IMG/VR virus record: IMGVR_UViG_3300018414_000007
Coordinates: 1-64,000 of that record
Reading direction: 5' to 3' (one strand)
Origin: a virus
DNA length: 64,000 nt
In this document: piece after piece, positions 1 through 64,000 of the stretch
How the letters are laid out: every line of letters starts with the position of its first letter
Numbering within the stretch: position 1 is the first letter of the stretch
The notes under the pieces: generated by a model
What the model was told of the DNA's origin: nothing
The model's input: only the letters and a program-made list of their open reading frames with translations
The model's database searches: none
Made by a program: the position numbers and the translations under genes

Positions 1-447
1 AGCTAACCTTCTTTTAATTGTTCTAGTAGGAATGAAGCAATAATAACTTTTATTCTTTACTACACAATTTTGTTTGTTCCAATAAAACATACAATAGTAA
101 CCTCCTGTATGTTCATTTAGAATTTTATTTTTAATCTCACCTTCGCTTTTATTGTATAAGTCATAATTAAACTTGAGATTTTTAAAGTTTATTTTATGCT
201 TTTTTATTCTAATTATACCAAGTCTATAAGGCATCTTAAAAAAGAAACCATCTATAAGTTCATCTACTAACATTTTATTAGCGTCTTCACATATACTTCT
301 ATATGTTGTATAATCTACATTATACTTTGATGTCTCTAATAAGTCTTTACTGTAGTAAATGTAACTCTGTTTAAGAGTTAGTACATTCTGTAATTTATTT
401 TTACCTCTCTTCACTTTGTTGTAAAGGTCTTGTTTTGCTAGTATCAT
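1..447 (-). CDS. crAss-like IHF/HU-like conserved protein (runs off window edge)
   Basis: Manually translated, not in ORF track. ATG at 447 (or GTG at 414), open to base 1: ...FKMPYRLGIIRIKK...NEHTGGYYCMFYWNK...FIPTRTIKRRLA, matching the crAss-like IHF-subunit family. Confidence 0.75.
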   Translation of the reverse strand, partial: MILAKQDLYNKVKRGKNKLQNVLTLKQSYIYYSKDLLETSKYNVDYTTYRSICEDANKMLVDELIDGFFFKMPYRLGIIRIKKHKINFKNLKFNYDLYNKSEGEIKNKILNEHTGGYYCMFYWNKQNCVVKNKSYYCFIPTRTIKRRLA

Positions 448-1135
448 TATTTTTTATTTCATCACTAGCATCATTAATATTATCTGGAATCATCTGTAAG
501 AAGAATGTAAGTTCTTTACTTACTATCATATCAGTTAAAGCTTTAGCCATATAATCACTCATAGGATAAGGATCTGTACTAATATCATAACAAGGAGTTC
601 CAGCATTCTTATACTTTGAAACCTCTCTAGGATCAGCAAATATACCTTCTACATTGATATATTTAATGTTCTTAGGATAATTTACTATATATAAATAACC
701 ATTTCTAAGATAACACATAGGAAGACTAGAACCATATTTAGATTGTAGATTCCATTTAGATTGTGCCTTAGAAGTAAAGTCTATGTTAGAGACTTTATCT
801 AATCCTCCAACATAGACTATTGCATCTTTATTACTAAGTTCTATTAACTTAGGAATTGGATTTGTAGTTCTTAAAACTAATCTATTACTTATAAGTCCAG
901 GTATTTCACTTGCATCTATTTTAGTTAAAGGTACTTGACCTAAATCCTGTATTACATTAGAAGATATAGGACGTTTCTTATCAACATCTTGTTTAATAAG
1001 AACAGCTCTAGTGTAGTTAATAATAAATTCAAGTTGCCTATCAGTTATTTTAACATCATCAGATCTATTATCTCTAATTAAGTTACGTAGATTATATACT
1101 AAATGTGGAAGTGTTAGAATAAATGGATTACTCAT
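401..1135 (-). CDS. crAss-like tail ring / tubular structural protein
   Basis: ITDRQLEFIINYTRAVLIKQD, YLYI..INVEGIFADP and DPYPMS pattern typical of crAss ring proteins; structural context. Confidence 0.7.
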   Translation of the reverse strand: MSNPFILTLPHLVYNLRNLIRDNRSDDVKITDRQLEFIINYTRAVLIKQDVDKKRPISSNVIQDLGQVPLTKIDASEIPGLISNRLVLRTTNPIPKLIELSNKDAIVYVGGLDKVSNIDFTSKAQSKWNLQSKYGSSLPMCYLRNGYLYIVNYPKNIKYINVEGIFADPREVSKYKNAGTPCYDISTDPYPMSDYMAKALTDMIVSKELTFFLQMIPDNINDASDEIKNNDTSKTRPLQQSEER

Positions 1136-1138
1136 TAA

Positions 1139-1357
1139 TTAGACTGTTTTCTGTACAAACATTTTAATTGCTTTTAAGATGATTTCTGTTTCTTCAAGTT
1201 CATAAGCTCCTCTTTTCTGAGCAACTTTAACTGCATTAACAAGTACTTGTAAAGCATGATTTTGAGTAAACTCTTCTTCAACTTTAGCTACTTCATCTTT
1301 AACTTCAGCCTCTACTTGGCTTACTACTTTTTCTACTTTTTCTTTAATAGTTGACAT
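1139..1357 (-). CDS. small conserved phage protein
   Basis: 72 aa, ALQVLVNAVKVAQKRGAYELEE motif; tight packing in operon. Confidence 0.6.
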   Translation of the reverse strand: MSTIKEKVEKVVSQVEAEVKDEVAKVEEEFTQNHALQVLVNAVKVAQKRGAYELEETEIILKAIKMFVQKTV

Positions 1358-1362
1358 ATTAT

Positions 1363-2043
1363 TTATTTAATTGTTATTACTACTCCTGCACTAAATCCAA
1401 ATCTAACATTCTTACCTTGCATATCTGAATTTAATCCTACTCCAATTGCTGGAGCTATTATTAATCTTGGTTTATTTATAACTGTATTTACACTTGTAAG
1501 TCCAGTAACACTTTCATCTTTATTAGCAGATGTAGCATATGTAGTTAATGTACTACCTTTTAAAAATCCATTAGACTTTAATGTAGTTGTTAAGTCTATT
1601 TCATCTCTAGTTTTAATATTCCATTTAGATGTTCCTGAATCTACTTTAATAGATGCGTCATACCACTTTGTACTAATAGAATCTTTAAACCTGATTCCTT
1701 TATATACTGTATCAACCTTATGAGAATAATCACTATTACTATTTGTATTAACTACAGATATTGATTGTATCTTATGATCTTTTTTTAAACTGTCTATGAT
1801 GACACTATCTTGTTTACTCTTACCTGTAAGTACTTGAATAAGTTGATCTTTATCACCAACTAAAGTACTTTTATAAGCTCCTAAATTTCCTAACTTAGTC
1901 TTATAACTATGTAGAGTATCTGTAGAAGCTTTTAATAATTCTGTTGTTACTTTATTCTTTTCTCCTTCTCTAACTAAAAGAAAAGAAGTTATTGTTAGTA
2001 AAGTAATAAGAGCTATAGTAAACCAATTAATCTTTATATTCAT
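1363..2043 (-). CDS. N-terminally membrane-anchored protein, possible spanin-like lysis protein
   Basis: N-terminal TM helix, coiled segment, beta-rich C-terminus; next to holin-like gene. Confidence 0.45.
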   Translation of the reverse strand: MNIKINWFTIALITLLTITSFLLVREGEKNKVTTELLKASTDTLHSYKTKLGNLGAYKSTLVGDKDQLIQVLTGKSKQDSVIIDSLKKDHKIQSISVVNTNSNSDYSHKVDTVYKGIRFKDSISTKWYDASIKVDSGTSKWNIKTRDEIDLTTTLKSNGFLKGSTLTTYATSANKDESVTGLTSVNTVINKPRLIIAPAIGVGLNSDMQGKNVRFGFSAGVVITIK

Positions 2044-2047
2044 ACTG

Positions 2048-2079
2048 CAAAGATAAATAAATTATTTGATTTATCCAAA
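2048..2079 (-). promoter_or_regulatory. Bacteroidota sigma-A type promoter
   Basis: Minus strand TTTG-N20-TATCTTTG, 4 nt upstream of ATG 2043. Confidence 0.8.
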
Positions 2080-2081
2080 TA

Positions 2082-2333
2082 TTATGGATTATTTGTAGGA
2101 GGAGTATTATTAGCTTTAGCTGCAATAGAATTATCTAATGAAGTTAATCCAAAGAAAGCTGCTGTTAATCCTGCTAAAGTAAACATAATATCATGATCAG
2201 GTGATTTAATAACATATGCATATGATAATGTTGAAAGTAAACAGATAAATCCTGCTACCCTTTTACTAGAGAAAGTCATATTGTCTGCTCCAGTAGTAAT
2301 GTCTGTAAATAATTTTTTAATAAAGTCTTTCAT
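2082..2333 (-). CDS. putative holin-like small membrane protein
   Basis: 83 aa, two hydrophobic segments, SSKRVAGF motif. Confidence 0.5.
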   Translation of the reverse strand: MKDFIKKLFTDITTGADNMTFSSKRVAGFICLLSTLSYAYVIKSPDHDIMFTLAGLTAAFFGLTSLDNSIAAKANNTPPTNNP

Positions 2334-2335
2334 GT

Positions 2336-4297
2336 TTAAACAAATGCGATTTTAATACCATATATAAGAATTGTTGCTCCTCCTCCTGTTGATGTTTGTA
2401 GTAACAAAATAGCAGAATAAGAAGGAATAGAAATTGTTCCATTTTTACTATTACCAAACATATCAGTCCAAGTACCTGTTAAGGTTTGTATAGGAGTAGA
2501 AGGATTGGTAACAAATAGTTCAGCATTACCTAAGTTAGTAGGAGTAATATTACTTCCTCCATCATACCCATAAGTAGATTGCCAAGTAGATAAACTAAAT
2601 AAGTGATCTGTAGTATAGTGAGATACAATATCATTTGTTTCTCCAGATGGTCTACAGTAAGCATTATTATTTATAGTACCTATTGAAGTAGCTAAGTCAA
2701 CAGTAATGTTTGTATAATTAGCCAAGAAATATATTAGTTGTCCACTTTTAGCAAATAAAACATTTCCAGTAATAGTCATATTATTAGGTTTAGTACCTGC
2801 ATTATCTTGCATATAAACCTGAGTATAACCATTATTATAAAATATATTACCTGTAACTGCACCATAGCTAGTTCCATGTAAGTACATACCACTATAAGAA
2901 CAATTGTAGCAAACATTGTTACTACAAGTAAATCCTATAGAAGCTGTATCAAAATAAATACCATGAGTTAAAGCAGCTCCTGAAGTAGTAGTTCCTGTAT
3001 TAGCTCCTGCTAGAGAATAAATAATATTACTATCTATTAAATTGCTACTAGAGTTAACTCCACTAATATTAAAGTATAAACCACCACCATCATCTAATAC
3101 TGTATTTGTATTAGTAACTTGATTGTATTGAATTGTATTACCAGTTTTTAATGCTCCAAATAATCCAGAACCTCCAACATTAGTAATAGTATTATAAGTA
3201 ATAGAATTACCAGTACAAGTAGATGCATAAGCAACTGTAATAGCAGTTTCTGCTCCATAGCCTGTACTACCATCACTACTTTGAGCTAAACCAGGAACAA
3301 CTGCTGTATTATTGATTTGGTTATTATAAATAGTATTATTTACAGAGTCAGCACAAAAAATTGAGTTATTTACACAATTATTAAATACACAAGTTGATAT
3401 TGTATTATATTGAGAACCAGTATTAACAAGAACTCCTTTGATACCTGCATAATATATATTACAATTAGTAATCGTGCAGTTAGTATTATAGTAAGCTAAA
3501 TTAAAATTGTAACTATTACCACCTTGTACAGTAAGATTATTAAAGTAATTATAGTTTTTACCTGTTCCTGAGAAAGAAACTACTGTATCTATCTTACTAG
3601 CAAGTATAGTGTATGAGGTTGGATTATTAGCTCCAAAGTACATACTAATAGTATAAGTAGCTGGGTTGTAAGTCCAGTCAAATAATTGAGTGCAACAGTT
3701 GATATGATTCTGTATAAAATAACCAAAGTTAGCTGTAGGAGTTTGTGTTCCTCCTCCTATTGCAGAATAAGTTATTACTCCAGATGATTGTCCACTTATT
3801 GTTCCTCTAGTAAGAGTATAATGTGTTTTTCTAATTACAACTTCACCACCTACATAACTAGGAGAATTAGATAGTCCAGAGTCAGTAATAGAAGTAGTAC
3901 CAGAAAATGTAGAATAGGTATTATATCCAGTTTTAGGAAATCTTCCATATCCTTGTACTGTTCCATTAACAGTAACAACATTTACAGTAGAACCTAATCC
4001 AGAATCTGTATAAGTCCATATACCACCTCCAGCATTTACCCAACCAGATGTTGTTACAAATCCAGTTAATATAGGATTAGCTCCAGTTCCATAAGCTCCA
4101 AATGTTATATTATTTACTGAAGTTCCAGCATGGGAAATAGTTAAAGAACCATAAAAAGTATCTCCTCTATTAAACAAAACTGAATCACCAGGATTTAAAC
4201 TAGCAGCATTAACTTTAGTTATAGTCTGCCAAGGAGTACCTGTAGAAGTACCATTATTAGAATCACTACCAGAATTTGCTACGTAGTATGTTGCCAT
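2336..4297 (-). CDS. right-handed parallel beta-helix (pectate-lyase-like) protein, putative tailspike/depolymerase
   Basis: ATYYVANSGSDSNNGTS..PWQTI..GDSVLFNRGDTFYG start, Asn ladders, DGGGLY, GIYFD; follows fibre gene. Confidence 0.75.
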   Translation of the reverse strand: MATYYVANSGSDSNNGTSTGTPWQTITKVNAASLNPGDSVLFNRGDTFYGSLTISHAGTSVNNITFGAYGTGANPILTGFVTTSGWVNAGGGIWTYTDSGLGSTVNVVTVNGTVQGYGRFPKTGYNTYSTFSGTTSITDSGLSNSPSYVGGEVVIRKTHYTLTRGTISGQSSGVITYSAIGGGTQTPTANFGYFIQNHINCCTQLFDWTYNPATYTISMYFGANNPTSYTILASKIDTVVSFSGTGKNYNYFNNLTVQGGNSYNFNLAYYNTNCTITNCNIYYAGIKGVLVNTGSQYNTISTCVFNNCVNNSIFCADSVNNTIYNNQINNTAVVPGLAQSSDGSTGYGAETAITVAYASTCTGNSITYNTITNVGGSGLFGALKTGNTIQYNQVTNTNTVLDDGGGLYFNISGVNSSSNLIDSNIIYSLAGANTGTTTSGAALTHGIYFDTASIGFTCSNNVCYNCSYSGMYLHGTSYGAVTGNIFYNNGYTQVYMQDNAGTKPNNMTITGNVLFAKSGQLIYFLANYTNITVDLATSIGTINNNAYCRPSGETNDIVSHYTTDHLFSLSTWQSTYGYDGGSNITPTNLGNAELFVTNPSTPIQTLTGTWTDMFGNSKNGTISIPSYSAILLLQTSTGGGATILIYGIKIAFV

Positions 4298-4300
4298 TTA

Positions 4301-7300
4301 TTATAGTATTTGTGACATAACACAAGTAGTAGCACTTGTGAAGTATATTAAATATGTTTGTGCTTTACCAATTGGTACTGTAAGACCTGCATTTAATCCT
4401 GAAGTCATACCTGTACCTAATGTTATAGTTATAGCTCCTGATGCTGTTGATGCACTATTATCAATAGTAAACTGTATTGTTGTACCTTGTGCTGCACCTA
4501 CTTGTGTTGCAAGTAATGTTGCAGTAGGCATTGTAAAGGCTACAGCTGTAGTTGATGTTGTAGTGATACTTGACTGTACTTGTGCTGCTGTAAGAGTAGC
4601 AGAAGCATTTACAGCTGTAGGTGTTGCATTAGCTTGATAGTTTTTAAGTATCATAGTATTTACACCTGTCCATACATTTGTTCCAGCTAAATAAGCCAAA
4701 GTACCTGTACCTGCTGGAAATGTTGGAGTACTTGCTGCAGTAGTAGTTAAATTAAGTGTAAATGCACCAGTTGTCTGTAAGGTTGAACCTGTTACTAATG
4801 TTAAAGTAGCTGATGTAGCAGGAGCAGTAATTGTTACCTTATTTACAGTACTTGAAAGTGTTAATGCACCTGTAATAGTAGTAGCAGGAGTTATTGTTAC
4901 TGTAGAAGTAGCATTTATAGTTAATAATCCAGCAGAACTAATATTAAATGTAGCTAAGTGAGTAGAATCATAAGCAAGCCCTAAAGCATACTTATTAGTC
5001 ATAGTTACGTTAGTACCATTGGTAGGTTGAGTGAAGAATGCTCCATATCCATTAGTATAAGTAATACCAGTATTAGTAGCAGCTAATGTAGTAAGTCCAG
5101 TTCCTATTACTGCGAAGTTAGTAACTGTACCAGATACAGCAGTAGTAGCATCAGTTAAAGTTGAAGCTCCAATATTTAATATAGAACCTGCTTGTGAACC
5201 TGCTTGTATATTTGAAGTAGCTTGTAAACTTAAGTTAAACTGACCTTGACTAGTTAAAGAAGCGTTATTAACAAATGTAGGAGTAGATGATGCACCTAAA
5301 TAAGATTGAAAATACCAAGTAGCATAAGGGTTAGCACTTGAAGTACCTTCTGCTATTTGTCCAAAAGCAAAACTATTTGAAGCAGGAGTACCACCAGTAT
5401 TCCAAGTAGAACCTTGTTGGAACCATAGAGGACTCCATTGGTTAGGTGTACCTGAAGTAGATGCAGTTGCATTTAGTAACTGTAAACTAGTAAATGATGT
5501 AGCACCACTTGAAGAGTGAGTTAACTGTAGCTGCGCACTTGAAAATAAAGCTAAAGAAGGAGCAAATGTATAAGCTGTTCCTGATTTAGTTCCATTCTGA
5601 TAGAACAACATAGCAATATTACCACCCGGAGAAGTAGAACCAGATGCAGCACTACTTATTAAATATGTTTCAAATAACTGAGATGCGGATGAACCTGTAT
5701 TCCACCCATAAGATGAAAAATGTATTCCTGGAGCAGACTGACTTAATGTAGAAGTAGCTGCTGTTGAGTTATTAAGAATTAAACCATCTCCCCAAGTCCC
5801 AGAACCCTGCACTCCATAGCTTGCACCAATACTACCAACATTAACTCTTAAAGGAGCACCAGTTACAGTTCTTACAAGTGAAGTTACTGGAATACTAAAT
5901 CCAGATCCAGTACCTCCTATATTAGCAGCAGAAGCAGATAAAGTATCACCAACTACATATCTTGAACCTGGAGTAGTAATTGTTACAACTGTAACAGCTC
6001 CACCAGAAACAGTTATAGTAGCTATAGCTCCTGTACCAGTACCTCCTGTTAATGGAACTGATGTATAAGTTCCAGTAGTATAAGATGTACCTCCAGTAAG
6101 AGTTCCAAGTCCTGCAACACCACCAACACCAGTTAATGATGGGGTAATATCTAAACCTATTAAAACATCTCCAGTAGTAGTTGATGTTAAGTTAGGAGTA
6201 AGTATTTGTCCTTGTGCTAAATTATTGACAGCAGTTAAAGTAGGATTGAAATAAGATTGTCCATTAATATAAGTAGTACCATTAAAATAAGCACTATAAC
6301 TACTAGATGTAATAGTATAAGTAAATCCAGATCCAGTACCACCAATTGATGCTGCAGTTGCAGAAAGTACATCTCCAGTTTTATAACCAGAACCAGTTGT
6401 AGTTAAAGTTACTGAAGTTACAACACCTCCAGCTACAACTATAGTAGCTATTGCACCGCTACCTGTTCCACCAGTTAGAGAAATACTTGTGTAAGTACCA
6501 TTAGTATAAGAACTACCACCTACTATAACACCTCTAAAATAAGATGATGGGGAATCAAAATAAGCATTAGTAATAGTACCAACACTAGCTCCAGCATCTG
6601 TTACAGTACCAATTGCTTCAAATACAACATTAGATAATATTGAATGAGTACCAGTTGCAGCATTCCATACAGGAGCTTTAGCAAAAATTACATTACCTAA
6701 TGAATCATTAGCATTTAATTGACCTGTACTATTTCCATAAAATACTGTTCTATATCCAACAGTAGATGACCCACCAAATTGGTATTGAGCAGTAGATGAA
6801 TTAGAATTATTATAAGATGAATTTGGATTATAAATATTTGAGTTACCATTACCAAAGCTTACAGGGCCTGTAAAGGCTGTAATATTTGAAGAAGGTACTA
6901 TATTTAAATTACCTCCAGATGTTGTTGTAAAAGTTGTATAGTGAGTTCCATCATAAGCTAAGGTTAACTGTGTACCAGTACTTGTCATTGTTACAGCACC
7001 AGCATTAGATATAGTCATAGCATCAGCAGCTCCATTATTTACAACAAAATGTATTGCATTTGATGTAGTAGTACCAATAGCAAGATCAACAGAAGTAGAT
7101 GTTAAATAAACATAGTTAGGTTGATTAAAGGATCCAGTTCCAGTAAAACCAGAACCATTCATACCATAATCTCCATAGTAAGTAGTAGCAGTACTATTAC
7201 TATTATTGACTACAAAATCAGCAGAAGCTGTAGAACCTGTATTAGTATTTTCAAGTATAATCTGATTATACCCAGCTATAGAACTTTGGTAAGAACCAAG

Positions 7301-9568
7301 AATACCAGTATCAGTATATCCTAAAGTACCTATGATATATTCTCCTGCAGTCATACTATAACTACCAATAGTTACATTAGTAGTAGCTCCTGTATATGGT
7401 ACATATGAAGTTGCTAACATAGTTCCAGTTATACCACCAGTTGCAATAGTAATTGGAGAACCAGATGTACCAGCTCCAGAAAATACTGATGTAGAAAAGT
7501 ATACGGTATCTGCTGTTGCAACATTTTGTACAAAAGCAGTAGTAGCTAGCTTAGTACTATTATCAGAAGTAGCTTGAGTAGTAGCTGTAGTACCATTTGG
7601 TAATGCTGGAGTACCTGATAAATTAGAAGCAGTTCCAGTAGTATTCTGATTCCAAGTTGGTACAGTCCCACTTAGTTGACTATAAGGAAGTGAAAGTGCA
7701 GATAAAGTAACTAATGTTGAATTGCTTGTAGCTGATATATTAGCAGCAGTTCCAGCACTTGTAATATAGCCAAGTCCTGTTACATAGTTTATTACAGCAG
7801 TTCCAGAAGGATACTGTGTAGTACTTGCAACTACAGATGATTGTAAGTTACTTATTAATTGATATCCAGATAATGAAGGTGTACCTGTAAGTTGTGAGTA
7901 TGGTAAAGATAAAGCAGATAATGTAGTAATAGTACTATTAGAAGTAGCGGTAATATTAGCTGCTGTACCTGTTGTATTTTGATTCCATGTAGGAACTGTA
8001 CCTGTTAATATAGAATAAGGAACTCCAGTAAGCCAAGAAGGATTACTATAACTTCCAGATAAAGATACATAAGTAGATGCCGCTGAAGCTGTAGTTAAAT
8101 AAGTTGAATTATCATAACTTACAGTAGTTCCACTAATCTTAACAAATCCAGTACCTGATAAAGCAGGTTGTTTATTATTAAATGTGTTCCAATCTGTAGA
8201 TGTTAACTGACCAGATTGTGAAGTAGTAGCATTTTGTAAAGTTAAAGTTATAGCTGGTGTACTAGTAGCTGTTGCAACAGTACCACTAAATCCATTAGCT
8301 GTTACTACAGATACAGAAGTAACACTACCAGAACCAGTACCATAATGAGAATCAGCATATCCTTTATCAATTAATGACCTATCTGTAAAGTTAGCTGAAT
8401 AATCAGCACTATATTTTAAACCAGCATTAAAAAAACTATCACCAAAAACTGCACCTGTACTACTATTTAAATTTAAGTACACTGATTGTGCACCAGTTGT
8501 ATTAGTAGTGCCAATGTATGCTGCATTACCACTTACTGAAACTTTACTTTGATAATAATTAGTACCACCAATAACTTGATTTACTGTACTTTGTATTATT
8601 GGAAAAGAACCACCAAGTATTTGATGAGTAGCTCCATTACCTGATACATTATTACCAATAATTAATTGATTACTATTTAATAAAATATTTGTATTTGATG
8701 TTATAGTTCCACCAAGACCAACTGTACCAGATGTATTAGTTAATCCATTACTAAATGAGTAAGAAGTAGATTTAGAATCTACATATGCTTTATCTGGTAT
8801 CCATCTTGGATTTGTTGTATTATTAGCAGAATAATCAGCATTATATAATAAACCAACATTTGAAATAGAATCAGTAATATTTATACCGTTTGTATTAGAT
8901 TGTGTTATAATACTTACACTTTGCCCAGAATTAGAATATTGAATTCCCCATCCATAAGGATATCCAGTTATAGTACTTATATATACACTACCATTTGCAC
9001 TAGAACCAGATATAGTAGCAGCATTAAAAGAACCTCCAGATAAACCTAAACTAATTTCATTTCCACTACCATCAGTTCCAGATAGTGTAAGTGATTGAGT
9101 ATTTATATCAATCGTTGTAGCTTGATCTAATGAACCACCAAGAACAATACCATCTGTAGTTCCAGGAGTTAAACCATTACCAGCATTAGGATAGTAAGGA
9201 ACAGCTAAAATACCATTACCTATTAAACTATTTTCTTTAAAATAAAGAGTAGTACTAAGAGCATCTATATATACTGGACCCAAACTATCAAACTGATAAT
9301 CTGGATCAATACTAGCTCCATTGAGATTAAATGGTATTAACCTAACTAAAGTATTGTATAAAGAATCAGATGTATCATCATATATACCTCTATTAACTCT
9401 GTATCTTAAAGAATCAATAGTAAGAAATATAAGATCTAAAACATCTTGAGGATATAATTTTTTTGAATTACCTATTTCTTCTGCTTGTAGATTGTTCCAT
9501 AATTTTGTAGCAAAGAACAACTCAGCATCTTGAAGCTTAGTTAATAATGAAGTATTATCAATCGCCAT
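4301..9568 (-). CDS. long tail fibre protein
   Basis: 1755 aa, T/S/G rich, DNSTKLATTAFV fibre motif, internal repeats. Confidence 0.8.
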   Translation of the reverse strand: MAIDNTSLLTKLQDAELFFATKLWNNLQAEEIGNSKKLYPQDVLDLIFLTIDSLRYRVNRGIYDDTSDSLYNTLVRLIPFNLNGASIDPDYQFDSLGPVYIDALSTTLYFKENSLIGNGILAVPYYPNAGNGLTPGTTDGIVLGGSLDQATTIDINTQSLTLSGTDGSGNEISLGLSGGSFNAATISGSSANGSVYISTITGYPYGWGIQYSNSGQSVSIITQSNTNGINITDSISNVGLLYNADYSANNTTNPRWIPDKAYVDSKSTSYSFSNGLTNTSGTVGLGGTITSNTNILLNSNQLIIGNNVSGNGATHQILGGSFPIIQSTVNQVIGGTNYYQSKVSVSGNAAYIGTTNTTGAQSVYLNLNSSTGAVFGDSFFNAGLKYSADYSANFTDRSLIDKGYADSHYGTGSGSVTSVSVVTANGFSGTVATATSTPAITLTLQNATTSQSGQLTSTDWNTFNNKQPALSGTGFVKISGTTVSYDNSTYLTTASAASTYVSLSGSYSNPSWLTGVPYSILTGTVPTWNQNTTGTAANITATSNSTITTLSALSLPYSQLTGTPSLSGYQLISNLQSSVVASTTQYPSGTAVINYVTGLGYITSAGTAANISATSNSTLVTLSALSLPYSQLSGTVPTWNQNTTGTASNLSGTPALPNGTTATTQATSDNSTKLATTAFVQNVATADTVYFSTSVFSGAGTSGSPITIATGGITGTMLATSYVPYTGATTNVTIGSYSMTAGEYIIGTLGYTDTGILGSYQSSIAGYNQIILENTNTGSTASADFVVNNSNSTATTYYGDYGMNGSGFTGTGSFNQPNYVYLTSTSVDLAIGTTTSNAIHFVVNNGAADAMTISNAGAVTMTSTGTQLTLAYDGTHYTTFTTTSGGNLNIVPSSNITAFTGPVSFGNGNSNIYNPNSSYNNSNSSTAQYQFGGSSTVGYRTVFYGNSTGQLNANDSLGNVIFAKAPVWNAATGTHSILSNVVFEAIGTVTDAGASVGTITNAYFDSPSSYFRGVIVGGSSYTNGTYTSISLTGGTGSGAIATIVVAGGVVTSVTLTTTGSGYKTGDVLSATAASIGGTGSGFTYTITSSSYSAYFNGTTYINGQSYFNPTLTAVNNLAQGQILTPNLTSTTTGDVLIGLDITPSLTGVGGVAGLGTLTGGTSYTTGTYTSVPLTGGTGTGAIATITVSGGAVTVVTITTPGSRYVVGDTLSASAANIGGTGSGFSIPVTSLVRTVTGAPLRVNVGSIGASYGVQGSGTWGDGLILNNSTAATSTLSQSAPGIHFSSYGWNTGSSASQLFETYLISSAASGSTSPGGNIAMLFYQNGTKSGTAYTFAPSLALFSSAQLQLTHSSSGATSFTSLQLLNATASTSGTPNQWSPLWFQQGSTWNTGGTPASNSFAFGQIAEGTSSANPYATWYFQSYLGASSTPTFVNNASLTSQGQFNLSLQATSNIQAGSQAGSILNIGASTLTDATTAVSGTVTNFAVIGTGLTTLAATNTGITYTNGYGAFFTQPTNGTNVTMTNKYALGLAYDSTHLATFNISSAGLLTINATSTVTITPATTITGALTLSSTVNKVTITAPATSATLTLVTGSTLQTTGAFTLNLTTTAASTPTFPAGTGTLAYLAGTNVWTGVNTMILKNYQANATPTAVNASATLTAAQVQSSITTTSTTAVAFTMPTATLLATQVGAAQGTTIQFTIDNSASTASGAITITLGTGMTSGLNAGLTVPIGKAQTYLIYFTSATTCVMSQIL

Positions 9569-10077
9569 TAATTATTTAATAAGTCGTCTATGTAGTCATT
9601 TGCTAAATCTAAACAATCTTGTGCTTTAACTGGTATTGCTCTACTTCCAAAAATTTCTGCAGCTTTTAATGCTTTTACTACATTAAAATATGGTTGAGTA
9701 TTTTTATCAAGTTCAGCATTATTCATTGTACTAGTATTACTAGAAGTAACTAAATAATTACCATACTTTAATTCAACAAAGCAAGATAGTGTATAGGTTT
9801 GAATAACTGGAGTTAGTGTTAAAGACATATTTGAAAGCTGATATACAGCTTTTATATACATATCATTCTGTATTACATAAGTAACTGGAGTACTATCTGT
9901 TATTACTAAAGTTGTTAGAATGTTATTGTTTGAATCATATAAAGTTATAGTCTTAGTAGTAAAAGTACTATAAGTATAACCTTGGTCATTAGAACCAAAA
10001 TTAGATGTATCAGCAAAGGAGAGGGTAGTACAATCACTAGATTGTGTCATACTAAAGCTTTGTGCAAATGTTGCCAT
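9568..10077 (-). CDS. putative tail hub/fibre-associated structural protein
   Basis: Coupled to fibre gene; Ig-like N-terminus and helical C-terminus. Confidence 0.45.
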   Translation of the reverse strand: MATFAQSFSMTQSSDCTTLSFADTSNFGSNDQGYTYSTFTTKTITLYDSNNNILTTLVITDSTPVTYVIQNDMYIKAVYQLSNMSLTLTPVIQTYTLSCFVELKYGNYLVTSSNTSTMNNAELDKNTQPYFNVVKALKAAEIFGSRAIPVKAQDCLDLANDYIDDLLNN

Positions 10078-10089
10078 TTAGTTTTAAAT

Positions 10090-10123
10090 AAAAAAGAGTA
10101 ACCTTATACAAAGTTACTCTTTT
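10090..10123. terminator. intrinsic terminator hairpin (bidirectional-looking)
   Basis: AAAAAAGAGTAAC-loop-GTTACTCTTTT. Confidence 0.75.
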
Positions 10124-10147
10124 ATTTCCATATTTCAAAATTTATTT

Positions 10148-10597
10148 TTATGCAGGAACTATTGCAGTACCAGCTCCACCTAGAGCAGTAATTGTAAATA
10201 GTATCCAAGTTGTAGGATTAATTAAGATAACATCAAAGAATGTGTTAGCAGGGATTGCTGCAAATACACCAGCTGTTGATACGTTATTTAAACTTACTGT
10301 ACCAGAATCACTTGCACTAACTCCTAATTTAAAACCATTAGCACCTATAAAACCTGTTATAGTTGTACCAACAACTAACATAGAAGCTTGAGGTAAGGTT
10401 ACTTTATTAGTTGCAGCAGAAGATGTAACAGTTACATATTGTGGTGCAGATGCTAATATACCAGTAGTCAAACCATCTGTAGTTGCAGTGGCAGTAGTGT
10501 TATTTAGTGGTTGTAAAGTTCCATTAGGAGTAATAAAGTATCCAGCTGTCTTAGAATTATCTAAAGCATTTCTTTCACTTTTATGTACTAATTTCAT
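10148..10597 (-). CDS. putative head fibre/decoration protein
   Basis: 149 aa, T/A rich, VTVTSS..VTLP motif; flanked by terminators downstream of capsid genes. Confidence 0.5.
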   Translation of the reverse strand: MKLVHKSERNALDNSKTAGYFITPNGTLQPLNNTTATATTDGLTTGILASAPQYVTVTSSAATNKVTLPQASMLVVGTTITGFIGANGFKLGVSASDSGTVSLNNVSTAGVFAAIPANTFFDVILINPTTWILFTITALGGAGTAIVPA

Positions 10598-10621
10598 TTA
10601 TTTTAATTGATTTAAAGGTAA

Positions 10622-10644
10622 ATAGGGAGTTATTAGCTCCCTAT
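10622..10644 (-). terminator. intrinsic terminator
   Basis: ATAGGGAG-loop-CTCCCTAT hairpin after 10649 ORF stop. Confidence 0.7.
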
Positions 10645-10648
10645 ATAA

Positions 10649-11596
10649 TTAGATTTGAGCACCTAGAGTTTCAGTTGGAGCTGATTGGATCAGAGGAGCA
10701 ATAAGAGCATCCCATTGAGTAGTAGCACCAGTTGTTACTGCAACAATAGTTGTTACAGGAGCAGCAACTCTACCAACAGTTTCTAGACCACTTTCATGTG
10801 ACTGCAAGCTCTCTATAATGTAAACATCATAGTCAGTTCCAGGAACAGAAAGGTAGTTACCAGTTTCTACTGGGAACAACAGTCTGTTAGTTACACCTGT
10901 ATAACCAAGACCATACTGTTCTAAGGTTTTTACTTGATAGTAATTACCAGAACCAAATGCTGGAGCAGTAGTTAATGTAACAGTACCCCAAGAAGAGAAG
11001 TAACCATTAGTATCAACTGAACTAATTTCAGCATTAAAGAATACTTGATCATAATATTCACCAGCTAAGTTAACTGTATTAGCTACAGACTTAGCAGTCA
11101 ATACTACAGTACCAGCACTAGGATTTGTAGCAGTTACTACAGAAGCTGGATCAGCATTTACTTTATTGTAAAAAGCTGTAGCAATAGTAGTAGCTGTATC
11201 AGTAGAGCTAGCTAGAACAGTGTACCTACGGAGATTTTGTCTCATTGGTAGGATTTCTTTGTCTGAAACGTTATTTACTAAGAGTGAATACTCTTGATTA
11301 GCTACTGGAGTACCAGTAGTAATAGTAATAACTTGTTCAGTTTTGGCAGCATAAGCTTGCTTTGCAAAGGAAGTAATATCCTTGACTTTAATTGGATCAG
11401 AAAAGACAGGTTGTCCATTTTGATCTCCTACTACAATTTGGAAGGTATCTGACTGTGCAATTGTATTACCAGCAGAGTAAGCAGTACCATCTTTTTTGGT
11501 AACTACCCAAGTACCTGCAGTTAATGCAGAAACACCTGTTTGTGCAGCACCCCCAGTGTGTACTAGGACTTTGTAAACGCGATTTGTTACACCCAT
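10649..11596 (-). CDS. crAss-like auxiliary capsid/structural protein
   Basis: 315 aa, conserved position downstream of MCP and ring protein; FGSGNYYQVKTLE..G motif. Confidence 0.6.
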   Translation of the reverse strand: MGVTNRVYKVLVHTGGAAQTGVSALTAGTWVVTKKDGTAYSAGNTIAQSDTFQIVVGDQNGQPVFSDPIKVKDITSFAKQAYAAKTEQVITITTGTPVANQEYSLLVNNVSDKEILPMRQNLRRYTVLASSTDTATTIATAFYNKVNADPASVVTATNPSAGTVVLTAKSVANTVNLAGEYYDQVFFNAEISSVDTNGYFSSWGTVTLTTAPAFGSGNYYQVKTLEQYGLGYTGVTNRLLFPVETGNYLSVPGTDYDVYIIESLQSHESGLETVGRVAAPVTTIVAVTTGATTQWDALIAPLIQSAPTETLGAQI

Positions 11597-11622
11597 TAAG
11601 TTAAATTTTAATTGTTTTTATT

Positions 11623-12303
11623 TTATTCTATTTTTGTTTGTTCATTTAAATTAGATTGGTATCTTGCTGATTCTATATTCTCAAGAACCATTTCAATAGC
11701 CATATCTAATATCTCTTGATGTGTATGTGGTGCTAATTCACAGTTTACATCTGTTGTTGTACTTACATACTGGCTGCCATATTGCATTTTAGCCCATTGC
11801 CTTATATAAGTTAATATTGTACTTGTTACAGTAAAGTTACCATCTGTTTCATATACTATGTTATTTCCCATTACATAGTAGAGAGGATCATATGCTATAG
11901 GAGACCAAAAAGGATCTCTAAGCAATATATTCATTTCATCATTGTTAGTTTGTATTCCTGGTACTAACATAGGAGTAGTGCATCCAGGAAATGTTGTGTA
12001 ACATTGATGTCTCATTAGAAACAAGTAGTCACTTGGTAATGCACTATAAAATGTATTACCTGTTTGAGTTGGAGTAATTGGAGTAGACTCTACCACAATT
12101 ACCCTCAAATCATCCATTCTCTTTTGGGTCTGTTCAAACCCAGTCTTAAAGAAGTTGTTACCAAAAGCTCTAGATTTTACAAATCTTTCCTGTGCCTTAT
12201 TCAACCAGTAGTCAACTTGCTCAGGAAGCATATAAGGTAAACTGAAATCTAGCGTTTTGTCTAACTCTATATTAAAGTTATTGTGAAAATCCGCTATTGT
12301 CAT
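11623..12303 (-). CDS. crAss-like ring protein / head-tail adaptor
   Basis: DYWLNKAQERFVK..GFEQTQKRMDDLR..CELAPHTHQEILDMA pattern. Confidence 0.75.
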   Translation of the reverse strand: MTIADFHNNFNIELDKTLDFSLPYMLPEQVDYWLNKAQERFVKSRAFGNNFFKTGFEQTQKRMDDLRVIVVESTPITPTQTGNTFYSALPSDYLFLMRHQCYTTFPGCTTPMLVPGIQTNNDEMNILLRDPFWSPIAYDPLYYVMGNNIVYETDGNFTVTSTILTYIRQWAKMQYGSQYVSTTTDVNCELAPHTHQEILDMAIEMVLENIESARYQSNLNEQTKIE

Positions 12304-12306
12304 TTA

Positions 12307-13077
12307 TTACTTCTTTAACTTACTTATTTGTTCTGCAAACTCTATTTTGAGTGATTGATGTTTAGGATCTTCTAAGAATGTAATAGTACTTTCTTCATCA
12401 TGTCCTAAGAAATCTTCTCCATAGTAATATGCAGATTTGTTCTTTCTTAATATTTTGTTTGCTACTAGATCTTTCAAGAATACTTTCATATCAAGTTTCT
12501 TATCTCCAACTAAGTTCAAGAACTTCTCTGGATCTTTTTCTAGTAATTCAAATAATGTAGATTCTACTACATCTGGTTTTACACTTGTTAGATTTACATA
12601 TCCTGGATATAATTTCAAGATATCAATCATTTGATCAATGCTAAGTTTATTAAATTCAACTGTAGCTTTTCTCTTAACTGTAAACTCTTTATTCTTTTCT
12701 CTTGCTGCTTTTTCTTCATCAAAGATTACATATCTTGCATAAGGAAATAAACCCTTATCATATTCTTCTTGAGAGTTAGCAACTCTTTTATCAGCTAACA
12801 AGAACTTATATGCTAGTTCATGTTCTGGATTATCTAGATTAAGAACTTTATCTTTATCTGTCATAATCACTCTGTATTCATACCAGAATTTAGAAGCGGG
12901 TGATAAATCTTTCTGAAGTATTTTACCAAGTGCTTCAGCTTCATCTCTGGTTAGTCCCGTCACTATAGTTCCAGTACTATCATGCATTGGGCCTAGTGAA
13001 TCTTTTGTATTTTTAAATCTCATGAAACCATTCCATGTTGGTCTCTTAATTGGTTTGATTGTTATTAAATTTGACAT
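12307..13077 (-). CDS. conserved crAss-like capsid-module protein downstream of MCP
   Basis: Position, plus LNLDNPEHELAYKFL and YYYGEDFLG motifs. Confidence 0.65.
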   Translation of the reverse strand: MSNLITIKPIKRPTWNGFMRFKNTKDSLGPMHDSTGTIVTGLTRDEAEALGKILQKDLSPASKFWYEYRVIMTDKDKVLNLDNPEHELAYKFLLADKRVANSQEEYDKGLFPYARYVIFDEEKAAREKNKEFTVKRKATVEFNKLSIDQMIDILKLYPGYVNLTSVKPDVVESTLFELLEKDPEKFLNLVGDKKLDMKVFLKDLVANKILRKNKSAYYYGEDFLGHDEESTITFLEDPKHQSLKIEFAEQISKLKK

Positions 13078-13114
13078 AAAATTAATTAAATGTTACTTAT
13101 TATTTTTCGCTTTA

Positions 13115-13137
13115 ATAGGGGCATTTTAAGCCCCTAT
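13115..13137 (-). terminator. terminator after major capsid gene
   Basis: ATAGGGGC-loop-GCCCCTAT hairpin. Confidence 0.7.
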
Positions 13138-13151
13138 AATAAGTTATTTAA

Positions 13152-14594
13152 TTAGGTAGCACTGTATACCAACTCTCCACAAGATAGTGGGTTTTGGATC
13201 ATTATACCAGTCTCACATAAGAAGTGAACTGCATAACCATCAACAGTGTTAGATCTAATGTTGTTAATTGATTTAGAGTGTCCTTCTGGAGATACAGAAC
13301 CAGCTGTAGTCCACATTACATTCTCTCTATCTTTCTTTGCAACTTTCATAATGTTAGACTCACCATCATACATACCAAAGTCAATGAAAGTAGCTCTGTA
13401 TGATTCTTGCGGTCTACCAGTAATTGGATGCAACAACCTGTTATGGATTGGATCATCATACAAAGGCATGTGCATCAGAGTTACCTCTGTACCATTCAAA
13501 CCTTTATAAGTCATGAATTGACCACCCAAACCAAGCTCTTGTCCTGAACCAGTGATAAATTTAGTATCCTGAACAACAAAGTTTCTAGCACCTAAGCTTT
13601 CTTTCATTGCTCTATCAAATGCATCCATGAATCCTTCACCACACAATGCAACAAATTTACGCTGACCCATATCAATTACATTGTAAGATAAGTCCATCAG
13701 GAAGTCTCTTATAATGTTTTCAGTAAGAGTAGTATAGTTTCTTACGTTAGCTGGAGCAATTTGTTCCCTCAAACCAGAACCTATATATACAGGACGACCA
13801 GTTTCACCTTTCAAATCTACAGTACCATTTGGATTAGCATTGTATTGTGAATAGATATAAGCCCTTTCCTGCTCTCTATACCATTGTGCTAAGTGTGTCC
13901 ATACTTGAACATCTTCCCACATAAGAGATGTTTTACCAGTCTCTTTATCCTTCATTGCAATAACCATTACATCAGTTGCAGCAGAACCAGTAATTTCATA
14001 GCTCTTACGTTGCAAAGTCAAATGGTTTCTCATCTCAAAAGGTGTTACATAAGTAGTAATACCTGAACGAGCAGAACCTTCTTCAAAGGCACTAAAGTCC
14101 TTAGAGAATTCCTGTCCACCAGCCAATAAAGCAGGAGGAATAAATGCAGCCTTGTTTGGAGTGGTAAGTTTCAAAGTATAGCAAAAACCATCACCATCTT
14201 GAACTGGATCAGATACTACAATACATGGATAACTCCTATCATTAGGAATTAAGATTTCACCAGACACAAAGTCTTTTTCTGCCAATACTACTCGGAAGGT
14301 TTGACCATATAAACCAGGAGTAGAACCACCATCACCATAGTTCCTTACTACAGTTACTGGTCTTTCTAAGTCACCCATTAATCTCCACTGGTATTGACGG
14401 TTAGTAACTGTTCTAGTCCTAGCCAAACCACCTGTAAGGAGGGATAATGGATTACCATAATTTGTACCAAAGATAAATGATAGTGTGTTATTCACTATCT
14501 CTGGCTGGGTTAAGAAAGCAGTTGATAGACTATTTTGGTCTGTTAGTCCACTCCACTTCTTACCACGATAAAGCTGTAAGCCATTTACGTTCAT
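13152..14594 (-). CDS. major capsid protein (crAss-like HK97 fold)
   Basis: 480 aa; WSGLTDQNSL, MRNHLT..RK...TG, GSGLREQI, GGQFMTY..LNG, HPITGRPQES motifs. Confidence 0.92.
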   Translation of the reverse strand: MNVNGLQLYRGKKWSGLTDQNSLSTAFLTQPEIVNNTLSFIFGTNYGNPLSLLTGGLARTRTVTNRQYQWRLMGDLERPVTVVRNYGDGGSTPGLYGQTFRVVLAEKDFVSGEILIPNDRSYPCIVVSDPVQDGDGFCYTLKLTTPNKAAFIPPALLAGGQEFSKDFSAFEEGSARSGITTYVTPFEMRNHLTLQRKSYEITGSAATDVMVIAMKDKETGKTSLMWEDVQVWTHLAQWYREQERAYIYSQYNANPNGTVDLKGETGRPVYIGSGLREQIAPANVRNYTTLTENIIRDFLMDLSYNVIDMGQRKFVALCGEGFMDAFDRAMKESLGARNFVVQDTKFITGSGQELGLGGQFMTYKGLNGTEVTLMHMPLYDDPIHNRLLHPITGRPQESYRATFIDFGMYDGESNIMKVAKKDRENVMWTTAGSVSPEGHSKSINNIRSNTVDGYAVHFLCETGIMIQNPLSCGELVYSAT

Positions 14595-14627
14595 TAAGTT
14601 TTGTTATTTTAATTGTTAATTATTTAA

Positions 14628-15770
14628 TTATACTTGTTTTTGCATATTTTTAAACATCTTTTCAAAGGCTGAGAAATCACTAGAATTTCTTGGTACATCT
14701 GCTGTAGAACCTTTTACAGTTGTTTCAGTCTTAGAAAGAACAGTTTCTCTAATCTTTCTAGCTGCAGCGTTTTCTCCTTTTTTAGCAGCTTTAGCAAAAT
14801 CATACTTTTTAAATTTAAGATATGCTAACTCTACTTGTGTTTTATTTGGATTCTCTTGTAAGTCTTTTTGATATGCTGTTAAACCAGCTTTATCTCTTTT
14901 AAACAAGTAGTTCTCAAATGTTTTCTTTTCTGCTTCTGGAATTTCTAGTCCAGCTATTTCTTTAGACTCTTTGATTATTCTCTGTATATCAGATACATAC
15001 TCTTTAAGAGCTTTTTCTCTTTCTCTAACTTCAGCTTCTTGTTGTTTAAGCAAGATTTCAGTTTGTTTGCTTTGAATAGCTTCTAATTTCTTAACTGCTA
15101 CTTTAGCTTGTTTCTCTAACAATAAACTATCTTCATAGTCTTGTAAGATTTCTTTTATTTCCTCATTAGTGTAATCTTGAGATTTTAAATGTTCTCTGAT
15201 TAACATCTTCTGATTAGCCTCATCAGTAATATCAATATTAGTCAAATCAATTGGACCTGTTTGAGCTTCAATGAATCTTTTTGGGTCTCCACCATTCTCT
15301 AGATACTCTAGAAAACTTTTTGCTAACTCTGGTACTGATTCTTTATATTCTTCAATACCTTGTGATATTCTTTTATTAACTGTAGTTTCAAATGCTTCAA
15401 CTAAGTCTTCAGCACTATCACCTATTTCTGCATTCTCTGGTAAATCTAATACACCAGTCTCTGCCATAATTTCAATGAAGGGTTTAAAGGAGTACTCAAC
15501 CTCGTCTTCTTTCTTGACTTCAGTTTCTTCTTCTTTCTTTTCTTCTTTTTTCTCTTTTGTTTCTTTAGGAGATTCTTCCTCCTTTTCAACCTCTTCAAGT
15601 TCTTTCTTCAGATCTTCTAAGCTTTTTACAGCTGTCTCTGATTCTTCTTGTTCTTTCTTTAATTTTTCAATTGCAGTCTCTTGAGATTCTATTGTTTCTG
15701 CAGGAGTTTCAATTTCAAAATCCTTAAAAAAGTTTGCGTCTGTGTTTATTTTAATAAATTCGTTTGGCAT
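14628..15770 (-). CDS. acidic scaffold-like protein
   Basis: Highly acidic coiled coil directly upstream of MCP; EYLENGGDP motif. Confidence 0.7.
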   Translation of the reverse strand: MPNEFIKINTDANFFKDFEIETPAETIESQETAIEKLKKEQEESETAVKSLEDLKKELEEVEKEEESPKETKEKKEEKKEEETEVKKEDEVEYSFKPFIEIMAETGVLDLPENAEIGDSAEDLVEAFETTVNKRISQGIEEYKESVPELAKSFLEYLENGGDPKRFIEAQTGPIDLTNIDITDEANQKMLIREHLKSQDYTNEEIKEILQDYEDSLLLEKQAKVAVKKLEAIQSKQTEILLKQQEAEVREREKALKEYVSDIQRIIKESKEIAGLEIPEAEKKTFENYLFKRDKAGLTAYQKDLQENPNKTQVELAYLKFKKYDFAKAAKKGENAAARKIRETVLSKTETTVKGSTADVPRNSSDFSAFEKMFKNMQKQV

Positions 15771-15787
15771 AAATTCTTATTTGATTA

Positions 15788-15818
15788 CAAAATTAGTGTT
15801 AATTTTTTATATAATAAA
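15788..15818 (-). promoter_or_regulatory. Bacteroidota-type promoter for scaffold-MCP operon
   Basis: TTTA-N19-TAATTTTG on minus strand. Confidence 0.6.
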
Positions 15819-15860
15819 ATAGTTTATCAATTATGTTTACATTATTAATGTTCACTATAG

Positions 15861-16241
15861 CTATTTTAAGTTTGTTAGTTTATAAATTGTTTGATAGAGA
15901 TCTGCTGCAATATCATCTATGATAGCTTGAAACCCTTTTCCATTAATACAATCTCTATTAGTATCTATAAACTTTGCTAAAGAATTCAGATAAGATAAGC
16001 TATCTGTTTTCTTAGAACTAGGTATAGTTATATCCTGTATACCATATTTACCTTGGTATGCTTCTACTAACTTATCAGTATCTTTAAGTATATCTTTATA
16101 GAAGTCATCTAGTATAAGATGTTCAGCAAATGCTTTAGCAGCTAAGTGGCATAGATGAATTGTATCTCTAGCTTCAAATAGCTTTGCAAAGAACTCAGTA
16201 GGTCTTATACTATTTATCTTTAATTCTTGTTTTTCAGCCAT
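15861..16241 (-). CDS. ferritin/Dps-like four-helix protein (DUF5856-like)
   Basis: H..H....F.EH..L..FY.......D.LVE.YQG.YG and C-terminal YKLTNLK. Confidence 0.7.
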   Translation of the reverse strand: MAEKQELKINSIRPTEFFAKLFEARDTIHLCHLAAKAFAEHLILDDFYKDILKDTDKLVEAYQGKYGIQDITIPSSKKTDSLSYLNSLAKFIDTNRDCINGKGFQAIIDDIAADLYQTIYKLTNLK

Positions 16242-18634
16242 TACTTAGAACTTGGTTTAGGTCTCATCTTAGCTACTTGTTTAGTAGTCTCATTATTTTC
16301 TGCATTCATCTTATAATTAGTTAGAAGCTTTTGTTTTTCTAACTCTAATTTTTCTTTATCTAGATTAATCTTATCAGAATGTTTAGCCATATCTACAGCT
16401 AATTTCTGAGCTTCAAATACATCTGGAACTCCATTGTTATTAACATCTGGATTTTGGTCATACCCAATAGCTTGTATAGCTGCAACCTCTTTCTGGATTT
16501 CTCCTTTAAGAACCTCTCTTTGATCAAGTCTATCTTGTAGAGTATTCTGCATATCTTTCTGATTTTGTAAAGCTTCAGCTTGCATTTGTTGTTCATGCTG
16601 TTGTTCAGCTTGTTTATCTGCATCTGCTTTAGCTATTGCTTGGTCTATAATATTTTCTACTTGAGATACAGATTCAGAGAATATAATAGTAGCTGCTTCT
16701 TTAAGTGTAATCATACCAGAAGATATAGCTTGATTAGCAAGAGCTTTAAGATCTTGTAATGCTTTAACTTCTTTAGCACCATTAGTTACAAATACTCCAT
16801 AATCTGCATTAATAAAGTCTGAATCAATAGAAATTATATTTCTACCCATATCATCTAAGATATAGTTAATCTTCTTACCTTCTGGATATGCTACTTTAGC
16901 GCATTCAATAAGTTGTGTAAGAACGTTCTTTTTGACTTCATTATGTAAATAGAATAAAGGTTCAGTAACGTGAGAACTTTGTGTTACACTTCGTTCAACA
17001 CCTCCTACTGTTTCAGAGCTTGTAATAGCTCCTAACCTTTGTCTAGTAACTCCCATAAGTTCTGAAGCCATATCTTCTATCTTTTCTAAGATATGAATAT
17101 ATTGTCCTACAGATTGAGATAAAGTCATATCAACTCCAGCAAACTGATTAAAGTTTGATGTCTGTCCTTGGAATTTACCTTTACCTTCTTCAAATGAGTT
17201 TATGAATGCTATACCAGCTGTATCAAAGTAATACATCCATTTATCAATATCTATACCTTGTGATCTAGGAATTTGTGCAATATCCATAATCATCTTCTTA
17301 CCTTTAGCTTTAGCTATCTCAAGTTCCATTCTATACATGATGATGTTGTATAGATATTGGTGATGTTTAACTAAGTCTACTAAAGAAGTTGGTTGAGAGT
17401 TTCTACCATTAGATACTGCTCCTACAAATCCAAGTTTACAAAGACTAGGATTATCTATAGTTCTATATTGAATACTCTTAGGTCTAATTCTTGTATAAAT
17501 AGCTTGACCTATTTTAGTACCTTCCCATACTTCAGATATCCAAATCCATTCTACAGTTTCTCCATTTTCCTTTACAGGTTTATATGTTTCATCTACTATA
17601 GTTTCAGACTTCTCAAGTGTTTGTGGATCATAAGTAGTTAGATAACCTATTTTTCTCATAGACTTCCATTCTACTCTTGTAACTCTTACATAACCACTTC
17701 TATGAGTATTATCAAAGCTTGGTCTAGTATAAGAGATAGGAACAATAGGACCAGTAGCTGGACCCATAGGCATTCTAGTTTGACCTGCTACACCTGTTGT
17801 ACCACTGTCTATTGCAGTTATATCATCCTCTGATAGATCACTACCATAAGTATCTATAACTTCACTAGGAGTACAATACTTAGTATGAGCTCCCCATTGA
17901 GAGTCTTCAATAAAGTCTTTATCTGGGTTTTTATCATAATCAAAATCTAATGGATTAACTACTTCACAAATAGGTTCACCATTTTCAATACCAACATAGT
18001 AGAACTCTTCAGAAGTAATTAAACTATCTTTAAATCCTTTATTAAATTTATATTCTAGATTTTGTTGTTTTACAAGATATTCAGCTATTCTATTAGCTGT
18101 TACTTCTCTCATATCATTTAGAGAGTATGTAGAGTAATCCTGTAATTGTTTTGGAGTTTGTTGTTGAGGAGGATTAGGATTTTGTATATTAACTCCTTGT
18201 TGTTGTAACTGTCCTACTAGTTCTTGTTCTAAGAAGTCTAGTACTAGTTCTTTCTTTTTATCTTCTATCTGAGATACTGCATCTTCATTTACAGCAACTA
18301 CTCTAAAGTTAAAAGGACGCTTAATTTCTTCTCCTTCTAAAAGTTTTAGTTTAGGAGTAATGATATTATAGTTTTGTAACTTAGCTGGAAACTCTTCTTT
18401 TAATCCATATGGATTAGTAATGTATCTCCAGTCTTCAGGATCTATAATAGAGTTATATAAATCATAATTGATCTTTTTCTTTTGAAAAGAGTTATATCCT
18501 ACACTTAATGAGTGTGAAGTAGATAGTCCAATAATGAAGTCTACATTTTGCTTTCCCCACTCTTCATCCTTTTTTGATCTAGGAAGTTTCTGTCTTGGAA
18601 AGGAATATGGTAAATTATAATTTATATCTGACAT
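16241..18634 (-). CDS. portal protein
   Basis: 797 aa; PRQKLP..KKDEEW, NYNIITPK..LL.GEE.KRPF, EVWEGTKIG, GVTRQRLG motifs. Confidence 0.92.
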   Translation of the reverse strand: MSDINYNLPYSFPRQKLPRSKKDEEWGKQNVDFIIGLSTSHSLSVGYNSFQKKKINYDLYNSIIDPEDWRYITNPYGLKEEFPAKLQNYNIITPKLKLLEGEEIKRPFNFRVVAVNEDAVSQIEDKKKELVLDFLEQELVGQLQQQGVNIQNPNPPQQQTPKQLQDYSTYSLNDMREVTANRIAEYLVKQQNLEYKFNKGFKDSLITSEEFYYVGIENGEPICEVVNPLDFDYDKNPDKDFIEDSQWGAHTKYCTPSEVIDTYGSDLSEDDITAIDSGTTGVAGQTRMPMGPATGPIVPISYTRPSFDNTHRSGYVRVTRVEWKSMRKIGYLTTYDPQTLEKSETIVDETYKPVKENGETVEWIWISEVWEGTKIGQAIYTRIRPKSIQYRTIDNPSLCKLGFVGAVSNGRNSQPTSLVDLVKHHQYLYNIIMYRMELEIAKAKGKKMIMDIAQIPRSQGIDIDKWMYYFDTAGIAFINSFEEGKGKFQGQTSNFNQFAGVDMTLSQSVGQYIHILEKIEDMASELMGVTRQRLGAITSSETVGGVERSVTQSSHVTEPLFYLHNEVKKNVLTQLIECAKVAYPEGKKINYILDDMGRNIISIDSDFINADYGVFVTNGAKEVKALQDLKALANQAISSGMITLKEAATIIFSESVSQVENIIDQAIAKADADKQAEQQHEQQMQAEALQNQKDMQNTLQDRLDQREVLKGEIQKEVAAIQAIGYDQNPDVNNNGVPDVFEAQKLAVDMAKHSDKINLDKEKLELEKQKLLTNYKMNAENNETTKQVAKMRPKPSSK

Positions 18635-18652
18635 TAAGAAATAATAATTTTA

Positions 18653-18684
18653 CAAAATTAATCAATTTATTTTGAATTTCCAAA
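18653..18684 (-). promoter_or_regulatory. Bacteroidota-type promoter for portal
   Basis: TTTG-N20-TAATTTTG on minus strand. Confidence 0.8.
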
Positions 18685-20889
18685 TTAATAATATTGAGGC
18701 TTTCTATTTACAAATAATTGTCTAGTAAAAAAGTTATCAACTTCATCAACATCTAACTGAGGTTCTTCTACTTGGATCTTGTGCATTTCCAAATCTTGCA
18801 TCATTACAAGCATAAAAGCAATGACTCTATCAAAGTTACCATCTTTATTATAACCTATTAATTCTTTTAATAGAGGTATACTAGGTATCTTAGTTAATTG
18901 TAATTTCCCTGGTTCTAATTCAGTCTTTAACCAATCTCTAGTCATAATCTCTATAGCATCTTTTATTTGGTTAGTCATGTGAGTACCAAATACTCTATCT
19001 ACTTTAGTATTAGGAGATATAGACTTTATAATAGCAGGTTGTCTACAAAGTAAATGTAAACTATTCTTTGTTTCAAAATAAGCTTTAATTCCTGGAGTTT
19101 GATTTTCATACAATGCTTGTGCATTATAATACTCTAGTAATCTTCTACACTGTTCATAGAAATCACTAGCAAATTCTGGTCTACCAGTGTATTCAGCTAC
19201 AAGTGTATGATAAGTTTGGTCTGCATTAACAAATCTTTTATATATCATTATAGAACCCATAGAAGAAGAGCTATCAGCTTGATCTTGGTCTATACTATCT
19301 ATACCAGCTATATATGTACCATATTGAGGATTCTCAATAGGTTGTTCCCATATTACTACAGCTCCTCTAGGATCTTTAGAATACTTAGTAGGATAGTCAC
19401 AAGGAGTTAAATCATGGTCTACTTTAAACATAGCTTTACCATTTTCATCTCTTTGCATCCAACCAGTAGCACCTAATTCTTTTAATCTTCTATTAGATTC
19501 TATATTAGCTAGATGTTCTTTTAGTTCAGCTGTAGGGAATATATTACCTTGTTGTACTAAAAATGCTTCAGATGGAACTACTGGTCTATTCTGTAACTCA
19601 TCATATAGAGGTTGTTTACTTCTACCATTAGCTAGTTTAACTCTTTCATTCTCTAAGAACTTTCTAGCTTGAACTTCATCAGTAACTCCTTCATCATTCT
19701 TAAACTGATTAAGAGTTTTCCAAGCAGGTACAAAATAACCTATCTTACCTTTGTTTTCATACTCATCTTCAAATACTAAACAATCATAAGGTTCAGGATG
19801 GTAGAACACTTCTTTAACAGCTTCAGTACTACCTCCAGCCATATCACCACCTGTACCAAACATCCATATAGTACCAAACTTTTCTGAACCATTCATAGTA
19901 CATTCTTTTAATTGACCTAGAGCTAATAAGAGATTACCCATAAAACCAATCTCTTCTAAAGCTACAAATCCTGGTCTTGTTCCATTGGCAGCCATAGGAT
20001 TGTCTGCAAATGACCTATGATGAATCATAGACTTCGACCCTTTCTTTACCCAGTTATTACCTATCTTTTGATCATACTCAGCTACAACAGTTTTACCAGA
20101 TTCCCAAGAGCCTGAGAATTTCTTTAAGAAAGGAGCAGGATAATATCTATCACCTAACTCCATTCCACCAGTAAGATTCTCTAGTCCTAGTCTAACTTTC
20201 TTAAGTAAACCAGAACTATATTTAGTATCAATAGCTCCTACTAGAGTTTCACTCTTAGCTTCTTTTAAATCACTATAAGAGAATACTCCATCATGTAAGA
20301 AGTTCCAAGCTATAAGATTAGCTGCAAAGAAAGATTTACCACCACCTCTAGCTTCTATATCAACAACATTCTTAGCATTGTTATACATAAGAGGTCTACC
20401 AAGATCTTCTTTATGATTCCATCTTAAGTAGTCTCTAGCTTCAACATAATTAACTGGAACATATCTTTTAGGTAAACTACGAGCTTCTCCTAATCTAATA
20501 TCATCCCAAGGTTCTATCTGAATTTGTTTACATTCAAACTCATCATAGAATAACATTGTATCTTTTAATGACCTATCACAAGTATTGTAATGGTCATATT
20601 CAAAACCAGAGAAACCTCTAGCTTCCATAAAAAGATATCCTTTCTCCCATTCTAAATCTCTGAGGAAAGGATGATCTATTACCTTATTTTTACTATTCTT
20701 AGTTTTATTTAATTCTATCTTCCAATGGTTAATGTATTGATATACAGGTCCAGGCATATACTTACCACCAGACCAATAACCTTCAATACATCTCCTTCTC
20801 TCCTCTTTCCAGAAAGTTCTATAGTCTAAACTGAGAGGATTTAACTTCTCAATCTTTTGTTTGAAATTAGAATTAGATACATAACTCAT
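18685..20889 (-). CDS. terL: terminase large subunit
   Basis: FWKEERRRCIEGY, ARGGGKS Walker A, LEEIG Walker B, FGTGG, IAGIDS nuclease, GNFDRV. Confidence 0.93.
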   Translation of the reverse strand: MSYVSNSNFKQKIEKLNPLSLDYRTFWKEERRRCIEGYWSGGKYMPGPVYQYINHWKIELNKTKNSKNKVIDHPFLRDLEWEKGYLFMEARGFSGFEYDHYNTCDRSLKDTMLFYDEFECKQIQIEPWDDIRLGEARSLPKRYVPVNYVEARDYLRWNHKEDLGRPLMYNNAKNVVDIEARGGGKSFFAANLIAWNFLHDGVFSYSDLKEAKSETLVGAIDTKYSSGLLKKVRLGLENLTGGMELGDRYYPAPFLKKFSGSWESGKTVVAEYDQKIGNNWVKKGSKSMIHHRSFADNPMAANGTRPGFVALEEIGFMGNLLLALGQLKECTMNGSEKFGTIWMFGTGGDMAGGSTEAVKEVFYHPEPYDCLVFEDEYENKGKIGYFVPAWKTLNQFKNDEGVTDEVQARKFLENERVKLANGRSKQPLYDELQNRPVVPSEAFLVQQGNIFPTAELKEHLANIESNRRLKELGATGWMQRDENGKAMFKVDHDLTPCDYPTKYSKDPRGAVVIWEQPIENPQYGTYIAGIDSIDQDQADSSSSMGSIMIYKRFVNADQTYHTLVAEYTGRPEFASDFYEQCRRLLEYYNAQALYENQTPGIKAYFETKNSLHLLCRQPAIIKSISPNTKVDRVFGTHMTNQIKDAIEIMTRDWLKTELEPGKLQLTKIPSIPLLKELIGYNKDGNFDRVIAFMLVMMQDLEMHKIQVEEPQLDVDEVDNFFTRQLFVNRKPQYY

Positions 20890-21089
20890 TACTGTTTAAA
20901 ATAACCTGATGGTACATGGAGTGTTGTGACTATTTCTATATTACTATCATCTTCTTTATAGTACATACTAAGGTCTCCTTTTTCAGTATCATCTATAAAC
21001 TCTGTTTTAAAATTAGTAGGCATCTTATAATTAATATCTTCCTTTATAATTTGTACAAAGTCTTCTGGTAATTTTAGTTCTTTTTCCAT
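20889..21089 (-). CDS. hypothetical protein
   Basis: ORF track; start taken at MEKELKL. Confidence 0.45.
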   Translation of the reverse strand: MEKELKLPEDFVQIIKEDINYKMPTNFKTEFIDDTEKGDLSMYYKEDDSNIEIVTTLHVPSGYFKQ

Positions 21090-21090
21090 A

Positions 21091-21621
21091 TTATATATCT
21101 TCACTATCTGCAAGTGACAACTCATGTCCACCTTTAGTTGCACCTACATTCTTTTCTTTACTTAATTCTTCTTGTATAATTTTAAATGTCTTAAATATCT
21201 TTTCAGTACCTACAGACATTTTATCTATCTTATCAAAGTTATCTAAATCATATTCAGTATCTCTGAGGAACTTAGTTCTTTTATCTAGAGTTTCTAACCA
21301 CTGTCTTAAGTGTCTTTTAGCTGGAGTATCTACAAGTTTCATAATCATTTCTATAGCAGGATTAATCATCTTAAGATTCTTATTATAGAAATCTTTATCT
21401 TTAAGATAATCTTTACCTACTATAGAAACTCTTTCTTCTAGTTCTAAATTATAGAATCTAGAATCTAAATCAAAGCAAGCTACTATAAACCACATAACAT
21501 CAGATGACTTAGTTTTAAACTCTTTCTGTATAGTCTTAAACTCTTCAATCTTTTTAAACTCTGGATACATTTCCCAGAAGTTATACTCAGGATCTATAAT
21601 ATTAAATACTTTGTCTGTCAT
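21091..21621 (-). CDS. conserved protein upstream of TerL, possible terminase small subunit
   Basis: 176 aa helical protein; position; C-terminal KGG..LS. Confidence 0.45.
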   Translation of the reverse strand: MTDKVFNIIDPEYNFWEMYPEFKKIEEFKTIQKEFKTKSSDVMWFIVACFDLDSRFYNLELEERVSIVGKDYLKDKDFYNKNLKMINPAIEMIMKLVDTPAKRHLRQWLETLDKRTKFLRDTEYDLDNFDKIDKMSVGTEKIFKTFKIIQEELSKEKNVGATKGGHELSLADSEDI

Positions 21622-21817
21622 TCTTATTCTTTATGTAGTTTTCAACTCTTCTAGGTTTGACACCAAATACACCTAAATGATGTAATCTAATTGCTTGAAA
21701 TTCTCCTTGCTCCATAGTATCTCTAACAAATTCAAATTGAGATCTAATCACCCTTTCAATTACTTCTTCATCTAGATTATATTTACTCGCTAGAACTGTT
21801 AGTATCTTCTGATTCAT
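21602..21817 (-). CDS. HU/IHF-like small DNA-binding protein
   Basis: LASKYNL..EVIE.VIRSQF...IRLHHLGVF.VKP. Confidence 0.65.
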   Translation of the reverse strand: MNQKILTVLASKYNLDEEVIERVIRSQFEFVRDTMEQGEFQAIRLHHLGVFGVKPRRVENYIKNKNDRQSI

Positions 21818-22088
21818 TTTGATGTCTTTTAATATAATCTTTTAAATCAGTAAATGAAGTCTCTCCAATATGACTAATCATAAATGTAACTCTATTACCT
21901 TCTGAATCTACACAACTCTTCCAGATTCTTTTATAATCTATTCCTTTAGTAATTGCACTATATCCTAAGTATAAGTAATCTGTTTTACTTAATGGATAAA
22001 TAAGTGTATCATATTTTTTAGCATAAGGAGATTTCTTTTTTGCTGGTTTAAATCCAATGCTAATTATTTGTTCTCTTGTAATGGACAT
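21783..22088 (-). CDS. hypothetical protein
   Basis: ORF track, operon packing. Confidence 0.5.
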   Translation of the reverse strand: MSITREQIISIGFKPAKKKSPYAKKYDTLIYPLSKTDYLYLGYSAITKGIDYKRIWKSCVDSEGNRVTFMISHIGETSFTDLKDYIKRHQNESEDTNSSSE

Positions 22089-22089
22089 A

Positions 22090-22290
22090 TTAATCCTTTA
22101 ATTTAATTCTAAGTTTTAATGTATATTTATTATTCTTAACTATAATTTCTTTATCTAGAAACTCATAAGCATCTTCTCTATCTAGATAATTAGTAAGAGT
22201 CTTAATCATAGTATTCTCTCTATCAAATAACTCATCAAGTGAATTGTAACTAATTGTTATTATTTTTATATATTCTTTTGTATCTTCCAT
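22090..22290 (-). CDS. hypothetical protein
   Basis: ORF track, operon packing. Confidence 0.45.
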   Translation of the reverse strand: MEDTKEYIKIITISYNSLDELFDRENTMIKTLTNYLDREDAYEFLDKEIIVKNNKYTLKLRIKLKD

Positions 22291-22292
22291 TA

Positions 22293-22682
22293 TTAATCTT
22301 GTATTGTAAATTTAAATTCATTAATATACTCTGTACCTACCTCTGGTATCTGTACAAATAATCTAGGATTAATTGTAAGAGCTCTTACATTATCATCTGT
22401 TTCTCTTTTAACAAATACACCTTTATCTGTTAAAGATTTGATGTAGTTATTTAAATTATAGATAGAAATGCCCAATGCCTCTGCTATGATTTTACGGTTA
22501 GCAGAGGAGAAGGTAATAGCTTCTTGTTGATTGGGTGTCAACTCATTGGGAAGACTAGCTAGTGTATTTGTGAAGTGCACTAAGATTGCTAGTTCTTGTT
22601 TGGATAGATTGAGTATAAAGTTTATTGATTTGTAGAAATTTGTATAAAAATCTTTTCTACTAATTGTTTTTTTAAATATCAT
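22293..22682 (-). CDS. winged-HTH (RepL-like) DNA-binding protein
   Basis: NRKIIAEALGISIYNLNNYIKSLTDKG..INP. Confidence 0.65.
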   Translation of the reverse strand: MIFKKTISRKDFYTNFYKSINFILNLSKQELAILVHFTNTLASLPNELTPNQQEAITFSSANRKIIAEALGISIYNLNNYIKSLTDKGVFVKRETDDNVRALTINPRLFVQIPEVGTEYINEFKFTIQD

Positions 22683-22700
22683 ATTTATATTTTAACTTTG

Positions 22701-22774
22701 TAGCGGGAGTTTGACTCGAACAAACAATACTTAGGATAATGAAACCTACCAGCCTACCCAGGCTTGTTCCCGCA
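22701..22774 (-). tRNA. degenerate tRNA with CAU anticodon (Met/fMet-like)
   Basis: Minus strand: GCGGGA/TCCCGC acceptor with unpaired 1:72, AGCC/GGCT D-stem, TAGG/CCTA anticodon stem around TTCATTA, GTTTG-TTCGAGT-CAAAC T-arm. Confidence 0.7.
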
Positions 22775-22935
22775 ATATTTAAAGTAAGCTCCTGCTCCTG
22801 GATAAAGGAATTAAGCAGTATTTGCTGCACTTACTTATTAATTTTATTTATCTTTCTTTAGACCTGTGTATAATGCTAGTATAAATAAACCTCCACCTAC
22901 TCCAACAAATACACACAGTTCTAAAAGATGTTCCA

Positions 22936-23217
22936 TTACAAATTTTCTATTAGTTCAATTAATTTCTTTTCAGCTCTTTCTCTAGCTTTATCCATTAAAA
23001 TTGGAACTTGGGTATTACCTAAGAATTTTTTCTTCCCAATATTAATTGGATCTGATTCATATTCTGGCATAAGTATCATTGTACCTAATGCTTTAACTAC
23101 TGCTTCAACTTCTTGTGGAGATGAGTGTCTTATATAATTTGATGGTACTGTTCCTTGGTATACACCACTAAATGAATCACTTTTCATACTTTCTATTGCT
23201 ATTTCTTTTCCTGCCAT
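22936..23217 (-). CDS. hypothetical protein
   Basis: ORF track. Confidence 0.5.
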   Translation of the reverse strand: MAGKEIAIESMKSDSFSGVYQGTVPSNYIRHSSPQEVEAVVKALGTMILMPEYESDPINIGKKKFLGNTQVPILMDKARERAEKKLIELIENL

Positions 23218-23298
23218 AATTCTTCTTTTAAATCTTCTAAGAATTTCTTCTTAGCTTTTTCTGTTTTTAATTCTAAATATATATCTAATTCTTTATCT

Positions 23299-23880
23299 TT
23301 AAGCAATCTCTTTGAGTGGTAAACCACTTTGTTTTCTAACTTCATCTACTGTTACTAAGTACTGAATGTACTTCTTTTTATTTACATCTGCTGTATTAGG
23401 CATTAAATAAGCTTGTATAATATCATTACCAAACTTAATTACTTTCCAACAGAATGTAGGTATAACAAACTTACTCTCTATTAATCCTTGATTACCAAAA
23501 CTACCACACCATACTTCTACTTGTTTATCTTCTAATGCTAGAGCTCTAGTATCTTCTTCTAAAGCTTTCCAAGTAATCCTATTTAAGTGAGGATGTTGAG
23601 GAGCCATATTAGTATAATAGAAAGATTCATCTTCGTCTTCTTTATTATCTTCACTATCCTTTGCAGGACAATTATGACCTCTATCCCATTCACTACTATT
23701 CCATACTTGATCTACTTCTTGTAGTTCTGGATCAGCTTTAAAGTCATCTGCTCTTTCTACACTTGTAGAACCAGGAGTTAGCTCTTCTTTAGTTTCTATC
23801 CAATGTACTAATATAGGATAATGCAGATCAGTATCATAGTTAGTAGTATAATGATTATGTTGTATTATTACTATTCCCAT
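23299..23880 (-). CDS. DNA/RNA non-specific endonuclease (NucA/EndoG-type)
   Basis: WDRGHNCPA, SFYYTNMAPQHPHLNRITWKALE, IPTFCWKVI. Confidence 0.9.
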   Translation of the reverse strand: MGIVIIQHNHYTTNYDTDLHYPILVHWIETKEELTPGSTSVERADDFKADPELQEVDQVWNSSEWDRGHNCPAKDSEDNKEDEDESFYYTNMAPQHPHLNRITWKALEEDTRALALEDKQVEVWCGSFGNQGLIESKFVIPTFCWKVIKFGNDIIQAYLMPNTADVNKKKYIQYLVTVDEVRKQSGLPLKEIA

Positions 23881-23881
23881 A

Positions 23882-24505
23882 TTATAATTTACTTAAGTCT
23901 GTACCATTAAAATAATCTAAATCAAACTCACCACCTATTTCTTTACCATCAATAGTACCATACTGACTATACTGCCAGAAATCCCATTTAGAATAACCTT
24001 TAGGTAATCCAGGTTCAGTCTTTTGATAAGAAGCTAACCATAGATAGTTATTAGGCCAAGCCATATTATTTAGATACTCAGCAAAGAAGTTTTTATAACT
24101 ATAGATAACTACTTTCCTTTTTGTTGCTGCTTGTACTAAATCTATCCATTCATCTATTAATTGGATGAATCCTTGTTTATTTTTAGTTATTTCAATATTT
24201 AAATCTGCTGGTACTTGATCTTCTACATCTAGCATAGGAGGAAGTACATTTGGTTTAGAGAAATCAATATCTAAACTTAAGAAGTTATCAGCTTGAGATT
24301 TAGCATCTGCATTAACTGTTAAGAAGTGATAAGCTCCTCTATATATATCTTTAGTCTTTAAGTATTGCCAATAAGTATTAAACTTAGGATCTCTAAAACC
24401 ATTTCCTTGTGTAGCTTTACAATAGACAAACTTAATGTTTGGATCCAGCTTAGTAAAGTCTACTGTATTATTGTGACTAATGTCTATTCCTTTTATATAA
24501 CTCAT
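23882..24505 (-). CDS. GH25 muramidase endolysin
   Basis: GIDISHNN, KATQG, RGAYHF, LPPMLDVED, FWQYS, DLDYF. Confidence 0.92.
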   Translation of the reverse strand: MSYIKGIDISHNNTVDFTKLDPNIKFVYCKATQGNGFRDPKFNTYWQYLKTKDIYRGAYHFLTVNADAKSQADNFLSLDIDFSKPNVLPPMLDVEDQVPADLNIEITKNKQGFIQLIDEWIDLVQAATKRKVVIYSYKNFFAEYLNNMAWPNNYLWLASYQKTEPGLPKGYSKWDFWQYSQYGTIDGKEIGGEFDLDYFNGTDLSKL

Positions 24506-24683
24506 ATTACTCTTTTATTCCATATTTTTCTTCTGCAATCTTTTTAAATCTTTCTACTAACTCTGTATCAGTAGGATTTAAACTCTCTTGCTTCTTTAGT
24601 ATCTCTTGCATATAAGCTAGAGCTCTACCATTACTCCTTAACTGACTTTTACCTCTAGTCTTTCCAAATAAATTTCTACTCAC

Positions 24684-24890
24684 CTAATTAATTATAAAAT
24701 CTTTATATCTTTTTCTAACTATATCTGAAGCTTTCTTTTCAGACATCTTAGAAGCATTCATTAAATCTATTACCTCATTATCATAACTCTGATAGATTCC
24801 TAGAAGTTGATTAATAATAATATTCATATCATAATCATTTATAGGAAGATTCTCATTCTTCATAACAAGATAGAATCCATCTTGAATCAT
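24684..24890 (-). CDS. hypothetical protein
   Basis: ORF track. Confidence 0.4.
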   Translation of the reverse strand: MIQDGFYLVMKNENLPINDYDMNIIINQLLGIYQSYDNEVIDLMNASKMSEKKASDIVRKRYKDFIIN

Positions 24891-25267
24891 TATACTAGTC
24901 TACAAGGTATATCCAAATCTTCACTAAGGTAATAAGCAGCACATACTCTATGATATCCATCTGCAATAATTAAAGTATCATTAGAACCTCTTACTAACAG
25001 TACTGGTGATAACTTCTTACCTTTATTTACCTTCTTTATATTCTCTTTAACATGTTGATTAGAACTAGGTAGCAATTCTAGCTTACTAGCTCTTAGTATA
25101 TCTTTAGCTTTCTTCTTTATAGTTCTAGTAGTCTTAAGATACTCAACAATTACATCTACAACTTCAGATTCTTTAATTAACTCTAAATAATCTGCAGCAG
25201 CAGGATAATCATGTTCCTCTGGGTCTTTTAACCAAATACTTTTATTCCTTTTTAATTCCTTTGACAT
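24890..25267 (-). CDS. stand-alone ParB/sulfiredoxin-like domain protein
   Basis: SPVLLV....LIIADGYHRVCAA. Confidence 0.75.
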   Translation of the reverse strand: MSKELKRNKSIWLKDPEEHDYPAAADYLELIKESEVVDVIVEYLKTTRTIKKKAKDILRASKLELLPSSNQHVKENIKKVNKGKKLSPVLLVRGSNDTLIIADGYHRVCAAYYLSEDLDIPCRLV

Positions 25268-25400
25268 CTAATAATCTTTTTAAAAAATCTATCAACATAG
25301 ATCTTTCTATTTCCATTCTAGGAGATATATTACTATCACTAATAACAATATATTCTTTTTCTAGAATAACTTTATCATCTATACTTAATTTAATAATCAT
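25242..25400 (-). CDS. hypothetical small protein
   Basis: Likely start at MIIKLS, downstream of a structured leader. Confidence 0.35.
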   Translation of the reverse strand: MIIKLSIDDKVILEKEYIVISDSNISPRMEIERSMLIDFLKRLLDVKGIKKE

Positions 25401-25566
25401 AATATTAATAATAGAGAGGTTTCCCCATTTATAGGACAACCTTGGCTTAACTAGTCTTAGAAGCAGTCATACCTCTCAAAACCCATAATGATTGGGGCAT
25501 CTCTATCAACCTTTTAGCCTTATTCCAATCCAACTAATCCTAGTTAAGTTGCTCTTTATATAAGTA

Positions 25567-25598
25567 CAAATGTAAGTAAAATAAATGACAATTCCAAA
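25567..25598 (-). promoter_or_regulatory. Bacteroidota-type promoter
   Basis: TTTG-N20-TACATTTG on minus strand. Confidence 0.8.
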
Positions 25599-25599
25599 T

Positions 25600-25977
25600 T
25601 TATTTTATTATATTTTTATTATATTCTAATAGAACTGTTTTATCTATTATATTAATCATCCAGTCTAATAACTCAAATGGTTCTACACATTCTTCTATAA
25701 ATAAAACTCTAGGCAGTATACCATTTAATCTATCTTCTTTCCACATTTTAATATGAAGATTAATACTACCCTTTGTTTTTAAAAGTGTTCTTAGTAAATT
25801 AGGATGTTTAGTAGGCTTTAACTTTCCTTGTGAATCAAATAAAAAGAAAGCCTTTTTACCATCTATTCCTTTAGTATCATACTCTATATCTCTATCTAAT
25901 CTACCATCAAAATCAAATGTGTGTCTAAACTTTAAATACCAATTAAAGTCTCTATTGAAGTTATCACTATACTTCAT
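25600..25977 (-). CDS. hypothetical protein
   Basis: ORF track; first gene downstream of the 26106-26137 promoter. Confidence 0.6.
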   Translation of the reverse strand: MKYSDNFNRDFNWYLKFRHTFDFDGRLDRDIEYDTKGIDGKKAFFLFDSQGKLKPTKHPNLLRTLLKTKGSINLHIKMWKEDRLNGILPRVLFIEECVEPFELLDWMINIIDKTVLLEYNKNIIK

Positions 25978-26105
25978 AAAAAATTTTAAAAATTTTAAAA
26001 AAATGTTTGTGGTTAATCTTTATATCTACCCTATTATCATTACCCCATCCTAACATTTGACCTGATTATACCGGGTTGTTTCTTATTAGGTGGAAGTGAT
26101 TTCTG

Positions 26106-26137
26106 CAAATATAAGAATTCTTTTTTACAATTGCAAA
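26106..26137 (-). promoter_or_regulatory. Bacteroidota-type leftward promoter at strand switch
   Basis: TTTG-N20-TATATTTG on minus strand. Confidence 0.8.
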
Positions 26138-26172
26138 TTAATCAATTAAATAATTACTCAAACATTAAACAC

Positions 26173-26490
26173 ATGAACAAGATTAAATCTTTATTTGTTT
26201 TCAACAAGGTTGATAACAATGGTAATGCAAGGACAGTTGCTTGCATCAATGGTGATACATTCATCAATGCTAAATGGTTAGCAAGTCAAACTGAATTAAC
26301 TATTGCTTCATTACCACTATTGGTAGGTAGTAGCATAGAAGTTGAATACTTTGTTGAAGGTGAAGTATTGCAAGCTGCAGAAGGTGATATAGCTGAAAAG
26401 CTTTGCACCAAGAATAATACTATAGTTAAAAGCTTTAGTGTTGAGTACAGCATTGCACTTACAGTTGCTAAAATGTATAAAGCTGCATAA
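26173..26490 (+). CDS. hypothetical early protein
   Basis: ATG 26173 after A-rich leader; first plus-strand gene. Confidence 0.65.
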   Translation: MNKIKSLFVFNKVDNNGNARTVACINGDTFINAKWLASQTELTIASLPLLVGSSIEVEYFVEGEVLQAAEGDIAEKLCTKNNTIVKSFSVEYSIALTVAKMYKAA

Positions 26491-26608
26491 TGATGCAATT
26501 AACATTAGGAATAAGTGTCATAGTGATGCTTATTCCTATTATACTTGCAATCAAGGATGAGAGAAAAGACAAACAGTCTAAATGGTATAAAGAGAATAGA
26601 TGATTAAA

Positions 26609-26716
26609 TAAACTAAAGGTAAGCATAAAGGTTAAAGTTAGCTCTGCACTAAAGTAGCTAATTAGGTATCTAACTGCTGGTATTCTCGATGAATACTATT
26701 GCTTATCTTTAGTTTA
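26609..26716 (+). ncRNA. candidate structured RNA (17-bp closing stem with three inner hairpins)
   Basis: TAAACTAAAGGTAAGCA / TGCTTATCTTTAGTTTA enclosing TTAGCT/AGCTAA, TTAG/CTAA and GTATTC/GAATAC. Confidence 0.5.
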
Positions 26717-26816
26717 ATATCTTATGTAAAAGAGTGTTAATTGAGTACTCTCTATCTCTCAGCACTATTTCTCACTAATCAACTTATCAGTTAACTTACA
26801 CTAATTCATTATTATT

Positions 26817-27110
26817 ATGGCTAATCAAGAGTTTAATCCTTCTGAAAATAGTATAATATTACTATCAGTTTTAAAGTATATTACAGGTGAAGTTGTTCAA
26901 ATAAATAGAACAAATAGAACAATTTACCTTAGTAATAACACTCATTGGAATGCTCATACATTTCATCAAAACGTTCAATTATTAAGAATGTTTATGAATA
27001 GAGAAATATCTATTGACCCAACTATACAATTAATGCAAAATGCAGTAAAGTCAACAATAGATGCTATGAAAAAGCAATGTCCAATGAAAGTTATATCTTT
27101 AATAAAATAA
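26817..27110 (+). CDS. hypothetical protein
   Basis: ORF track, A/T-rich leader. Confidence 0.5.
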   Translation: MANQEFNPSENSIILLSVLKYITGEVVQINRTNRTIYLSNNTHWNAHTFHQNVQLLRMFMNREISIDPTIQLMQNAVKSTIDAMKKQCPMKVISLIK

Positions 27111-27265
27111 ATATATTACTTCCTAATGGTAAATACAAAGGACAATCTGTTTCTTATGTATATTCAATTCATCCAAGCTATATTAAATGGTATTTTGACC
27201 ATGTTAAAGAGCTTAATGAATTCATTGAATTGCAAAGAAAATACGACAGTAAACAAGGTGATTAA
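27077..27265 (+). CDS. small ExoX-C-terminal-like (GKYKG..P.YI.W) domain protein
   Basis: GKYKGQSVSYVYSIHPSYIKW motif. Confidence 0.55.
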   Translation: MSNESYIFNKINILLPNGKYKGQSVSYVYSIHPSYIKWYFDHVKELNEFIELQRKYDSKQGD

Positions 27266-27314
27266 TTTCGCCTTTAACTAATCATTTTATTAACCTATTT
27301 TAATTATCAGCATT

Positions 27315-27506
27315 ATGTACCTTTTATTACTCCTAATAATACTATCAGTAATACTCTTTTACTTAGTATTTAAGACAAACAAGATTAAAAAGTCTTATCA
27401 ATATAATAATTATAAGATTGATAAGGCTAAGAATACACCTGTTTATACAAAGACTAAAGACCTTTGTAGAAGAGGAATGCATCATTCATTTAAGTTTAAA
27501 TACTAA
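27315..27506 (+). CDS. small membrane-anchored protein
   Basis: N-terminal TM, basic tail. Confidence 0.5.
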   Translation: MYLLLLLIILSVILFYLVFKTNKIKKSYQYNNYKIDKAKNTPVYTKTKDLCRRGMHHSFKFKY

Positions 27507-27510
27507 ACTT

Positions 27511-27702
27511 ATGGCAAGACAAGAATTACATAAATGTTCTATATGTGGTAAAACATATGATATTCAAAAACATGAGTTTTGTCCTAAGTGTGGAGAAAAT
27601 GAAAAAGAATGGAAAAAAACACATTCAATGCTTAGTAATTTGAGTAATAACTTCATTGATGAAATGGAGTCTTTTCATGGATTTCAAGAAGTATTTGATT
27701 AA
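27511..27702 (+). CDS. small zinc-ribbon protein
   Basis: CSICG...CPKCG; start at MARQEL. Confidence 0.6.
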   Translation: MARQELHKCSICGKTYDIQKHEFCPKCGENEKEWKKTHSMLSNLSNNFIDEMESFHGFQEVFD

Positions 27703-27988
27703 AATACTACAAAGAACTTTATAAATTACATTCAGATTTTTCAATTACTACTGGTAGTAAGTATAATTGAAATTAGAGAGAGTAGTTTATATTGAATAGG
27801 ATTCTAAAGTTGATTATACAGTCTTAAGTAGACTTAGACTACAAACTTCTTGCCTATTATTTAAATGCATAACACGATAAAGAGGAATAATAAACTATCT
27901 AGTTAATAACCAATTGCAACAGGTGAAAACTAAAAGGATGTGATAGCAGCCTCTTTATTAAATTAAATTGAAATCAAATTAAATAACT

Positions 27989-28126
27989 ATGATACCTACA
28001 GTAATACTTTTAATTATTCTATTTGCATTGTTAATCAATATCTGTACAAATACAGATTGGAAACAAGAGAATGAAGATTTAATAACTATTTGGAAATGGT
28101 TATTTAAATCAAAAATATTGAAATAG
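27989..28126 (+). CDS. 45-aa membrane peptide
   Basis: Manually translated MIPTVILLIILFALLINIC...; repeated leader motif upstream. Confidence 0.5.
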   Translation: MIPTVILLIILFALLINICTNTDWKQENEDLITIWKWLFKSKILK

Positions 28127-28419
28127 TATAGATAACAATGCTTCTCAATTAGGCACGGTTAATTGAGTATACTATTTTAAAGAACTTCATTTAACTCTTC
28201 AAACTTGTACAAAGGAGTTATCTTATAGAAGCAGAGATTAGTTGCAAATAATCTTTGCAGTACAAGTGTGGTGCACATCATCAAAACGAGAAAGAAAAGA
28301 TCATTTAAAAAAGACTATTATGTAGAAAACGGCATGAAGAGCCCTTAATAGTCGAAAACTTAGCTTGTGTGCAGAGCTATTTTATTAATTAATCAAACAA
28401 ATTACTCAAACTTAAAACT

Positions 28420-28557
28420 ATGCAAATAGAAATCTTTAACCATATTAGTCTAGGACAGGTATGGAATGTGAAACAGCGTGGAACTAAAATGTATTGTAGA
28501 ACTGTTTCAGATAATATACAATACAAAATTAATCTAATTGATTTAATTGATTACTAA
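28420..28557 (+). CDS. 45-aa hypothetical protein
   Basis: Manually translated MQIEIFNHISLGQVWNVK...; repeated leader TTAATCAA..TTACTCAAAC..AAACTATG. Confidence 0.5.
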   Translation: MQIEIFNHISLGQVWNVKQRGTKMYCRTVSDNIQYKINLIDLIDY

Positions 28558-28558
28558 T

Positions 28559-28777
28559 ATGTGGTATTTTGTTTTAATATGTATAGTAATATTTCAAGGA
28601 TATATTATTTATAAACAATACAGAATAATTCAGTTAGATAATAAATTACATGAATTAGCGGATCAATGTGCTGAATTAGCAGAATTATTCAGACCAAAAG
28701 ATAACTCATTACCAATAAAATCAACAGGATATTATAAAACTGATGAAAATGGTAAATTAATATTTGTTGAACATTAA
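28559..28777 (+). CDS. small membrane-anchored protein
   Basis: MWYFVLICIVIFQG TM; start 2 nt after previous stop. Confidence 0.5.
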   Translation: MWYFVLICIVIFQGYIIYKQYRIIQLDNKLHELADQCAELAELFRPKDNSLPIKSTGYYKTDENGKLIFVEH

Positions 28778-28877
28778 AATATTAAGGGTAATAGCATCGT
28801 TCTTTTCCATTTTGCGTTTTTGTGAACTTTTATTTAACATCTAAAAAGTCTATTACCCTTATTTAAAACTTAAAATT

Positions 28878-29063
28878 ATGGTATCAATAACAGTATTAAC
28901 AATAGGATTTTTATTCTTTCTATCCTATATATATTTAATGACAACTCCTACACCAAGAAAACATTGTGATAGATGTGGTAGAGAGTTAAAAGAAAGACAT
29001 TATGGAAATATCTATTATTGGATATGTCCTATTCATGGTATAAAAGAAACTAAAGTTAAATAA
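28878..29063 (+). CDS. membrane-anchored zinc-finger peptide
   Basis: TM helix, then CDRCG...CPIH. Confidence 0.55.
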   Translation: MVSITVLTIGFLFFLSYIYLMTTPTPRKHCDRCGRELKERHYGNIYYWICPIHGIKETKVK

Positions 29064-29064
29064 T

Positions 29065-29256
29065 ATGAAATGGTTTAAAGCAATAACAACAATTTTAATA
29101 CTTATATGTATTATGGTTGGAATCAATTGGTTTGTTATATCCATTAATAGTATTAAGCGAGGTATCAATAAACCAAGAATTGATACAGTATTAACTATAA
29201 GAACTATTAGACATTATAGAGATACTGATACAGTAATATTAAAACATTTAAATTAA
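29065..29256 (+). CDS. small membrane protein
   Basis: N-terminal TM; IDTV..DTV motif. Confidence 0.5.
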   Translation: MKWFKAITTILILICIMVGINWFVISINSIKRGINKPRIDTVLTIRTIRHYRDTDTVILKHLN

Positions 29257-29261
29257 ATTTA

Positions 29262-29465
29262 ATGGCATCAAAACAAGAACAATTAGAATTAGACTTTCTA
29301 AAAGTGAAAGTTAGAATTGTAAGAGATATTACTGATTGTTCTACATTTGAACAATTAGATGAATATATTCATAATGTAAACAAAATATTTGATATAACCT
29401 CATTCTTAGACAAAAATAAAGCGAGTCATAAAGAGATTGGTAATGTTGAAATATTAGAAGAATAG
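29262..29465 (+). CDS. hypothetical protein
   Basis: ORF track. Confidence 0.5.
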   Translation: MASKQEQLELDFLKVKVRIVRDITDCSTFEQLDEYIHNVNKIFDITSFLDKNKASHKEIGNVEILEE

Positions 29466-29626
29466 TAAAGATCCAGGGAAATACTGTATGGAAACAGTAT
29501 AATAGTAGGTGAAGGTTTCACCTTAAATGAAGTTATCTTGAAGAGACTAACGACTCTTTAAAGAGAATTAATCAGCCTACTATTATTATTTTAATTAATC
29601 AAATTTACTACTCTAAACAATAAACT

Positions 29627-29824
29627 ATGACAGATGAAATAGTACAATCAAATGTAAGAGCATATAATGTAGTCCAACAAGGATATAGTGATGATGCTTT
29701 AAAGGTAAGAGAGTCATTAGGTAAAGACTTTACTGATATTCTATTTAGGAAGTTGTGTACTTTATCTAAATTAGAAAGAATTGAAGTAATAACTAGTCTT
29801 TCTAAAGTTATTAACAAAATTTAA
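29627..29824 (+). CDS. hypothetical protein
   Basis: ORF track; repeated leader motif upstream. Confidence 0.55.
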   Translation: MTDEIVQSNVRAYNVVQQGYSDDALKVRESLGKDFTDILFRKLCTLSKLERIEVITSLSKVINKI

Positions 29825-29834
29825 CCAATTTATT

Positions 29835-30008
29835 ATGAAATATAAATATTTTATATATAATATAAATGGTACTTTATTATATGAATCAATGTGCTCATAT
29901 AAAGAACCATTAGCATTAAAATTAGCTGAAAAGCATTGTTTAATATCACAATTAAATGGTAATAAAGGTGCATATAGCAAATTAATGCCAGAAGGAATTG
30001 CAGTTTAG
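29835..30008 (+). CDS. 57-aa hypothetical protein
   Basis: Manually translated MKYKYFIYNINGTLLYES... Confidence 0.45.
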   Translation: MKYKYFIYNINGTLLYESMCSYKEPLALKLAEKHCLISQLNGNKGAYSKLMPEGIAV

Positions 30009-30009
30009 T

Positions 30010-30127
30010 TAGGAGTAATTACTGTAATTTGATTAGTTTTTAATATAGTGGGAGACAGTGGTGCAAAGCCATTCTTGCCAAGGTTGAAACCCAGTCTTGG
30101 TTAGTAGTATAACAGTTATTACGCCTA
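30010..30127 (+). ncRNA. candidate structured RNA
   Basis: 14/16-bp closing stem TAGGAGTAATTACTGT / ACAGTTATTACGCCTA; inner AGTGG-TGCAAAG-CCATT and CCAAG/CTTGG arms. Confidence 0.5.
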
Positions 30128-30341
30128 CTATATTATTTTATTTAGCTTACCTAACAATAATTATTATGAAACCAGAAAATTTTGCGATAGTGAATGGTGT
30201 AATAGTTTCAGATGAAGATGCAATCATTTGGGATTTTCAATAAATAGGATATAAGTATATATCCTGCATTTGTAAGCGTATTGGATGTATAAAATATCCC
30301 CTAAGATGATGGAACATAAACAGAACTATACGTATTCCCCA

Positions 30342-30462
30342 AGAATATAGTCCTTCTGTTAGGCAAACATGAGCATTTAGATTTAATGCTTGGGAACTAT
30401 AGGAAAATCTCGACGATATAACTATCCCTTGAAGGTTCGTACCCTTCTCTTAGGACTATTCT
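30342..30462 (+). ncRNA. tRNA-like cloverleaf RNA with very long variable arm
   Basis: TAGTCCT/AGGACTA, TGTT/AACA, GAGCATT/AATGCTT, GGGA..TATA/TATA..TCCC, GAAGG-TTCGTAC-CCTTC. Confidence 0.5.
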
Positions 30463-30529
30463 ATATGATAGGATATAGAGTATGAAGTTAACACAAATTA
30501 TCTACAAACAAATTTAAATTTAAAACAAA

Positions 30530-31060
30530 ATGAATAAAAGATTTTTAACAGGCTTTGCTATGATGCATTTAGCCGCTGATGCTGCTTCTCAAGGTGGAAA
30601 TAGCAATGAATTAACTAAAGAACAAGTTAAACAAATCATTGAATCTCGTAAAATTGTTACAGAACCTGGTCAATATCAGGCTAAAGTAACTAATGTTACT
30701 CTTTATACAAGAGAAGATGATACATTAGTACAAATCAATAACTTTGATTTGATGACTCCTTGGAATCTATCTGAAGCAAAGCGTTTGTATAAAGAAGGAG
30801 AGTATACTGAAGCTGCAAGCCAAAAGCTCTCTAACAATTCAAGAGTAGGTACTGATTTCTGCCCTAAGAAAGGAGATATTGTAAATGTTGTATTAGATAT
30901 AATTGCTACTAAGAATCAACCAAATGGTGTTCTTTTGATTAAAGCAATTATGCCTCTTGAAACAAAGAAAGCATCTGCTGTATCTTTTGGTTTTGATGAT
31001 GAAACTGAAGAAGTTAATTTAGCAACTGAAAAAGCAGTTGAAGAACCAGCATTAACTTAA
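30530..31060 (+). CDS. hypothetical protein, possible OB-fold with acidic tail
   Basis: Strong A-rich leader, beta-rich core, acidic C-terminus, downstream hairpin. Confidence 0.65.
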   Translation: MNKRFLTGFAMMHLAADAASQGGNSNELTKEQVKQIIESRKIVTEPGQYQAKVTNVTLYTREDDTLVQINNFDLMTPWNLSEAKRLYKEGEYTEAASQKLSNNSRVGTDFCPKKGDIVNVVLDIIATKNQPNGVLLIKAIMPLETKKASAVSFGFDDETEEVNLATEKAVEEPALT

Positions 31061-31072
31061 TTGTAAACCTAA

Positions 31073-31100
31073 TAGTAGTAGAGCCTATCCTCTACTACTA
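31073..31100 (+). terminator. hairpin/terminator
   Basis: TAGTAGTAGAG-N6-CTCTACTACTA perfect 11-bp stem; weak U-tract. Confidence 0.55.
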
Positions 31101-31115
31101 ATTTAAATTAAAACT

Positions 31116-31298
31116 ATGAAATCAAAAGCATTTGGAATAACATTTTTAATATTGTTATTCTTGTTACATCTCATACCACTTATTATATATATTATATCAA
31201 GAAATATCAATACTCTTAGTATGTATGCTGGTCTTTTAGTACTTGATATAATTATAATAACAATTTGCGATATGAATGGTTTATTTACTGATTATTAA
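31116..31298 (+). CDS. two-TM small membrane protein
   Basis: Two hydrophobic segments. Confidence 0.55.
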   Translation: MKSKAFGITFLILLFLLHLIPLIIYIISRNINTLSMYAGLLVLDIIIITICDMNGLFTDY

Positions 31299-31309
31299 CC
31301 TTAATTAAT

Positions 31310-31786
31310 ATGAAATTAAAACAAAAATCTTGGTATGCTTGGTATTATCAGAACTTTTATGGTGAAGATTTACCAGTATCTTTATGTGTATTCTTTTGGA
31401 AAGAATTACTAGCAATAATACTATTTCCTATTACATGGCTTAATGTTATATTTAATTACAAAAAACAAGACTACGATAGACTTCCTATTGGATTAACTAT
31501 TGCATTACATTGTGTAGGAATAGGAGTTGGGTTATTAATTACAATTCCATTACATCTTAAAAATCCAATACATTTACTTTGGGTAGGTATTCCCGGTTTA
31601 ATTTTATTAGCAATATTAATTGGTATCGTAGTAGGAGTAGGTTTTGTATTATATCAATTAGTTGGATTTATATCTAGATTATTTTATAAATATAAACCTG
31701 CTTATAAAGAACCTAAACCCAGTTGGTTTAAAGAAGGTATAAAAGCATTCTTTGGTAAATATTGTCCTAAAATAGATTGGTTATGA
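31310..31786 (+). CDS. multi-pass membrane protein
   Basis: LPVSLCVFFW, three TMs, C-terminal KYCPKIDW. Confidence 0.65.
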   Translation: MKLKQKSWYAWYYQNFYGEDLPVSLCVFFWKELLAIILFPITWLNVIFNYKKQDYDRLPIGLTIALHCVGIGVGLLITIPLHLKNPIHLLWVGIPGLILLAILIGIVVGVGFVLYQLVGFISRLFYKYKPAYKEPKPSWFKEGIKAFFGKYCPKIDWL

Positions 31787-31943
31787 TTTATAGACTTATT
31801 ATAATACTTTCAGTATTATTCTTTGCTATGCACAATAAAATAACTATTGGAGAATTTTATATTATCTGGTGTATATTATTAGTAGATCTAATAAAAATAA
31901 TGATGAATATGGAAATAATGATTATTTCTATTAAATAAGGTAA

Positions 31944-32015
31944 GGTCCTGTAGTTCAACGGATAGAACGGGAGATTTCTAATCTCTAGATAATGGTTCGA
32001 TTCCATTCAGGACTA
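31944..32015 (+). tRNA. tRNA-Arg (UCU)
   Basis: GGTCCTG/CAGGACT acceptor, GTTC/GAAC D-stem, GGAGA-TTTCTAA-TCTCT, AATGG-TTCGATT-CCATT; AGA is the dominant Arg codon in the ORFs. Confidence 0.92.
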
Positions 32016-32036
32016 CAATTAATCAAATTAAATAAT

Positions 32037-32270
32037 ATAAAAATAGAATTAGAACAAACAACAAACAATACTGTACCAATTAAAATATCAGTTACAATAG
32101 AAACTCAAGAAGAATTTGATAGTATATCTAATTTTACAGGATGTGTTATTGTAAATGATTTAATAGATACTATTGAAAGACCTGCTGTAAAACAATTTTT
32201 ATCAGTAAAGTCAAGAAAAACTATTATTGCAAACTTTTTACAAGGATTTTGGAAAAAACTAGTGTTATGA
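32037..32270 (+). CDS. hypothetical protein (probable ATA start)
   Basis: Track start 31992 lies inside the tRNA; the recurring leader motif ends at ATA 32037. Confidence 0.4.
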   Translation: MKIELEQTTNNTVPIKISVTIETQEEFDSISNFTGCVIVNDLIDTIERPAVKQFLSVKSRKTIIANFLQGFWKKLVL

Positions 32271-33103
32271 AAAAGTATAAATTAATTAAAGAATATCCGG
32301 GTTCACCTAAACTGGGAACTATAGTAGAACATGAAACTAAATGTGTATGTCCTAATTATAAAGTTAGTATAAATCAAGAAACTTGGATATTTGCAGAATC
32401 TAGTATACAGAATTTCCCTGAATTTTGGAAAGAGATAATAGGAAAAGAATATGAAATATTATCTTTTAAAATTAATGAGGATATATATAGTCATGTAATT
32501 ATACTAAATAAAACTCGAAAAGGATTTATGAATACATTAAACGGTTTATATTTATATGAAGAACAACTATTAACCAATAATGACTATAAAATATATTCAG
32601 TAAAACGTTTATCAGATGGAGAAGTGTTTACTATTGGTGATGGTATTAAATCTACTGAATGGTCTAAAAAAGATGATCAAGATATAATTACAAATATATG
32701 CATTTGTACTGAAGATCATAGTAAAGTATTTGGAAATTTAAAACCAAATAAAATAATTTTACAAACAGAAATAACTTGGCAATGTAATTTAGAATCTGCA
32801 ATTAAAGTTAAAAAACCATTATTTACTACAGAAGATGGAGTAGATATATTTGAAGGTGACACATTTAGTATAGTTTATTCTGATTTTTCTACTCATTACA
32901 ATGTAACCTTTAAAAATCTTATTAAACCATTTTGTAAGGTATTTTCAACAAAAGAAAAAGCAGAAGAATATATTTTATTAAATAAACCTGTTTTAACTTA
33001 TAATGATATCATTAATATTACTCAATTTATAACAGCAGTAGAAAGAGCGTGTGTATTAATTCAAACTGAAAAATTACTAAAACAAAAACTTAATATTAAA
33101 TAA
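32267..33103 (+). CDS. Bacteroidota-phage hypothetical protein
   Basis: KKYKLIKEYPGSP, SVKRLSDGEVFTIGD and LFTTEDGVDIFEGD modules. Confidence 0.65.
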   Translation: MKKYKLIKEYPGSPKLGTIVEHETKCVCPNYKVSINQETWIFAESSIQNFPEFWKEIIGKEYEILSFKINEDIYSHVIILNKTRKGFMNTLNGLYLYEEQLLTNNDYKIYSVKRLSDGEVFTIGDGIKSTEWSKKDDQDIITNICICTEDHSKVFGNLKPNKIILQTEITWQCNLESAIKVKKPLFTTEDGVDIFEGDTFSIVYSDFSTHYNVTFKNLIKPFCKVFSTKEKAEEYILLNKPVLTYNDIINITQFITAVERACVLIQTEKLLKQKLNIK

Positions 33104-33104
33104 C

Positions 33105-33482
33105 ATGAATGCAACAATAACAACTGGAATAATTTTATTAGCTACATTAATAGCTATTAATTTAACTTGTATAATAATCAATCATTTTGTAATTAAAGCG
33201 GAAATAAATGATATATTAGACAAGGATTTAAGAATAGATTTACTTCAATCTCTTCAACCTATTTATAAAATATTCTTTAAAAGGGTAATAATCTCAGCAA
33301 ATACAGATTATTTTAGTTGTAAAGAAGATTATATAAGATATTCAAGTTATTTAAATATTGAAGGATTGCAAGAAGATTTAAATAATTTTTATCATAAATC
33401 CAGAAGAAAAGAACATACAGATTATGAGTTATTTAATGAATTTAAAGAAAAGAAAGTTTTAGAAGTAGAAGAAATGTTTTGA
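33105..33482 (+). CDS. membrane-anchored hypothetical protein
   Basis: N-terminal TM. Confidence 0.5.
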   Translation: MNATITTGIILLATLIAINLTCIIINHFVIKAEINDILDKDLRIDLLQSLQPIYKIFFKRVIISANTDYFSCKEDYIRYSSYLNIEGLQEDLNNFYHKSRRKEHTDYELFNEFKEKKVLEVEEMF

Positions 33483-33509
33483 TTTTTCAATTATTTTATC
33501 GTATTTTTG
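33478..33509 (+). promoter_or_regulatory. Bacteroidota-type promoter
   Basis: TTTG-N20-TATTTTTG. Confidence 0.75.
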
Positions 33510-33529
33510 TATAATATTCCAATTATTTA

Positions 33530-33958
33530 ATGTATGAAATTAAAGACTTTACTAATCTCTTTACCTCTACTAAGCTATCTGAACTATTAATATTAGCAAT
33601 TCTAGTATTTTTAGGTGTTGCTGCAAGAATTAGTATAGATATTGAGATTAGTAAAAAGTCTTTTAAACAGATTAAATTTTTTCCTAGATATTTCTTAGCA
33701 TTAGTATTATCTTATGTTATTGAATTATATTTAGTGGAACATGAAGATGCAAGAAAATATTACGCAGAAATTATAATATTATTTTGTATCTTTGTAAATG
33801 ATCTTATTAAGTTTGTACTTAATAACACTGGTAGAATATTTATTTATATTTTAAGTGCCTTTACTAAAGGTGTATTTGATTTAAAGAAGTTTCTTGCTAA
33901 ATCTGAGAATAATGGAAACAAACCAATAAATAAAGAATTTGATAATAAAGAAGAATAA
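33530..33958 (+). CDS. three-TM membrane protein, holin-like
   Basis: Three hydrophobic segments, charged C-tail. Confidence 0.55.
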   Translation: MYEIKDFTNLFTSTKLSELLILAILVFLGVAARISIDIEISKKSFKQIKFFPRYFLALVLSYVIELYLVEHEDARKYYAEIIILFCIFVNDLIKFVLNNTGRIFIYILSAFTKGVFDLKKFLAKSENNGNKPINKEFDNKEE

Positions 33959-34404
33959 TGTATTATGCAGGACAATTAATTGATATTTCTCTATGGTCTT
34001 GGTTACTTCTTATAATGATTAAGAGAGTAATATGTAGAGGCTTTGATATAAGATTAAATACAATAGTAACAGCTTTTAAACAACATAGCTTTATATCTAT
34101 TACAAGAGAAAAACTTCACAATCTAATCAAGAATCATCATTACTATAGTGAAATATTAATATTAATTGCATCAGCATTAATGGTAATAAGTATAAGTAAC
34201 GACTTATATTTATACAGTCATAATCTTATAGATAAGATACAAACACTAGATATATTTAAACAATTAGTATTTAGTAAACTTATTAGTATAGGATTAATTT
34301 TTAAGTTTAGACGATCTCAGCCTAAACTATTCAGTAACATAAAGGAGGAAATCAAAGATGCATACAATAAAATTGTTTCTCCCTTTTCAGAAGCAGTTCA
34401 TTGA
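33958..34404 (+). CDS. multi-pass membrane protein
   Basis: About three hydrophobic segments; coupled to previous ORF. Confidence 0.55.
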   Translation: MYYAGQLIDISLWSWLLLIMIKRVICRGFDIRLNTIVTAFKQHSFISITREKLHNLIKNHHYYSEILILIASALMVISISNDLYLYSHNLIDKIQTLDIFKQLVFSKLISIGLIFKFRRSQPKLFSNIKEEIKDAYNKIVSPFSEAVH

Positions 34405-34510
34405 CCTTGGAGAAGGTAAAGATTTAGAAGCAACTGCAATACAATCACAGAAAAAACTTTTAGAACAAAATATATTATCTTGGATAATATACATACGTAA
34501 TGAGGATTAA
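34358..34510 (+). CDS. 50-aa hypothetical protein
   Basis: Manually translated MHTIKLFLPFQKQFIDLGEG...; AAGGAGG upstream. Confidence 0.4.
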   Translation: MHTIKLFLPFQKQFIDLGEGKDLEATAIQSQKKLLEQNILSWIIYIRNED

Positions 34511-34524
34511 TAGTCCTCTTTTTT
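34502..34524 (+). terminator. intrinsic terminator
   Basis: GAGGATT-AAT-AGTCCTC-TTTTTT. Confidence 0.75.
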
Positions 34525-34535
34525 ATTTTATATAT

Positions 34536-34670
34536 ATGAGTAAATCAAGTAGAAAAAGAAAAGCACAGAGGAGATTAGACTCTAAGATGGGTAATTATGA
34601 TAAATTTGGAGGTAAGTCTCCTTATAGTGGTCATAAATTAAATAAACCAGGAAGTAAACAAATTAAATAG
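34536..34670 (+). CDS. 44-aa highly basic peptide
   Basis: Manually translated MSKSSRKRKAQRRLDSK...KPGSKQIK. Confidence 0.5.
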   Translation: MSKSSRKRKAQRRLDSKMGNYDKFGGKSPYSGHKLNKPGSKQIK

Positions 34671-34672
34671 AA

Positions 34673-35197
34673 ATGGGATCAACAATTTTAAATAATATAA
34701 CAGACACACCTTATTATATAAATTGGTTAAAAGATCAAGATTTTGTACAAAATTTCCATAAAACAATTATAAATCAAAATACATACCAATCACAAATAAA
34801 TAATACTATGGCAAAAGCAGTAAAAGAAGAAGGAGAACCCGCTCCTTCAGAAGAAAATAAAGGTAAAAAATGTTTTAGAGATTTAAAAATAGGTGATGAA
34901 TATTACCAAACAATACCTACTACTGGTATGTTATCAGTTATTAAAGTAACTTCTTTAGTTAAGTATGATGATAAAAGAGTTGTAGTTAATGGTAGTCATA
35001 CAGTTAATTTTGAGAATACACTACACAACGCAACTACTTTTATAGTATATTTAGATAAAGATGAAGCTGAATTTTCTATTATAGAAGGTTTAGAAAAGAA
35101 ATTAGAACAAGAGGTAAAAGATCTTGTGATAAGAGAACAATCTTTAAAAGAAAAAACTCAAAGACTTGAAGAATTAAAAAATAAATTTAAAAAATAA
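34673..35197 (+). CDS. hypothetical protein with C-terminal coiled coil
   Basis: ORF track. Confidence 0.55.
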   Translation: MGSTILNNITDTPYYINWLKDQDFVQNFHKTIINQNTYQSQINNTMAKAVKEEGEPAPSEENKGKKCFRDLKIGDEYYQTIPTTGMLSVIKVTSLVKYDDKRVVVNGSHTVNFENTLHNATTFIVYLDKDEAEFSIIEGLEKKLEQEVKDLVIREQSLKEKTQRLEELKNKFKK

Positions 35198-35220
35198 AAA
35201 CAAATAAAACTTTCATTAAC

Positions 35221-35544
35221 ATGGAAAAAAATAATAACTCTATATTCTTCTTCTATCCAGATGCAGAAGAAGGTCAACCAAGAAAAGTAATTGCTGGAGT
35301 ATTTAACTCTAATACTAATACTCTTATAATTGCTAAATCAGAATGTTCTCCTAAAGACAACTTCTGTAAAGATAAAGGTAGGAAGATTGCATTAGGTAGA
35401 GCCTTATGTAATAGAGAAATTAAAGTTAAAGAGTATAAAGGTAAACAATCTAAAACAAATAAAAATTTGTTACCAAGAATCTTTAACTTAGAATCTGCTG
35501 AAAAACCACAACAAAAATTCATTCAAATAGCAAAATCACTTTAA
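35221..35544 (+). CDS. conserved phage protein (S.CSP.DNF.K..GR.IA motif)
   Basis: SECSPKDNFCKDKGRKIALGRA. Confidence 0.65.
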   Translation: MEKNNNSIFFFYPDAEEGQPRKVIAGVFNSNTNTLIIAKSECSPKDNFCKDKGRKIALGRALCNREIKVKEYKGKQSKTNKNLLPRIFNLESAEKPQQKFIQIAKSL

Positions 35545-35545
35545 C

Positions 35546-36265
35546 ATGGCTAGGCTACAAGATATAGAAAAAATAATAGATAACTACGAAGAGAAGTTAA
35601 GAAAAGAAAAGCCTTTAAAAGCGTATAGTCATAGTAACAATTCTCTTGAATTAGAATCTGTACCTTATAATAAAACAGATTTAAAAAGCTTTATCATAGA
35701 CTTCTTTAAAGACAATCATGGATACAATCCTAAACCTTGTTTTGCTAGAACTATTCAAACTAGAGAAGGGAAAGAAGAAACAACTAGTAGAGGACAAAGA
35801 AGAACTGCTGGAGATATATTCAGGTTTGCATTAAGATATTATTCTGATGATATTACTTTATATGATGTTATGGAAATATTATATGATTTAGTACAAAATG
35901 AATATAAATTTCAGACTCCTAACAGTAATAGTGATTATGCTACTCTTTATATGAATATTTGTAGTACTATTTATAGAAGGGTATTTAATTTATCACCTGG
36001 TTATAAAGGAAAATATAAATTTGATTCTAGTAATCAATATTATACTGATACTAGCACTAGTTCTATTAGAAATGAATTTCATATATTTGGATCTGATTAC
36101 ACTTTACTTTTTGATACTAAAGAAGGTAAGGAATTAGTTTCAAGTAAACGTAATGAAATTGTTATTCCTGCTAATATGACTAGTGAAGAGCTAGATAGGT
36201 TAGTTATGGAAAAACTAAAAAAATTGAAATCTCCAATAAAATTGGATAAAGTAGGTTATTTCTAA
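35546..36265 (+). CDS. hypothetical protein
   Basis: ORF track; RRTAGDI and CSTIYRRVF motifs. Confidence 0.6.
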   Translation: MARLQDIEKIIDNYEEKLRKEKPLKAYSHSNNSLELESVPYNKTDLKSFIIDFFKDNHGYNPKPCFARTIQTREGKEETTSRGQRRTAGDIFRFALRYYSDDITLYDVMEILYDLVQNEYKFQTPNSNSDYATLYMNICSTIYRRVFNLSPGYKGKYKFDSSNQYYTDTSTSSIRNEFHIFGSDYTLLFDTKEGKELVSSKRNEIVIPANMTSEELDRLVMEKLKKLKSPIKLDKVGYF

Positions 36266-36304
36266 ACTATCTCCTCCAATAAAGCGTTAAAAAGGAGGTA
36301 GATT

Positions 36305-38191
36305 ATAGAAAGTAAAATAAATTTTGTAGGTCCAGAGGATTTATACAAAGAGGAAGGTAATCAACTATATGATCTAAAATCTATAGAAGATTGCCTTTCT
36401 TGGTTAAAGACATTATCATCAGTATCTTTAGATACAGAAACAGAAGGATTTTTTAATTTTAAGAATAAAATTATAATGCTTCAGTTATCTGACGGTAAAG
36501 AAGTTTGGGTGATAGATGTAAGAGGAAAAGAATACTATAATAAGTTAAAACCTGTATTAGAAAGTATTTTAGTATTAGGTCAAAATTTAAAGTTTGATTA
36601 CAAATTCTTAAAATTTGAAGGAATAGAACTAAATAATATATATGATACATTCTTAGCTGAATGTGCTTTAACTAACGGTCTTACTGAAAGGCAATTAGGA
36701 TTAGGAGCTATTGCTAAGAAGTATTTAGATGTTAATTTAGATAAATCTGTTAGAAATCAATTTATAGGATTAGAAGGTAAACCCTTTACATTCAAACAAA
36801 TTATATATGGTGCAGAAGATGTACTGTATTTACATAAAATAAGAGAATTACAATTACAGAAAGCAGCAGAGTTAGATCTAGTAGATTATATACTATTAGA
36901 ATGTCAAGCTTGTCTTGCAATCAGTGATATTGAATATAATGGTCTTGGATTTAATCCTCAAGCTTGGTTAGATTTAGCTAAAAAGGTAAATAGTAATATA
37001 CCTCAGCTAGAATTAGAATTAGATCAGTTTATATTATCTGAACCAAAGAAGTATTATAAGTTTATTAACCAAACTCCTCAATTAGATATATTTGGAGGTG
37101 AAAGTAGAAGAGTATTAGTTGAATGGAGTAGTCCTACACAAATGCTTAAGCTACTTAAAGTAGTCTTAAATGATCCAAATTTAGAAAAGACTGAGGAAAA
37201 AGAAATTGCTAAATATCAATTTGATTATCCATTTATTAGTAAATTCATAGATTATAAGAAAGAAGCTAAACTTGCTTCTACTTATGGTGAAGATTTTATT
37301 AAGTATGTTAATCCTGTTACAGGTAGAATCCATAGTGATTTTTGGCAGATTCTAGTTACTAGTAGAGTTAGTTCTAATAATCCTAATTTACAAAACCTTC
37401 CAGCTAAAAATGATTATTTAAATTGTTTTGTAGCAGATAAAGGTAAGAAAATAATAGGTATAGATTACAAAGGACAAGAAGCAAGAATAGCTGCTTGTTT
37501 TAGTAAAGAAGCTACTTGGTTAGATGCTATTAAAGATGATAAAGACTTACATGGTGAAGTTGCTAAGCTTATGTTTAATATTACAGATGCTGAAGTAAGA
37601 AATAAACCAGATTTTCTTAGAGGTAAATCTTATAGAGATATAGCTAAGAATATTAACTTTATGGCTTTATTTGGTGGTACTAAATGGAAGTTAAGTAAAA
37701 TGCTTTTGTGTAGCTTAGATGAAGCTCAGGATCTATTAGACAGATACTTTTCTGCAACTAAGAACTTACAAGTATATTTAAATAAATGTGCTTCTTATGG
37801 CCTTAAAAGAGGTTATATAAGAAGTGGTAAACCATATAGTGCTATTAGATGGTTTGAGAATTGGAAAGAAAATTTAGATATTTATAAAGACTCTAAAATT
37901 ATTGGAGAAATTACAAGAAACTGTTTTAATAGTCCAATTCAATCTACTGCAGCTATTACTACTAAATTAGCATTAATTAAACTAAGAGATTATATAAAAG
38001 ATAATTCTTTGTCTAACAAAGTAAAGATTATTCATGTAGTTCATGATGCAATATATACTGAAGTAGATGATGATATTTGTAATGAATTTGCAGAAATTCA
38101 ATCAAATATAATGAAAAAGGCTGGTAAAGTATTCATACAAGATTTAATTATGGATACAGATATAACCATAGATATATATTGGAAAAAATAA
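36305..38191 (+). CDS. polA: family A DNA polymerase with 3'-5' exonuclease; true start upstream of the track start
   Basis: Frame open from 36302 includes ExoI SLDTETEG; ExoII GQNLKFD, ExoIII YGAED, motif A DYKGQEAR, motif B RDIAKNINF, motif C VHD. Confidence 0.9.
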   Translation: MESKINFVGPEDLYKEEGNQLYDLKSIEDCLSWLKTLSSVSLDTETEGFFNFKNKIIMLQLSDGKEVWVIDVRGKEYYNKLKPVLESILVLGQNLKFDYKFLKFEGIELNNIYDTFLAECALTNGLTERQLGLGAIAKKYLDVNLDKSVRNQFIGLEGKPFTFKQIIYGAEDVLYLHKIRELQLQKAAELDLVDYILLECQACLAISDIEYNGLGFNPQAWLDLAKKVNSNIPQLELELDQFILSEPKKYYKFINQTPQLDIFGGESRRVLVEWSSPTQMLKLLKVVLNDPNLEKTEEKEIAKYQFDYPFISKFIDYKKEAKLASTYGEDFIKYVNPVTGRIHSDFWQILVTSRVSSNNPNLQNLPAKNDYLNCFVADKGKKIIGIDYKGQEARIAACFSKEATWLDAIKDDKDLHGEVAKLMFNITDAEVRNKPDFLRGKSYRDIAKNINFMALFGGTKWKLSKMLLCSLDEAQDLLDRYFSATKNLQVYLNKCASYGLKRGYIRSGKPYSAIRWFENWKENLDIYKDSKIIGEITRNCFNSPIQSTAAITTKLALIKLRDYIKDNSLSNKVKIIHVVHDAIYTEVDDDICNEFAEIQSNIMKKAGKVFIQDLIMDTDITIDIYWKK

Positions 38192-38209
38192 ATATTAAAT
38201 TAAAAAATA

Positions 38210-39853
38210 ATGCAAATAAGAAATAAAAAAAGAAAGGCATTAGAAGCAGAAATACAAAGAGAAAAAGACCCCAACTTTAACCCTGTAGAACATATAGTAG
38301 TAAACTCATTAGAGTATATTTTTGGTAAAGATCCTTCTGAATGGGGGATTTTATGTAAACCAATTGAAACTGTAGTTTCATATATGTGGGAAGAAAAGAA
38401 AAGAAAGCCTTTACATAAAAGGTTAAAACCTAAAAAGAATTTTCCTACTAATAGTCCTTCTACTAGTTTTGAACCAGTAAGCGTAACTTTTAGTTCAGGA
38501 ACATCTACAATAATATCTTCAACACCTAGTTGGGAATTAACAGAATCTTCTGATCAAGAAGAATCAATTGTAGATATTGAATTTGATGGAGAAGAATCTA
38601 CTTCTATTACTGATCATGGTGTAATTACAGCTACTGATGCACAAAAATTTAATTACTATACTCATGATGCTAAGTTGTCAAATCTTAATCTTGGAGAATT
38701 ACAAGAGTATATAAATATATTATATAAGTATATTAATAAAGCTAACCAAAGAATAGAGCATTATAGTAATATAATGTTAACTAGTCCTAATCCTGCAATT
38801 AATGAATTAAGAAACAGTTCAATTTCAAATAGAGACGAACTTCTTAATAAATTAAATCTTATTAAAATCTATATAAGTAATTTTAAAGAAAGTGTTGTTA
38901 AACAACCATTAGAAGAGATAAATAAAAAGGAATCTTTTAATGATAAGATTAAACAGGGATTTAGATCTTTTTATTCAGCTACACTTGGATATCCTACTGT
39001 TATAAAGGGTTATATAATCAATGATAAAATATTTACTAATAATAGTGAATTAGCTTTATATGCAAGTACTAATAAAATACTTTGGGATCTTACAAAAATG
39101 ATTTTAAGGGTTTCAAGATTCAATTATGAAACAAATGAAATTGAAACTAAAACTAAAATTGTTTCATTTAAACCTTTAAGTAAAGTTAAAGAAAGTTTAA
39201 TACTTTCAGTACTACCTTTATTAGTAGATTTTAAAATCTGTTCATTTAAAAATAGTAACAATTTCTTTAATGATAAGATAGATAGAGAAAAGTTTCTTTA
39301 TACTAAAACTCCATTTTGGAAAGTTAAAACAGTTAAATCCTTAATTGGTAAAAACAGATTAAGTAATTCCGTAGTTTCTATTGAAAATCCAGATAAAGGA
39401 GATGAAATTTACTTTTTATTAGGTGATTGTAAAGTAGAAAATAAAGAACTTTGTGGTTATAGTATACCAATGGATAAGACTATAACTATAAATTCTATAG
39501 TAAAAGTAAAGGATAGTAAAATATCTAAATATAATTTAAAACAAGTAACAAATACAGAGGCTGAAGTTATCTCTATTAAACCAAATTCTTCTAGTAAAAA
39601 GATATCTAAGAATTCTAATAATCATAGATTGGATATTATAACTATTAGAAATAGATTTAAAGAGATGAAAGTCTATGCACAAGATCTAAAATTTATTAAA
39701 AACAAATCAATTAAAACAAATGACAGCAGTATTAAAAAAGAAAGTGGTAATAAAGAGCCTTACCACGGAATCTCCAAAGACTGGTTTGAAAGTACAATCC
39801 AAAATATCTACCAAAGTGAGTACATCCAATACACATCCAGTCCAAACTTCTAA
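38210..39853 (+). CDS. large hypothetical protein
   Basis: 547-aa ORF, no recognised motif. Confidence 0.6.
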   Translation: MQIRNKKRKALEAEIQREKDPNFNPVEHIVVNSLEYIFGKDPSEWGILCKPIETVVSYMWEEKKRKPLHKRLKPKKNFPTNSPSTSFEPVSVTFSSGTSTIISSTPSWELTESSDQEESIVDIEFDGEESTSITDHGVITATDAQKFNYYTHDAKLSNLNLGELQEYINILYKYINKANQRIEHYSNIMLTSPNPAINELRNSSISNRDELLNKLNLIKIYISNFKESVVKQPLEEINKKESFNDKIKQGFRSFYSATLGYPTVIKGYIINDKIFTNNSELALYASTNKILWDLTKMILRVSRFNYETNEIETKTKIVSFKPLSKVKESLILSVLPLLVDFKICSFKNSNNFFNDKIDREKFLYTKTPFWKVKTVKSLIGKNRLSNSVVSIENPDKGDEIYFLLGDCKVENKELCGYSIPMDKTITINSIVKVKDSKISKYNLKQVTNTEAEVISIKPNSSSKKISKNSNNHRLDIITIRNRFKEMKVYAQDLKFIKNKSIKTNDSSIKKESGNKEPYHGISKDWFESTIQNIYQSEYIQYTSSPNF

Positions 39854-40664
39854 AATTCCTACTTATCGTCCACAAGTAAGAAGTAGACATCCTTCACATA
39901 ATGGATTAAGGACATTATTAGCTAAATTACCTTTTAAATCTTTAATTAGATTTGGAAGTACTACCGAAGTAAATGATGGTATAAAAAGAGTAGAACTTAA
40001 TTCTCCTGAAGCTATTAGAAAAAGTAGTAATAAACTACTTATGAAACAAAGCTTCTCTGAAGGTAATGTTAAAACAGCAGATTGGACTAATCAAGTTGCT
40101 AATGTACCTGCAATTACAGAAAACTGGAAATATAAGTGTGTAATCAAAAAGCATTTTGGTAGTAGAGGTGAAGGTAATACTTTAGTATCTACTCAAAAGG
40201 AGTTTGATTTGTTTATGAAGGGTAAAAGTGCTTCTGAATATATATTTGAGAGATTCTATAATTATGATAGAGAATACAGACTTCATGTAAATGAAGATGG
40301 TTGTTATTATACTTGTAGAAAAGCATTAAAATCAGATACTCCAGAAAGCTCTAAATGGTTTAAAAATGATAGTAATTGTGTTTGGTATTTAGAAACTAAT
40401 CCAAGCTTTGATAAACCAGTAAATTGGGATAGTGTTGTTAGTCAGAGTGTTAAAGCTCTTAAAGCAGTAGGATTAGACTTTGGAGCAGTTGATTTGAGAA
40501 TTCAATCAGCTAAAGATTCAAAAGGTAGAGTTAGGGAAGATCCTGACTTTATTGTAATTGAAATTAATAGTGCTCCAAGTTTGAATGATAGTGAAAGTAT
40601 TGTATTTGCTAAATACTTAGAAGTACTTCCTACCATGTTAAAGAAAAAGTTTTTAAAAAGTTAA
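39720..40664 (+). CDS. ATP-grasp amide/peptide ligase
   Basis: RSRHPSH, IRFGSTT, KKHFGSRGEG, REYRLHV, GLDFGAVD, IEINSAPS. Confidence 0.88.
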   Translation: MTAVLKKKVVIKSLTTESPKTGLKVQSKISTKVSTSNTHPVQTSKIPTYRPQVRSRHPSHNGLRTLLAKLPFKSLIRFGSTTEVNDGIKRVELNSPEAIRKSSNKLLMKQSFSEGNVKTADWTNQVANVPAITENWKYKCVIKKHFGSRGEGNTLVSTQKEFDLFMKGKSASEYIFERFYNYDREYRLHVNEDGCYYTCRKALKSDTPESSKWFKNDSNCVWYLETNPSFDKPVNWDSVVSQSVKALKAVGLDFGAVDLRIQSAKDSKGRVREDPDFIVIEINSAPSLNDSESIVFAKYLEVLPTMLKKKFLKS

Positions 40665-40676
40665 TATAAAAGAATA

Positions 40677-41489
40677 ATGAATAAACATAAAAATTTTAAA
40701 GTATTTGTAGTAGGATTTAATACTGGCTACGCTAGGTGGATACAAGGTGAACTTGCTAAAAATATGAAAGAGGCTGATGTTGTTCTGTTTACAGGGGGAG
40801 AAGATATTTCTCCCTCTTTATACGGAGAAACAGCTGGAAGACATACATTTCCCTATGATAGACCAAATGGTCAATTACCTTTAAGAGATGAATTTGAGGT
40901 AAGGAATTATAAAGAAGCGTTAGAGTTAGGTAAACCTATGTGGGGTACTTGTAGAGGTGCTCAATTGTTATGTGCTTTAGCTGGTGGTAAATTAGTACAG
41001 GATATGAGTCATCATAGTTCTCATAAATTGTATTTCTATGATAATGAGTATGAGTGTGTAAGTAATACTTTACATCACCAAATGCAATATCCTTACACTA
41101 TGAAAGATGGTGAAGACTATAAAATCTTAGCTCATGCTATAGGTCAGAGCCCTTACTTCTTAGATGGTAATGATAAACCTCTTATTATGCCTGAAACAGT
41201 GAAAAAACAAGGATATGCTAAACCTCTTATTAAAGAACCAGAGTTTGTATATTATCCTAAAATTAAATCTTTAGGTATACAAGGACATCCTGAAATGATG
41301 TCTACTAATAGTGATATGGTTTTAGTATGTCATGCATTTTTAAATCTTTTGATAGAGGATAAGTTAAATGATGCTCTCCTTTTAAATATTCCTGTTAAAT
41401 CTATTATAAGTAGAGCTTGGGATTTTAATTTTACAAAAGAAGAAAATGCATTATTAAATCAAATTAAAGAAGTCCCTATCGAGGTATAA
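40677..41489 (+). CDS. class I glutamine amidotransferase-like / peptidase C26 (gamma-glutamyl hydrolase)
   Basis: FTGGEDISP, GTCRGAQ nucleophile, HHQ, GIQGHPE. Confidence 0.9.
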   Translation: MNKHKNFKVFVVGFNTGYARWIQGELAKNMKEADVVLFTGGEDISPSLYGETAGRHTFPYDRPNGQLPLRDEFEVRNYKEALELGKPMWGTCRGAQLLCALAGGKLVQDMSHHSSHKLYFYDNEYECVSNTLHHQMQYPYTMKDGEDYKILAHAIGQSPYFLDGNDKPLIMPETVKKQGYAKPLIKEPEFVYYPKIKSLGIQGHPEMMSTNSDMVLVCHAFLNLLIEDKLNDALLLNIPVKSIISRAWDFNFTKEENALLNQIKEVPIEV

Positions 41490-41490
41490 A

Positions 41491-42120
41491 ATGAAAGAAG
41501 TAACAATAGATAATATATTAGAGATTTTAAAAGAAGATATAGCAGGTTTAACTGAAGATAATAGAGAATCTACTATAGAAAAAATACAGTCTTATTTAAT
41601 TAAATTTAGTTTCTTAACAAAAATTCCAAATATATTATTTGTTTATGGAAGCTTAAGAAAAGGAGAATTTAATTTTAAAAAGATTCAAGAAACTTTTGGG
41701 GAAAATAGTATAATACATCTTTATCCTACAAGAGCAGATTATATGACTCTTTATGATTTAGGTGATTATCCTGTAATGATGAAGGCTAAAGGAACTTATC
41801 ATACATTTGGTGAATTAGTTTACTGTACTGATGAAGTAGTTGAAGTTATTAAACAAATGGAGTTAGAAGCAGGTTATCTATATGATACTTGTAATATATG
41901 GATTGAAAATAATAATAATCCATCTACAAAATATAGATTAATAAGTGTTCCTACTTATGTAGCAGGACCTCGCCTTAAAGATAAAATTTTCTTAAATCCA
42001 AGTACATATCCAAGAATTACTTGTGGAGACTGGAAAAAGTATTTAAAATCTGTAGAAATAGAAGATACAAGAACTGATTTAGAAAAATTGCAAGAATCTT
42101 ATTTTGGTTATTGCTACTAA
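41491..42120 (+). CDS. gamma-glutamyl cyclotransferase (GGCT/AIG2-like)
   Basis: LFVYGSLRKG, LYDLGDYP, GELVY, ME..GY, GDW. Confidence 0.85.
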   Translation: MKEVTIDNILEILKEDIAGLTEDNRESTIEKIQSYLIKFSFLTKIPNILFVYGSLRKGEFNFKKIQETFGENSIIHLYPTRADYMTLYDLGDYPVMMKAKGTYHTFGELVYCTDEVVEVIKQMELEAGYLYDTCNIWIENNNNPSTKYRLISVPTYVAGPRLKDKIFLNPSTYPRITCGDWKKYLKSVEIEDTRTDLEKLQESYFGYCY

Positions 42121-42135
42121 ATTAAATATATATAA

Positions 42136-42975
42136 ATGAAAATAAAAATTGATAATTGGAAAATAGGTTCTGATCCAGAAGTTTTCCTTCATAATAAAAG
42201 TACAAAAGAAGTAGTATCTGCAATTCCCTTTATTCCGGGAGATAAACATGATCCATACCAAATACCTACATTACCAGAGGGTCATATGATTCAAACTGAT
42301 AATATAATGGTAGAGTATTGTTTACCTCCTACAAGTGATTATAGGGCTTTAATTAAGTCTTTTAGAGACTGTATAGCATATACTAATAATACTATACCAA
42401 GTGAATTAGAAGTGGTTGTTAAAGCTTCTGCAAATGTAAGTGAACAATACTTACAAGATGAACAAGCTAAAAGATTTGGATGTGATCCAGATTTTAATGC
42501 TTGGACAGATGATTTAAACAATCCTCCTAATAGTGATACTAATCTTAGAACTTGTGGTGGTCATATCCATATTGGCTATGATAATCCAGACTATGAACTT
42601 TCAAAGAAATTAATTAAAGCGTTAGATATATTTTTAGGTGTTCCATCTATTCTTTTAGATCCTGATAAAGATAGAAAGAAAATGTATGGTAAAGCTGGTG
42701 CACATAGGTTAAAAACTTATGGTGTAGAATATAGAGGTTTATCTAATTTCTGGTTGGCAGAAGAAGAATTAACTCAGTTAGTATTTAATGGAGTTAGAAT
42801 GGCCATTGCTATGATTAATAGTTCTGAATCTTACTTAGATAAGATGAGTGATACATTACAGTTAAAGATTCAAACTTGTATTAATACAGGAGACGAAGAG
42901 TTAGCTCAACAACTTGTACATCAACTTAGTTTATCTAGTTTATTGGCTGGTTCTACTAAAGTATATATTGACTAA
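42136..42975 (+). CDS. phiEco32-type COOH-NH2 ligase (type 2)
   Basis: IGSDPEVF, DNIMVEY, FGCDPDFNAW, LRTCGGHIHIG, RKKMYGKAG..R...YGVEYR.LSNFW. Confidence 0.9.
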   Translation: MKIKIDNWKIGSDPEVFLHNKSTKEVVSAIPFIPGDKHDPYQIPTLPEGHMIQTDNIMVEYCLPPTSDYRALIKSFRDCIAYTNNTIPSELEVVVKASANVSEQYLQDEQAKRFGCDPDFNAWTDDLNNPPNSDTNLRTCGGHIHIGYDNPDYELSKKLIKALDIFLGVPSILLDPDKDRKKMYGKAGAHRLKTYGVEYRGLSNFWLAEEELTQLVFNGVRMAIAMINSSESYLDKMSDTLQLKIQTCINTGDEELAQQLVHQLSLSSLLAGSTKVYID

Positions 42976-43090
42976 TTAAAGAAACTTAAGAGTAGTGATA
43001 GCCTTGAGTTCGCTTTAGTTACTAATTTATTGGTAGCCTCCGGCTATCCTACTTTTAAATTAAATAAAACAAATATGTGTGGATTAATAT

Positions 43091-43121
43091 TTTGATGTGT
43101 GGATTATATTCACTATCTTTG
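43091..43121 (+). promoter_or_regulatory. Bacteroidota-type promoter for HNH gene
   Basis: TTTG-N19-TATCTTTG, 5 nt before ATG 43127. Confidence 0.75.
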
Positions 43122-43126
43122 TATTA

Positions 43127-43657
43127 ATGAAAATATGTAAAAAATGTAATGTTGAAAAATCTCTAGGAGAGTTTCACAAAGATAAAAGAACTAAGGATGG
43201 ATTATATAAATGGTGTAAATCTTGTAAAAAAGAGTATGATTTAATATACAGAAAAACAGATAAAATTCAAAATTTATATAAGTCTAAAGAGTATAGAAAT
43301 AGAAAAAAGGAATATAAAAAATGGAGAGATATGACTGATCCAAGAGAACAACTTTTAATATCTGCTAAAGCTAGGGCTAAAAAGTATAATATACCTTTTA
43401 ATTTAACTATAGATGATATAGAATTAAGAGCTTATTGCCCTTTATTGGAAATTAAATTAGAAAGAAAACAATATGGAAAGGTGGGTTCATTTAATCCAAA
43501 TTCCCCTTCTTTAGATAGAATAATTCCTAGTTTAGGTTATGTAAAAGGAAATATAGAGGTAATTTCAATGAAAGCAAATATAATGAAAAATAACGCAAGT
43601 ATAGAAGAATTAAAAACATTTGCGAATAATATATTAAGGTGGTATGATTATGATTAA
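43127..43657 (+). CDS. homing-endonuclease-like protein (Zn finger plus HNH-like)
   Basis: CKKC..CKSC; CPLL..SPSLDRI.PSLGYVKGNIEVIS.KANIMKN. Confidence 0.85.
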   Translation: MKICKKCNVEKSLGEFHKDKRTKDGLYKWCKSCKKEYDLIYRKTDKIQNLYKSKEYRNRKKEYKKWRDMTDPREQLLISAKARAKKYNIPFNLTIDDIELRAYCPLLEIKLERKQYGKVGSFNPNSPSLDRIIPSLGYVKGNIEVISMKANIMKNNASIEELKTFANNILRWYDYD

Positions 43658-45248
43658 AATAATATTAATATTAGCATTTATAAATTATTTGCTATACTTC
43701 CTTAATGGAAGAAAAAAGACTAATTTAGCTCTTTGTGGCTTAATTGGTTACTCTGGACAAGAGAACTATAATATAGACAAAATAAGGTTTCTAATGCTAT
43801 GGAATAGTGTAGAAAGAGGTAAAGATGCTACAGGCATATATACCCCCTCAACAGGACTTATAAAAGATAATGAACCTGCTGGTAAGTTTCTATTTCAAAG
43901 TCATTTTAAAAAATTAGTTGATGATAATCAATTAATAGCTCATGTAAGAGCTAAAACAATTGGAGCAAATTTAGTTAAAAACGCTCATCCATTTGATGAA
44001 GAGAATATTGTATTAGCTCATAATGGTACTTTAGTTGACTATGTAGCGTTAGCATCCAAATATGATATGAAAGCTCTTAATTGGGATGTAGATTCTCAAG
44101 TATTATCTTTTGGTATTAATAGAGCATTTAATGCTGAAACTACTTTAGATAACTTAAATATTGAAACTTTAAGTGAATATAAAGGTGCTGCTGCTTTACT
44201 ATTTTATAGTAAAAACTTAGATATGATATTTGTATTTAAGGATAAAGAGAGACCTTTATTTTATGGGTATGATCTTGATGGAGGAATGTATATGTCTTCT
44301 ATTGAAGAGTCATTAAAAGCTGCAGGATTATTTGAAATTAAAGCGTTTACTGATAATACTTTGTATGCTATTGATCATGGTGAAATTGTAAAGACTTGGG
44401 TTTATAAAACCTATGCTGAACTTAATAAAACAGCTTATGTTGGTAAAGTTCGAGGGAGGGAACCAGGTCAGAGATTCCCAAAGTTAAAAAAAGGGGAAAG
44501 AGGAATAGACATCACAAATGGAACCACTAAAGCATATTGGTTCTTAGATATGTGGCTATATTCTAATACCCAAACATGGAATCATCAAAGAGGAATCTAT
44601 GGTAAGTTTGCTGAAATGAAAACTGGAAGGTTTTATTTAGTAACTGGATTCTATGCTGAAGATATAATGTTTGTTCAGGTAAAAGATGAGAATGGAAATG
44701 ATGGAATGGCAGCCTTAAGTTCATTTGATATAGATAGGTGTATTCCTCAACCTGAACAGTTATTTAGAATAACGGCTCCCCTTGTTGCTAAAAAGACAAA
44801 ACAAAAACTTTGGGAAAAAGGACAAATAGTTGAATTGATGAGTTATGATATAACAGAAGGATCAGTTTCTTTCTGGTCTGATTCAGAAAATGCAGAATAC
44901 GAAATTCCTATGAAGTGTTGTAAACCATTAACACCTCAAGAAGTTATAGATTTCTGCTTAGAAACAGAAGATCCTAAAGATAAAGGAACTAAAGAACCAT
45001 TACTTATTCAACCCGCTCCTGAACCATCACCTTTTATAGAAAATACACCTGAGCCTGAACCTTTAGGAGATTTCATATCAACTCCAGTATTCTTGGGAGC
45101 TTTGGAATTAATTGAAAGTGGATTAGGTAAATTAGAAGAAAAGTATGATGAAAATGGAGATTTAACCCCAGAAATTAATGCTATACGTATGGACATCACA
45201 AATTGCAAAGATAAGACATATCTTGACAACTTACTGGTACATAATTAA
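43650..45248 (+). CDS. class II (Ntn) glutamine amidotransferase-like protein with N-terminal hydrophobic extension
   Basis: CGLIG, RGKDATG, AHVRAKT, NAHPF, AHNGTL, VDSQ, RPL. Confidence 0.85.
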   Translation: MIKIILILAFINYLLYFLNGRKKTNLALCGLIGYSGQENYNIDKIRFLMLWNSVERGKDATGIYTPSTGLIKDNEPAGKFLFQSHFKKLVDDNQLIAHVRAKTIGANLVKNAHPFDEENIVLAHNGTLVDYVALASKYDMKALNWDVDSQVLSFGINRAFNAETTLDNLNIETLSEYKGAAALLFYSKNLDMIFVFKDKERPLFYGYDLDGGMYMSSIEESLKAAGLFEIKAFTDNTLYAIDHGEIVKTWVYKTYAELNKTAYVGKVRGREPGQRFPKLKKGERGIDITNGTTKAYWFLDMWLYSNTQTWNHQRGIYGKFAEMKTGRFYLVTGFYAEDIMFVQVKDENGNDGMAALSSFDIDRCIPQPEQLFRITAPLVAKKTKQKLWEKGQIVELMSYDITEGSVSFWSDSENAEYEIPMKCCKPLTPQEVIDFCLETEDPKDKGTKEPLLIQPAPEPSPFIENTPEPEPLGDFISTPVFLGALELIESGLGKLEEKYDENGDLTPEINAIRMDITNCKDKTYLDNLLVHN

Positions 45249-45258
45249 AGAATATATA

Positions 45259-46911
45259 ATGTTAGAAGAGATAAAAACAAAAGAAGAATTAAAAAACAAA
45301 AAAGATTTTCTTTTAAAGAACCCATTTCATCCTAATAAGTTTATATACGCCGAAGAAGGAGAATCTCCTAAAGAGATTGTAATAATTAATGGAAGAGGAT
45401 ATGATGTAGATAAAAGTAATTTATCAGAAGATTTTTACCATCCTGGGTATTTCTTTTTGGCTGGAACAGGAGCAATGCTTGCGTTTGTTACTGCTACTAA
45501 AGCTAGAAGAGTGTTTGATCCAGAAAACCCTGAAACCTGGTGTCAAATAGTTTCTGAGTACAAACCTTCTAAAGAAAGGTATAAGAACGTTGAAACATCT
45601 GATTATGAAACTTATAATGCTTCTCTTAAAAAGATTATTTCACAAGCTTATGGTGAATTAAAACCAGTATCTAATACAGAAGAGGAGTTATTAAACTTAA
45701 GTTTTGTAAAAGGAACTGTTAATCCTGATTTTTGGTTTCCTTTACAAGAAAAACAACATTTAGACAAGATGTTACCTTATAAAAAGTTTGAAAATATATA
45801 TCACAAGGTTGATATAAATGATCTTGAGCATCAAATGAGATCTCAAGGATACCCAGAAGAAGAAATAAAGAAAAGAATAACAGAAGCTTTACAAAAGAAT
45901 ATTTTGTATGGTGTTGACTCTTTAACTTACACAGCTTTTGAAGGAATAAGATTTACATTTGGTGTTGAAATTGAGACTTGTATTGGAAGACTTGATGATG
46001 ATCAAATTAAATTTTTAAATGTTAAAGCAGTTCATGATGGTTCTCTAAGAGATAAAAATGGTAATACTCCTGGTGGAGAATATGTTACTGGTGTATTAAC
46101 TGGAGATGCTGGATTGACTCAATTAAGTGACTTATGTAGAGCTTTGTCTTCTAAATGTAGAGTAAATGCTCAGTGTGGAGTTCACGTTCATGCAGGAAGT
46201 TTAAATTGGAATAGAGAAGATATTGTTTATTCTTATATTTTAGCAGAAATGTTAGAAGATGAGTTATTTATGATGCTTCCTAAATCAAGAAGAAGTAATA
46301 CTTACTGTAGAAGATTAACTGAACTTACTTTAGATAAAGTTCCTTTGTTAAAAACAGCAGTTAGATCTGAATATAATATTCTTATAGATACAATCTATAA
46401 TGATATTTTGAAAGAAGTAACTCAAGTTAAAAATAAAGGTAAAATATATTCTGGAGTAGAAGAAGGAGTAGAAGAACCAATAATTGCTAGTGGGATTTAT
46501 AACAGAGAAAAGCAACATCCAAATGGAGCTAAATGTGGTTATGATAAATCTGCACAAAGATATTGTTGGTTAAACTATGTTACTCTTATGTATAATACTA
46601 AAGGGGGTAAAAATAGTAACACTTTAGAGATTAGAAGTCATAGTGCTACAATGAATTTCAAAAAGATAAAGAATTGGATTAAGATTTTCTTTGCTTTTTG
46701 TAAGTATGTAGAAACTAGTAAATCTAAGATTAGAAAAGGAAATGTAACTCTTGCTCATGTAATTAAAAAGGCATATCCTAAAACTGGAGATAAACTTCTT
46801 AAGTATATTGAAGAAAGAAAACAAGTGTTTAATTCTCATGATGAGTCTGTAGATTATGTAGAAATCTCAGAAGAAAGAAAGACTATAAAGGAGATAGTAG
46901 CAGCAGAATAA
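45259..46911 (+). CDS. putative amidoligase (glutamine-synthetase-fold COOH-NH2 ligase)
   Basis: FGVEIET, HDGSL, GGEYVT, CGVHVH, SRRSNTYC, RY.WLN, TLEIRSH. Confidence 0.88.
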   Translation: MLEEIKTKEELKNKKDFLLKNPFHPNKFIYAEEGESPKEIVIINGRGYDVDKSNLSEDFYHPGYFFLAGTGAMLAFVTATKARRVFDPENPETWCQIVSEYKPSKERYKNVETSDYETYNASLKKIISQAYGELKPVSNTEEELLNLSFVKGTVNPDFWFPLQEKQHLDKMLPYKKFENIYHKVDINDLEHQMRSQGYPEEEIKKRITEALQKNILYGVDSLTYTAFEGIRFTFGVEIETCIGRLDDDQIKFLNVKAVHDGSLRDKNGNTPGGEYVTGVLTGDAGLTQLSDLCRALSSKCRVNAQCGVHVHAGSLNWNREDIVYSYILAEMLEDELFMMLPKSRRSNTYCRRLTELTLDKVPLLKTAVRSEYNILIDTIYNDILKEVTQVKNKGKIYSGVEEGVEEPIIASGIYNREKQHPNGAKCGYDKSAQRYCWLNYVTLMYNTKGGKNSNTLEIRSHSATMNFKKIKNWIKIFFAFCKYVETSKSKIRKGNVTLAHVIKKAYPKTGDKLLKYIEERKQVFNSHDESVDYVEISEERKTIKEIVAAE

Positions 46912-48503
46912 TGTGTTTATTAATCGCAGTAAAGTCAGGAGTAGATAAGTCTAGTGACATCCTCTTTGACGCTATAAGAACAGGAGCTACTACTAATACA
47001 GATGGAATTGGGTATGCATTTAAAAAAAGCAAACAAAATAAAATTTGGATTAGTAAAGGTTTTCAAGATGTAGATAAATTCATTACAACTCTACAAAAGA
47101 AGCACTTAAAACCAGAAGATGAACTTATTGTTCATTTAAGAATTGGTAATAAGGGTGCTAAAACTGTTGAAATGAATCATCCATTTGTTATATCTGATGA
47201 TGCTGATACAATTTTATCTAATGATGAATATGTACAGCTTCCAGTACTTGCACATAATGGTACTTTTCATAGTTACTCCATAACTAATAGTCAACTATCA
47301 GATACATTCTATTTTACTAAAGACTTTATGTCTATTCCAGAAATACAAAGTCTTCTGAAAAGAGATACAGATACTTTTAAAAGAATCTTTACTTCTACAC
47401 TGGGAATTAATAGACTAGCTCTATTATTCCCAGATAATACTCCACTAATAACACTTGGTAACTTTATTGAATCAGAAGGATATTTATTTTCTAATGAATC
47501 ATATAAGAAAAAGGTGTATAATGTTGGAGGATATGAAAGTTGGGATGATGAAAGGTATGCTACTAGTCGTGGTGGTGGACAAAATATATCTGATGGATGT
47601 TGGCAAAATGGAGTGTACCACAGTGGAAGTAAATACCCAGTAACACATTCTAGTATTCCAATTAATACTCCACATAAAGATACTAAATGGTTAGATAGAG
47701 ATGATGAAGATGAAGATGTTGTTATTGCTAATAAGAAGTTTTGTAAAGTAGGAGAAAGAAAAAGAGATGTTAGGGGCTTTTTACAAGCTGATCCTAAGTT
47801 TGATATTATTCCTCCAACAACTCCATTTTGGTGTATATTTAACAAAGCTACTAAACAATGGTATGATTCAACTGAAGGAAATATAGCTTATGTACCTCGT
47901 GCATATCCTGTTAATCAGTTTGATAGAACATTCTTTACTCCAACAGTATTTAACTATACTCATTTCACCTATTATAGTCCAATAGGAGATTCAATAAAAG
48001 GGATAAATCCTACAAAAAGATATCGTATTTATAACTTTGATTCTAGAGATCCTAGAGGAGCTACTTCAAAAGGTGTACATTTAGTTAATGAAATAAATTC
48101 TTATAAAAATGGTGAACCTCTTTATGGTACAACTGTTAGATCTTTGTGGTTAACTACTGAATCTTTAGTAGAACTATTTATACCTCAGTTAGAATCACCA
48201 AAACTAACATTAGCTTATAGAACTCTCTATAGACTTATGCATAGATTTAGCACCCCTTCTAAGAATTTAATGAATGCTACTGAGAAAGCTATCAGAGGAG
48301 CTGAAAAGAATGGAAAAGAATCTAATATTAACTTTAAGAATCAACAAGGATTAGAGTTATTAGGATTGAAGTTATTCTATAATTATTTATTAATAGACCT
48401 TCTTCCTTTTGATCAAGCTAGATTGAAATTTCTTGAAGTTCAAGATTTAACTCCAGACAATACAGTTTCTTATAAAGAAGCTTTAGAAGCATTAAATAAT
48501 TAA
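46911..48503 (+). CDS. second class II glutamine amidotransferase-like protein
   Basis: N-terminal MC, NTDGIG, HLRIGNKG, NHPF, AHNGT, SDT, FSN. Confidence 0.85.
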   Translation: MCLLIAVKSGVDKSSDILFDAIRTGATTNTDGIGYAFKKSKQNKIWISKGFQDVDKFITTLQKKHLKPEDELIVHLRIGNKGAKTVEMNHPFVISDDADTILSNDEYVQLPVLAHNGTFHSYSITNSQLSDTFYFTKDFMSIPEIQSLLKRDTDTFKRIFTSTLGINRLALLFPDNTPLITLGNFIESEGYLFSNESYKKKVYNVGGYESWDDERYATSRGGGQNISDGCWQNGVYHSGSKYPVTHSSIPINTPHKDTKWLDRDDEDEDVVIANKKFCKVGERKRDVRGFLQADPKFDIIPPTTPFWCIFNKATKQWYDSTEGNIAYVPRAYPVNQFDRTFFTPTVFNYTHFTYYSPIGDSIKGINPTKRYRIYNFDSRDPRGATSKGVHLVNEINSYKNGEPLYGTTVRSLWLTTESLVELFIPQLESPKLTLAYRTLYRLMHRFSTPSKNLMNATEKAIRGAEKNGKESNINFKNQQGLELLGLKLFYNYLLIDLLPFDQARLKFLEVQDLTPDNTVSYKEALEALNN

Positions 48504-48509
48504 AATAAA

Positions 48510-48541
48510 CTTGTAAATTAAAATAAAAAACATTAAATTTG
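48510..48541 (+). promoter_or_regulatory. Bacteroidota-type promoter
   Basis: CTTG-N20-TAAATTTG. Confidence 0.6.
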
Positions 48542-48542
48542 T

Positions 48543-48803
48543 ATGGAAAATTTAGCATCAATCCTTATTGGTATAGCATTAATTGCAGCAGGAATACTGT
48601 CTTATTGGTTATTTAAACCAAAAGATAAGAAGTCTATAGATAGTAATACACCTATTGAAGTAGATGAAAAGAAAGCTGAAGTAACTGAAGCAATTGTGAC
48701 AAAACCAAAGAGAGTGTATAAGAAAAAAGTAGCAAAAGAAGAGGAGATTAGTGGAGAAGGAGAAAGTTTACCAAGTACAACAGAAGGAGGACAGCAATCT
48801 TAG
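48543..48803 (+). CDS. membrane-anchored small protein
   Basis: N-terminal TM, KPKRVYKKK tail. Confidence 0.55.
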   Translation: MENLASILIGIALIAAGILSYWLFKPKDKKSIDSNTPIEVDEKKAEVTEAIVTKPKRVYKKKVAKEEEISGEGESLPSTTEGGQQS

Positions 48804-50646
48804 TAATAAGATTCTATCTGATATTGTAGTATTTAACAAATATGCAAAGTATATTCCAGAACTTAATAGAAGAGAGTCTTGGGAAGAGATAGTAACTAGA
48901 TATGTAAATATGCTTACAGATAAATATCCACTCTTAACAGAGGAGATATTAGTCAAAAGTAAATTTATATTTGAAAAGAAGGTATTACCTTCTATGAGAG
49001 CATTACAATTCGCTGGTATTCCTATTGAAAGGAATCCTAGTAGAGTATATAATTGTGCTTACTTACCAGTTGATGATTACAGAGCTTTTAGTGAAGCTAT
49101 GTTTTTATTATTAGGTGGTACAGGAGTAGGATATAGTGTACAATTTGCTCATATAGAAAAATTACCAGAGATAGTTAAACCAACTAAAACTAAACGTTAC
49201 TTAGTTAGTGATAGTATAGAAGGTTGGGCAGATTCCATTAAAGCTCTTATAAAGAGTTATCTGGGATATACTAATGCAAAGCCAAGATTTGATCTTTCTG
49301 ATATTAGAAAGAAAGGAGCTAGGTTAATAACTGCTGGAGGTAAAGCTCCAGGTCCAGAACCACTAAAGACTTGTTTGTTTCAAATTGAAACATTACTAGA
49401 AAGGAAAGAAAATGGGAGTAAACTAACAGATGTAGAATGTCATGATATTATGTGTTATATTGCAAATGCAGTATTAGCAGGTGGTATTAGAAGAGCTGCA
49501 ATGATTAGTTTATTCTCATTTGATTCCGAAGCTATGCTTACTAGTAAAACAGGTAATTGGTGGGAATTAAATGAACAAAGAGGTAGAGCAAATAACTCTG
49601 CTGTAATTGTTAGAAATAGAATAAACAAAGAAGATTGGGATAGAGTTTGGAAGATAATTGAAAATAGTAATTCAGGAGAACCTGGAGTCTATTTTACAAA
49701 TGATGCTAATTGGGGTACTAACCCTTGTTGTGAAATAGCATTAAGACCATTTCAATTTTGTAATCTTACTGAAGTAAATGTATCTGATGTTGAATCTCAA
49801 GAAGATTTAAATGAGAGAGTAACAATAGCTGCATTCTTTGGTACACTTCAAGCAGGATTTACAGATTTCCATTATCTAAGAGATATATGGAGAAAAACAA
49901 CTGAAAAAGAAGCTCTGATTGGAGTAGGTATGACTGGAATAGGTTCTGGTCAAGTATTAAAATATGATTTAAAAAGTGCTAGTAAAGAAGTTAAAAAAGA
50001 AAATGCAAGAGTATCTGATATTATATCTATCAACTCTGCAGCTAGGTGTACAACAATTAAACCTTCTGGGACTAGTAGTTGTGTACTTGGTACTTCTAGT
50101 GGAATTCATGCATGGCATGATACTTATTATCTCAGATCTATTAGAGTTGGTAAAAACGAGTCTTTATATACTTATTTAAGTATATATCATCCAGAACTAA
50201 TAGAAGATGACTTTTTTAAACCAGAGACACAAGCAGTAATAAGAATTCCACAGAAAGCTCCTAAAGGTTCTATATTAAGAACTGAAAGTGCTTTAGACCT
50301 ATTAAATAGAGTAAAGAAATTTAATCTTGAGTGGGTTAAATCTGGTCATAATAAAGGTAGTAATACTAATAATGTATCAGCTACAATATCAATTAAACCT
50401 GAAGAATGGGTAGAAGTTGGTGAATGGATGTGGAATAATAAAGAGACATTTAATGGATTAAGTGTATTACCATATGATAATGGTAGTTATATCCAGGCAC
50501 CCTTTGAAGTAATAACTGAAGAGGAATACAATAAGAAATTTGAAACACTAAAAAATATAGATTTAACAAAAGTAATAGAACTAGATGATAGTACACAGCA
50601 TTCTCAAGAAGCTTCTTGTGCAGGAGGACTATGTGAAGTTACTTAA
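48751..50646 (+). CDS. nrdJ: class II (adenosylcobalamin-dependent) ribonucleotide reductase
   Basis: VLPSMR, YNC, GGTGVG, GGIRRAA, TNPCCEI, TIKPSGT, C-terminal CAGGLC; no beta subunit gene nearby. Confidence 0.92.
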   Translation: MEKEKVYQVQQKEDSNLSNKILSDIVVFNKYAKYIPELNRRESWEEIVTRYVNMLTDKYPLLTEEILVKSKFIFEKKVLPSMRALQFAGIPIERNPSRVYNCAYLPVDDYRAFSEAMFLLLGGTGVGYSVQFAHIEKLPEIVKPTKTKRYLVSDSIEGWADSIKALIKSYLGYTNAKPRFDLSDIRKKGARLITAGGKAPGPEPLKTCLFQIETLLERKENGSKLTDVECHDIMCYIANAVLAGGIRRAAMISLFSFDSEAMLTSKTGNWWELNEQRGRANNSAVIVRNRINKEDWDRVWKIIENSNSGEPGVYFTNDANWGTNPCCEIALRPFQFCNLTEVNVSDVESQEDLNERVTIAAFFGTLQAGFTDFHYLRDIWRKTTEKEALIGVGMTGIGSGQVLKYDLKSASKEVKKENARVSDIISINSAARCTTIKPSGTSSCVLGTSSGIHAWHDTYYLRSIRVGKNESLYTYLSIYHPELIEDDFFKPETQAVIRIPQKAPKGSILRTESALDLLNRVKKFNLEWVKSGHNKGSNTNNVSATISIKPEEWVEVGEWMWNNKETFNGLSVLPYDNGSYIQAPFEVITEEEYNKKFETLKNIDLTKVIELDDSTQHSQEASCAGGLCEVT

Positions 50647-50657
50647 TACATAAAATT

Positions 50658-51209
50658 ATGAATTCAAGTCCAAGACTGAAATTTAGTTCTTTCATGAGAA
50701 GAACACCAAAAGTAACAACAGTTACAACTCCTACAGTAACTACAGAAAGAAGGAGAAGATCAGCATTAATGGAAGAAACTCCTGCACAACAAATAGTTGA
50801 GAAAAAGGAAGAACCAAAACCAGTTAAAAAGGTTAAATTAGAAGTTACAGTAAAAGAGACTTCTTATGACATTTATGAATGTGGTACAAAATCATTGGGT
50901 AGATTATGTAGTGTTTATCCCAGTCCTACAAACAATTGTCAAATTCAATCAATTTCTGGTATAGATTATGTTTTAGCTAATTTAAATACAGAAGATACTA
51001 TTACATTTCTTCATGAAGTTTATGAGAATACAGCTATGAAAACATTATTTCTAGTAGATGTATCTTCTCCTTATTTAAAAAGGATAGAAGCTATATTTGA
51101 ACCTAGTGAAATGTTAGTTAAAGCTCCTTATATTAATAATACAGGGAGTAGTATGTGTTTATACCTTCTTCAAATAAAACAAATGTTGGAAAGAAGAGAT
51201 TTAATATGA
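50658..51209 (+). CDS. hypothetical protein
   Basis: ORF track; SPTNNCQ motif. Confidence 0.55.
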   Translation: MNSSPRLKFSSFMRRTPKVTTVTTPTVTTERRRRSALMEETPAQQIVEKKEEPKPVKKVKLEVTVKETSYDIYECGTKSLGRLCSVYPSPTNNCQIQSISGIDYVLANLNTEDTITFLHEVYENTAMKTLFLVDVSSPYLKRIEAIFEPSEMLVKAPYINNTGSSMCLYLLQIKQMLERRDLI

Positions 51210-51418
51210 TTGATAAGAGAACGTTTAATAGACTTAAAAATTATTATTTTTCATTATATGAGATAGAACAAGAGCTAAGTGAAGCTCAATATCCCCAAAA
51301 ATCTACTATTAATGTAGATGAATATGACTTTTTAGAGTCTTTAAAGAGTAGACAAACTGATCAAATTGATAAAATAAAACAATTACTAGATGAATATAAA
51401 AATTCAGAAAGCACATGA
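51207..51418 (+). CDS. hypothetical protein
   Basis: Start at MIDKRT (coordinate approximate). Confidence 0.45.
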
Positions 51419-51818
51419 GGATGCAATCATCCCAAAATATCAAACTAAAGGAGCTGCAGGATTTGATTTTCATGCAATAGAGGATTTTACTCTATTAGAA
51501 GGACAAACAAGTCTTATTAAAACAGGATTAGTTTTTGAAGTTCCAGAAGGTTATGAATTACAGATTAGATCAAGGAGTGGTCTAGCTTTAAAGCACGGTG
51601 TATTTGTATTAAATGGTCCGGGTACTATAGACTCTGATTACAGAGGAGAAGTAGGTATTATTTTAACAAATGCAGGTAAGAATTTTACAATTAAAAAAGG
51701 AGACAGAATTGCACAAGGAGTAATTAACGCAATTATACAAGCAGAGTTTGAAGAGGCTTTAGAAGTTTCAGAAACTGGTAGAGGTAAAGGTGGTTTTGGT
51801 AGCACAAAATTAAAATAA
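51390..51818 (+). CDS. dut: trimeric dUTPase
   Basis: AAGFD, RSRSGLA, GTIDSDYRGE, GDRIAQ, RGKGGFGST. Confidence 0.95.
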   Translation: MNIKIQKAHEDAIIPKYQTKGAAGFDFHAIEDFTLLEGQTSLIKTGLVFEVPEGYELQIRSRSGLALKHGVFVLNGPGTIDSDYRGEVGIILTNAGKNFTIKKGDRIAQGVINAIIQAEFEEALEVSETGRGKGGFGSTKLK

Positions 51819-51820
51819 TT

Positions 51821-52072
51821 ATGAATAATGTAATTGAAGTATCAAAGAAAAGAACTCCTTTAGATGAGGTAGAACTCTGGCTAGGAGTTGCTAAAGCTAG
51901 ATTTGCTTATGAAATTAAAGATATGACTAGTTTACAATTATCAAACTTTCTGAATAGACAGTTTAGTATCAATTGTAGAGAAAGTGATATCTTTCTTTTA
52001 TATGAACCTACCGTTGATGAAATGGAAATAGATCTAGTAGCTCAGTTTAGTGCAATGGGTCTTTATTATTAG
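51821..52072 (+). CDS. hypothetical protein
   Basis: ORF track. Confidence 0.5.
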   Translation: MNNVIEVSKKRTPLDEVELWLGVAKARFAYEIKDMTSLQLSNFLNRQFSINCRESDIFLLYEPTVDEMEIDLVAQFSAMGLYY

Positions 52073-52080
52073 AATGTAGA

Positions 52081-52317
52081 ATGATTACAAACAAAACAAA
52101 ATGTAAAACTTGTAATGGAACAGGTAGAGTTATAGACACTATTATTCCAGGACGAGTAGATGAATTAAAATTATGTCCAGTATGTGAAGGATTAGGAGTT
52201 CCTTTAAGAACTATTGTAGAAGATCAATTTGATGAATCTGCAGAGATTGAAGGAACACTCTTACATAATGATGATGTTGGATATATAGATTTTGAAGAAG
52301 AGGATTACGAGTTTTAA
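52081..52317 (+). CDS. DnaJ-type zinc-finger small protein
   Basis: CKTCNGTG and CPVCEGLG. Confidence 0.7.
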   Translation: MITNKTKCKTCNGTGRVIDTIIPGRVDELKLCPVCEGLGVPLRTIVEDQFDESAEIEGTLLHNDDVGYIDFEEEDYEF

Positions 52318-52325
52318 AAAAATAA

Positions 52326-53009
52326 ATGAAATTTGAGATAGATATAGAGAGATTAATAGATGAAGGAGTAAAACTCCATCAATTCTTTTTATGTCAATTA
52401 GTATATCAACAAGACAGTAAAATATTAAACTATTACTTAGAACAATTTGGTACTTTTTTAGATAAAAATGATTTTGAATTTTTAGTAAGTAATGAATATT
52501 TAGGTTTACATAATCCACAAAAAGGATATGTATTCAGTAATCTATTTATTACTAAGAAATTTATAAATAAGTTTATTGAAAAAGAAGTTAAATCAAAATT
52601 GGAACAAGAATCAGTTGAAGATTGGATTGATTTGTGGTATAATTTATTTCCTAAAGGAGTAAAATCAGGAGGTTATCTTGTCAGAAGTGATAAGAATGGC
52701 TGTCTTAATAAGATGAAGAAATTCTGTAAGAAGAATCCTGATTTTACTAAGGAGATAATCTTAAAAGCTACTAGTGATTATATAGATTATTATAGAATGA
52801 GGAATTGGAGTTATATGACTTCAGCTCATTATCTAATATATAAGAATGATATATCACTATTAGCAGGTCAATGTGAGATGATACTAGACAAAATAAATTC
52901 TGGTAAAGAAGTAAATCTAAAAATAGAACAATATAAAATTGATTCTAAAGATAAAGATTATTTCTCAGAAACAGATATATTTGGTAGTAACATGATGGAT
53001 AGATTGTAG
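52326..53009 (+). CDS. putative replication initiator / helicase-loader-like protein
   Basis: WYNLFPKGV, ILKATSDYI, YM..A.Y.IYK; directly upstream of helicase. Confidence 0.55.
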   Translation: MKFEIDIERLIDEGVKLHQFFLCQLVYQQDSKILNYYLEQFGTFLDKNDFEFLVSNEYLGLHNPQKGYVFSNLFITKKFINKFIEKEVKSKLEQESVEDWIDLWYNLFPKGVKSGGYLVRSDKNGCLNKMKKFCKKNPDFTKEIILKATSDYIDYYRMRNWSYMTSAHYLIYKNDISLLAGQCEMILDKINSGKEVNLKIEQYKIDSKDKDYFSETDIFGSNMMDRL

Positions 53010-53017
53010 GGAGGAAA

Positions 53018-54154
53018 TTGACAGGAGAAGTAACAAGTTCTTCATATTACCGTAAAGTAATAGAAGACATAAAAAATAACAAGAAAAGAAGGTTAGAAGG
53101 AAAACTAAATTGTATACCTTGGAGAAGTTTTCCTAAATTATGTACAAAAATTCCAGGTATAGAACAAGAACAATATGTTATTGTTACAGCAAATAGTAAA
53201 GTAGGTAAGACTCAACTTGCAGATTTTCTATATGTATTAGAGCCATATAAGTTTATTAAGGATAATCCTGATTGTGGTATTAAGTTAAAGATATTTTATT
53301 TCTCTTTAGAAATTAGTAGAAAGAAGAAACTAATATCTCTATTAACAAATAAGATTTATAATGAAACTGGTAAAATAATTGATGCTCAGAATATTAATTC
53401 TAAGTTTGATAATTATATACTAGAAGATGATATAGAACAATTAATAGAAAAATATATACCCTATTTTGATGAGTTCGAGAAAACTGTATCTATTATTGAT
53501 AATATTAGGAATCCTTTTGGTATTTATAAGTATATGCGAACCTATGCGGAAACTCATGGTAAGTATGTTAAAAAGGAAATAGAAATAATAGATGAATATG
53601 GAAATGTAAAGAATGAACTAGTAAATGATTACTATGTTCCAAATGATCCAGATGAATATGTAATTGTGTTAACTGACTCAGCTAACTTATTAGCTCCTGA
53701 GAATGGAGGTAATTTGCATCAAGCTATGAGTAAGTTTAGTAGTGATTATTGTCTTCATATGAGAGATAAATGGAAGTACACAGTAGTTAATATACAGCAA
53801 CAAGCTGCAGAACAAGAGAAACAACAATTTAATAACTTTGGTGGTTCTATCACTAATAAACTAAGACCATCAGCAGATGGATTAGGTGATAATAAGCTAA
53901 CTGGTAGAGATTGTAATCTTATGTTTGGTTTATTTGCTCCACATAGATATGAAATAAAAACATATAATGGCTATGATATTGAAAGATTAAAAGACAATTA
54001 TAGAGAATTAAATGTTTTATTTAATAGAGATGGTGGTGGATTTTTTACAGATGACTTACTATTTAGTGGTGCTGTAAATCATTTTGAAGAAGCTCCTAGA
54101 GAAATCAGAGGAGATGAAGAATATAGTAAATTGTTAAAAAGGATAAGGAGTTAA
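53018..54154 (+). CDS. dnaB: DnaB-like (SF4) replicative helicase
   Basis: ANSKVGKT Walker A, YFSLEI, IQQQ, LGDNKLTGRD, NRDG; crAss-type. Confidence 0.85.
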   Translation: MTGEVTSSSYYRKVIEDIKNNKKRRLEGKLNCIPWRSFPKLCTKIPGIEQEQYVIVTANSKVGKTQLADFLYVLEPYKFIKDNPDCGIKLKIFYFSLEISRKKKLISLLTNKIYNETGKIIDAQNINSKFDNYILEDDIEQLIEKYIPYFDEFEKTVSIIDNIRNPFGIYKYMRTYAETHGKYVKKEIEIIDEYGNVKNELVNDYYVPNDPDEYVIVLTDSANLLAPENGGNLHQAMSKFSSDYCLHMRDKWKYTVVNIQQQAAEQEKQQFNNFGGSITNKLRPSADGLGDNKLTGRDCNLMFGLFAPHRYEIKTYNGYDIERLKDNYRELNVLFNRDGGGFFTDDLLFSGAVNHFEEAPREIRGDEEYSKLLKRIRS

Positions 54155-54766
54155 GTGAGAGAAGAAGAAGTAATGATAATGAGTGATACTAGTAGAGACT
54201 TAGTAATTCAAAAAACTAACCAAGATACAATGTTGCAAGAAGCACATACTTGGGTTAAGAGTGGATTATTGCCTGCTAATATCAAAACTCCAGAGCAAGC
54301 TGTAGTAATAGCTCTGAAGGGTAAAGAATTAAATCTACAGACTATGGCATCATTTGAAATGATTGATGTTATAATGGGTAAACCTTGTCTAAAGCCTAAA
54401 GGAATGGCAGCTTTAGTAAGAAAAGGTGGAGTAAAAACTAAAACCATCAAAGACTTTGAACCTGTTTATAATGAAGAGGGAAAGAAAGTAGATATGGAAA
54501 CTGTTATCAGATTCTATAGAGATGGTATTGAAGAAGACGTAAAATATACTTATATGGATGCTTCTAATTTAGGTTTAACTTCCAAAGATAATTGGAAGAA
54601 ACAACCTGGGGTTATGATGTATTGGAGGTGTTATAGCAAAGGAGCTAATAGAGTTTGTCCAGACTTGATTGGAGGATTATATACAACAGAAGAATTAGCA
54701 TCCTTTACAGCAAATGCACCAGAAATCATCTTAACAGAAGATGGAGAATCTGTAGTAGTACAATAA
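54155..54766 (+). CDS. single-strand annealing protein (RecT-like)
   Basis: KGKELNL, NWKKQPGVMMYWR, CPDLIGGLYTTEE. Confidence 0.75.
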   Translation: MREEEVMIMSDTSRDLVIQKTNQDTMLQEAHTWVKSGLLPANIKTPEQAVVIALKGKELNLQTMASFEMIDVIMGKPCLKPKGMAALVRKGGVKTKTIKDFEPVYNEEGKKVDMETVIRFYRDGIEEDVKYTYMDASNLGLTSKDNWKKQPGVMMYWRCYSKGANRVCPDLIGGLYTTEELASFTANAPEIILTEDGESVVVQ

Positions 54767-54942
54767 ATAATAATGAAAGTTGATAAAGTAGAAATAGCTA
54801 AAGAAGTATTAAGAGAAATGAAGATTTCATTTTGTAATGATATAGATGATAATGAATGGTATATTAGTACAGATGAAGATCATATAATTAATGCTATGTT
54901 AGTATTTTTAGAAAAAGTAAATAATTTAAAATAGATAGATAA

Positions 54943-55494
54943 GTGAACGAGGTAATGACAGAAAATAATAACGTAGTAGATTTTAGCCAAGTAGTAGAAC
55001 CTACAAATACTAATAAACCAGCAGTAAAAAGAGTATCTAAAGGTGCTCAAGTATTAACAATTACTGCTATTGAAGATACAATGAGTAGAGGTGGAACTCC
55101 AGGTTTTGCTGTAACTTTTGCAAATGTAGAAGGAGCAACTTTTCCACATACATTTTGGAATACACCAAAAGCAGTTGTAAGGATTCAAAATTTAGTAACA
55201 GGTTTTACTGGTGAAAAACCTACTGGTAAAATGGATACAGCATCTTTAAGTGCAGCTTTAGTAGGGCAATCCTCAAACTGTATTGTTGATGCTAATATCA
55301 AATTAAATGAAAGTAATGGAAAGGTATACAGAAATGAATATCCTACATTAAGATATAGTGGTTTTGCTAATAAAGTAACTCCATTTAAAGATTCTGATGC
55401 AGTAGTTAATGAACCAGCAGAACTTGGAAGTGTAACTTCTAATACTGTATTAGGAGTTATGGATCAACCAGATAATGGAGGACTTCCTTTTTAA
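54943..55494 (+). CDS. putative single-stranded DNA-binding protein
   Basis: OB-like beta core and acidic C-terminus ending LPF. Confidence 0.6.
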   Translation: MNEVMTENNNVVDFSQVVEPTNTNKPAVKRVSKGAQVLTITAIEDTMSRGGTPGFAVTFANVEGATFPHTFWNTPKAVVRIQNLVTGFTGEKPTGKMDTASLSAALVGQSSNCIVDANIKLNESNGKVYRNEYPTLRYSGFANKVTPFKDSDAVVNEPAELGSVTSNTVLGVMDQPDNGGLPF

Positions 55495-55508
55495 AATGGT
55501 AAGTTAAA

Positions 55509-55540
55509 TTTGTAATTACCGTTTTAATTTAGTATCTTTA
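55509..55540 (+). promoter_or_regulatory. Bacteroidota-type promoter for second HNH gene
   Basis: TTTG-N20-TATCTTTA, 3 nt before ATG 55544. Confidence 0.6.
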
Positions 55541-55543
55541 TAC

Positions 55544-56083
55544 ATGAAGAATTGTATCATATGTAAAGAAGTACAGCCATTAGATAACTTTTATAAACAT
55601 AAGGGTATGTCTGATGGCTTACTTAATAAATGTAAGTCTTGTTGTAAAAATCAGAGTAAGAAAAGAGAAAAGTTTCTAAGATTAAATAATCCTGAATGGG
55701 TTAAAAAGGATAGAAATAGGTGTAGATTAAAATTTCATAGGCTTAGTAAAAATTGGAAACAGCCCTCTGTAGAAGTTAAAAGAAAGAGAAATATGAATTA
55801 TAAAAAGAATTATCCAGAAAAATATGCTGCTCATTTAGCTTGTAAAAATTTAATCAAAGGAGATTCAAGTAATCACTTACACCATTGGTCTTATAATGAA
55901 CAACATTATACAGATTGTATTGAACTAAATTCTGAATGTCATAATTATGTACATAGATTTATCATATATGATCAAGAGTATATGATGTATAGAACTATAG
56001 ATAATAAACTTTTAGATACAAAGGAAAAGCATTTGGATTATATAAATCAATGTTTTAAAGACAATTTAATTAATAAACTTTGA
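55544..56083 (+). CDS. HNH homing-endonuclease-like protein
   Basis: CIIC..CKSC Zn finger; HLHHWSY..CH..VH. Confidence 0.8.
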   Translation: MKNCIICKEVQPLDNFYKHKGMSDGLLNKCKSCCKNQSKKREKFLRLNNPEWVKKDRNRCRLKFHRLSKNWKQPSVEVKRKRNMNYKKNYPEKYAAHLACKNLIKGDSSNHLHHWSYNEQHYTDCIELNSECHNYVHRFIIYDQEYMMYRTIDNKLLDTKEKHLDYINQCFKDNLINKL

Positions 56084-57099
56084 TCGTAGATTTTGATAGT
56101 ATACCTTTAACAAGTGCTGAGGATTTACTTAGTAAGGTTTCTGAAAAAGAAATCTATGAGTACTATCTTGGAGAATCTATTAAGGAAGGACGAGCTTATA
56201 CTTGTCCTTTCCATAAAGATAACACTCCATCTTTAAGCTTCAAATTGATGCCTAGTGGTTTATTATATCACAAATGCTTTGGATGTGGAGAGGGAGGAAG
56301 TGCAATTAACTTTGTAAGTAAATTAAAACATTTGTACTCAACCAGAGATGCAATAAGCCTAATACAGAGAGATTTAAACTTGGGTTTAGGAGGACCTGTA
56401 AGTTCTTCTACTACTCCTAGAGAAAGAGTATTAAATACGGGCTTTACTACAGAGGATAATACTGTTATTATACCAGTGAAACAATCTTTCACTCTAGCTG
56501 ATTATAGATATTGGCAGCAGTATTATATATCTCTTAACATGTTACTAAAGTATAATATAAGTAGCTGCAAGGAAGTATATATCAAAAGAATCAAAGAAAA
56601 TAGTCTAGCTTTATTTGCAGTGTATTCTAATACTAATCCTATTTATTGTTATGAGATAGGAAACAAATATAAGATTTATAGACCGTTAAATCCTACCAAA
56701 TCATTTAAATGGCTTAGTACCTGTAAAGCCATTGATATACAGGGGATGGAACAATTACCTTCTAAAGGTGATTTGCTTATTATAACATCCTCAATGAAAG
56801 ATCTACTTGTACTCAAACTATTTGGATATAATGCTATAGCATTAGGAGGAGAAGGTAATAGAATATCTGCAAAAATTCTAGACTATCTCTATGCCTGTTT
56901 TAATAAAATTATTGTATTTTATGATAATGATGAAGCAGGATTAAAGTATGGAGAAAAGTTTGCCTCTGAGATAGAGTCTAATTACATTTATATTCCAACA
57001 GAATATAGTGATACAAAAGATATCTCAGATTTTATTAAAAAGTATGGAAAAGAACAGACGGGAAGTTTGCTCAAAAATTTAATTAATGATAGTAAGTAA
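56080..57099 (+). CDS. dnaG: DNA primase (CHC2 zinc finger plus TOPRIM)
   Basis: CPFHKDNTPS..CFGC; IITSSMKD; YDNDEAG; KDISD. Confidence 0.9.
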   Translation: MIVDFDSIPLTSAEDLLSKVSEKEIYEYYLGESIKEGRAYTCPFHKDNTPSLSFKLMPSGLLYHKCFGCGEGGSAINFVSKLKHLYSTRDAISLIQRDLNLGLGGPVSSSTTPRERVLNTGFTTEDNTVIIPVKQSFTLADYRYWQQYYISLNMLLKYNISSCKEVYIKRIKENSLALFAVYSNTNPIYCYEIGNKYKIYRPLNPTKSFKWLSTCKAIDIQGMEQLPSKGDLLIITSSMKDLLVLKLFGYNAIALGGEGNRISAKILDYLYACFNKIIVFYDNDEAGLKYGEKFASEIESNYIYIPTEYSDTKDISDFIKKYGKEQTGSLLKNLINDSK

Positions 57100-57721
57100 T
57101 GTTAACAAGGAGTCAATTGAAGAAAAGACAGTTAAGGACAAAGAGTATCAGTTACTTAAGAGGACTGAAATCCCCTTTAGTGAATATGTCCAAGTCTCAA
57201 AGAAAAGAAGACCAGTACCATATATAAAAGGAAGATGTAGACTTCCTAAAAGATATCAGGATAAAACTTTGTATGATTTTAATGCAAAAGGTTATCTTGC
57301 AGTTATAGCTACAGGAGAAGTATTAGTATCTAATACAAAGACTGTAGGAACTCCTAGAATAAAGAAAGTAAATGGTCAAAACATATATAATGGTAATGTT
57401 AGTAGACAAGCAAGAGCGAGTCTAGTAAAAGGATTACATGAACAATTTGGTAGATATATCAAAGATATAGAACCAATTCAAGATATTAAGCATTTTCCTT
57501 TAGGATTACATCTACATTTTAAAGTGCATGATAAAGGAAATCTTAATTTAGATAATGATAATAGGTGGATTTGGAGAAAGGCTATTCAAGATACAATGGT
57601 ACAAGAAGGTATAATTCCAGAAGATAATCCATATGTTATTTGGGAAAACTTAGAAAGAACAATACTAATATCTCCAGAAAAGGAGCCATCATTAGTAATA
57701 GAAATTTGGGGATATGCGTAA
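57086..57721 (+). CDS. RusA-like Holliday junction resolvase
   Basis: NGQNIYNG, LDNDN..W.K..QD, IPEDN. Confidence 0.65.
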   Translation: MIVSNVNKESIEEKTVKDKEYQLLKRTEIPFSEYVQVSKKRRPVPYIKGRCRLPKRYQDKTLYDFNAKGYLAVIATGEVLVSNTKTVGTPRIKKVNGQNIYNGNVSRQARASLVKGLHEQFGRYIKDIEPIQDIKHFPLGLHLHFKVHDKGNLNLDNDNRWIWRKAIQDTMVQEGIIPEDNPYVIWENLERTILISPEKEPSLVIEIWGYA

Positions 57722-58529
57722 TTTAGCAATATTAGATGCAGATTTTTTATTATTTAGTTGTACTGCTGGAAATAAAGTATTAGATTCTGAAGGTGATCCT
57801 ATAAGAGAAGATAATAAATTTGTATATACAGATAAAACCTTAGAAGAGGTTTTTAAGGCTGCTGACGTCACTATTAGTAATTTACTAGATAAGTGTTCAG
57901 CTGATTATTATTGTGGCTTCCTAGGGGCTTGTAAGAGCTTTAGAAAGGAAATCTATCCAGATTATAAAGCCAATAGAAAAGATTTTGAAAGACCAAGATT
58001 TTATAGAGAGTTAATAAACTATTTATATGATACTTGGAAATTTATAGGTACTACTGATGGTCTTGAAGCAGATGATGCTGTTAATATAGTTAAGAATAAT
58101 TTTAAAAATGACTATAACTGTATAATTGTATCATCTGATAAAGACTTGATTAAGTGCATTGAAGGAACTTATTTAAATCCAAGAGATTTAAGTATAGTTG
58201 AAACAGATAATACAGAAGCCAGAAGAAGTTTCTGGAAGAGTATGATAACAGGAGATCCTATTGATAATATCAAGGGTTTACCTGGAAAAGGTATTGTTTA
58301 TGCAAATAGTGTAATAGATTTTTGTGAAGAAAAGAAGGAGAATTATGCTATTGAAGTGCTAGATAGATACATTAGACAGTTTGGTGAGGAGGATGGAATA
58401 GAAGAATTTAGAAAAAACTATAAATGTTTGAAAATATTAGATAATTTTCGTAACTTTGTTTTGCCGACATTGCGAAGTTGGGAATTATCTTTTACTAAAT
58501 CTTCTAAATTAGATTTGGAAGGAGTTTAA
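57714..58529 (+). CDS. 5'-3' exonuclease (T7 gp6 / PIN-FEN-like)
   Basis: ILDAD, FRK..YPDYKANR, EADD, SSDKDL, GDPIDNIKGLPGKG. Confidence 0.9.
   Translation: MRNLAILDADFLLFSCTAGNKVLDSEGDPIREDNKFVYTDKTLEEVFKAADVTISNLLDKCSADYYCGFLGACKSFRKEIYPDYKANRKDFERPRFYRELINYLYDTWKFIGTTDGLEADDAVNIVKNNFKNDYNCIIVSSDKDLIKCIEGTYLNPRDLSIVETDNTEARRSFWKSMITGDPIDNIKGLPGKGIVYANSVIDFCEEKKENYAIEVLDRYIRQFGEEDGIEEFRKNYKCLKILDNFRNFVLPTLRSWELSFTKSSKLDLEGV
58427..58458 (+). promoter_or_regulatory. intragenic Bacteroidota-type promoter
   Basis: TTTG-N20-TAACTTTG. Confidence 0.6.
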
Positions 58530-59134
58530 TGAATAAAAACGAGGAGGCAGAAACATTTAATTTAAGGGACCAAATCAGTCCTAAAGAAGCATATGTTCCT
58601 AAAAAGAATAAATCATGTTTCTTTGTATTACCATTATTAGGATATCCTAGTTATTGGTATTATGGATTAATAAACTGTTACTTAAGAGATAATATAAATA
58701 AACCTGAACTTGGTTATAAGATTTTCTTAAATCTATCAAATTATGATAAAAAGGTATTAAATATACATGAGTTTAATCAATTCTATCAATTAGAAGATAA
58801 GACTTATATGTATGTATTTGATATACCTAAGAGATTTGAAGATGATTATTATAAATTTTGTGAAGGTAAATATTCTAAAATTTCACCTGAAGCTAAAACA
58901 TTAATTTGTAAGCTGAGTGGGATTAAACCAGTTACAGAAAGTGTTGTACACAAAGTATTGTACAAAACTTCAGATATGAAACAAAGAATAGAAGAATTAA
59001 TAGGTGAGATATTACCAATGGAAGCTGAAGTATATTCAGTACCCAATTTAGATAAAGAAACATATTCTATTTTTAAAATTAGAAATAGTAATATAGTTAA
59101 AGCAGTGGAGGATGAGGTAAGTGAAAGAGGATAA
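58529..59134 (+). CDS. conserved crAss-like hypothetical protein
   Basis: FVLPLLG, YMYVFDIP, GKYSKIS. Confidence 0.6.
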   Translation: MNKNEEAETFNLRDQISPKEAYVPKKNKSCFFVLPLLGYPSYWYYGLINCYLRDNINKPELGYKIFLNLSNYDKKVLNIHEFNQFYQLEDKTYMYVFDIPKRFEDDYYKFCEGKYSKISPEAKTLICKLSGIKPVTESVVHKVLYKTSDMKQRIEELIGEILPMEAEVYSVPNLDKETYSIFKIRNSNIVKAVEDEVSERG

Positions 59135-59453
59135 ATTCTTTAAATTTGTTGATTGGAGAGTAAAACAAATAGTTACTGTTCTAGCAAGTAAAGGAAAAGA
59201 ATATAGTACAGAAGATAATAAACTGCATAATTTTGATAAAGCTTCAATTAAATCTGGAAAGATTAGAGAAGAAGTAATTAAAGATTTTATGTTAAAACAT
59301 GAAATTAGTGTAGATGATATTATTGATAATATTAAGGAAGGTAAACTTCCAAGTAAAAGTTTAGTAGCTGAAAAAGTAGGAGATATAATTAACTATTATA
59401 TTCTACTAGAAGCTTCAATATATGATAGAATAGATAAGGAGGTGAATGGATAA
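59121..59453 (+). CDS. MazG-like / DUF1599 nucleotide-modification-associated domain protein
   Basis: KGKEYS...LHNF, KH, EKVGDIINYYILL. Confidence 0.65.
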   Translation: MKEDKFFKFVDWRVKQIVTVLASKGKEYSTEDNKLHNFDKASIKSGKIREEVIKDFMLKHEISVDDIIDNIKEGKLPSKSLVAEKVGDIINYYILLEASIYDRIDKEVNG

Positions 59454-60330
59454 GGAAAGAGTAAGAAAGTTTTTATTAGCTAATAGAGGATATTTAAAGA
59501 AAGGAGCTAATACTGTATCTATAAGAGTCTTTGGAGTAAATACTTCAGATAAAGTAGATTTAGTTAAATTAGTACAACAAGAAATTAGGAGAGGAACTAA
59601 AGTTAAAGTAGAAAAAGCCATAGAATTAGAGGAAAAACCTCAAAAAGCTTCTTTTAATATTAACAGTTATAAGAATCTTGATATTCTAGTTGTAGGAGAT
59701 TTACATGCACCTTTTGCTCTACCTGATTATATTGAATGGTGCTATCAACTTAGTAAAGAGTATAAAACAAATAAAACTATCTTTATAGGTGATGTAATAG
59801 ATTCACATAGTTGGAGCTATCATGAACATGATGTAGATGGTTTAAGTGTAGGACATGAATTAGATGCTGGTATTAGACAACTAAGAGTAGCATATAAAAT
59901 GTTTCCTGAAGTTGATATAACTCTTGGAAATCATGATTTACTTATTGCTAGGAAAGCTAAAACAGCTGGATTATCAAGAAGGTTTATTAGAGATTTAGGA
60001 GAAGTATTAGAAGCACCTAAAACATGGAATTTTGTACATGAAGTTAAATATCATGATGTTAATTATATTCATGGTACAACTGGTAATGCTTTTACAAGAG
60101 CTAAGGATAGTAGAACAAGTACAGTGCAAGGTCATTTACATAGCCAAGCATTTGTACAATATAGTGTTTCTGAAAAAGATGCAATTTTTGGATTGCAAAT
60201 AGGATGTGGTGTAGATCATCATAAATATGCATTTGAATATGCTAAACCTATGACTAAGAAACCAATAATTAGTGCAGGAGTTGTTCTTGAAAATGGAACA
60301 CTTCCTATTTTAAGATTAATGAAATTATAA
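59446..60330 (+). CDS. calcineurin-like metallophosphoesterase
   Basis: GDLH, GDVID, GNHD, IHG, GHLH. Confidence 0.85.
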   Translation: MDKERVRKFLLANRGYLKKGANTVSIRVFGVNTSDKVDLVKLVQQEIRRGTKVKVEKAIELEEKPQKASFNINSYKNLDILVVGDLHAPFALPDYIEWCYQLSKEYKTNKTIFIGDVIDSHSWSYHEHDVDGLSVGHELDAGIRQLRVAYKMFPEVDITLGNHDLLIARKAKTAGLSRRFIRDLGEVLEAPKTWNFVHEVKYHDVNYIHGTTGNAFTRAKDSRTSTVQGHLHSQAFVQYSVSEKDAIFGLQIGCGVDHHKYAFEYAKPMTKKPIISAGVVLENGTLPILRLMKL

Positions 60331-60332
60331 AT

Positions 60333-60518
60333 TTGAAAAAGAGTACAACAGGATATAAAGGGGTTTCCCAACAAACAGGAAAAAAGAAGAGATATGAGGC
60401 GTATTTTACAACTCATAATAATGATAAGACTAAGACAATCAAATATTATATTGGATTGTTTGATACACCACAATTAGCTCATATAGCTAGAATAAATTAT
60501 ATAGATAGTCTTAAATAA
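60333..60518 (+). CDS. AP2-like DNA-binding domain peptide
   Basis: STTGYKGV..Y.A..YIGLFDTP..A..AR. Confidence 0.6.
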   Translation: MKKSTTGYKGVSQQTGKKKRYEAYFTTHNNDKTKTIKYYIGLFDTPQLAHIARINYIDSLK

Positions 60519-60529
60519 ATATAAACATA

Positions 60530-60556
60530 CAGGGAGGTCAAAAGCCTCCCTTTTTA
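60530..60556 (+). terminator. intrinsic terminator
   Basis: AGGGAGG-TCAAAAG-CCTCCCT-TTTT. Confidence 0.85.
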
Positions 60557-60566
60557 ATTTAATAAG

Positions 60567-60779
60567 ATGTTAGAAATTGAATCATTATCTTCTATAGCAG
60601 AAACAAAAGTAGAAAACATTGAGAAGGAGTTATCTTCAAGACAAAAAACAATTTTAAAAAATAGAATTGAAAAGAACTCTAAAATTACTTTAAAAAGAGC
60701 AGTTAAACAACTAGGTAAAAGAAGAGTTAATAAAATTATAAAAGCAGTTAGAACTGTTATAAATAATAAAAATATATGA
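60567..60779 (+). CDS. basic hypothetical protein
   Basis: ORF track. Confidence 0.5.
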   Translation: MLEIESLSSIAETKVENIEKELSSRQKTILKNRIEKNSKITLKRAVKQLGKRRVNKIIKAVRTVINNKNI

Positions 60780-61573
60780 TAGACACAGCAGAACTAGATG
60801 AACTAGTTATGAACAAAATATTAGGTAAGCCTAATAAAGTAATTATTCCTAAAGATGTAAAGGTTATAGATTCTTTTAGAAGAAAGGGATTAAATGAAGG
60901 AAGAGATCATGGCTTAGGTTATTCTATATTACATAAAGAGTCAGATACTGAATTTAAAGCGTTAATGGCATTTACAGCCTGTAAAGATTACTTAAATGAT
61001 TTTGTATATGTAGAAACAACTGGTAAATCTCTTAGTAGTATTTATGGATTTAAACATAATTATACTGGATTATTAAAAGGTAAAGAACATTTCTATCTTG
61101 GTTTAAGACCTTTAAACTATTTACACGGTTCTAAGTATTCTGGTTTTGAAGCAGTTAGTAATTCATTAAAAGATAATAATTCTAATATTATTAAGTATTT
61201 AAATAATCTTGAAGATAAATTTAAAGTTAATGGAAGAACAACATTTGAAACTTATACAGATGACATATTAATTCTGAAAGTTCCAATGTTTTGGATAAAA
61301 TTTCCTTTTATGTTTAGTTTATATGGATTATTAGTAAGATGCTTTTTAAATATAACTAAAGAAGAATTAGAAAAAGATCCAATTACAACTATTAATGACA
61401 AGAAGTCAACTGTAATAGTTGGAGATAACTCTTTATTAAGTTCTTTAAAAAACTATTTAGACTCTTTAAATCCTGATAAATTATTAGATTATCAATATCC
61501 AACAGATCCAAATAGTAGTTATATACATAATTTTGGGATTATTGGAAGATTAAATACAATAAAGAAAAAATGA
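60776..61573 (+). CDS. hypothetical protein (F..CKDYLND motif)
   Basis: ORF track; FTACKDYLNDFV, SLYGLLVR, IHNFGI. Confidence 0.6.
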   Translation: MIDTAELDELVMNKILGKPNKVIIPKDVKVIDSFRRKGLNEGRDHGLGYSILHKESDTEFKALMAFTACKDYLNDFVYVETTGKSLSSIYGFKHNYTGLLKGKEHFYLGLRPLNYLHGSKYSGFEAVSNSLKDNNSNIIKYLNNLEDKFKVNGRTTFETYTDDILILKVPMFWIKFPFMFSLYGLLVRCFLNITKEELEKDPITTINDKKSTVIVGDNSLLSSLKNYLDSLNPDKLLDYQYPTDPNSSYIHNFGIIGRLNTIKKK

Positions 61574-61680
61574 AATACATATTAAGAAAAATGTACTGGG
61601 CTTTTACAGAAGGATTAGCTGCAGGAATAGGATTTATTATTGGTCTTTGGATTACAATGAAAATATTTACACTTATTTAA

Positions 61681-61863
61681 ATGTCAGAAAAGATTAAAAC
61701 ATTGATAGATTTCCAAGCAGCATCATTTGATAGAACAGCTTACATAGAAATAATAGGAGATGAAGTAGTTTATGATGTATCAGATGGAGAATATGGTCCT
61801 TGTTATTTTTCATTGAAAGAATTAGAAGAAAAAATTAAAGAACATAAGGAGAAATTAAAGTAA
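61681..61863 (+). CDS. hypothetical protein
   Basis: ORF track. Confidence 0.5.
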   Translation: MSEKIKTLIDFQAASFDRTAYIEIIGDEVVYDVSDGEYGPCYFSLKELEEKIKEHKEKLK

Positions 61864-62390
61864 TGAGTACATTTTTTATAGGATGTCTCCATTTTGGTCA
61901 TGAATGGATGGCTAAGCATAGAGGTTTTACATCCTCTAAAGAACATGACGAAAATATTATTAATAATTGGAACAAAACTATTAGTAAAAATGATATAACT
62001 TTTATACTTGGAGATATTACCATGGAAACTACTGAGTTTTATCCATATTTAGATGAACTTAAAGGTAGAAAAATAGTAGTTCTTGGAAATCATGACAATT
62101 GGAAACACACTAGAGAATTATTGAAGTATGTAGAAAGCGTAGCAGGAATGATAGATTATAAGGGTTATGTATTAACTCATTGCCCTATTCATCCAGTAGA
62201 AATAAGTTTTTGTAGAGGTAATATTCATGCTCATATACATGAAAATAAACTTTTAGAAGTAGAGTATTTATCTCGTTATGGAGATCCTGGATCAATAATT
62301 GAGCCTACATTATTTAAATATATTAATGTAGATGCTCAGCAAATAGGTTATACACCATTAGCATTAGAGGAGATAAGAAAAAATGAATAA
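61863..62390 (+). CDS. calcineurin-like phosphoesterase
   Basis: GCLHFGH, LGD, LGNHD, THCP, HAHIH. Confidence 0.85.
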   Translation: MSTFFIGCLHFGHEWMAKHRGFTSSKEHDENIINNWNKTISKNDITFILGDITMETTEFYPYLDELKGRKIVVLGNHDNWKHTRELLKYVESVAGMIDYKGYVLTHCPIHPVEISFCRGNIHAHIHENKLLEVEYLSRYGDPGSIIEPTLFKYINVDAQQIGYTPLALEEIRKNE

Positions 62391-63147
62391 AATATGGATA
62401 ATAGGTGATATTCACGGAGCATATAAAGCTTTATTGCAATGCATTGAAAGAAGTAAATTTGATAAAGAAAAAGATACTCTAATTCAATTGGGTGATATTG
62501 CTGATGGATGGGATCAAGTTTATGAATGTATTGAAGAACTTTTAACTATTAAAAACTTAATTTCTATTAAAGGTAATCATGACCAATGGTTTTTAGAATG
62601 GATAAATGAAAGTAGACATCCTACTCTTTGGACACAAGGAGGTTATGGTACTCTTGTTTCTTATTGTAAACACTTAGATAAAGAGTATCATCAAGGAATG
62701 TATTCATGTATTACTAGCCTTCTTCCAGAAGATCTTCCTATTACCCATATTAATTTTTTTAAGAATCAACTACATTATTATGTAGATAAGAAAAATAATT
62801 GTTTTGTACATGGAGGATTTGATAGAAATTATCTTATAGAAGATATAGATTATTTAGATCCTTCTAGTTTATGGTGGGATAGAGATTTATGGAATAAAGC
62901 ATTATCTCATCATAATTTTGATCAACCTAAACTTGTTACTAAAAATAATTTTAAAGAAATTTTTATAGGACATACTACTACAAGCACTTGGGATAAATCA
63001 TTTAAACCAATGAGTGCTGCAAATGTTTGGAATTTAGATCAAGGAGCAGGATGGGAAGGTAAATTAACTATTATGAATTTAGAAACAAAAGAATATTTTC
63101 AAAGTGATATAGTAAAAAAATTATATCCTAATCAAAAGGGAAGGTAA
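62383..63147 (+). CDS. Ser/Thr protein phosphatase-like metallophosphoesterase
   Basis: GDIHG, LGDIAD, KGNHD, VHGG, WDR, GHT, LDQGAG. Confidence 0.88.
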   Translation: MNKIWIIGDIHGAYKALLQCIERSKFDKEKDTLIQLGDIADGWDQVYECIEELLTIKNLISIKGNHDQWFLEWINESRHPTLWTQGGYGTLVSYCKHLDKEYHQGMYSCITSLLPEDLPITHINFFKNQLHYYVDKKNNCFVHGGFDRNYLIEDIDYLDPSSLWWDRDLWNKALSHHNFDQPKLVTKNNFKEIFIGHTTTSTWDKSFKPMSAANVWNLDQGAGWEGKLTIMNLETKEYFQSDIVKKLYPNQKGR

Positions 63148-63322
63148 AATTGAAAAAATTATATAATTACGTATTTCATTACAATCCACTTAGTAAGAAA
63201 TGGGCTGCTATCCCAAGAGATAAGTATGATGAGTATTGGAATGATTACACTAGTAGAGTCAAAAATGGAGTATTATATGCAGATAATTGCCAAACCCTAA
63301 TTGATTTTATTATCAATAAAAA

Positions 63323-63622
63323 ATGAGAGTAGAAGTAAGGAATCAAGGATTTGCAGTTCCATATCTTGAAAATGTACCCAAATGGATTCCTCAAGGAGAC
63401 TCTGTTGTATTAAGTAAAGAGTGGTTTAAATACCATAAAGATACAAAAAGTCTTTTAGCTCTAAAGAAAGATCAGACAGGATTACCTCCTGGAATTCATG
63501 AAGCTAGATTAGTATTTCAAAAATATGATGTTAATCTAAGACAATGGGTAGAAATAGAAAGTCCTAGAGAAGTTAATGATCAAAGGGATTTTTGGAGACT
63601 AATCTTTATAGAAAAAGAATGA
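63323..63622 (+). CDS. hypothetical protein
   Basis: ORF track. Confidence 0.5.
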   Translation: MRVEVRNQGFAVPYLENVPKWIPQGDSVVLSKEWFKYHKDTKSLLALKKDQTGLPPGIHEARLVFQKYDVNLRQWVEIESPREVNDQRDFWRLIFIEKE

Positions 63623-64000
63623 TTCTATTTGTATTAATTTGGACTTGTATCCTTGAAATTTTATGGTTAAGTACTAGCTGGAGTAATAAATATTCCAGCT
63701 AGTTTAAAAATTAAATATGGGTTATAGATTAGCTAATATAGACAAAGTATTGCTTATAAATTTTGTAAAACATATTGATGGTAACTTAGTTTATAATACA
63801 ATTAATAACATAACTACTGTTAAACTAAAATTTAATAAAAAGTCTTTTGAATTAAATTGTAAGTTTTATAATTTAGATAAGATACAAAGTATAAATATGT
63901 GTGATGCATTTAATTATACAACAGGCTTATTTGGACATAAGAATTATCAATTCAATAGGGACACTTTAAATAGTATTATAAAAACTTATAATGATGCAAT

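Follow-up and report, generated by a model that had tools for sequence, protein, structure and literature searches.

An intact phiEco32/LUZ24-type amidoligase cassette among the replication genes of an uncultured freshwater crAss-like phage

The window, which is the whole stretch of 64,000 nucleotides analysed here, contains at positions 39720-48503 an intact copy of the amidoligase cassette of phiEco32/LUZ24-PaP3-type phages (Iyer et al. 2009). The phage that carries it is uncultured, from freshwater, and crAss-like by its major capsid protein, whose identity to Crassvirales capsids is 46-52%; the cassette lies in its replication module. The best overall explanation, and one that we hold with considerable confidence, is that this copy is complete and apparently functional, that its ligases and glutamine amidotransferases (GATases) are modular pairs, and that the first GATase is a precursor that needs cleavage.

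A first-pass annotation of this DNA had presented the cluster as a seven-enzyme amide/peptide-ligase pathway in a crAss-like phage. The pathway is not new to such phages; it is a known cassette to which the window copy adds a few fresh clues. The gene set, present in hundreds of phages, was reported on sequence grounds in 2009. Annotations of it already exist for the crAss-like phage cr108_1, for PaP3 and for Cronobacter phage A24, and PMC3890496 lists it for UFV-P2. The annotation was correct that similar clusters had been described computationally (Iyer et al. 2009 is cited for the cassette in PMC10580990 and PMC4431377), and, in line with what it said of products, no paper identifying one was found in the literature searched.

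Gene Content and Setting

Seven co-oriented, nearly contiguous enzyme genes make up the cassette, in this order:

39720..40664, + strand: ATP-grasp carboxylate-amine ligase, RimK/MptN-like (phrog_2599, E 5.8e-36)
40677..41489, + strand: class I GATase/peptidase C26, gamma-glutamyl hydrolase type (Pfam Peptidase_C26, E 5.2e-17)
41491..42120, + strand: gamma-glutamyl cyclotransferase (GGCT), AIG2/GGACT-like (Pfam GGACT, E 8.2e-13, residues 49-182)
42136..42975, + strand: phiEco32-type COOH-NH2 ligase, GCS2/glutamine-synthetase-like superfamily (PF14395, E 2.4e-16; phrog_3815, E 8.5e-70)
43734..45248, + strand: class II (Ntn) glutamine amidotransferase a (Pfam GATase_6, E 1.6e-12, ORF 43644-45248)
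45259..46911, + strand (ORF open from 45178): Amidoligase_2, a glutamine-synthetase-fold ATP-dependent amide ligase (PF12224, E 1.6e-12; phrog_2443, E 1e-20)
46911..48503, + strand: second, divergent Ntn GATase-II paralogue (b) with a Met-Cys start (97.2% probability and E 4e-11 when aligned by hhalign with the family of GATase-II a)

Judging from these families, the three ATP-dependent carboxylate-amine ligases would make amide bonds, and the two Ntn GATases, the C26 GATase-I and the GGCT would either use glutamine as a source of ammonia or cleave amides of the gamma-glutamyl type. This content fits the "ligase plus eraser" logic of the first-pass annotation, with C26 and GGCT as removers of gamma-glutamyl bonds. 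Its description of seven intact, contiguous enzyme genes was borne out as to families and catalytic residues, but "contiguous" ignores an HNH insertion, and the nucleophile of GATase a is masked. The HNH gene, the Cys31 behind a leader, the SH3-like barrels and the hairpin after the ligase gene, all described below, were absent from it.

The family-invariant residues are kept in all seven enzymes, and none of the catalytic sites is degenerate on alignment. In the ATP-grasp ligase K105, E185, R187, K201, D258 and E281 are invariant among relatives and N283 is kept in at least 90% of them. A profile built from 53 relatives aligns with ATP-grasp ligases of solved structure, RimK among them over the full length (E 5e-8), and the match to NCBIfam rimK_fam (E 8.9e-10) is below cut-off. 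The ORF shares 134 nt with the upstream gene, g0; its true start is probably GTG 39816 or ATT 39855, because homologues align only from about residue 41-49. C92 and H204-P205-E206 of the C26 protein are kept in at least 98% of 70 relatives. The GGCT, which carries a 48-aa N-terminal extension, has the motif Y52-G53-x-L55 and E124 (at least 91% of 37 relatives), and the COOH-NH2 ligase has E15, E60, H143, H145, E198 and R200 (98-100% of 73 relatives).

The amidoligase residues E264, E266, D287, S289, E301, H336, H338, E484 and R486 are invariant in 60 relatives; a search with its profile gave no solved relative by sequence, and the model of its N-terminal ~225 aa (pLDDT 68) gave no fold match. 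GATase-II b matches Pfam GATase_4 only at E 0.0022, which is below cut-off, and yet M1, C2, H75, R77, H115, N116, G117 and D131 are invariant in 15 relatives. An Atlas search with its C-terminal ~330 aa, of unknown fold, returned no usable lead. The earlier statement that three of the enzymes have extra domains with no recognised motif thus applies to these two, but the extra domain of GATase a has an SH3-like lead.

The cassette is surrounded by genes for DNA polymerase, RNR and dUTPase, and its place in a replication/nucleotide-metabolism module is shared with the copies of cr108_1 and PaP3. The reported position between DNA polymerase and RNR is right, but a 547-aa protein, g0, and an 86-aa ORF also lie in this interval. 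Such a setting could point to hypermodification, in which an amino-acid-derived group is placed on a base or nucleotide to escape restriction; amino-acid-decorated thymidines exist in other phages. However, none of the 30 + strand genes of 35546-63147 (all compared with PHROGs and 10 of them also with Pfam) was found to encode a base-hydroxymethylase, nucleotide kinase, DNA transglycosylase or glycosyltransferase, and a nucleic-acid-binding domain is not recognisable in any of the seven enzymes. We regard this reading as improbable.

The HNH Insertion and the First GATase

Four further features lie between the COOH-NH2 ligase and the body of GATase a:

42994..43051, + strand: conserved hairpin RNA/DNA element, then a T-run, just 3' of the COOH-NH2 ligase stop codon
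43075..43127, + strand: two tandem mini-ORFs, MCGLIF-stop and MCGLYSLSLY-stop, which repeat the canonical 5' end of a GATase-II gene
43127..43657, + strand: free-standing HNH/EndoVII-type homing endonuclease gene (phrog_1035, E 1.6e-32; phrog_3322, E 2.6e-32)
43644..43733, + strand: hydrophobic leader of 30 residues, either a pro-peptide or a membrane anchor, that runs straight into the GATase-II a catalytic Cys

For the hairpin, RNAalifold on the window and loci L005-L007 predicts 19 pairs, of which 8 show compensatory changes; the GAGTTCGCTTTA loop is invariant. The HNH gene sits between the hairpin and the GATase-II gene and interrupts the cluster; it is missing from the corresponding position in L005, L006 and L007, and its tblastn matches are HNH endonucleases of unrelated phages. 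An intron model search of 42900-43900 gave no match. Within the window, the mini-ORF 12-mer occurs at 43075 and 43095 only, and the HNH-less relatives have neither mini-ORF. Probably, the mini-ORFs are scars that were brought in with the HNH gene.

In GATase-II a the Cys nucleophile stands at residue 31 of the ORF, not at residue 2, behind a leader with a Kyte-Doolittle 19-residue mean of 2.3-2.4. This arrangement might suggest decay, i.e., that the HNH insertion severed the GATase from its Met-Cys start and left a dead glutaminase: two mini-ORFs beginning Met-Cys-Gly-Leu lie 5' of the HNH gene, and the body begins with Cys at codon 31 with no start codon before it. However, the leader is orthologous to those of HNH-less relatives, being nearly identical in sequence to the leaders of L006 and P0002, and equivalent leaders are present in L005, L007, L009, L014, L018, L020 and L070 as well. 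In L009, L014 and L020 the leader ORF opens 3-16 nt past the ligase stop, again with no start codon before the Cys. Among the 150 nearest cluster representatives, 68 have a hydrophobic leader of 23-55 aa right before Cys-Gly and 78 start with Met-Cys. In addition, the HNH gene stops at the very point at which the leader ORF opens, and so the GATase gene is whole, and the glutamine-binding residues are all conserved (conserved positions are C31, R58, H100-x-R102, N127-G128 and D150). These observations contradict decay, which we consider very improbable; by sequence comparison the leader is a lineage trait and not damage from the HNH gene.

We predict instead a precursor form of the first GATase. 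With its catalytic Cys behind a membrane-type leader, the enzyme would have to be cut before it could hydrolyse glutamine, and with the leader uncleaved it would be unable to act as a glutaminase. Cleavage would most likely be autocatalytic, as in PurF; Ntn hydrolase precursors such as glutamine PRPP amidotransferase self-cleave in cis, according to PMC3207474.

GATase-II a is laid out as an Ntn domain (residues 31-255), one or more SH3-like barrels (~299-428) and a helical tail (475-533). Its profile matches PurF in the PDB (1e-22), and its AF2 model (mean pLDDT 78) aligns in VIA-align with PurF (Z 27.2), the GlmS glutaminase domain (Z 25.7) and EgtC (Z 22.4). Residues 299-368 align with SH3 domains at Z 7-9.5 and residues 299-428 with Spt5 KOW2-3 at Z 7.1 (VIA-align), both in a middling range that is common by chance. 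As a lead from the model, then, the extra domain may be an SH3-like barrel, an adaptor-type fold rather than a synthase domain.

The leader and the barrel bear on the acceptor. The GATase-amidoligase pair might amidate or gamma-glutamylate a lipid-linked peptidoglycan or other envelope precursor, such as the peptidoglycan stem peptide, close to the membrane. If so, the surface of the infected cell would be altered, giving superinfection exclusion or protection from lysin. Bacterial SH3-like folds often bind peptidoglycan, and glutamine-dependent amidation of stem peptides is carried out by MurT/GatD and LtsA/AsnB1. The transmembrane-like leader of the 68 representatives agrees with this, and the Atlas row "endopeptidase Spr" for the extra domain (TM 0.35) is a weak hint. 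Also, Iyer et al. are reported, in PMC10580990, to have proposed a cell-wall modification preventing superinfection for phiEco32. However, hydropathy places a membrane segment in no other cassette protein of the window, the GATase would be untethered once its leader was removed, 78 of the 150 representatives lack a leader, and the linked genes include no Mur-ligase, transpeptidase or flippase. An envelope acceptor is a tentative proposal with perhaps a third of our belief.

Gene Order and a Proposed Mechanism

The comparison covered 82 loci, counted once three repeats had been removed: 79 are from IMG/VR, and the others are the window, cr108_1 and PaP3. All were retrieved via the COOH-NH2 ligase or the amidoligase, many are close relatives and some are cut by contig ends. 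GATase-II is present in 82, the amidoligase in 79, C26 in 73, ATP-grasp in 69, GGCT in 44 and the second GATase in 17. The ligase/GATase-II/amidoligase triad occurs in 79 of the 82, so the enzymes are co-conserved, and neither this comparison nor the residue alignments refute the first-pass annotation; six families are found together in 37 loci and all seven in 11. Only four loci, the window and L005-7, have the exact gene order of the window.

GATase-II adjoins the amidoligase in 79/79 loci, and the second GATase, where present, always directly follows it (17/17). C26 adjoins the COOH-NH2 ligase in 62 of 73 loci and GGCT adjoins ATP-grasp in 32 of 44; since C26 also adjoins ATP-grasp (49/61), the enzyme pairs are not unique. 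As far as gene order alone can tell, the constant GATase-II/amidoligase adjacency suggests a glutamine-dependent amidation unit. The searches found no fused amidoligase-GATase protein, which is weak evidence.

From this order we infer that the cassette operates in modules. The Ntn GATase and the amidoligase would form a two-part glutamine-dependent amidotransferase, in which ATP-dependent activation of a carboxylate by the amidoligase would be followed by its conversion to the amide, with ammonia that the GATase frees from glutamine; alternatively, the GATase could strip a gamma-glutamyl group that the amidoligase installed. C26 with the COOH-NH2 ligase, and GGCT with the ATP-grasp enzyme, would each add a glutamyl group and then remove it, by analogy with the add-then-remove pairs PuuA/PuuD, EgtA/EgtC and BtrJ/BtrG.

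A further reading is small-molecule metabolism, in which a gamma-glutamyl amide or short peptide would be built and trimmed with a polyamine, an amino acid or a glutamylated cofactor (folate/pterin-type) as its carrier, and the product would support replication or nucleotide synthesis. The ATP-grasp protein is nearest to RimK/MptN-type alpha-L-glutamate ligases and, among NCBIfam models, C26 is nearest to gamma-glutamyl-CDP-amidate hydrolase and PuuD, all far below cut-off. GGCT enzymes act on free gamma-glutamyl amines, and the surrounding DNA polymerase, RNR and dUTPase genes agree with such a role. On the other hand, SH3-like adaptor barrels and extra domains that are large and variable would be more usual in enzymes docking on macromolecules, the lineage-specific g0, uA, u226 and u311 suggest protein partners or substrates, and no transporter or precursor-supply genes are linked. 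We hold a small-molecule product to be about as probable as an envelope acceptor, and likewise less likely than not. By inference only, we rank the acceptors as envelope precursor, small metabolite, protein and, last, nucleotide or DNA.

Accessory Proteins

Three other genes in the window are relevant here:

38210..39853, + strand: g0, a 547-aa protein of unknown fold, lineage-specific upstream partner between DNA polymerase and the cluster
48543..48803, + strand: 86-aa ORF, by hydropathy with a transmembrane helix at its N terminus, and with a charged tail; it precedes the RNR gene
60776..61573, + strand: displaced homologue of the accessory family u226 (iterated HMM, E 3e-67)

The proteins g0, uA, u226 and u311 are lineage-specific partners of the cassette, and hhalign detected no homology among accessory proteins of different clades (probabilities of 2.6% or less). 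They bear on a third acceptor, a host or phage protein to which the ligases attach glutamate or a short peptide and from which the hydrolases remove it. RimK, the tubulin ligases and Pup ligase, which add glutamate or peptides to proteins, would be the model, and the full-length RimK alignment, the SH3-like barrels (classic peptide-binding modules) and the clade-specific proteins that always accompany the cassette are consistent with it. In its favour too, PMC4431377 argues that host proteins may be targets of phage ATP-grasp ligases. Against this, the usual substrates of GGCT and C26 enzymes are small gamma-glutamyl compounds, the window showed no conserved acidic-tail substrate candidates, and accessory proteins without detected homology between clades imply no common cassette-encoded protein substrate. 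Protein tagging strikes us as rather unlikely.

By iterated HMM, g0 is directly 5' of the ATP-grasp gene in nine loci including the window (L023 and L024 are mutual duplicates), with conservation limited to its C-terminal, beta-rich ~200 aa. The 86-aa ORF is a doubtful member of the cassette; among 15 further loci checked, only L006 has a comparable small membrane ORF 3' of the second GATase. Searches of Pfam, PHROGs, NCBIfam and PDB sequences matched neither g0 nor the u226 homologue. The u226 family occurs within or beside the cassette in L003, L023, L032, L034, L041 and L080-83, and from its invariant residues (C69, D71, Y90, H251 and G254) the window homologue may be a Cys/His enzyme.

Gene layout and phage lineage

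The genes of the cassette lie in a tightly packed row, all on the + strand, and the row is flanked by a DNA polymerase gene and a B12-type ribonucleotide reductase (RNR) gene.

Genes of the cassette and its flanks, with the basis of each assignment
36476-38191, + strand: DNA polymerase (phrog_17, E 6.5e-87)
39720-40664, + strand: ATP-grasp ligase (Pfam/PHROGs)
40677-41489, + strand: peptidase C26/class I GATase, here C26 (Pfam/PHROGs)
41491-42120, + strand: GGACT-type gamma-glutamyl cyclotransferase, here GGCT (Pfam/PHROGs)
42136-42975, + strand: PF14395 COOH-NH2 ligase (Pfam E 2.4e-16; phrog_3815 E 8.5e-70)
43127-43657, + strand: HNH/EndoVII-type endonuclease (Pfam/PHROGs)
43644-45248, + strand: class II GATase, the first GATase (Pfam/PHROGs)
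45178-46911, + strand: PF12224 Amidoligase_2 (Pfam/PHROGs)
46911-48503, + strand: GATase-II-like protein, the second GATase (hhalign to the first GATase family)
48751-50646, + strand: B12-type ribonucleotide reductase (phrog_367, E 1.5e-122)

The phage is crAss-like, as judged from its crAss-type major capsid protein (phrog_11589, E 7e-133), which is 46-52% identical to the capsids of cr118_1, cr6_1 and other Crassvirales. A megablast of the entire cluster against GenBank phages gave no match. The ATP-grasp, C26 and GGCT genes are linked and co-oriented in this genome. There is no ATG in the ATP-grasp gene near the place where its homologues begin; the candidate starts (39816-39857) are a GTG at 39816 and an ATT at 39855, the latter directly 3' of the TAA stop of the upstream gene. 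In NCBIfam, the ATP-grasp protein is nearest to the RimK/MptN alpha-L-glutamate ligases and the C26 protein to gamma-glutamyl-CDP-amidate hydrolase and PuuD, all with scores far below the cut-offs of the models.

A known cassette in a crAss-like variant

The first-pass annotation reported an amide-ligase enzyme cluster in a crAss-like phage. That cluster is real and was well described, and it is an already known cassette in a variant of the crAss-like lineage: as judged from sequence, it has the PF14395 and PF12224 proteins, the latter with an adjoining class II GATase, and the linked ATP-grasp, C26 and GGCT genes of the phiEco32-type phage amidoligase cassette. This phiEco32/LUZ24-PaP3-tf-type cassette was reportedly described by Iyer, Abhiman, Burroughs and Aravind in 2009 (Mol Biosyst). 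According to a passage in a later paper, Iyer et al. suggested a cell-wall-modifying, superinfection-blocking role for it in phiEco32 (PMC10580990). Few phage enzyme sets that lack a known product are as widespread as this cassette. Its COOH-NH2 ligase is present in 318 phage database records and a relative is encoded in 365 IMG/VR stretches, and a full-text literature search found no experiments on the product of any member.

The phiEco32/LUZ24-PaP3-type cassette has the same six families as the window (COOH-NH2 ligase, Amidoligase_2, class II GATase, ATP-grasp, class I GATase and GGCT), and both are co-oriented and located in the early/replication module of a podovirus-type phage. The window adds a second Ntn GATase after the amidoligase, a hydrophobic leader on the first GATase and a lineage-specific partner named g0, a 547-aa protein encoded upstream of the ATP-grasp gene. 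In PaP3 the COOH-NH2 ligase, amidoligase, GATase-II, ATP-grasp and GGCT are in one block, and Cronobacter phage A24 has the same block. However, the PaP3 order (COOH-NH2 ligase, orf47, amidoligase, GATase-II, ATP-grasp, GGCT) differs from that in the window, and in both PaP3 and A24 the ligase is preceded by two proteins of about 300 aa without assigned function that are absent from the window. For the LUZ24-like phages, these Pfam families are listed in the UFV-P2 paper (PMC3890496).

Another comparison is provided by the crAss-like phage cr108_1 (NC_055878.1, Steigviridae), in which gp028-gp034, in a replication module, include an ATP-grasp protein, a class I GATase, a COOH-NH2 ligase, a GATase-II and an amidoligase that are 25-41% identical to those in the window. 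The existing annotation of cr108_1 already names the ATP-grasp, amidotransferase, COOH-NH2 ligase and GATase. Unlike the window, cr108_1 has two extra proteins (gp029 and gp030, family uA) and its GATase starts with Met-Cys; it also has no second GATase, no HNH gene and, in the fetched locus, no GGCT.

Conservation of gene content and order

Loci were fetched by means of the COOH-NH2 ligase alignment, their ORFs were called and iterated HMMs were built for each family. After three repeat fetches were dropped, the sample consisted of 82 loci, i.e., the window, cr108_1, PaP3 and 79 IMG/VR loci; each had been chosen because it contains the ligase or the amidoligase, many are close relatives and several are cut by contig ends. 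With these limits, GATase-II is present in 82 loci, the amidoligase in 79, C26 in 73, ATP-grasp in 69, GGCT in 44 and the second GATase in 17. Six families occur together in 37 of the 82 and all seven in 11, and the exact gene order of the window is found in four (the window and the IMG/VR relatives L005, L006 and L007).

Two adjacencies have no exceptions. GATase-II adjoins the amidoligase in all 79 loci that hold both, the window included, and the second GATase directly follows the amidoligase in 17 of 17. The other pairings are looser: C26 adjoins the COOH-NH2 ligase in 62 of 73 loci, and ATP-grasp adjoins GGCT in 32 of 44, but it also adjoins C26 in 49 of 61. No fused amidoligase-GATase protein was found among the longer proteins searched, which is weak evidence.

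Active sites of the enzymes

Each protein was aligned with its relatives from 80 IMG/VR loci, and the residues that define the active site of each cassette enzyme are conserved among them. In the first GATase, R102, N127, G128 and D150 do not vary across 62 sequences. Its AlphaFold model has a mean pLDDT of 78, and residues 31-255 superpose on PurF with a Z of 27.2 (rmsd 2.2 over 219 residues), on the GlmS glutaminase domain with a Z of 25.7 and on EgtC with a Z of 22.4. Thus, the protein is predicted to have both the Ntn fold and the glutamine-binding residues (Arg, an Asn-Gly oxyanion hole and Asp) of a class II GATase. The second GATase is more divergent, with a Pfam GATase_4 match under the cut-off and PDB sequence matches of only E 0.03. 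Even so, it can be assigned to the class II GATase family by homology to the first GATase family (hhalign probability 97.2%, E 4e-11) and by its Met-Cys start, since M1 and C2 are invariant in 15 sequences.

The catalytic motifs had been called intact, and that claim stands because the active-site residues are conserved and the model of the first GATase superposes on PurF, GlmS and EgtC; the one reservation is the masked cysteine of the first GATase. The first-pass annotation had also staked its reading on co-conservation in relatives and on catalytic residues that are not degenerate, and neither a lack of the one nor a loss of the other was seen in the 82 loci or in the alignments.

The HNH gene and its surroundings

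The cluster had been described as contiguous, a description that overlooked both the HNH gene and the masked cysteine. One explanation for the HNH gene would be that it resides in a self-splicing intron, with an upstream Met-Cys-Gly-Leu as exon 1. We rejected this because no intron model matched and because the GATase gene of the relatives is complete in unspliced form; a cmscan of 42900-43900 for intron covariance models, with E up to 10, gave two chance-level matches, neither of them intron-related. Only one DNA sequencing run (X1), and no RNA run, is listed as containing this sequence; the run may be where the DNA of the window came from, and its contigs contained no HNH-less form of the site.

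Just 5' of the HNH gene (43075-43127) are two tandem mini-ORFs, MCGLIF* and MCGLYSLSLY*, both of which begin with ATG TGT GGA TTA (43075 and 43095). GATase-II genes canonically begin with this 12-mer, which occurs nowhere else in the window. The mini-ORFs are probably scars left by the endonuclease when it homed out of a phage whose GATase started with Met-Cys-Gly-Leu. Similar interruptions of cassette genes by mobile-type ORFs occur elsewhere. For example, an LAGLIDADG-type ORF splits the amidoligase in one relative (L009:13270-13992), and reverse-strand ORFs split the C26 gene in two others (L016:8823-9446 and L059:8722-9453, both - strand). In UFV-P2, an HNH gene separates the amidoligase gene from that of the GATase (PMC3890496). 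Homing endonucleases appear to have targeted the cassette repeatedly. At 55544-56083, in the replication module, there is a second gene for an EndoVII/HNH-like endonuclease (phrog_2340, E 1.4e-7).

Directly 3' of the stop codon of the COOH-NH2 ligase there is a conserved hairpin (42994-43051), which is also found in L005 (10817-10870), L006 and L007. It has 19 predicted pairs, eight of which show compensatory changes, in only four sequences, and it contains an invariant GAGTTCGCTTTA internal loop; a T-run follows the hairpin. It may serve as a terminator or attenuator between the two halves of the cassette. In L005, the closest IMG/VR relative, a small and very hydrophobic ORF (10890-11128) separates the hairpin from the GATase gene, which has the leader.

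A hydrophobic leader on the first GATase

The comparators that have a canonical GATase-II gene all begin with Met-Cys-Gly. In the first GATase of the window the cysteine is codon 31 (43734) and is preceded by a CTT codon; Cys31 would become N-terminal only after cleavage of the predicted leader. The end of the HNH gene coincides with the start of the leader ORF, and therefore the GATase gene is whole. Eight relatives (L005, L006, L007, L009, L014, L018, L020 and L070) have no HNH gene at this site, yet they have a hydrophobic prefix directly before Cys-Gly, with a length of 23-33 residues in the seven that were read out in full. In L009, L014 and L020 the prefix ORF starts 3-16 nt past the ligase stop codon.

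To survey the leader more broadly, 1.84 billion cluster representatives were searched and the best 150 matches to the first GATase were examined. Among these 150, 78 begin with Met-Cys and 68 have a hydrophobic leader of 23-55 residues; of the remaining four, one is truncated and three have prefixes that are very short or not hydrophobic. We reject the idea that the HNH insertion created the leader as an artefact, because the HNH-less relatives and 68 of the 150 best matches have one. For the nearest relative of the GATase, cluster representative P0001 (60% identical), no encoding locus was found in IMG/VR, and a metagenome scan for it gave one unrelated 3-kb contig.

The catalytic cysteine of B. 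subtilis PurF and of other class II GATase precursors (MEROPS C44) is likewise behind a removable N-terminal peptide. The known class II GATase propeptides are short and polar. The leaders described here differ from that of PurF in being longer (median 29 residues), in being transmembrane-like, in having basic residues after the hydrophobic core (67 of the 68; the charge before the core is net positive in four) and in having Leu at position -2 (53 of the 68). The residue at position -1 varies and includes Tyr (27 of the 68), Gly (13), Phe (eight) and His (three). It is never Ile, Leu or Met, and for this reason a near-cognate start at -1 is ruled out. The charge distribution and the -1 residue of these 68 leaders also speak against a Sec or lipoprotein signal peptide, which would have a positively charged n-region before the core and a small residue at -1 (lipobox). 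The leader sequence resembles that of a reverse signal-anchor or of an inhibitory pro-peptide. A literature search found no paper on this leader. Precursors of Ntn hydrolases, among them glutamine PRPP amidotransferase, are stated to cleave themselves in cis (PMC3207474), and because of this precedent self-activation in cis would be the likeliest route for its removal.

An 86-aa ORF (48543-48803) between the second GATase and RNR genes encodes an N-terminal transmembrane helix and then a charged tail. The end of its helix (...LFKPKDKK) resembles the leader ends of the L005 and L007 GATases (...IFKPKPG). A small membrane ORF at this place is not conserved; among 15 further loci checked it was found in L006 only.

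Extra domains

Past the Ntn domain, the model of the first GATase has a beta-rich part at residues ~300-430 (pLDDT 75-89) and then a helical tail. Residues 299-368 match many SH3 domains, with Z scores from 9.5 (63 residues, rmsd 1.8) down to ~7, where values below 8 are common by chance; the tandem KOW domains of Spt5 superpose on residues 299-428 with a Z of 7.1, and the Atlas matches include SH3 families with a TM of 0.27-0.35. Because these scores are middling, we treat as a lead the prediction that the extra domain is an SH3-like, adaptor-like barrel rather than a synthase domain. If the lead holds, it would mean that the first GATase has no synthase domain of its own, which fits a glutaminase that serves the adjoining amidoligase.

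The N-terminal ~225 residues of the amidoligase are poorly conserved (14% mean column identity), and the PaP3-like branch lacks this region. Its model has a pLDDT of 68, and no match was found by Foldseek at E <= 0.001 or by VIA-align at Z >= 5; the amidoligase profile likewise found no solved relative by sequence. The second GATase has a ~330-residue tail, which it shares with part of its family (10 of 16 members have it), and an Atlas search with its C-terminal part gave no usable lead.

How the cassette might work

By homology, the cassette is shown to encode three predicted ATP-dependent amide-bond makers and four predicted enzymes that hydrolyse glutamine or gamma-glutamyl amides. PuuA/PuuD (putrescine), EgtA/EgtC (ergothioneine) and BtrJ/BtrG (butirosin) are pairs that add and later remove a gamma-glutamyl group. 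We take their ligases (GS-like, GCS2-like and ATP-grasp, respectively) to belong to the same superfamilies as the cassette ligases, and their hydrolases (C26, Ntn GATase-II and GGCT) to the cassette families. The partners are combined differently, however, in that gene order here places GATase-II beside the GS-like amidoligase, and the GCS2-like ligase has C26 as its partner.

Gene order suggests three units. The core unit would be GATase-II and the amidoligase, with the second GATase added in the lineage of the window; C26 and the COOH-NH2 ligase might form the second unit, and ATP-grasp and GGCT the third. The last two presumably resemble PuuA/PuuD and BtrJ/BtrG. The core unit would best be explained as either a two-part glutamine-dependent amidotransferase or a gamma-glutamyl add-then-remove pair like EgtA/EgtC. 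The first of these would be the same chemistry as that of MurT/GatD and LtsA/AsnB1, in which a ligase and a glutaminase carry out glutamine- and ATP-dependent carboxylate amidation in peptidoglycan. Their folds differ from those of the cassette (a Mur ligase with a class I GATase, and an AsnB-type enzyme), and no homology is claimed.

As for the acceptor, the leader and the SH3-like barrels tilt us slightly toward a membrane-proximal envelope precursor, and a small metabolite or a protein is nearly as likely. DNA is the least likely target, because no gene for a hypermodification route was found among the 30 + strand genes scanned. One specific scheme, which we consider improbable as a whole, places the cassette at the inner face of the membrane. 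The Ntn glutaminase would be a zymogen tethered by its reverse signal-anchor leader, and it would cut itself free at the conserved Leu-(Tyr/Gly/Phe)|Cys-Gly junction, thereby switching on amidation of a lipid-linked envelope precursor of the infected cell by the GATase and amidoligase, with docking through the SH3-like domain. If true, this scheme would for the first time show where in the cell a phage pathway unsolved since 2009 acts, and offer a first way to test it.

Several features of the variant are worth recording: the second Ntn paralogue and g0, the masked nucleophile and putative SH3-like adaptor of the first GATase, the hairpin conserved after the ligase gene, and the probable scars of the HNH gene. 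They do not reveal the product. The copy in the window leaves the overall picture unchanged but sharpens what to test, and it could narrow the search for the substrate: GATase-II and the amidoligase always travel together (79/79 loci), a large branch of the GATases has a predicted removable, membrane-type leader, and the extra domain of the first GATase may be an adaptor-like barrel.

Accessory proteins

The partner families g0, uA, u226, u311 and PaP3 orf47/49/50 have no Pfam match, and those scanned in PHROGs or NCBIfam (not every family in every library) had no match there either; u226 and g0 had none in PDB profile searches. Remote homology of these proteins to one another or to the known enzymes was rejected, since all hhalign probabilities were <=2.6%. 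In the window, a 265-aa member of the u226 family is encoded at 60776-61573, 12 kb downstream of the cassette. The family is inside the cassette in L003, L023, L032, L034, L041 and L080-83. Because Cys69, Asp71, Tyr90 and His251 are invariant, u226 may be an unrecognised Cys/His hydrolase.
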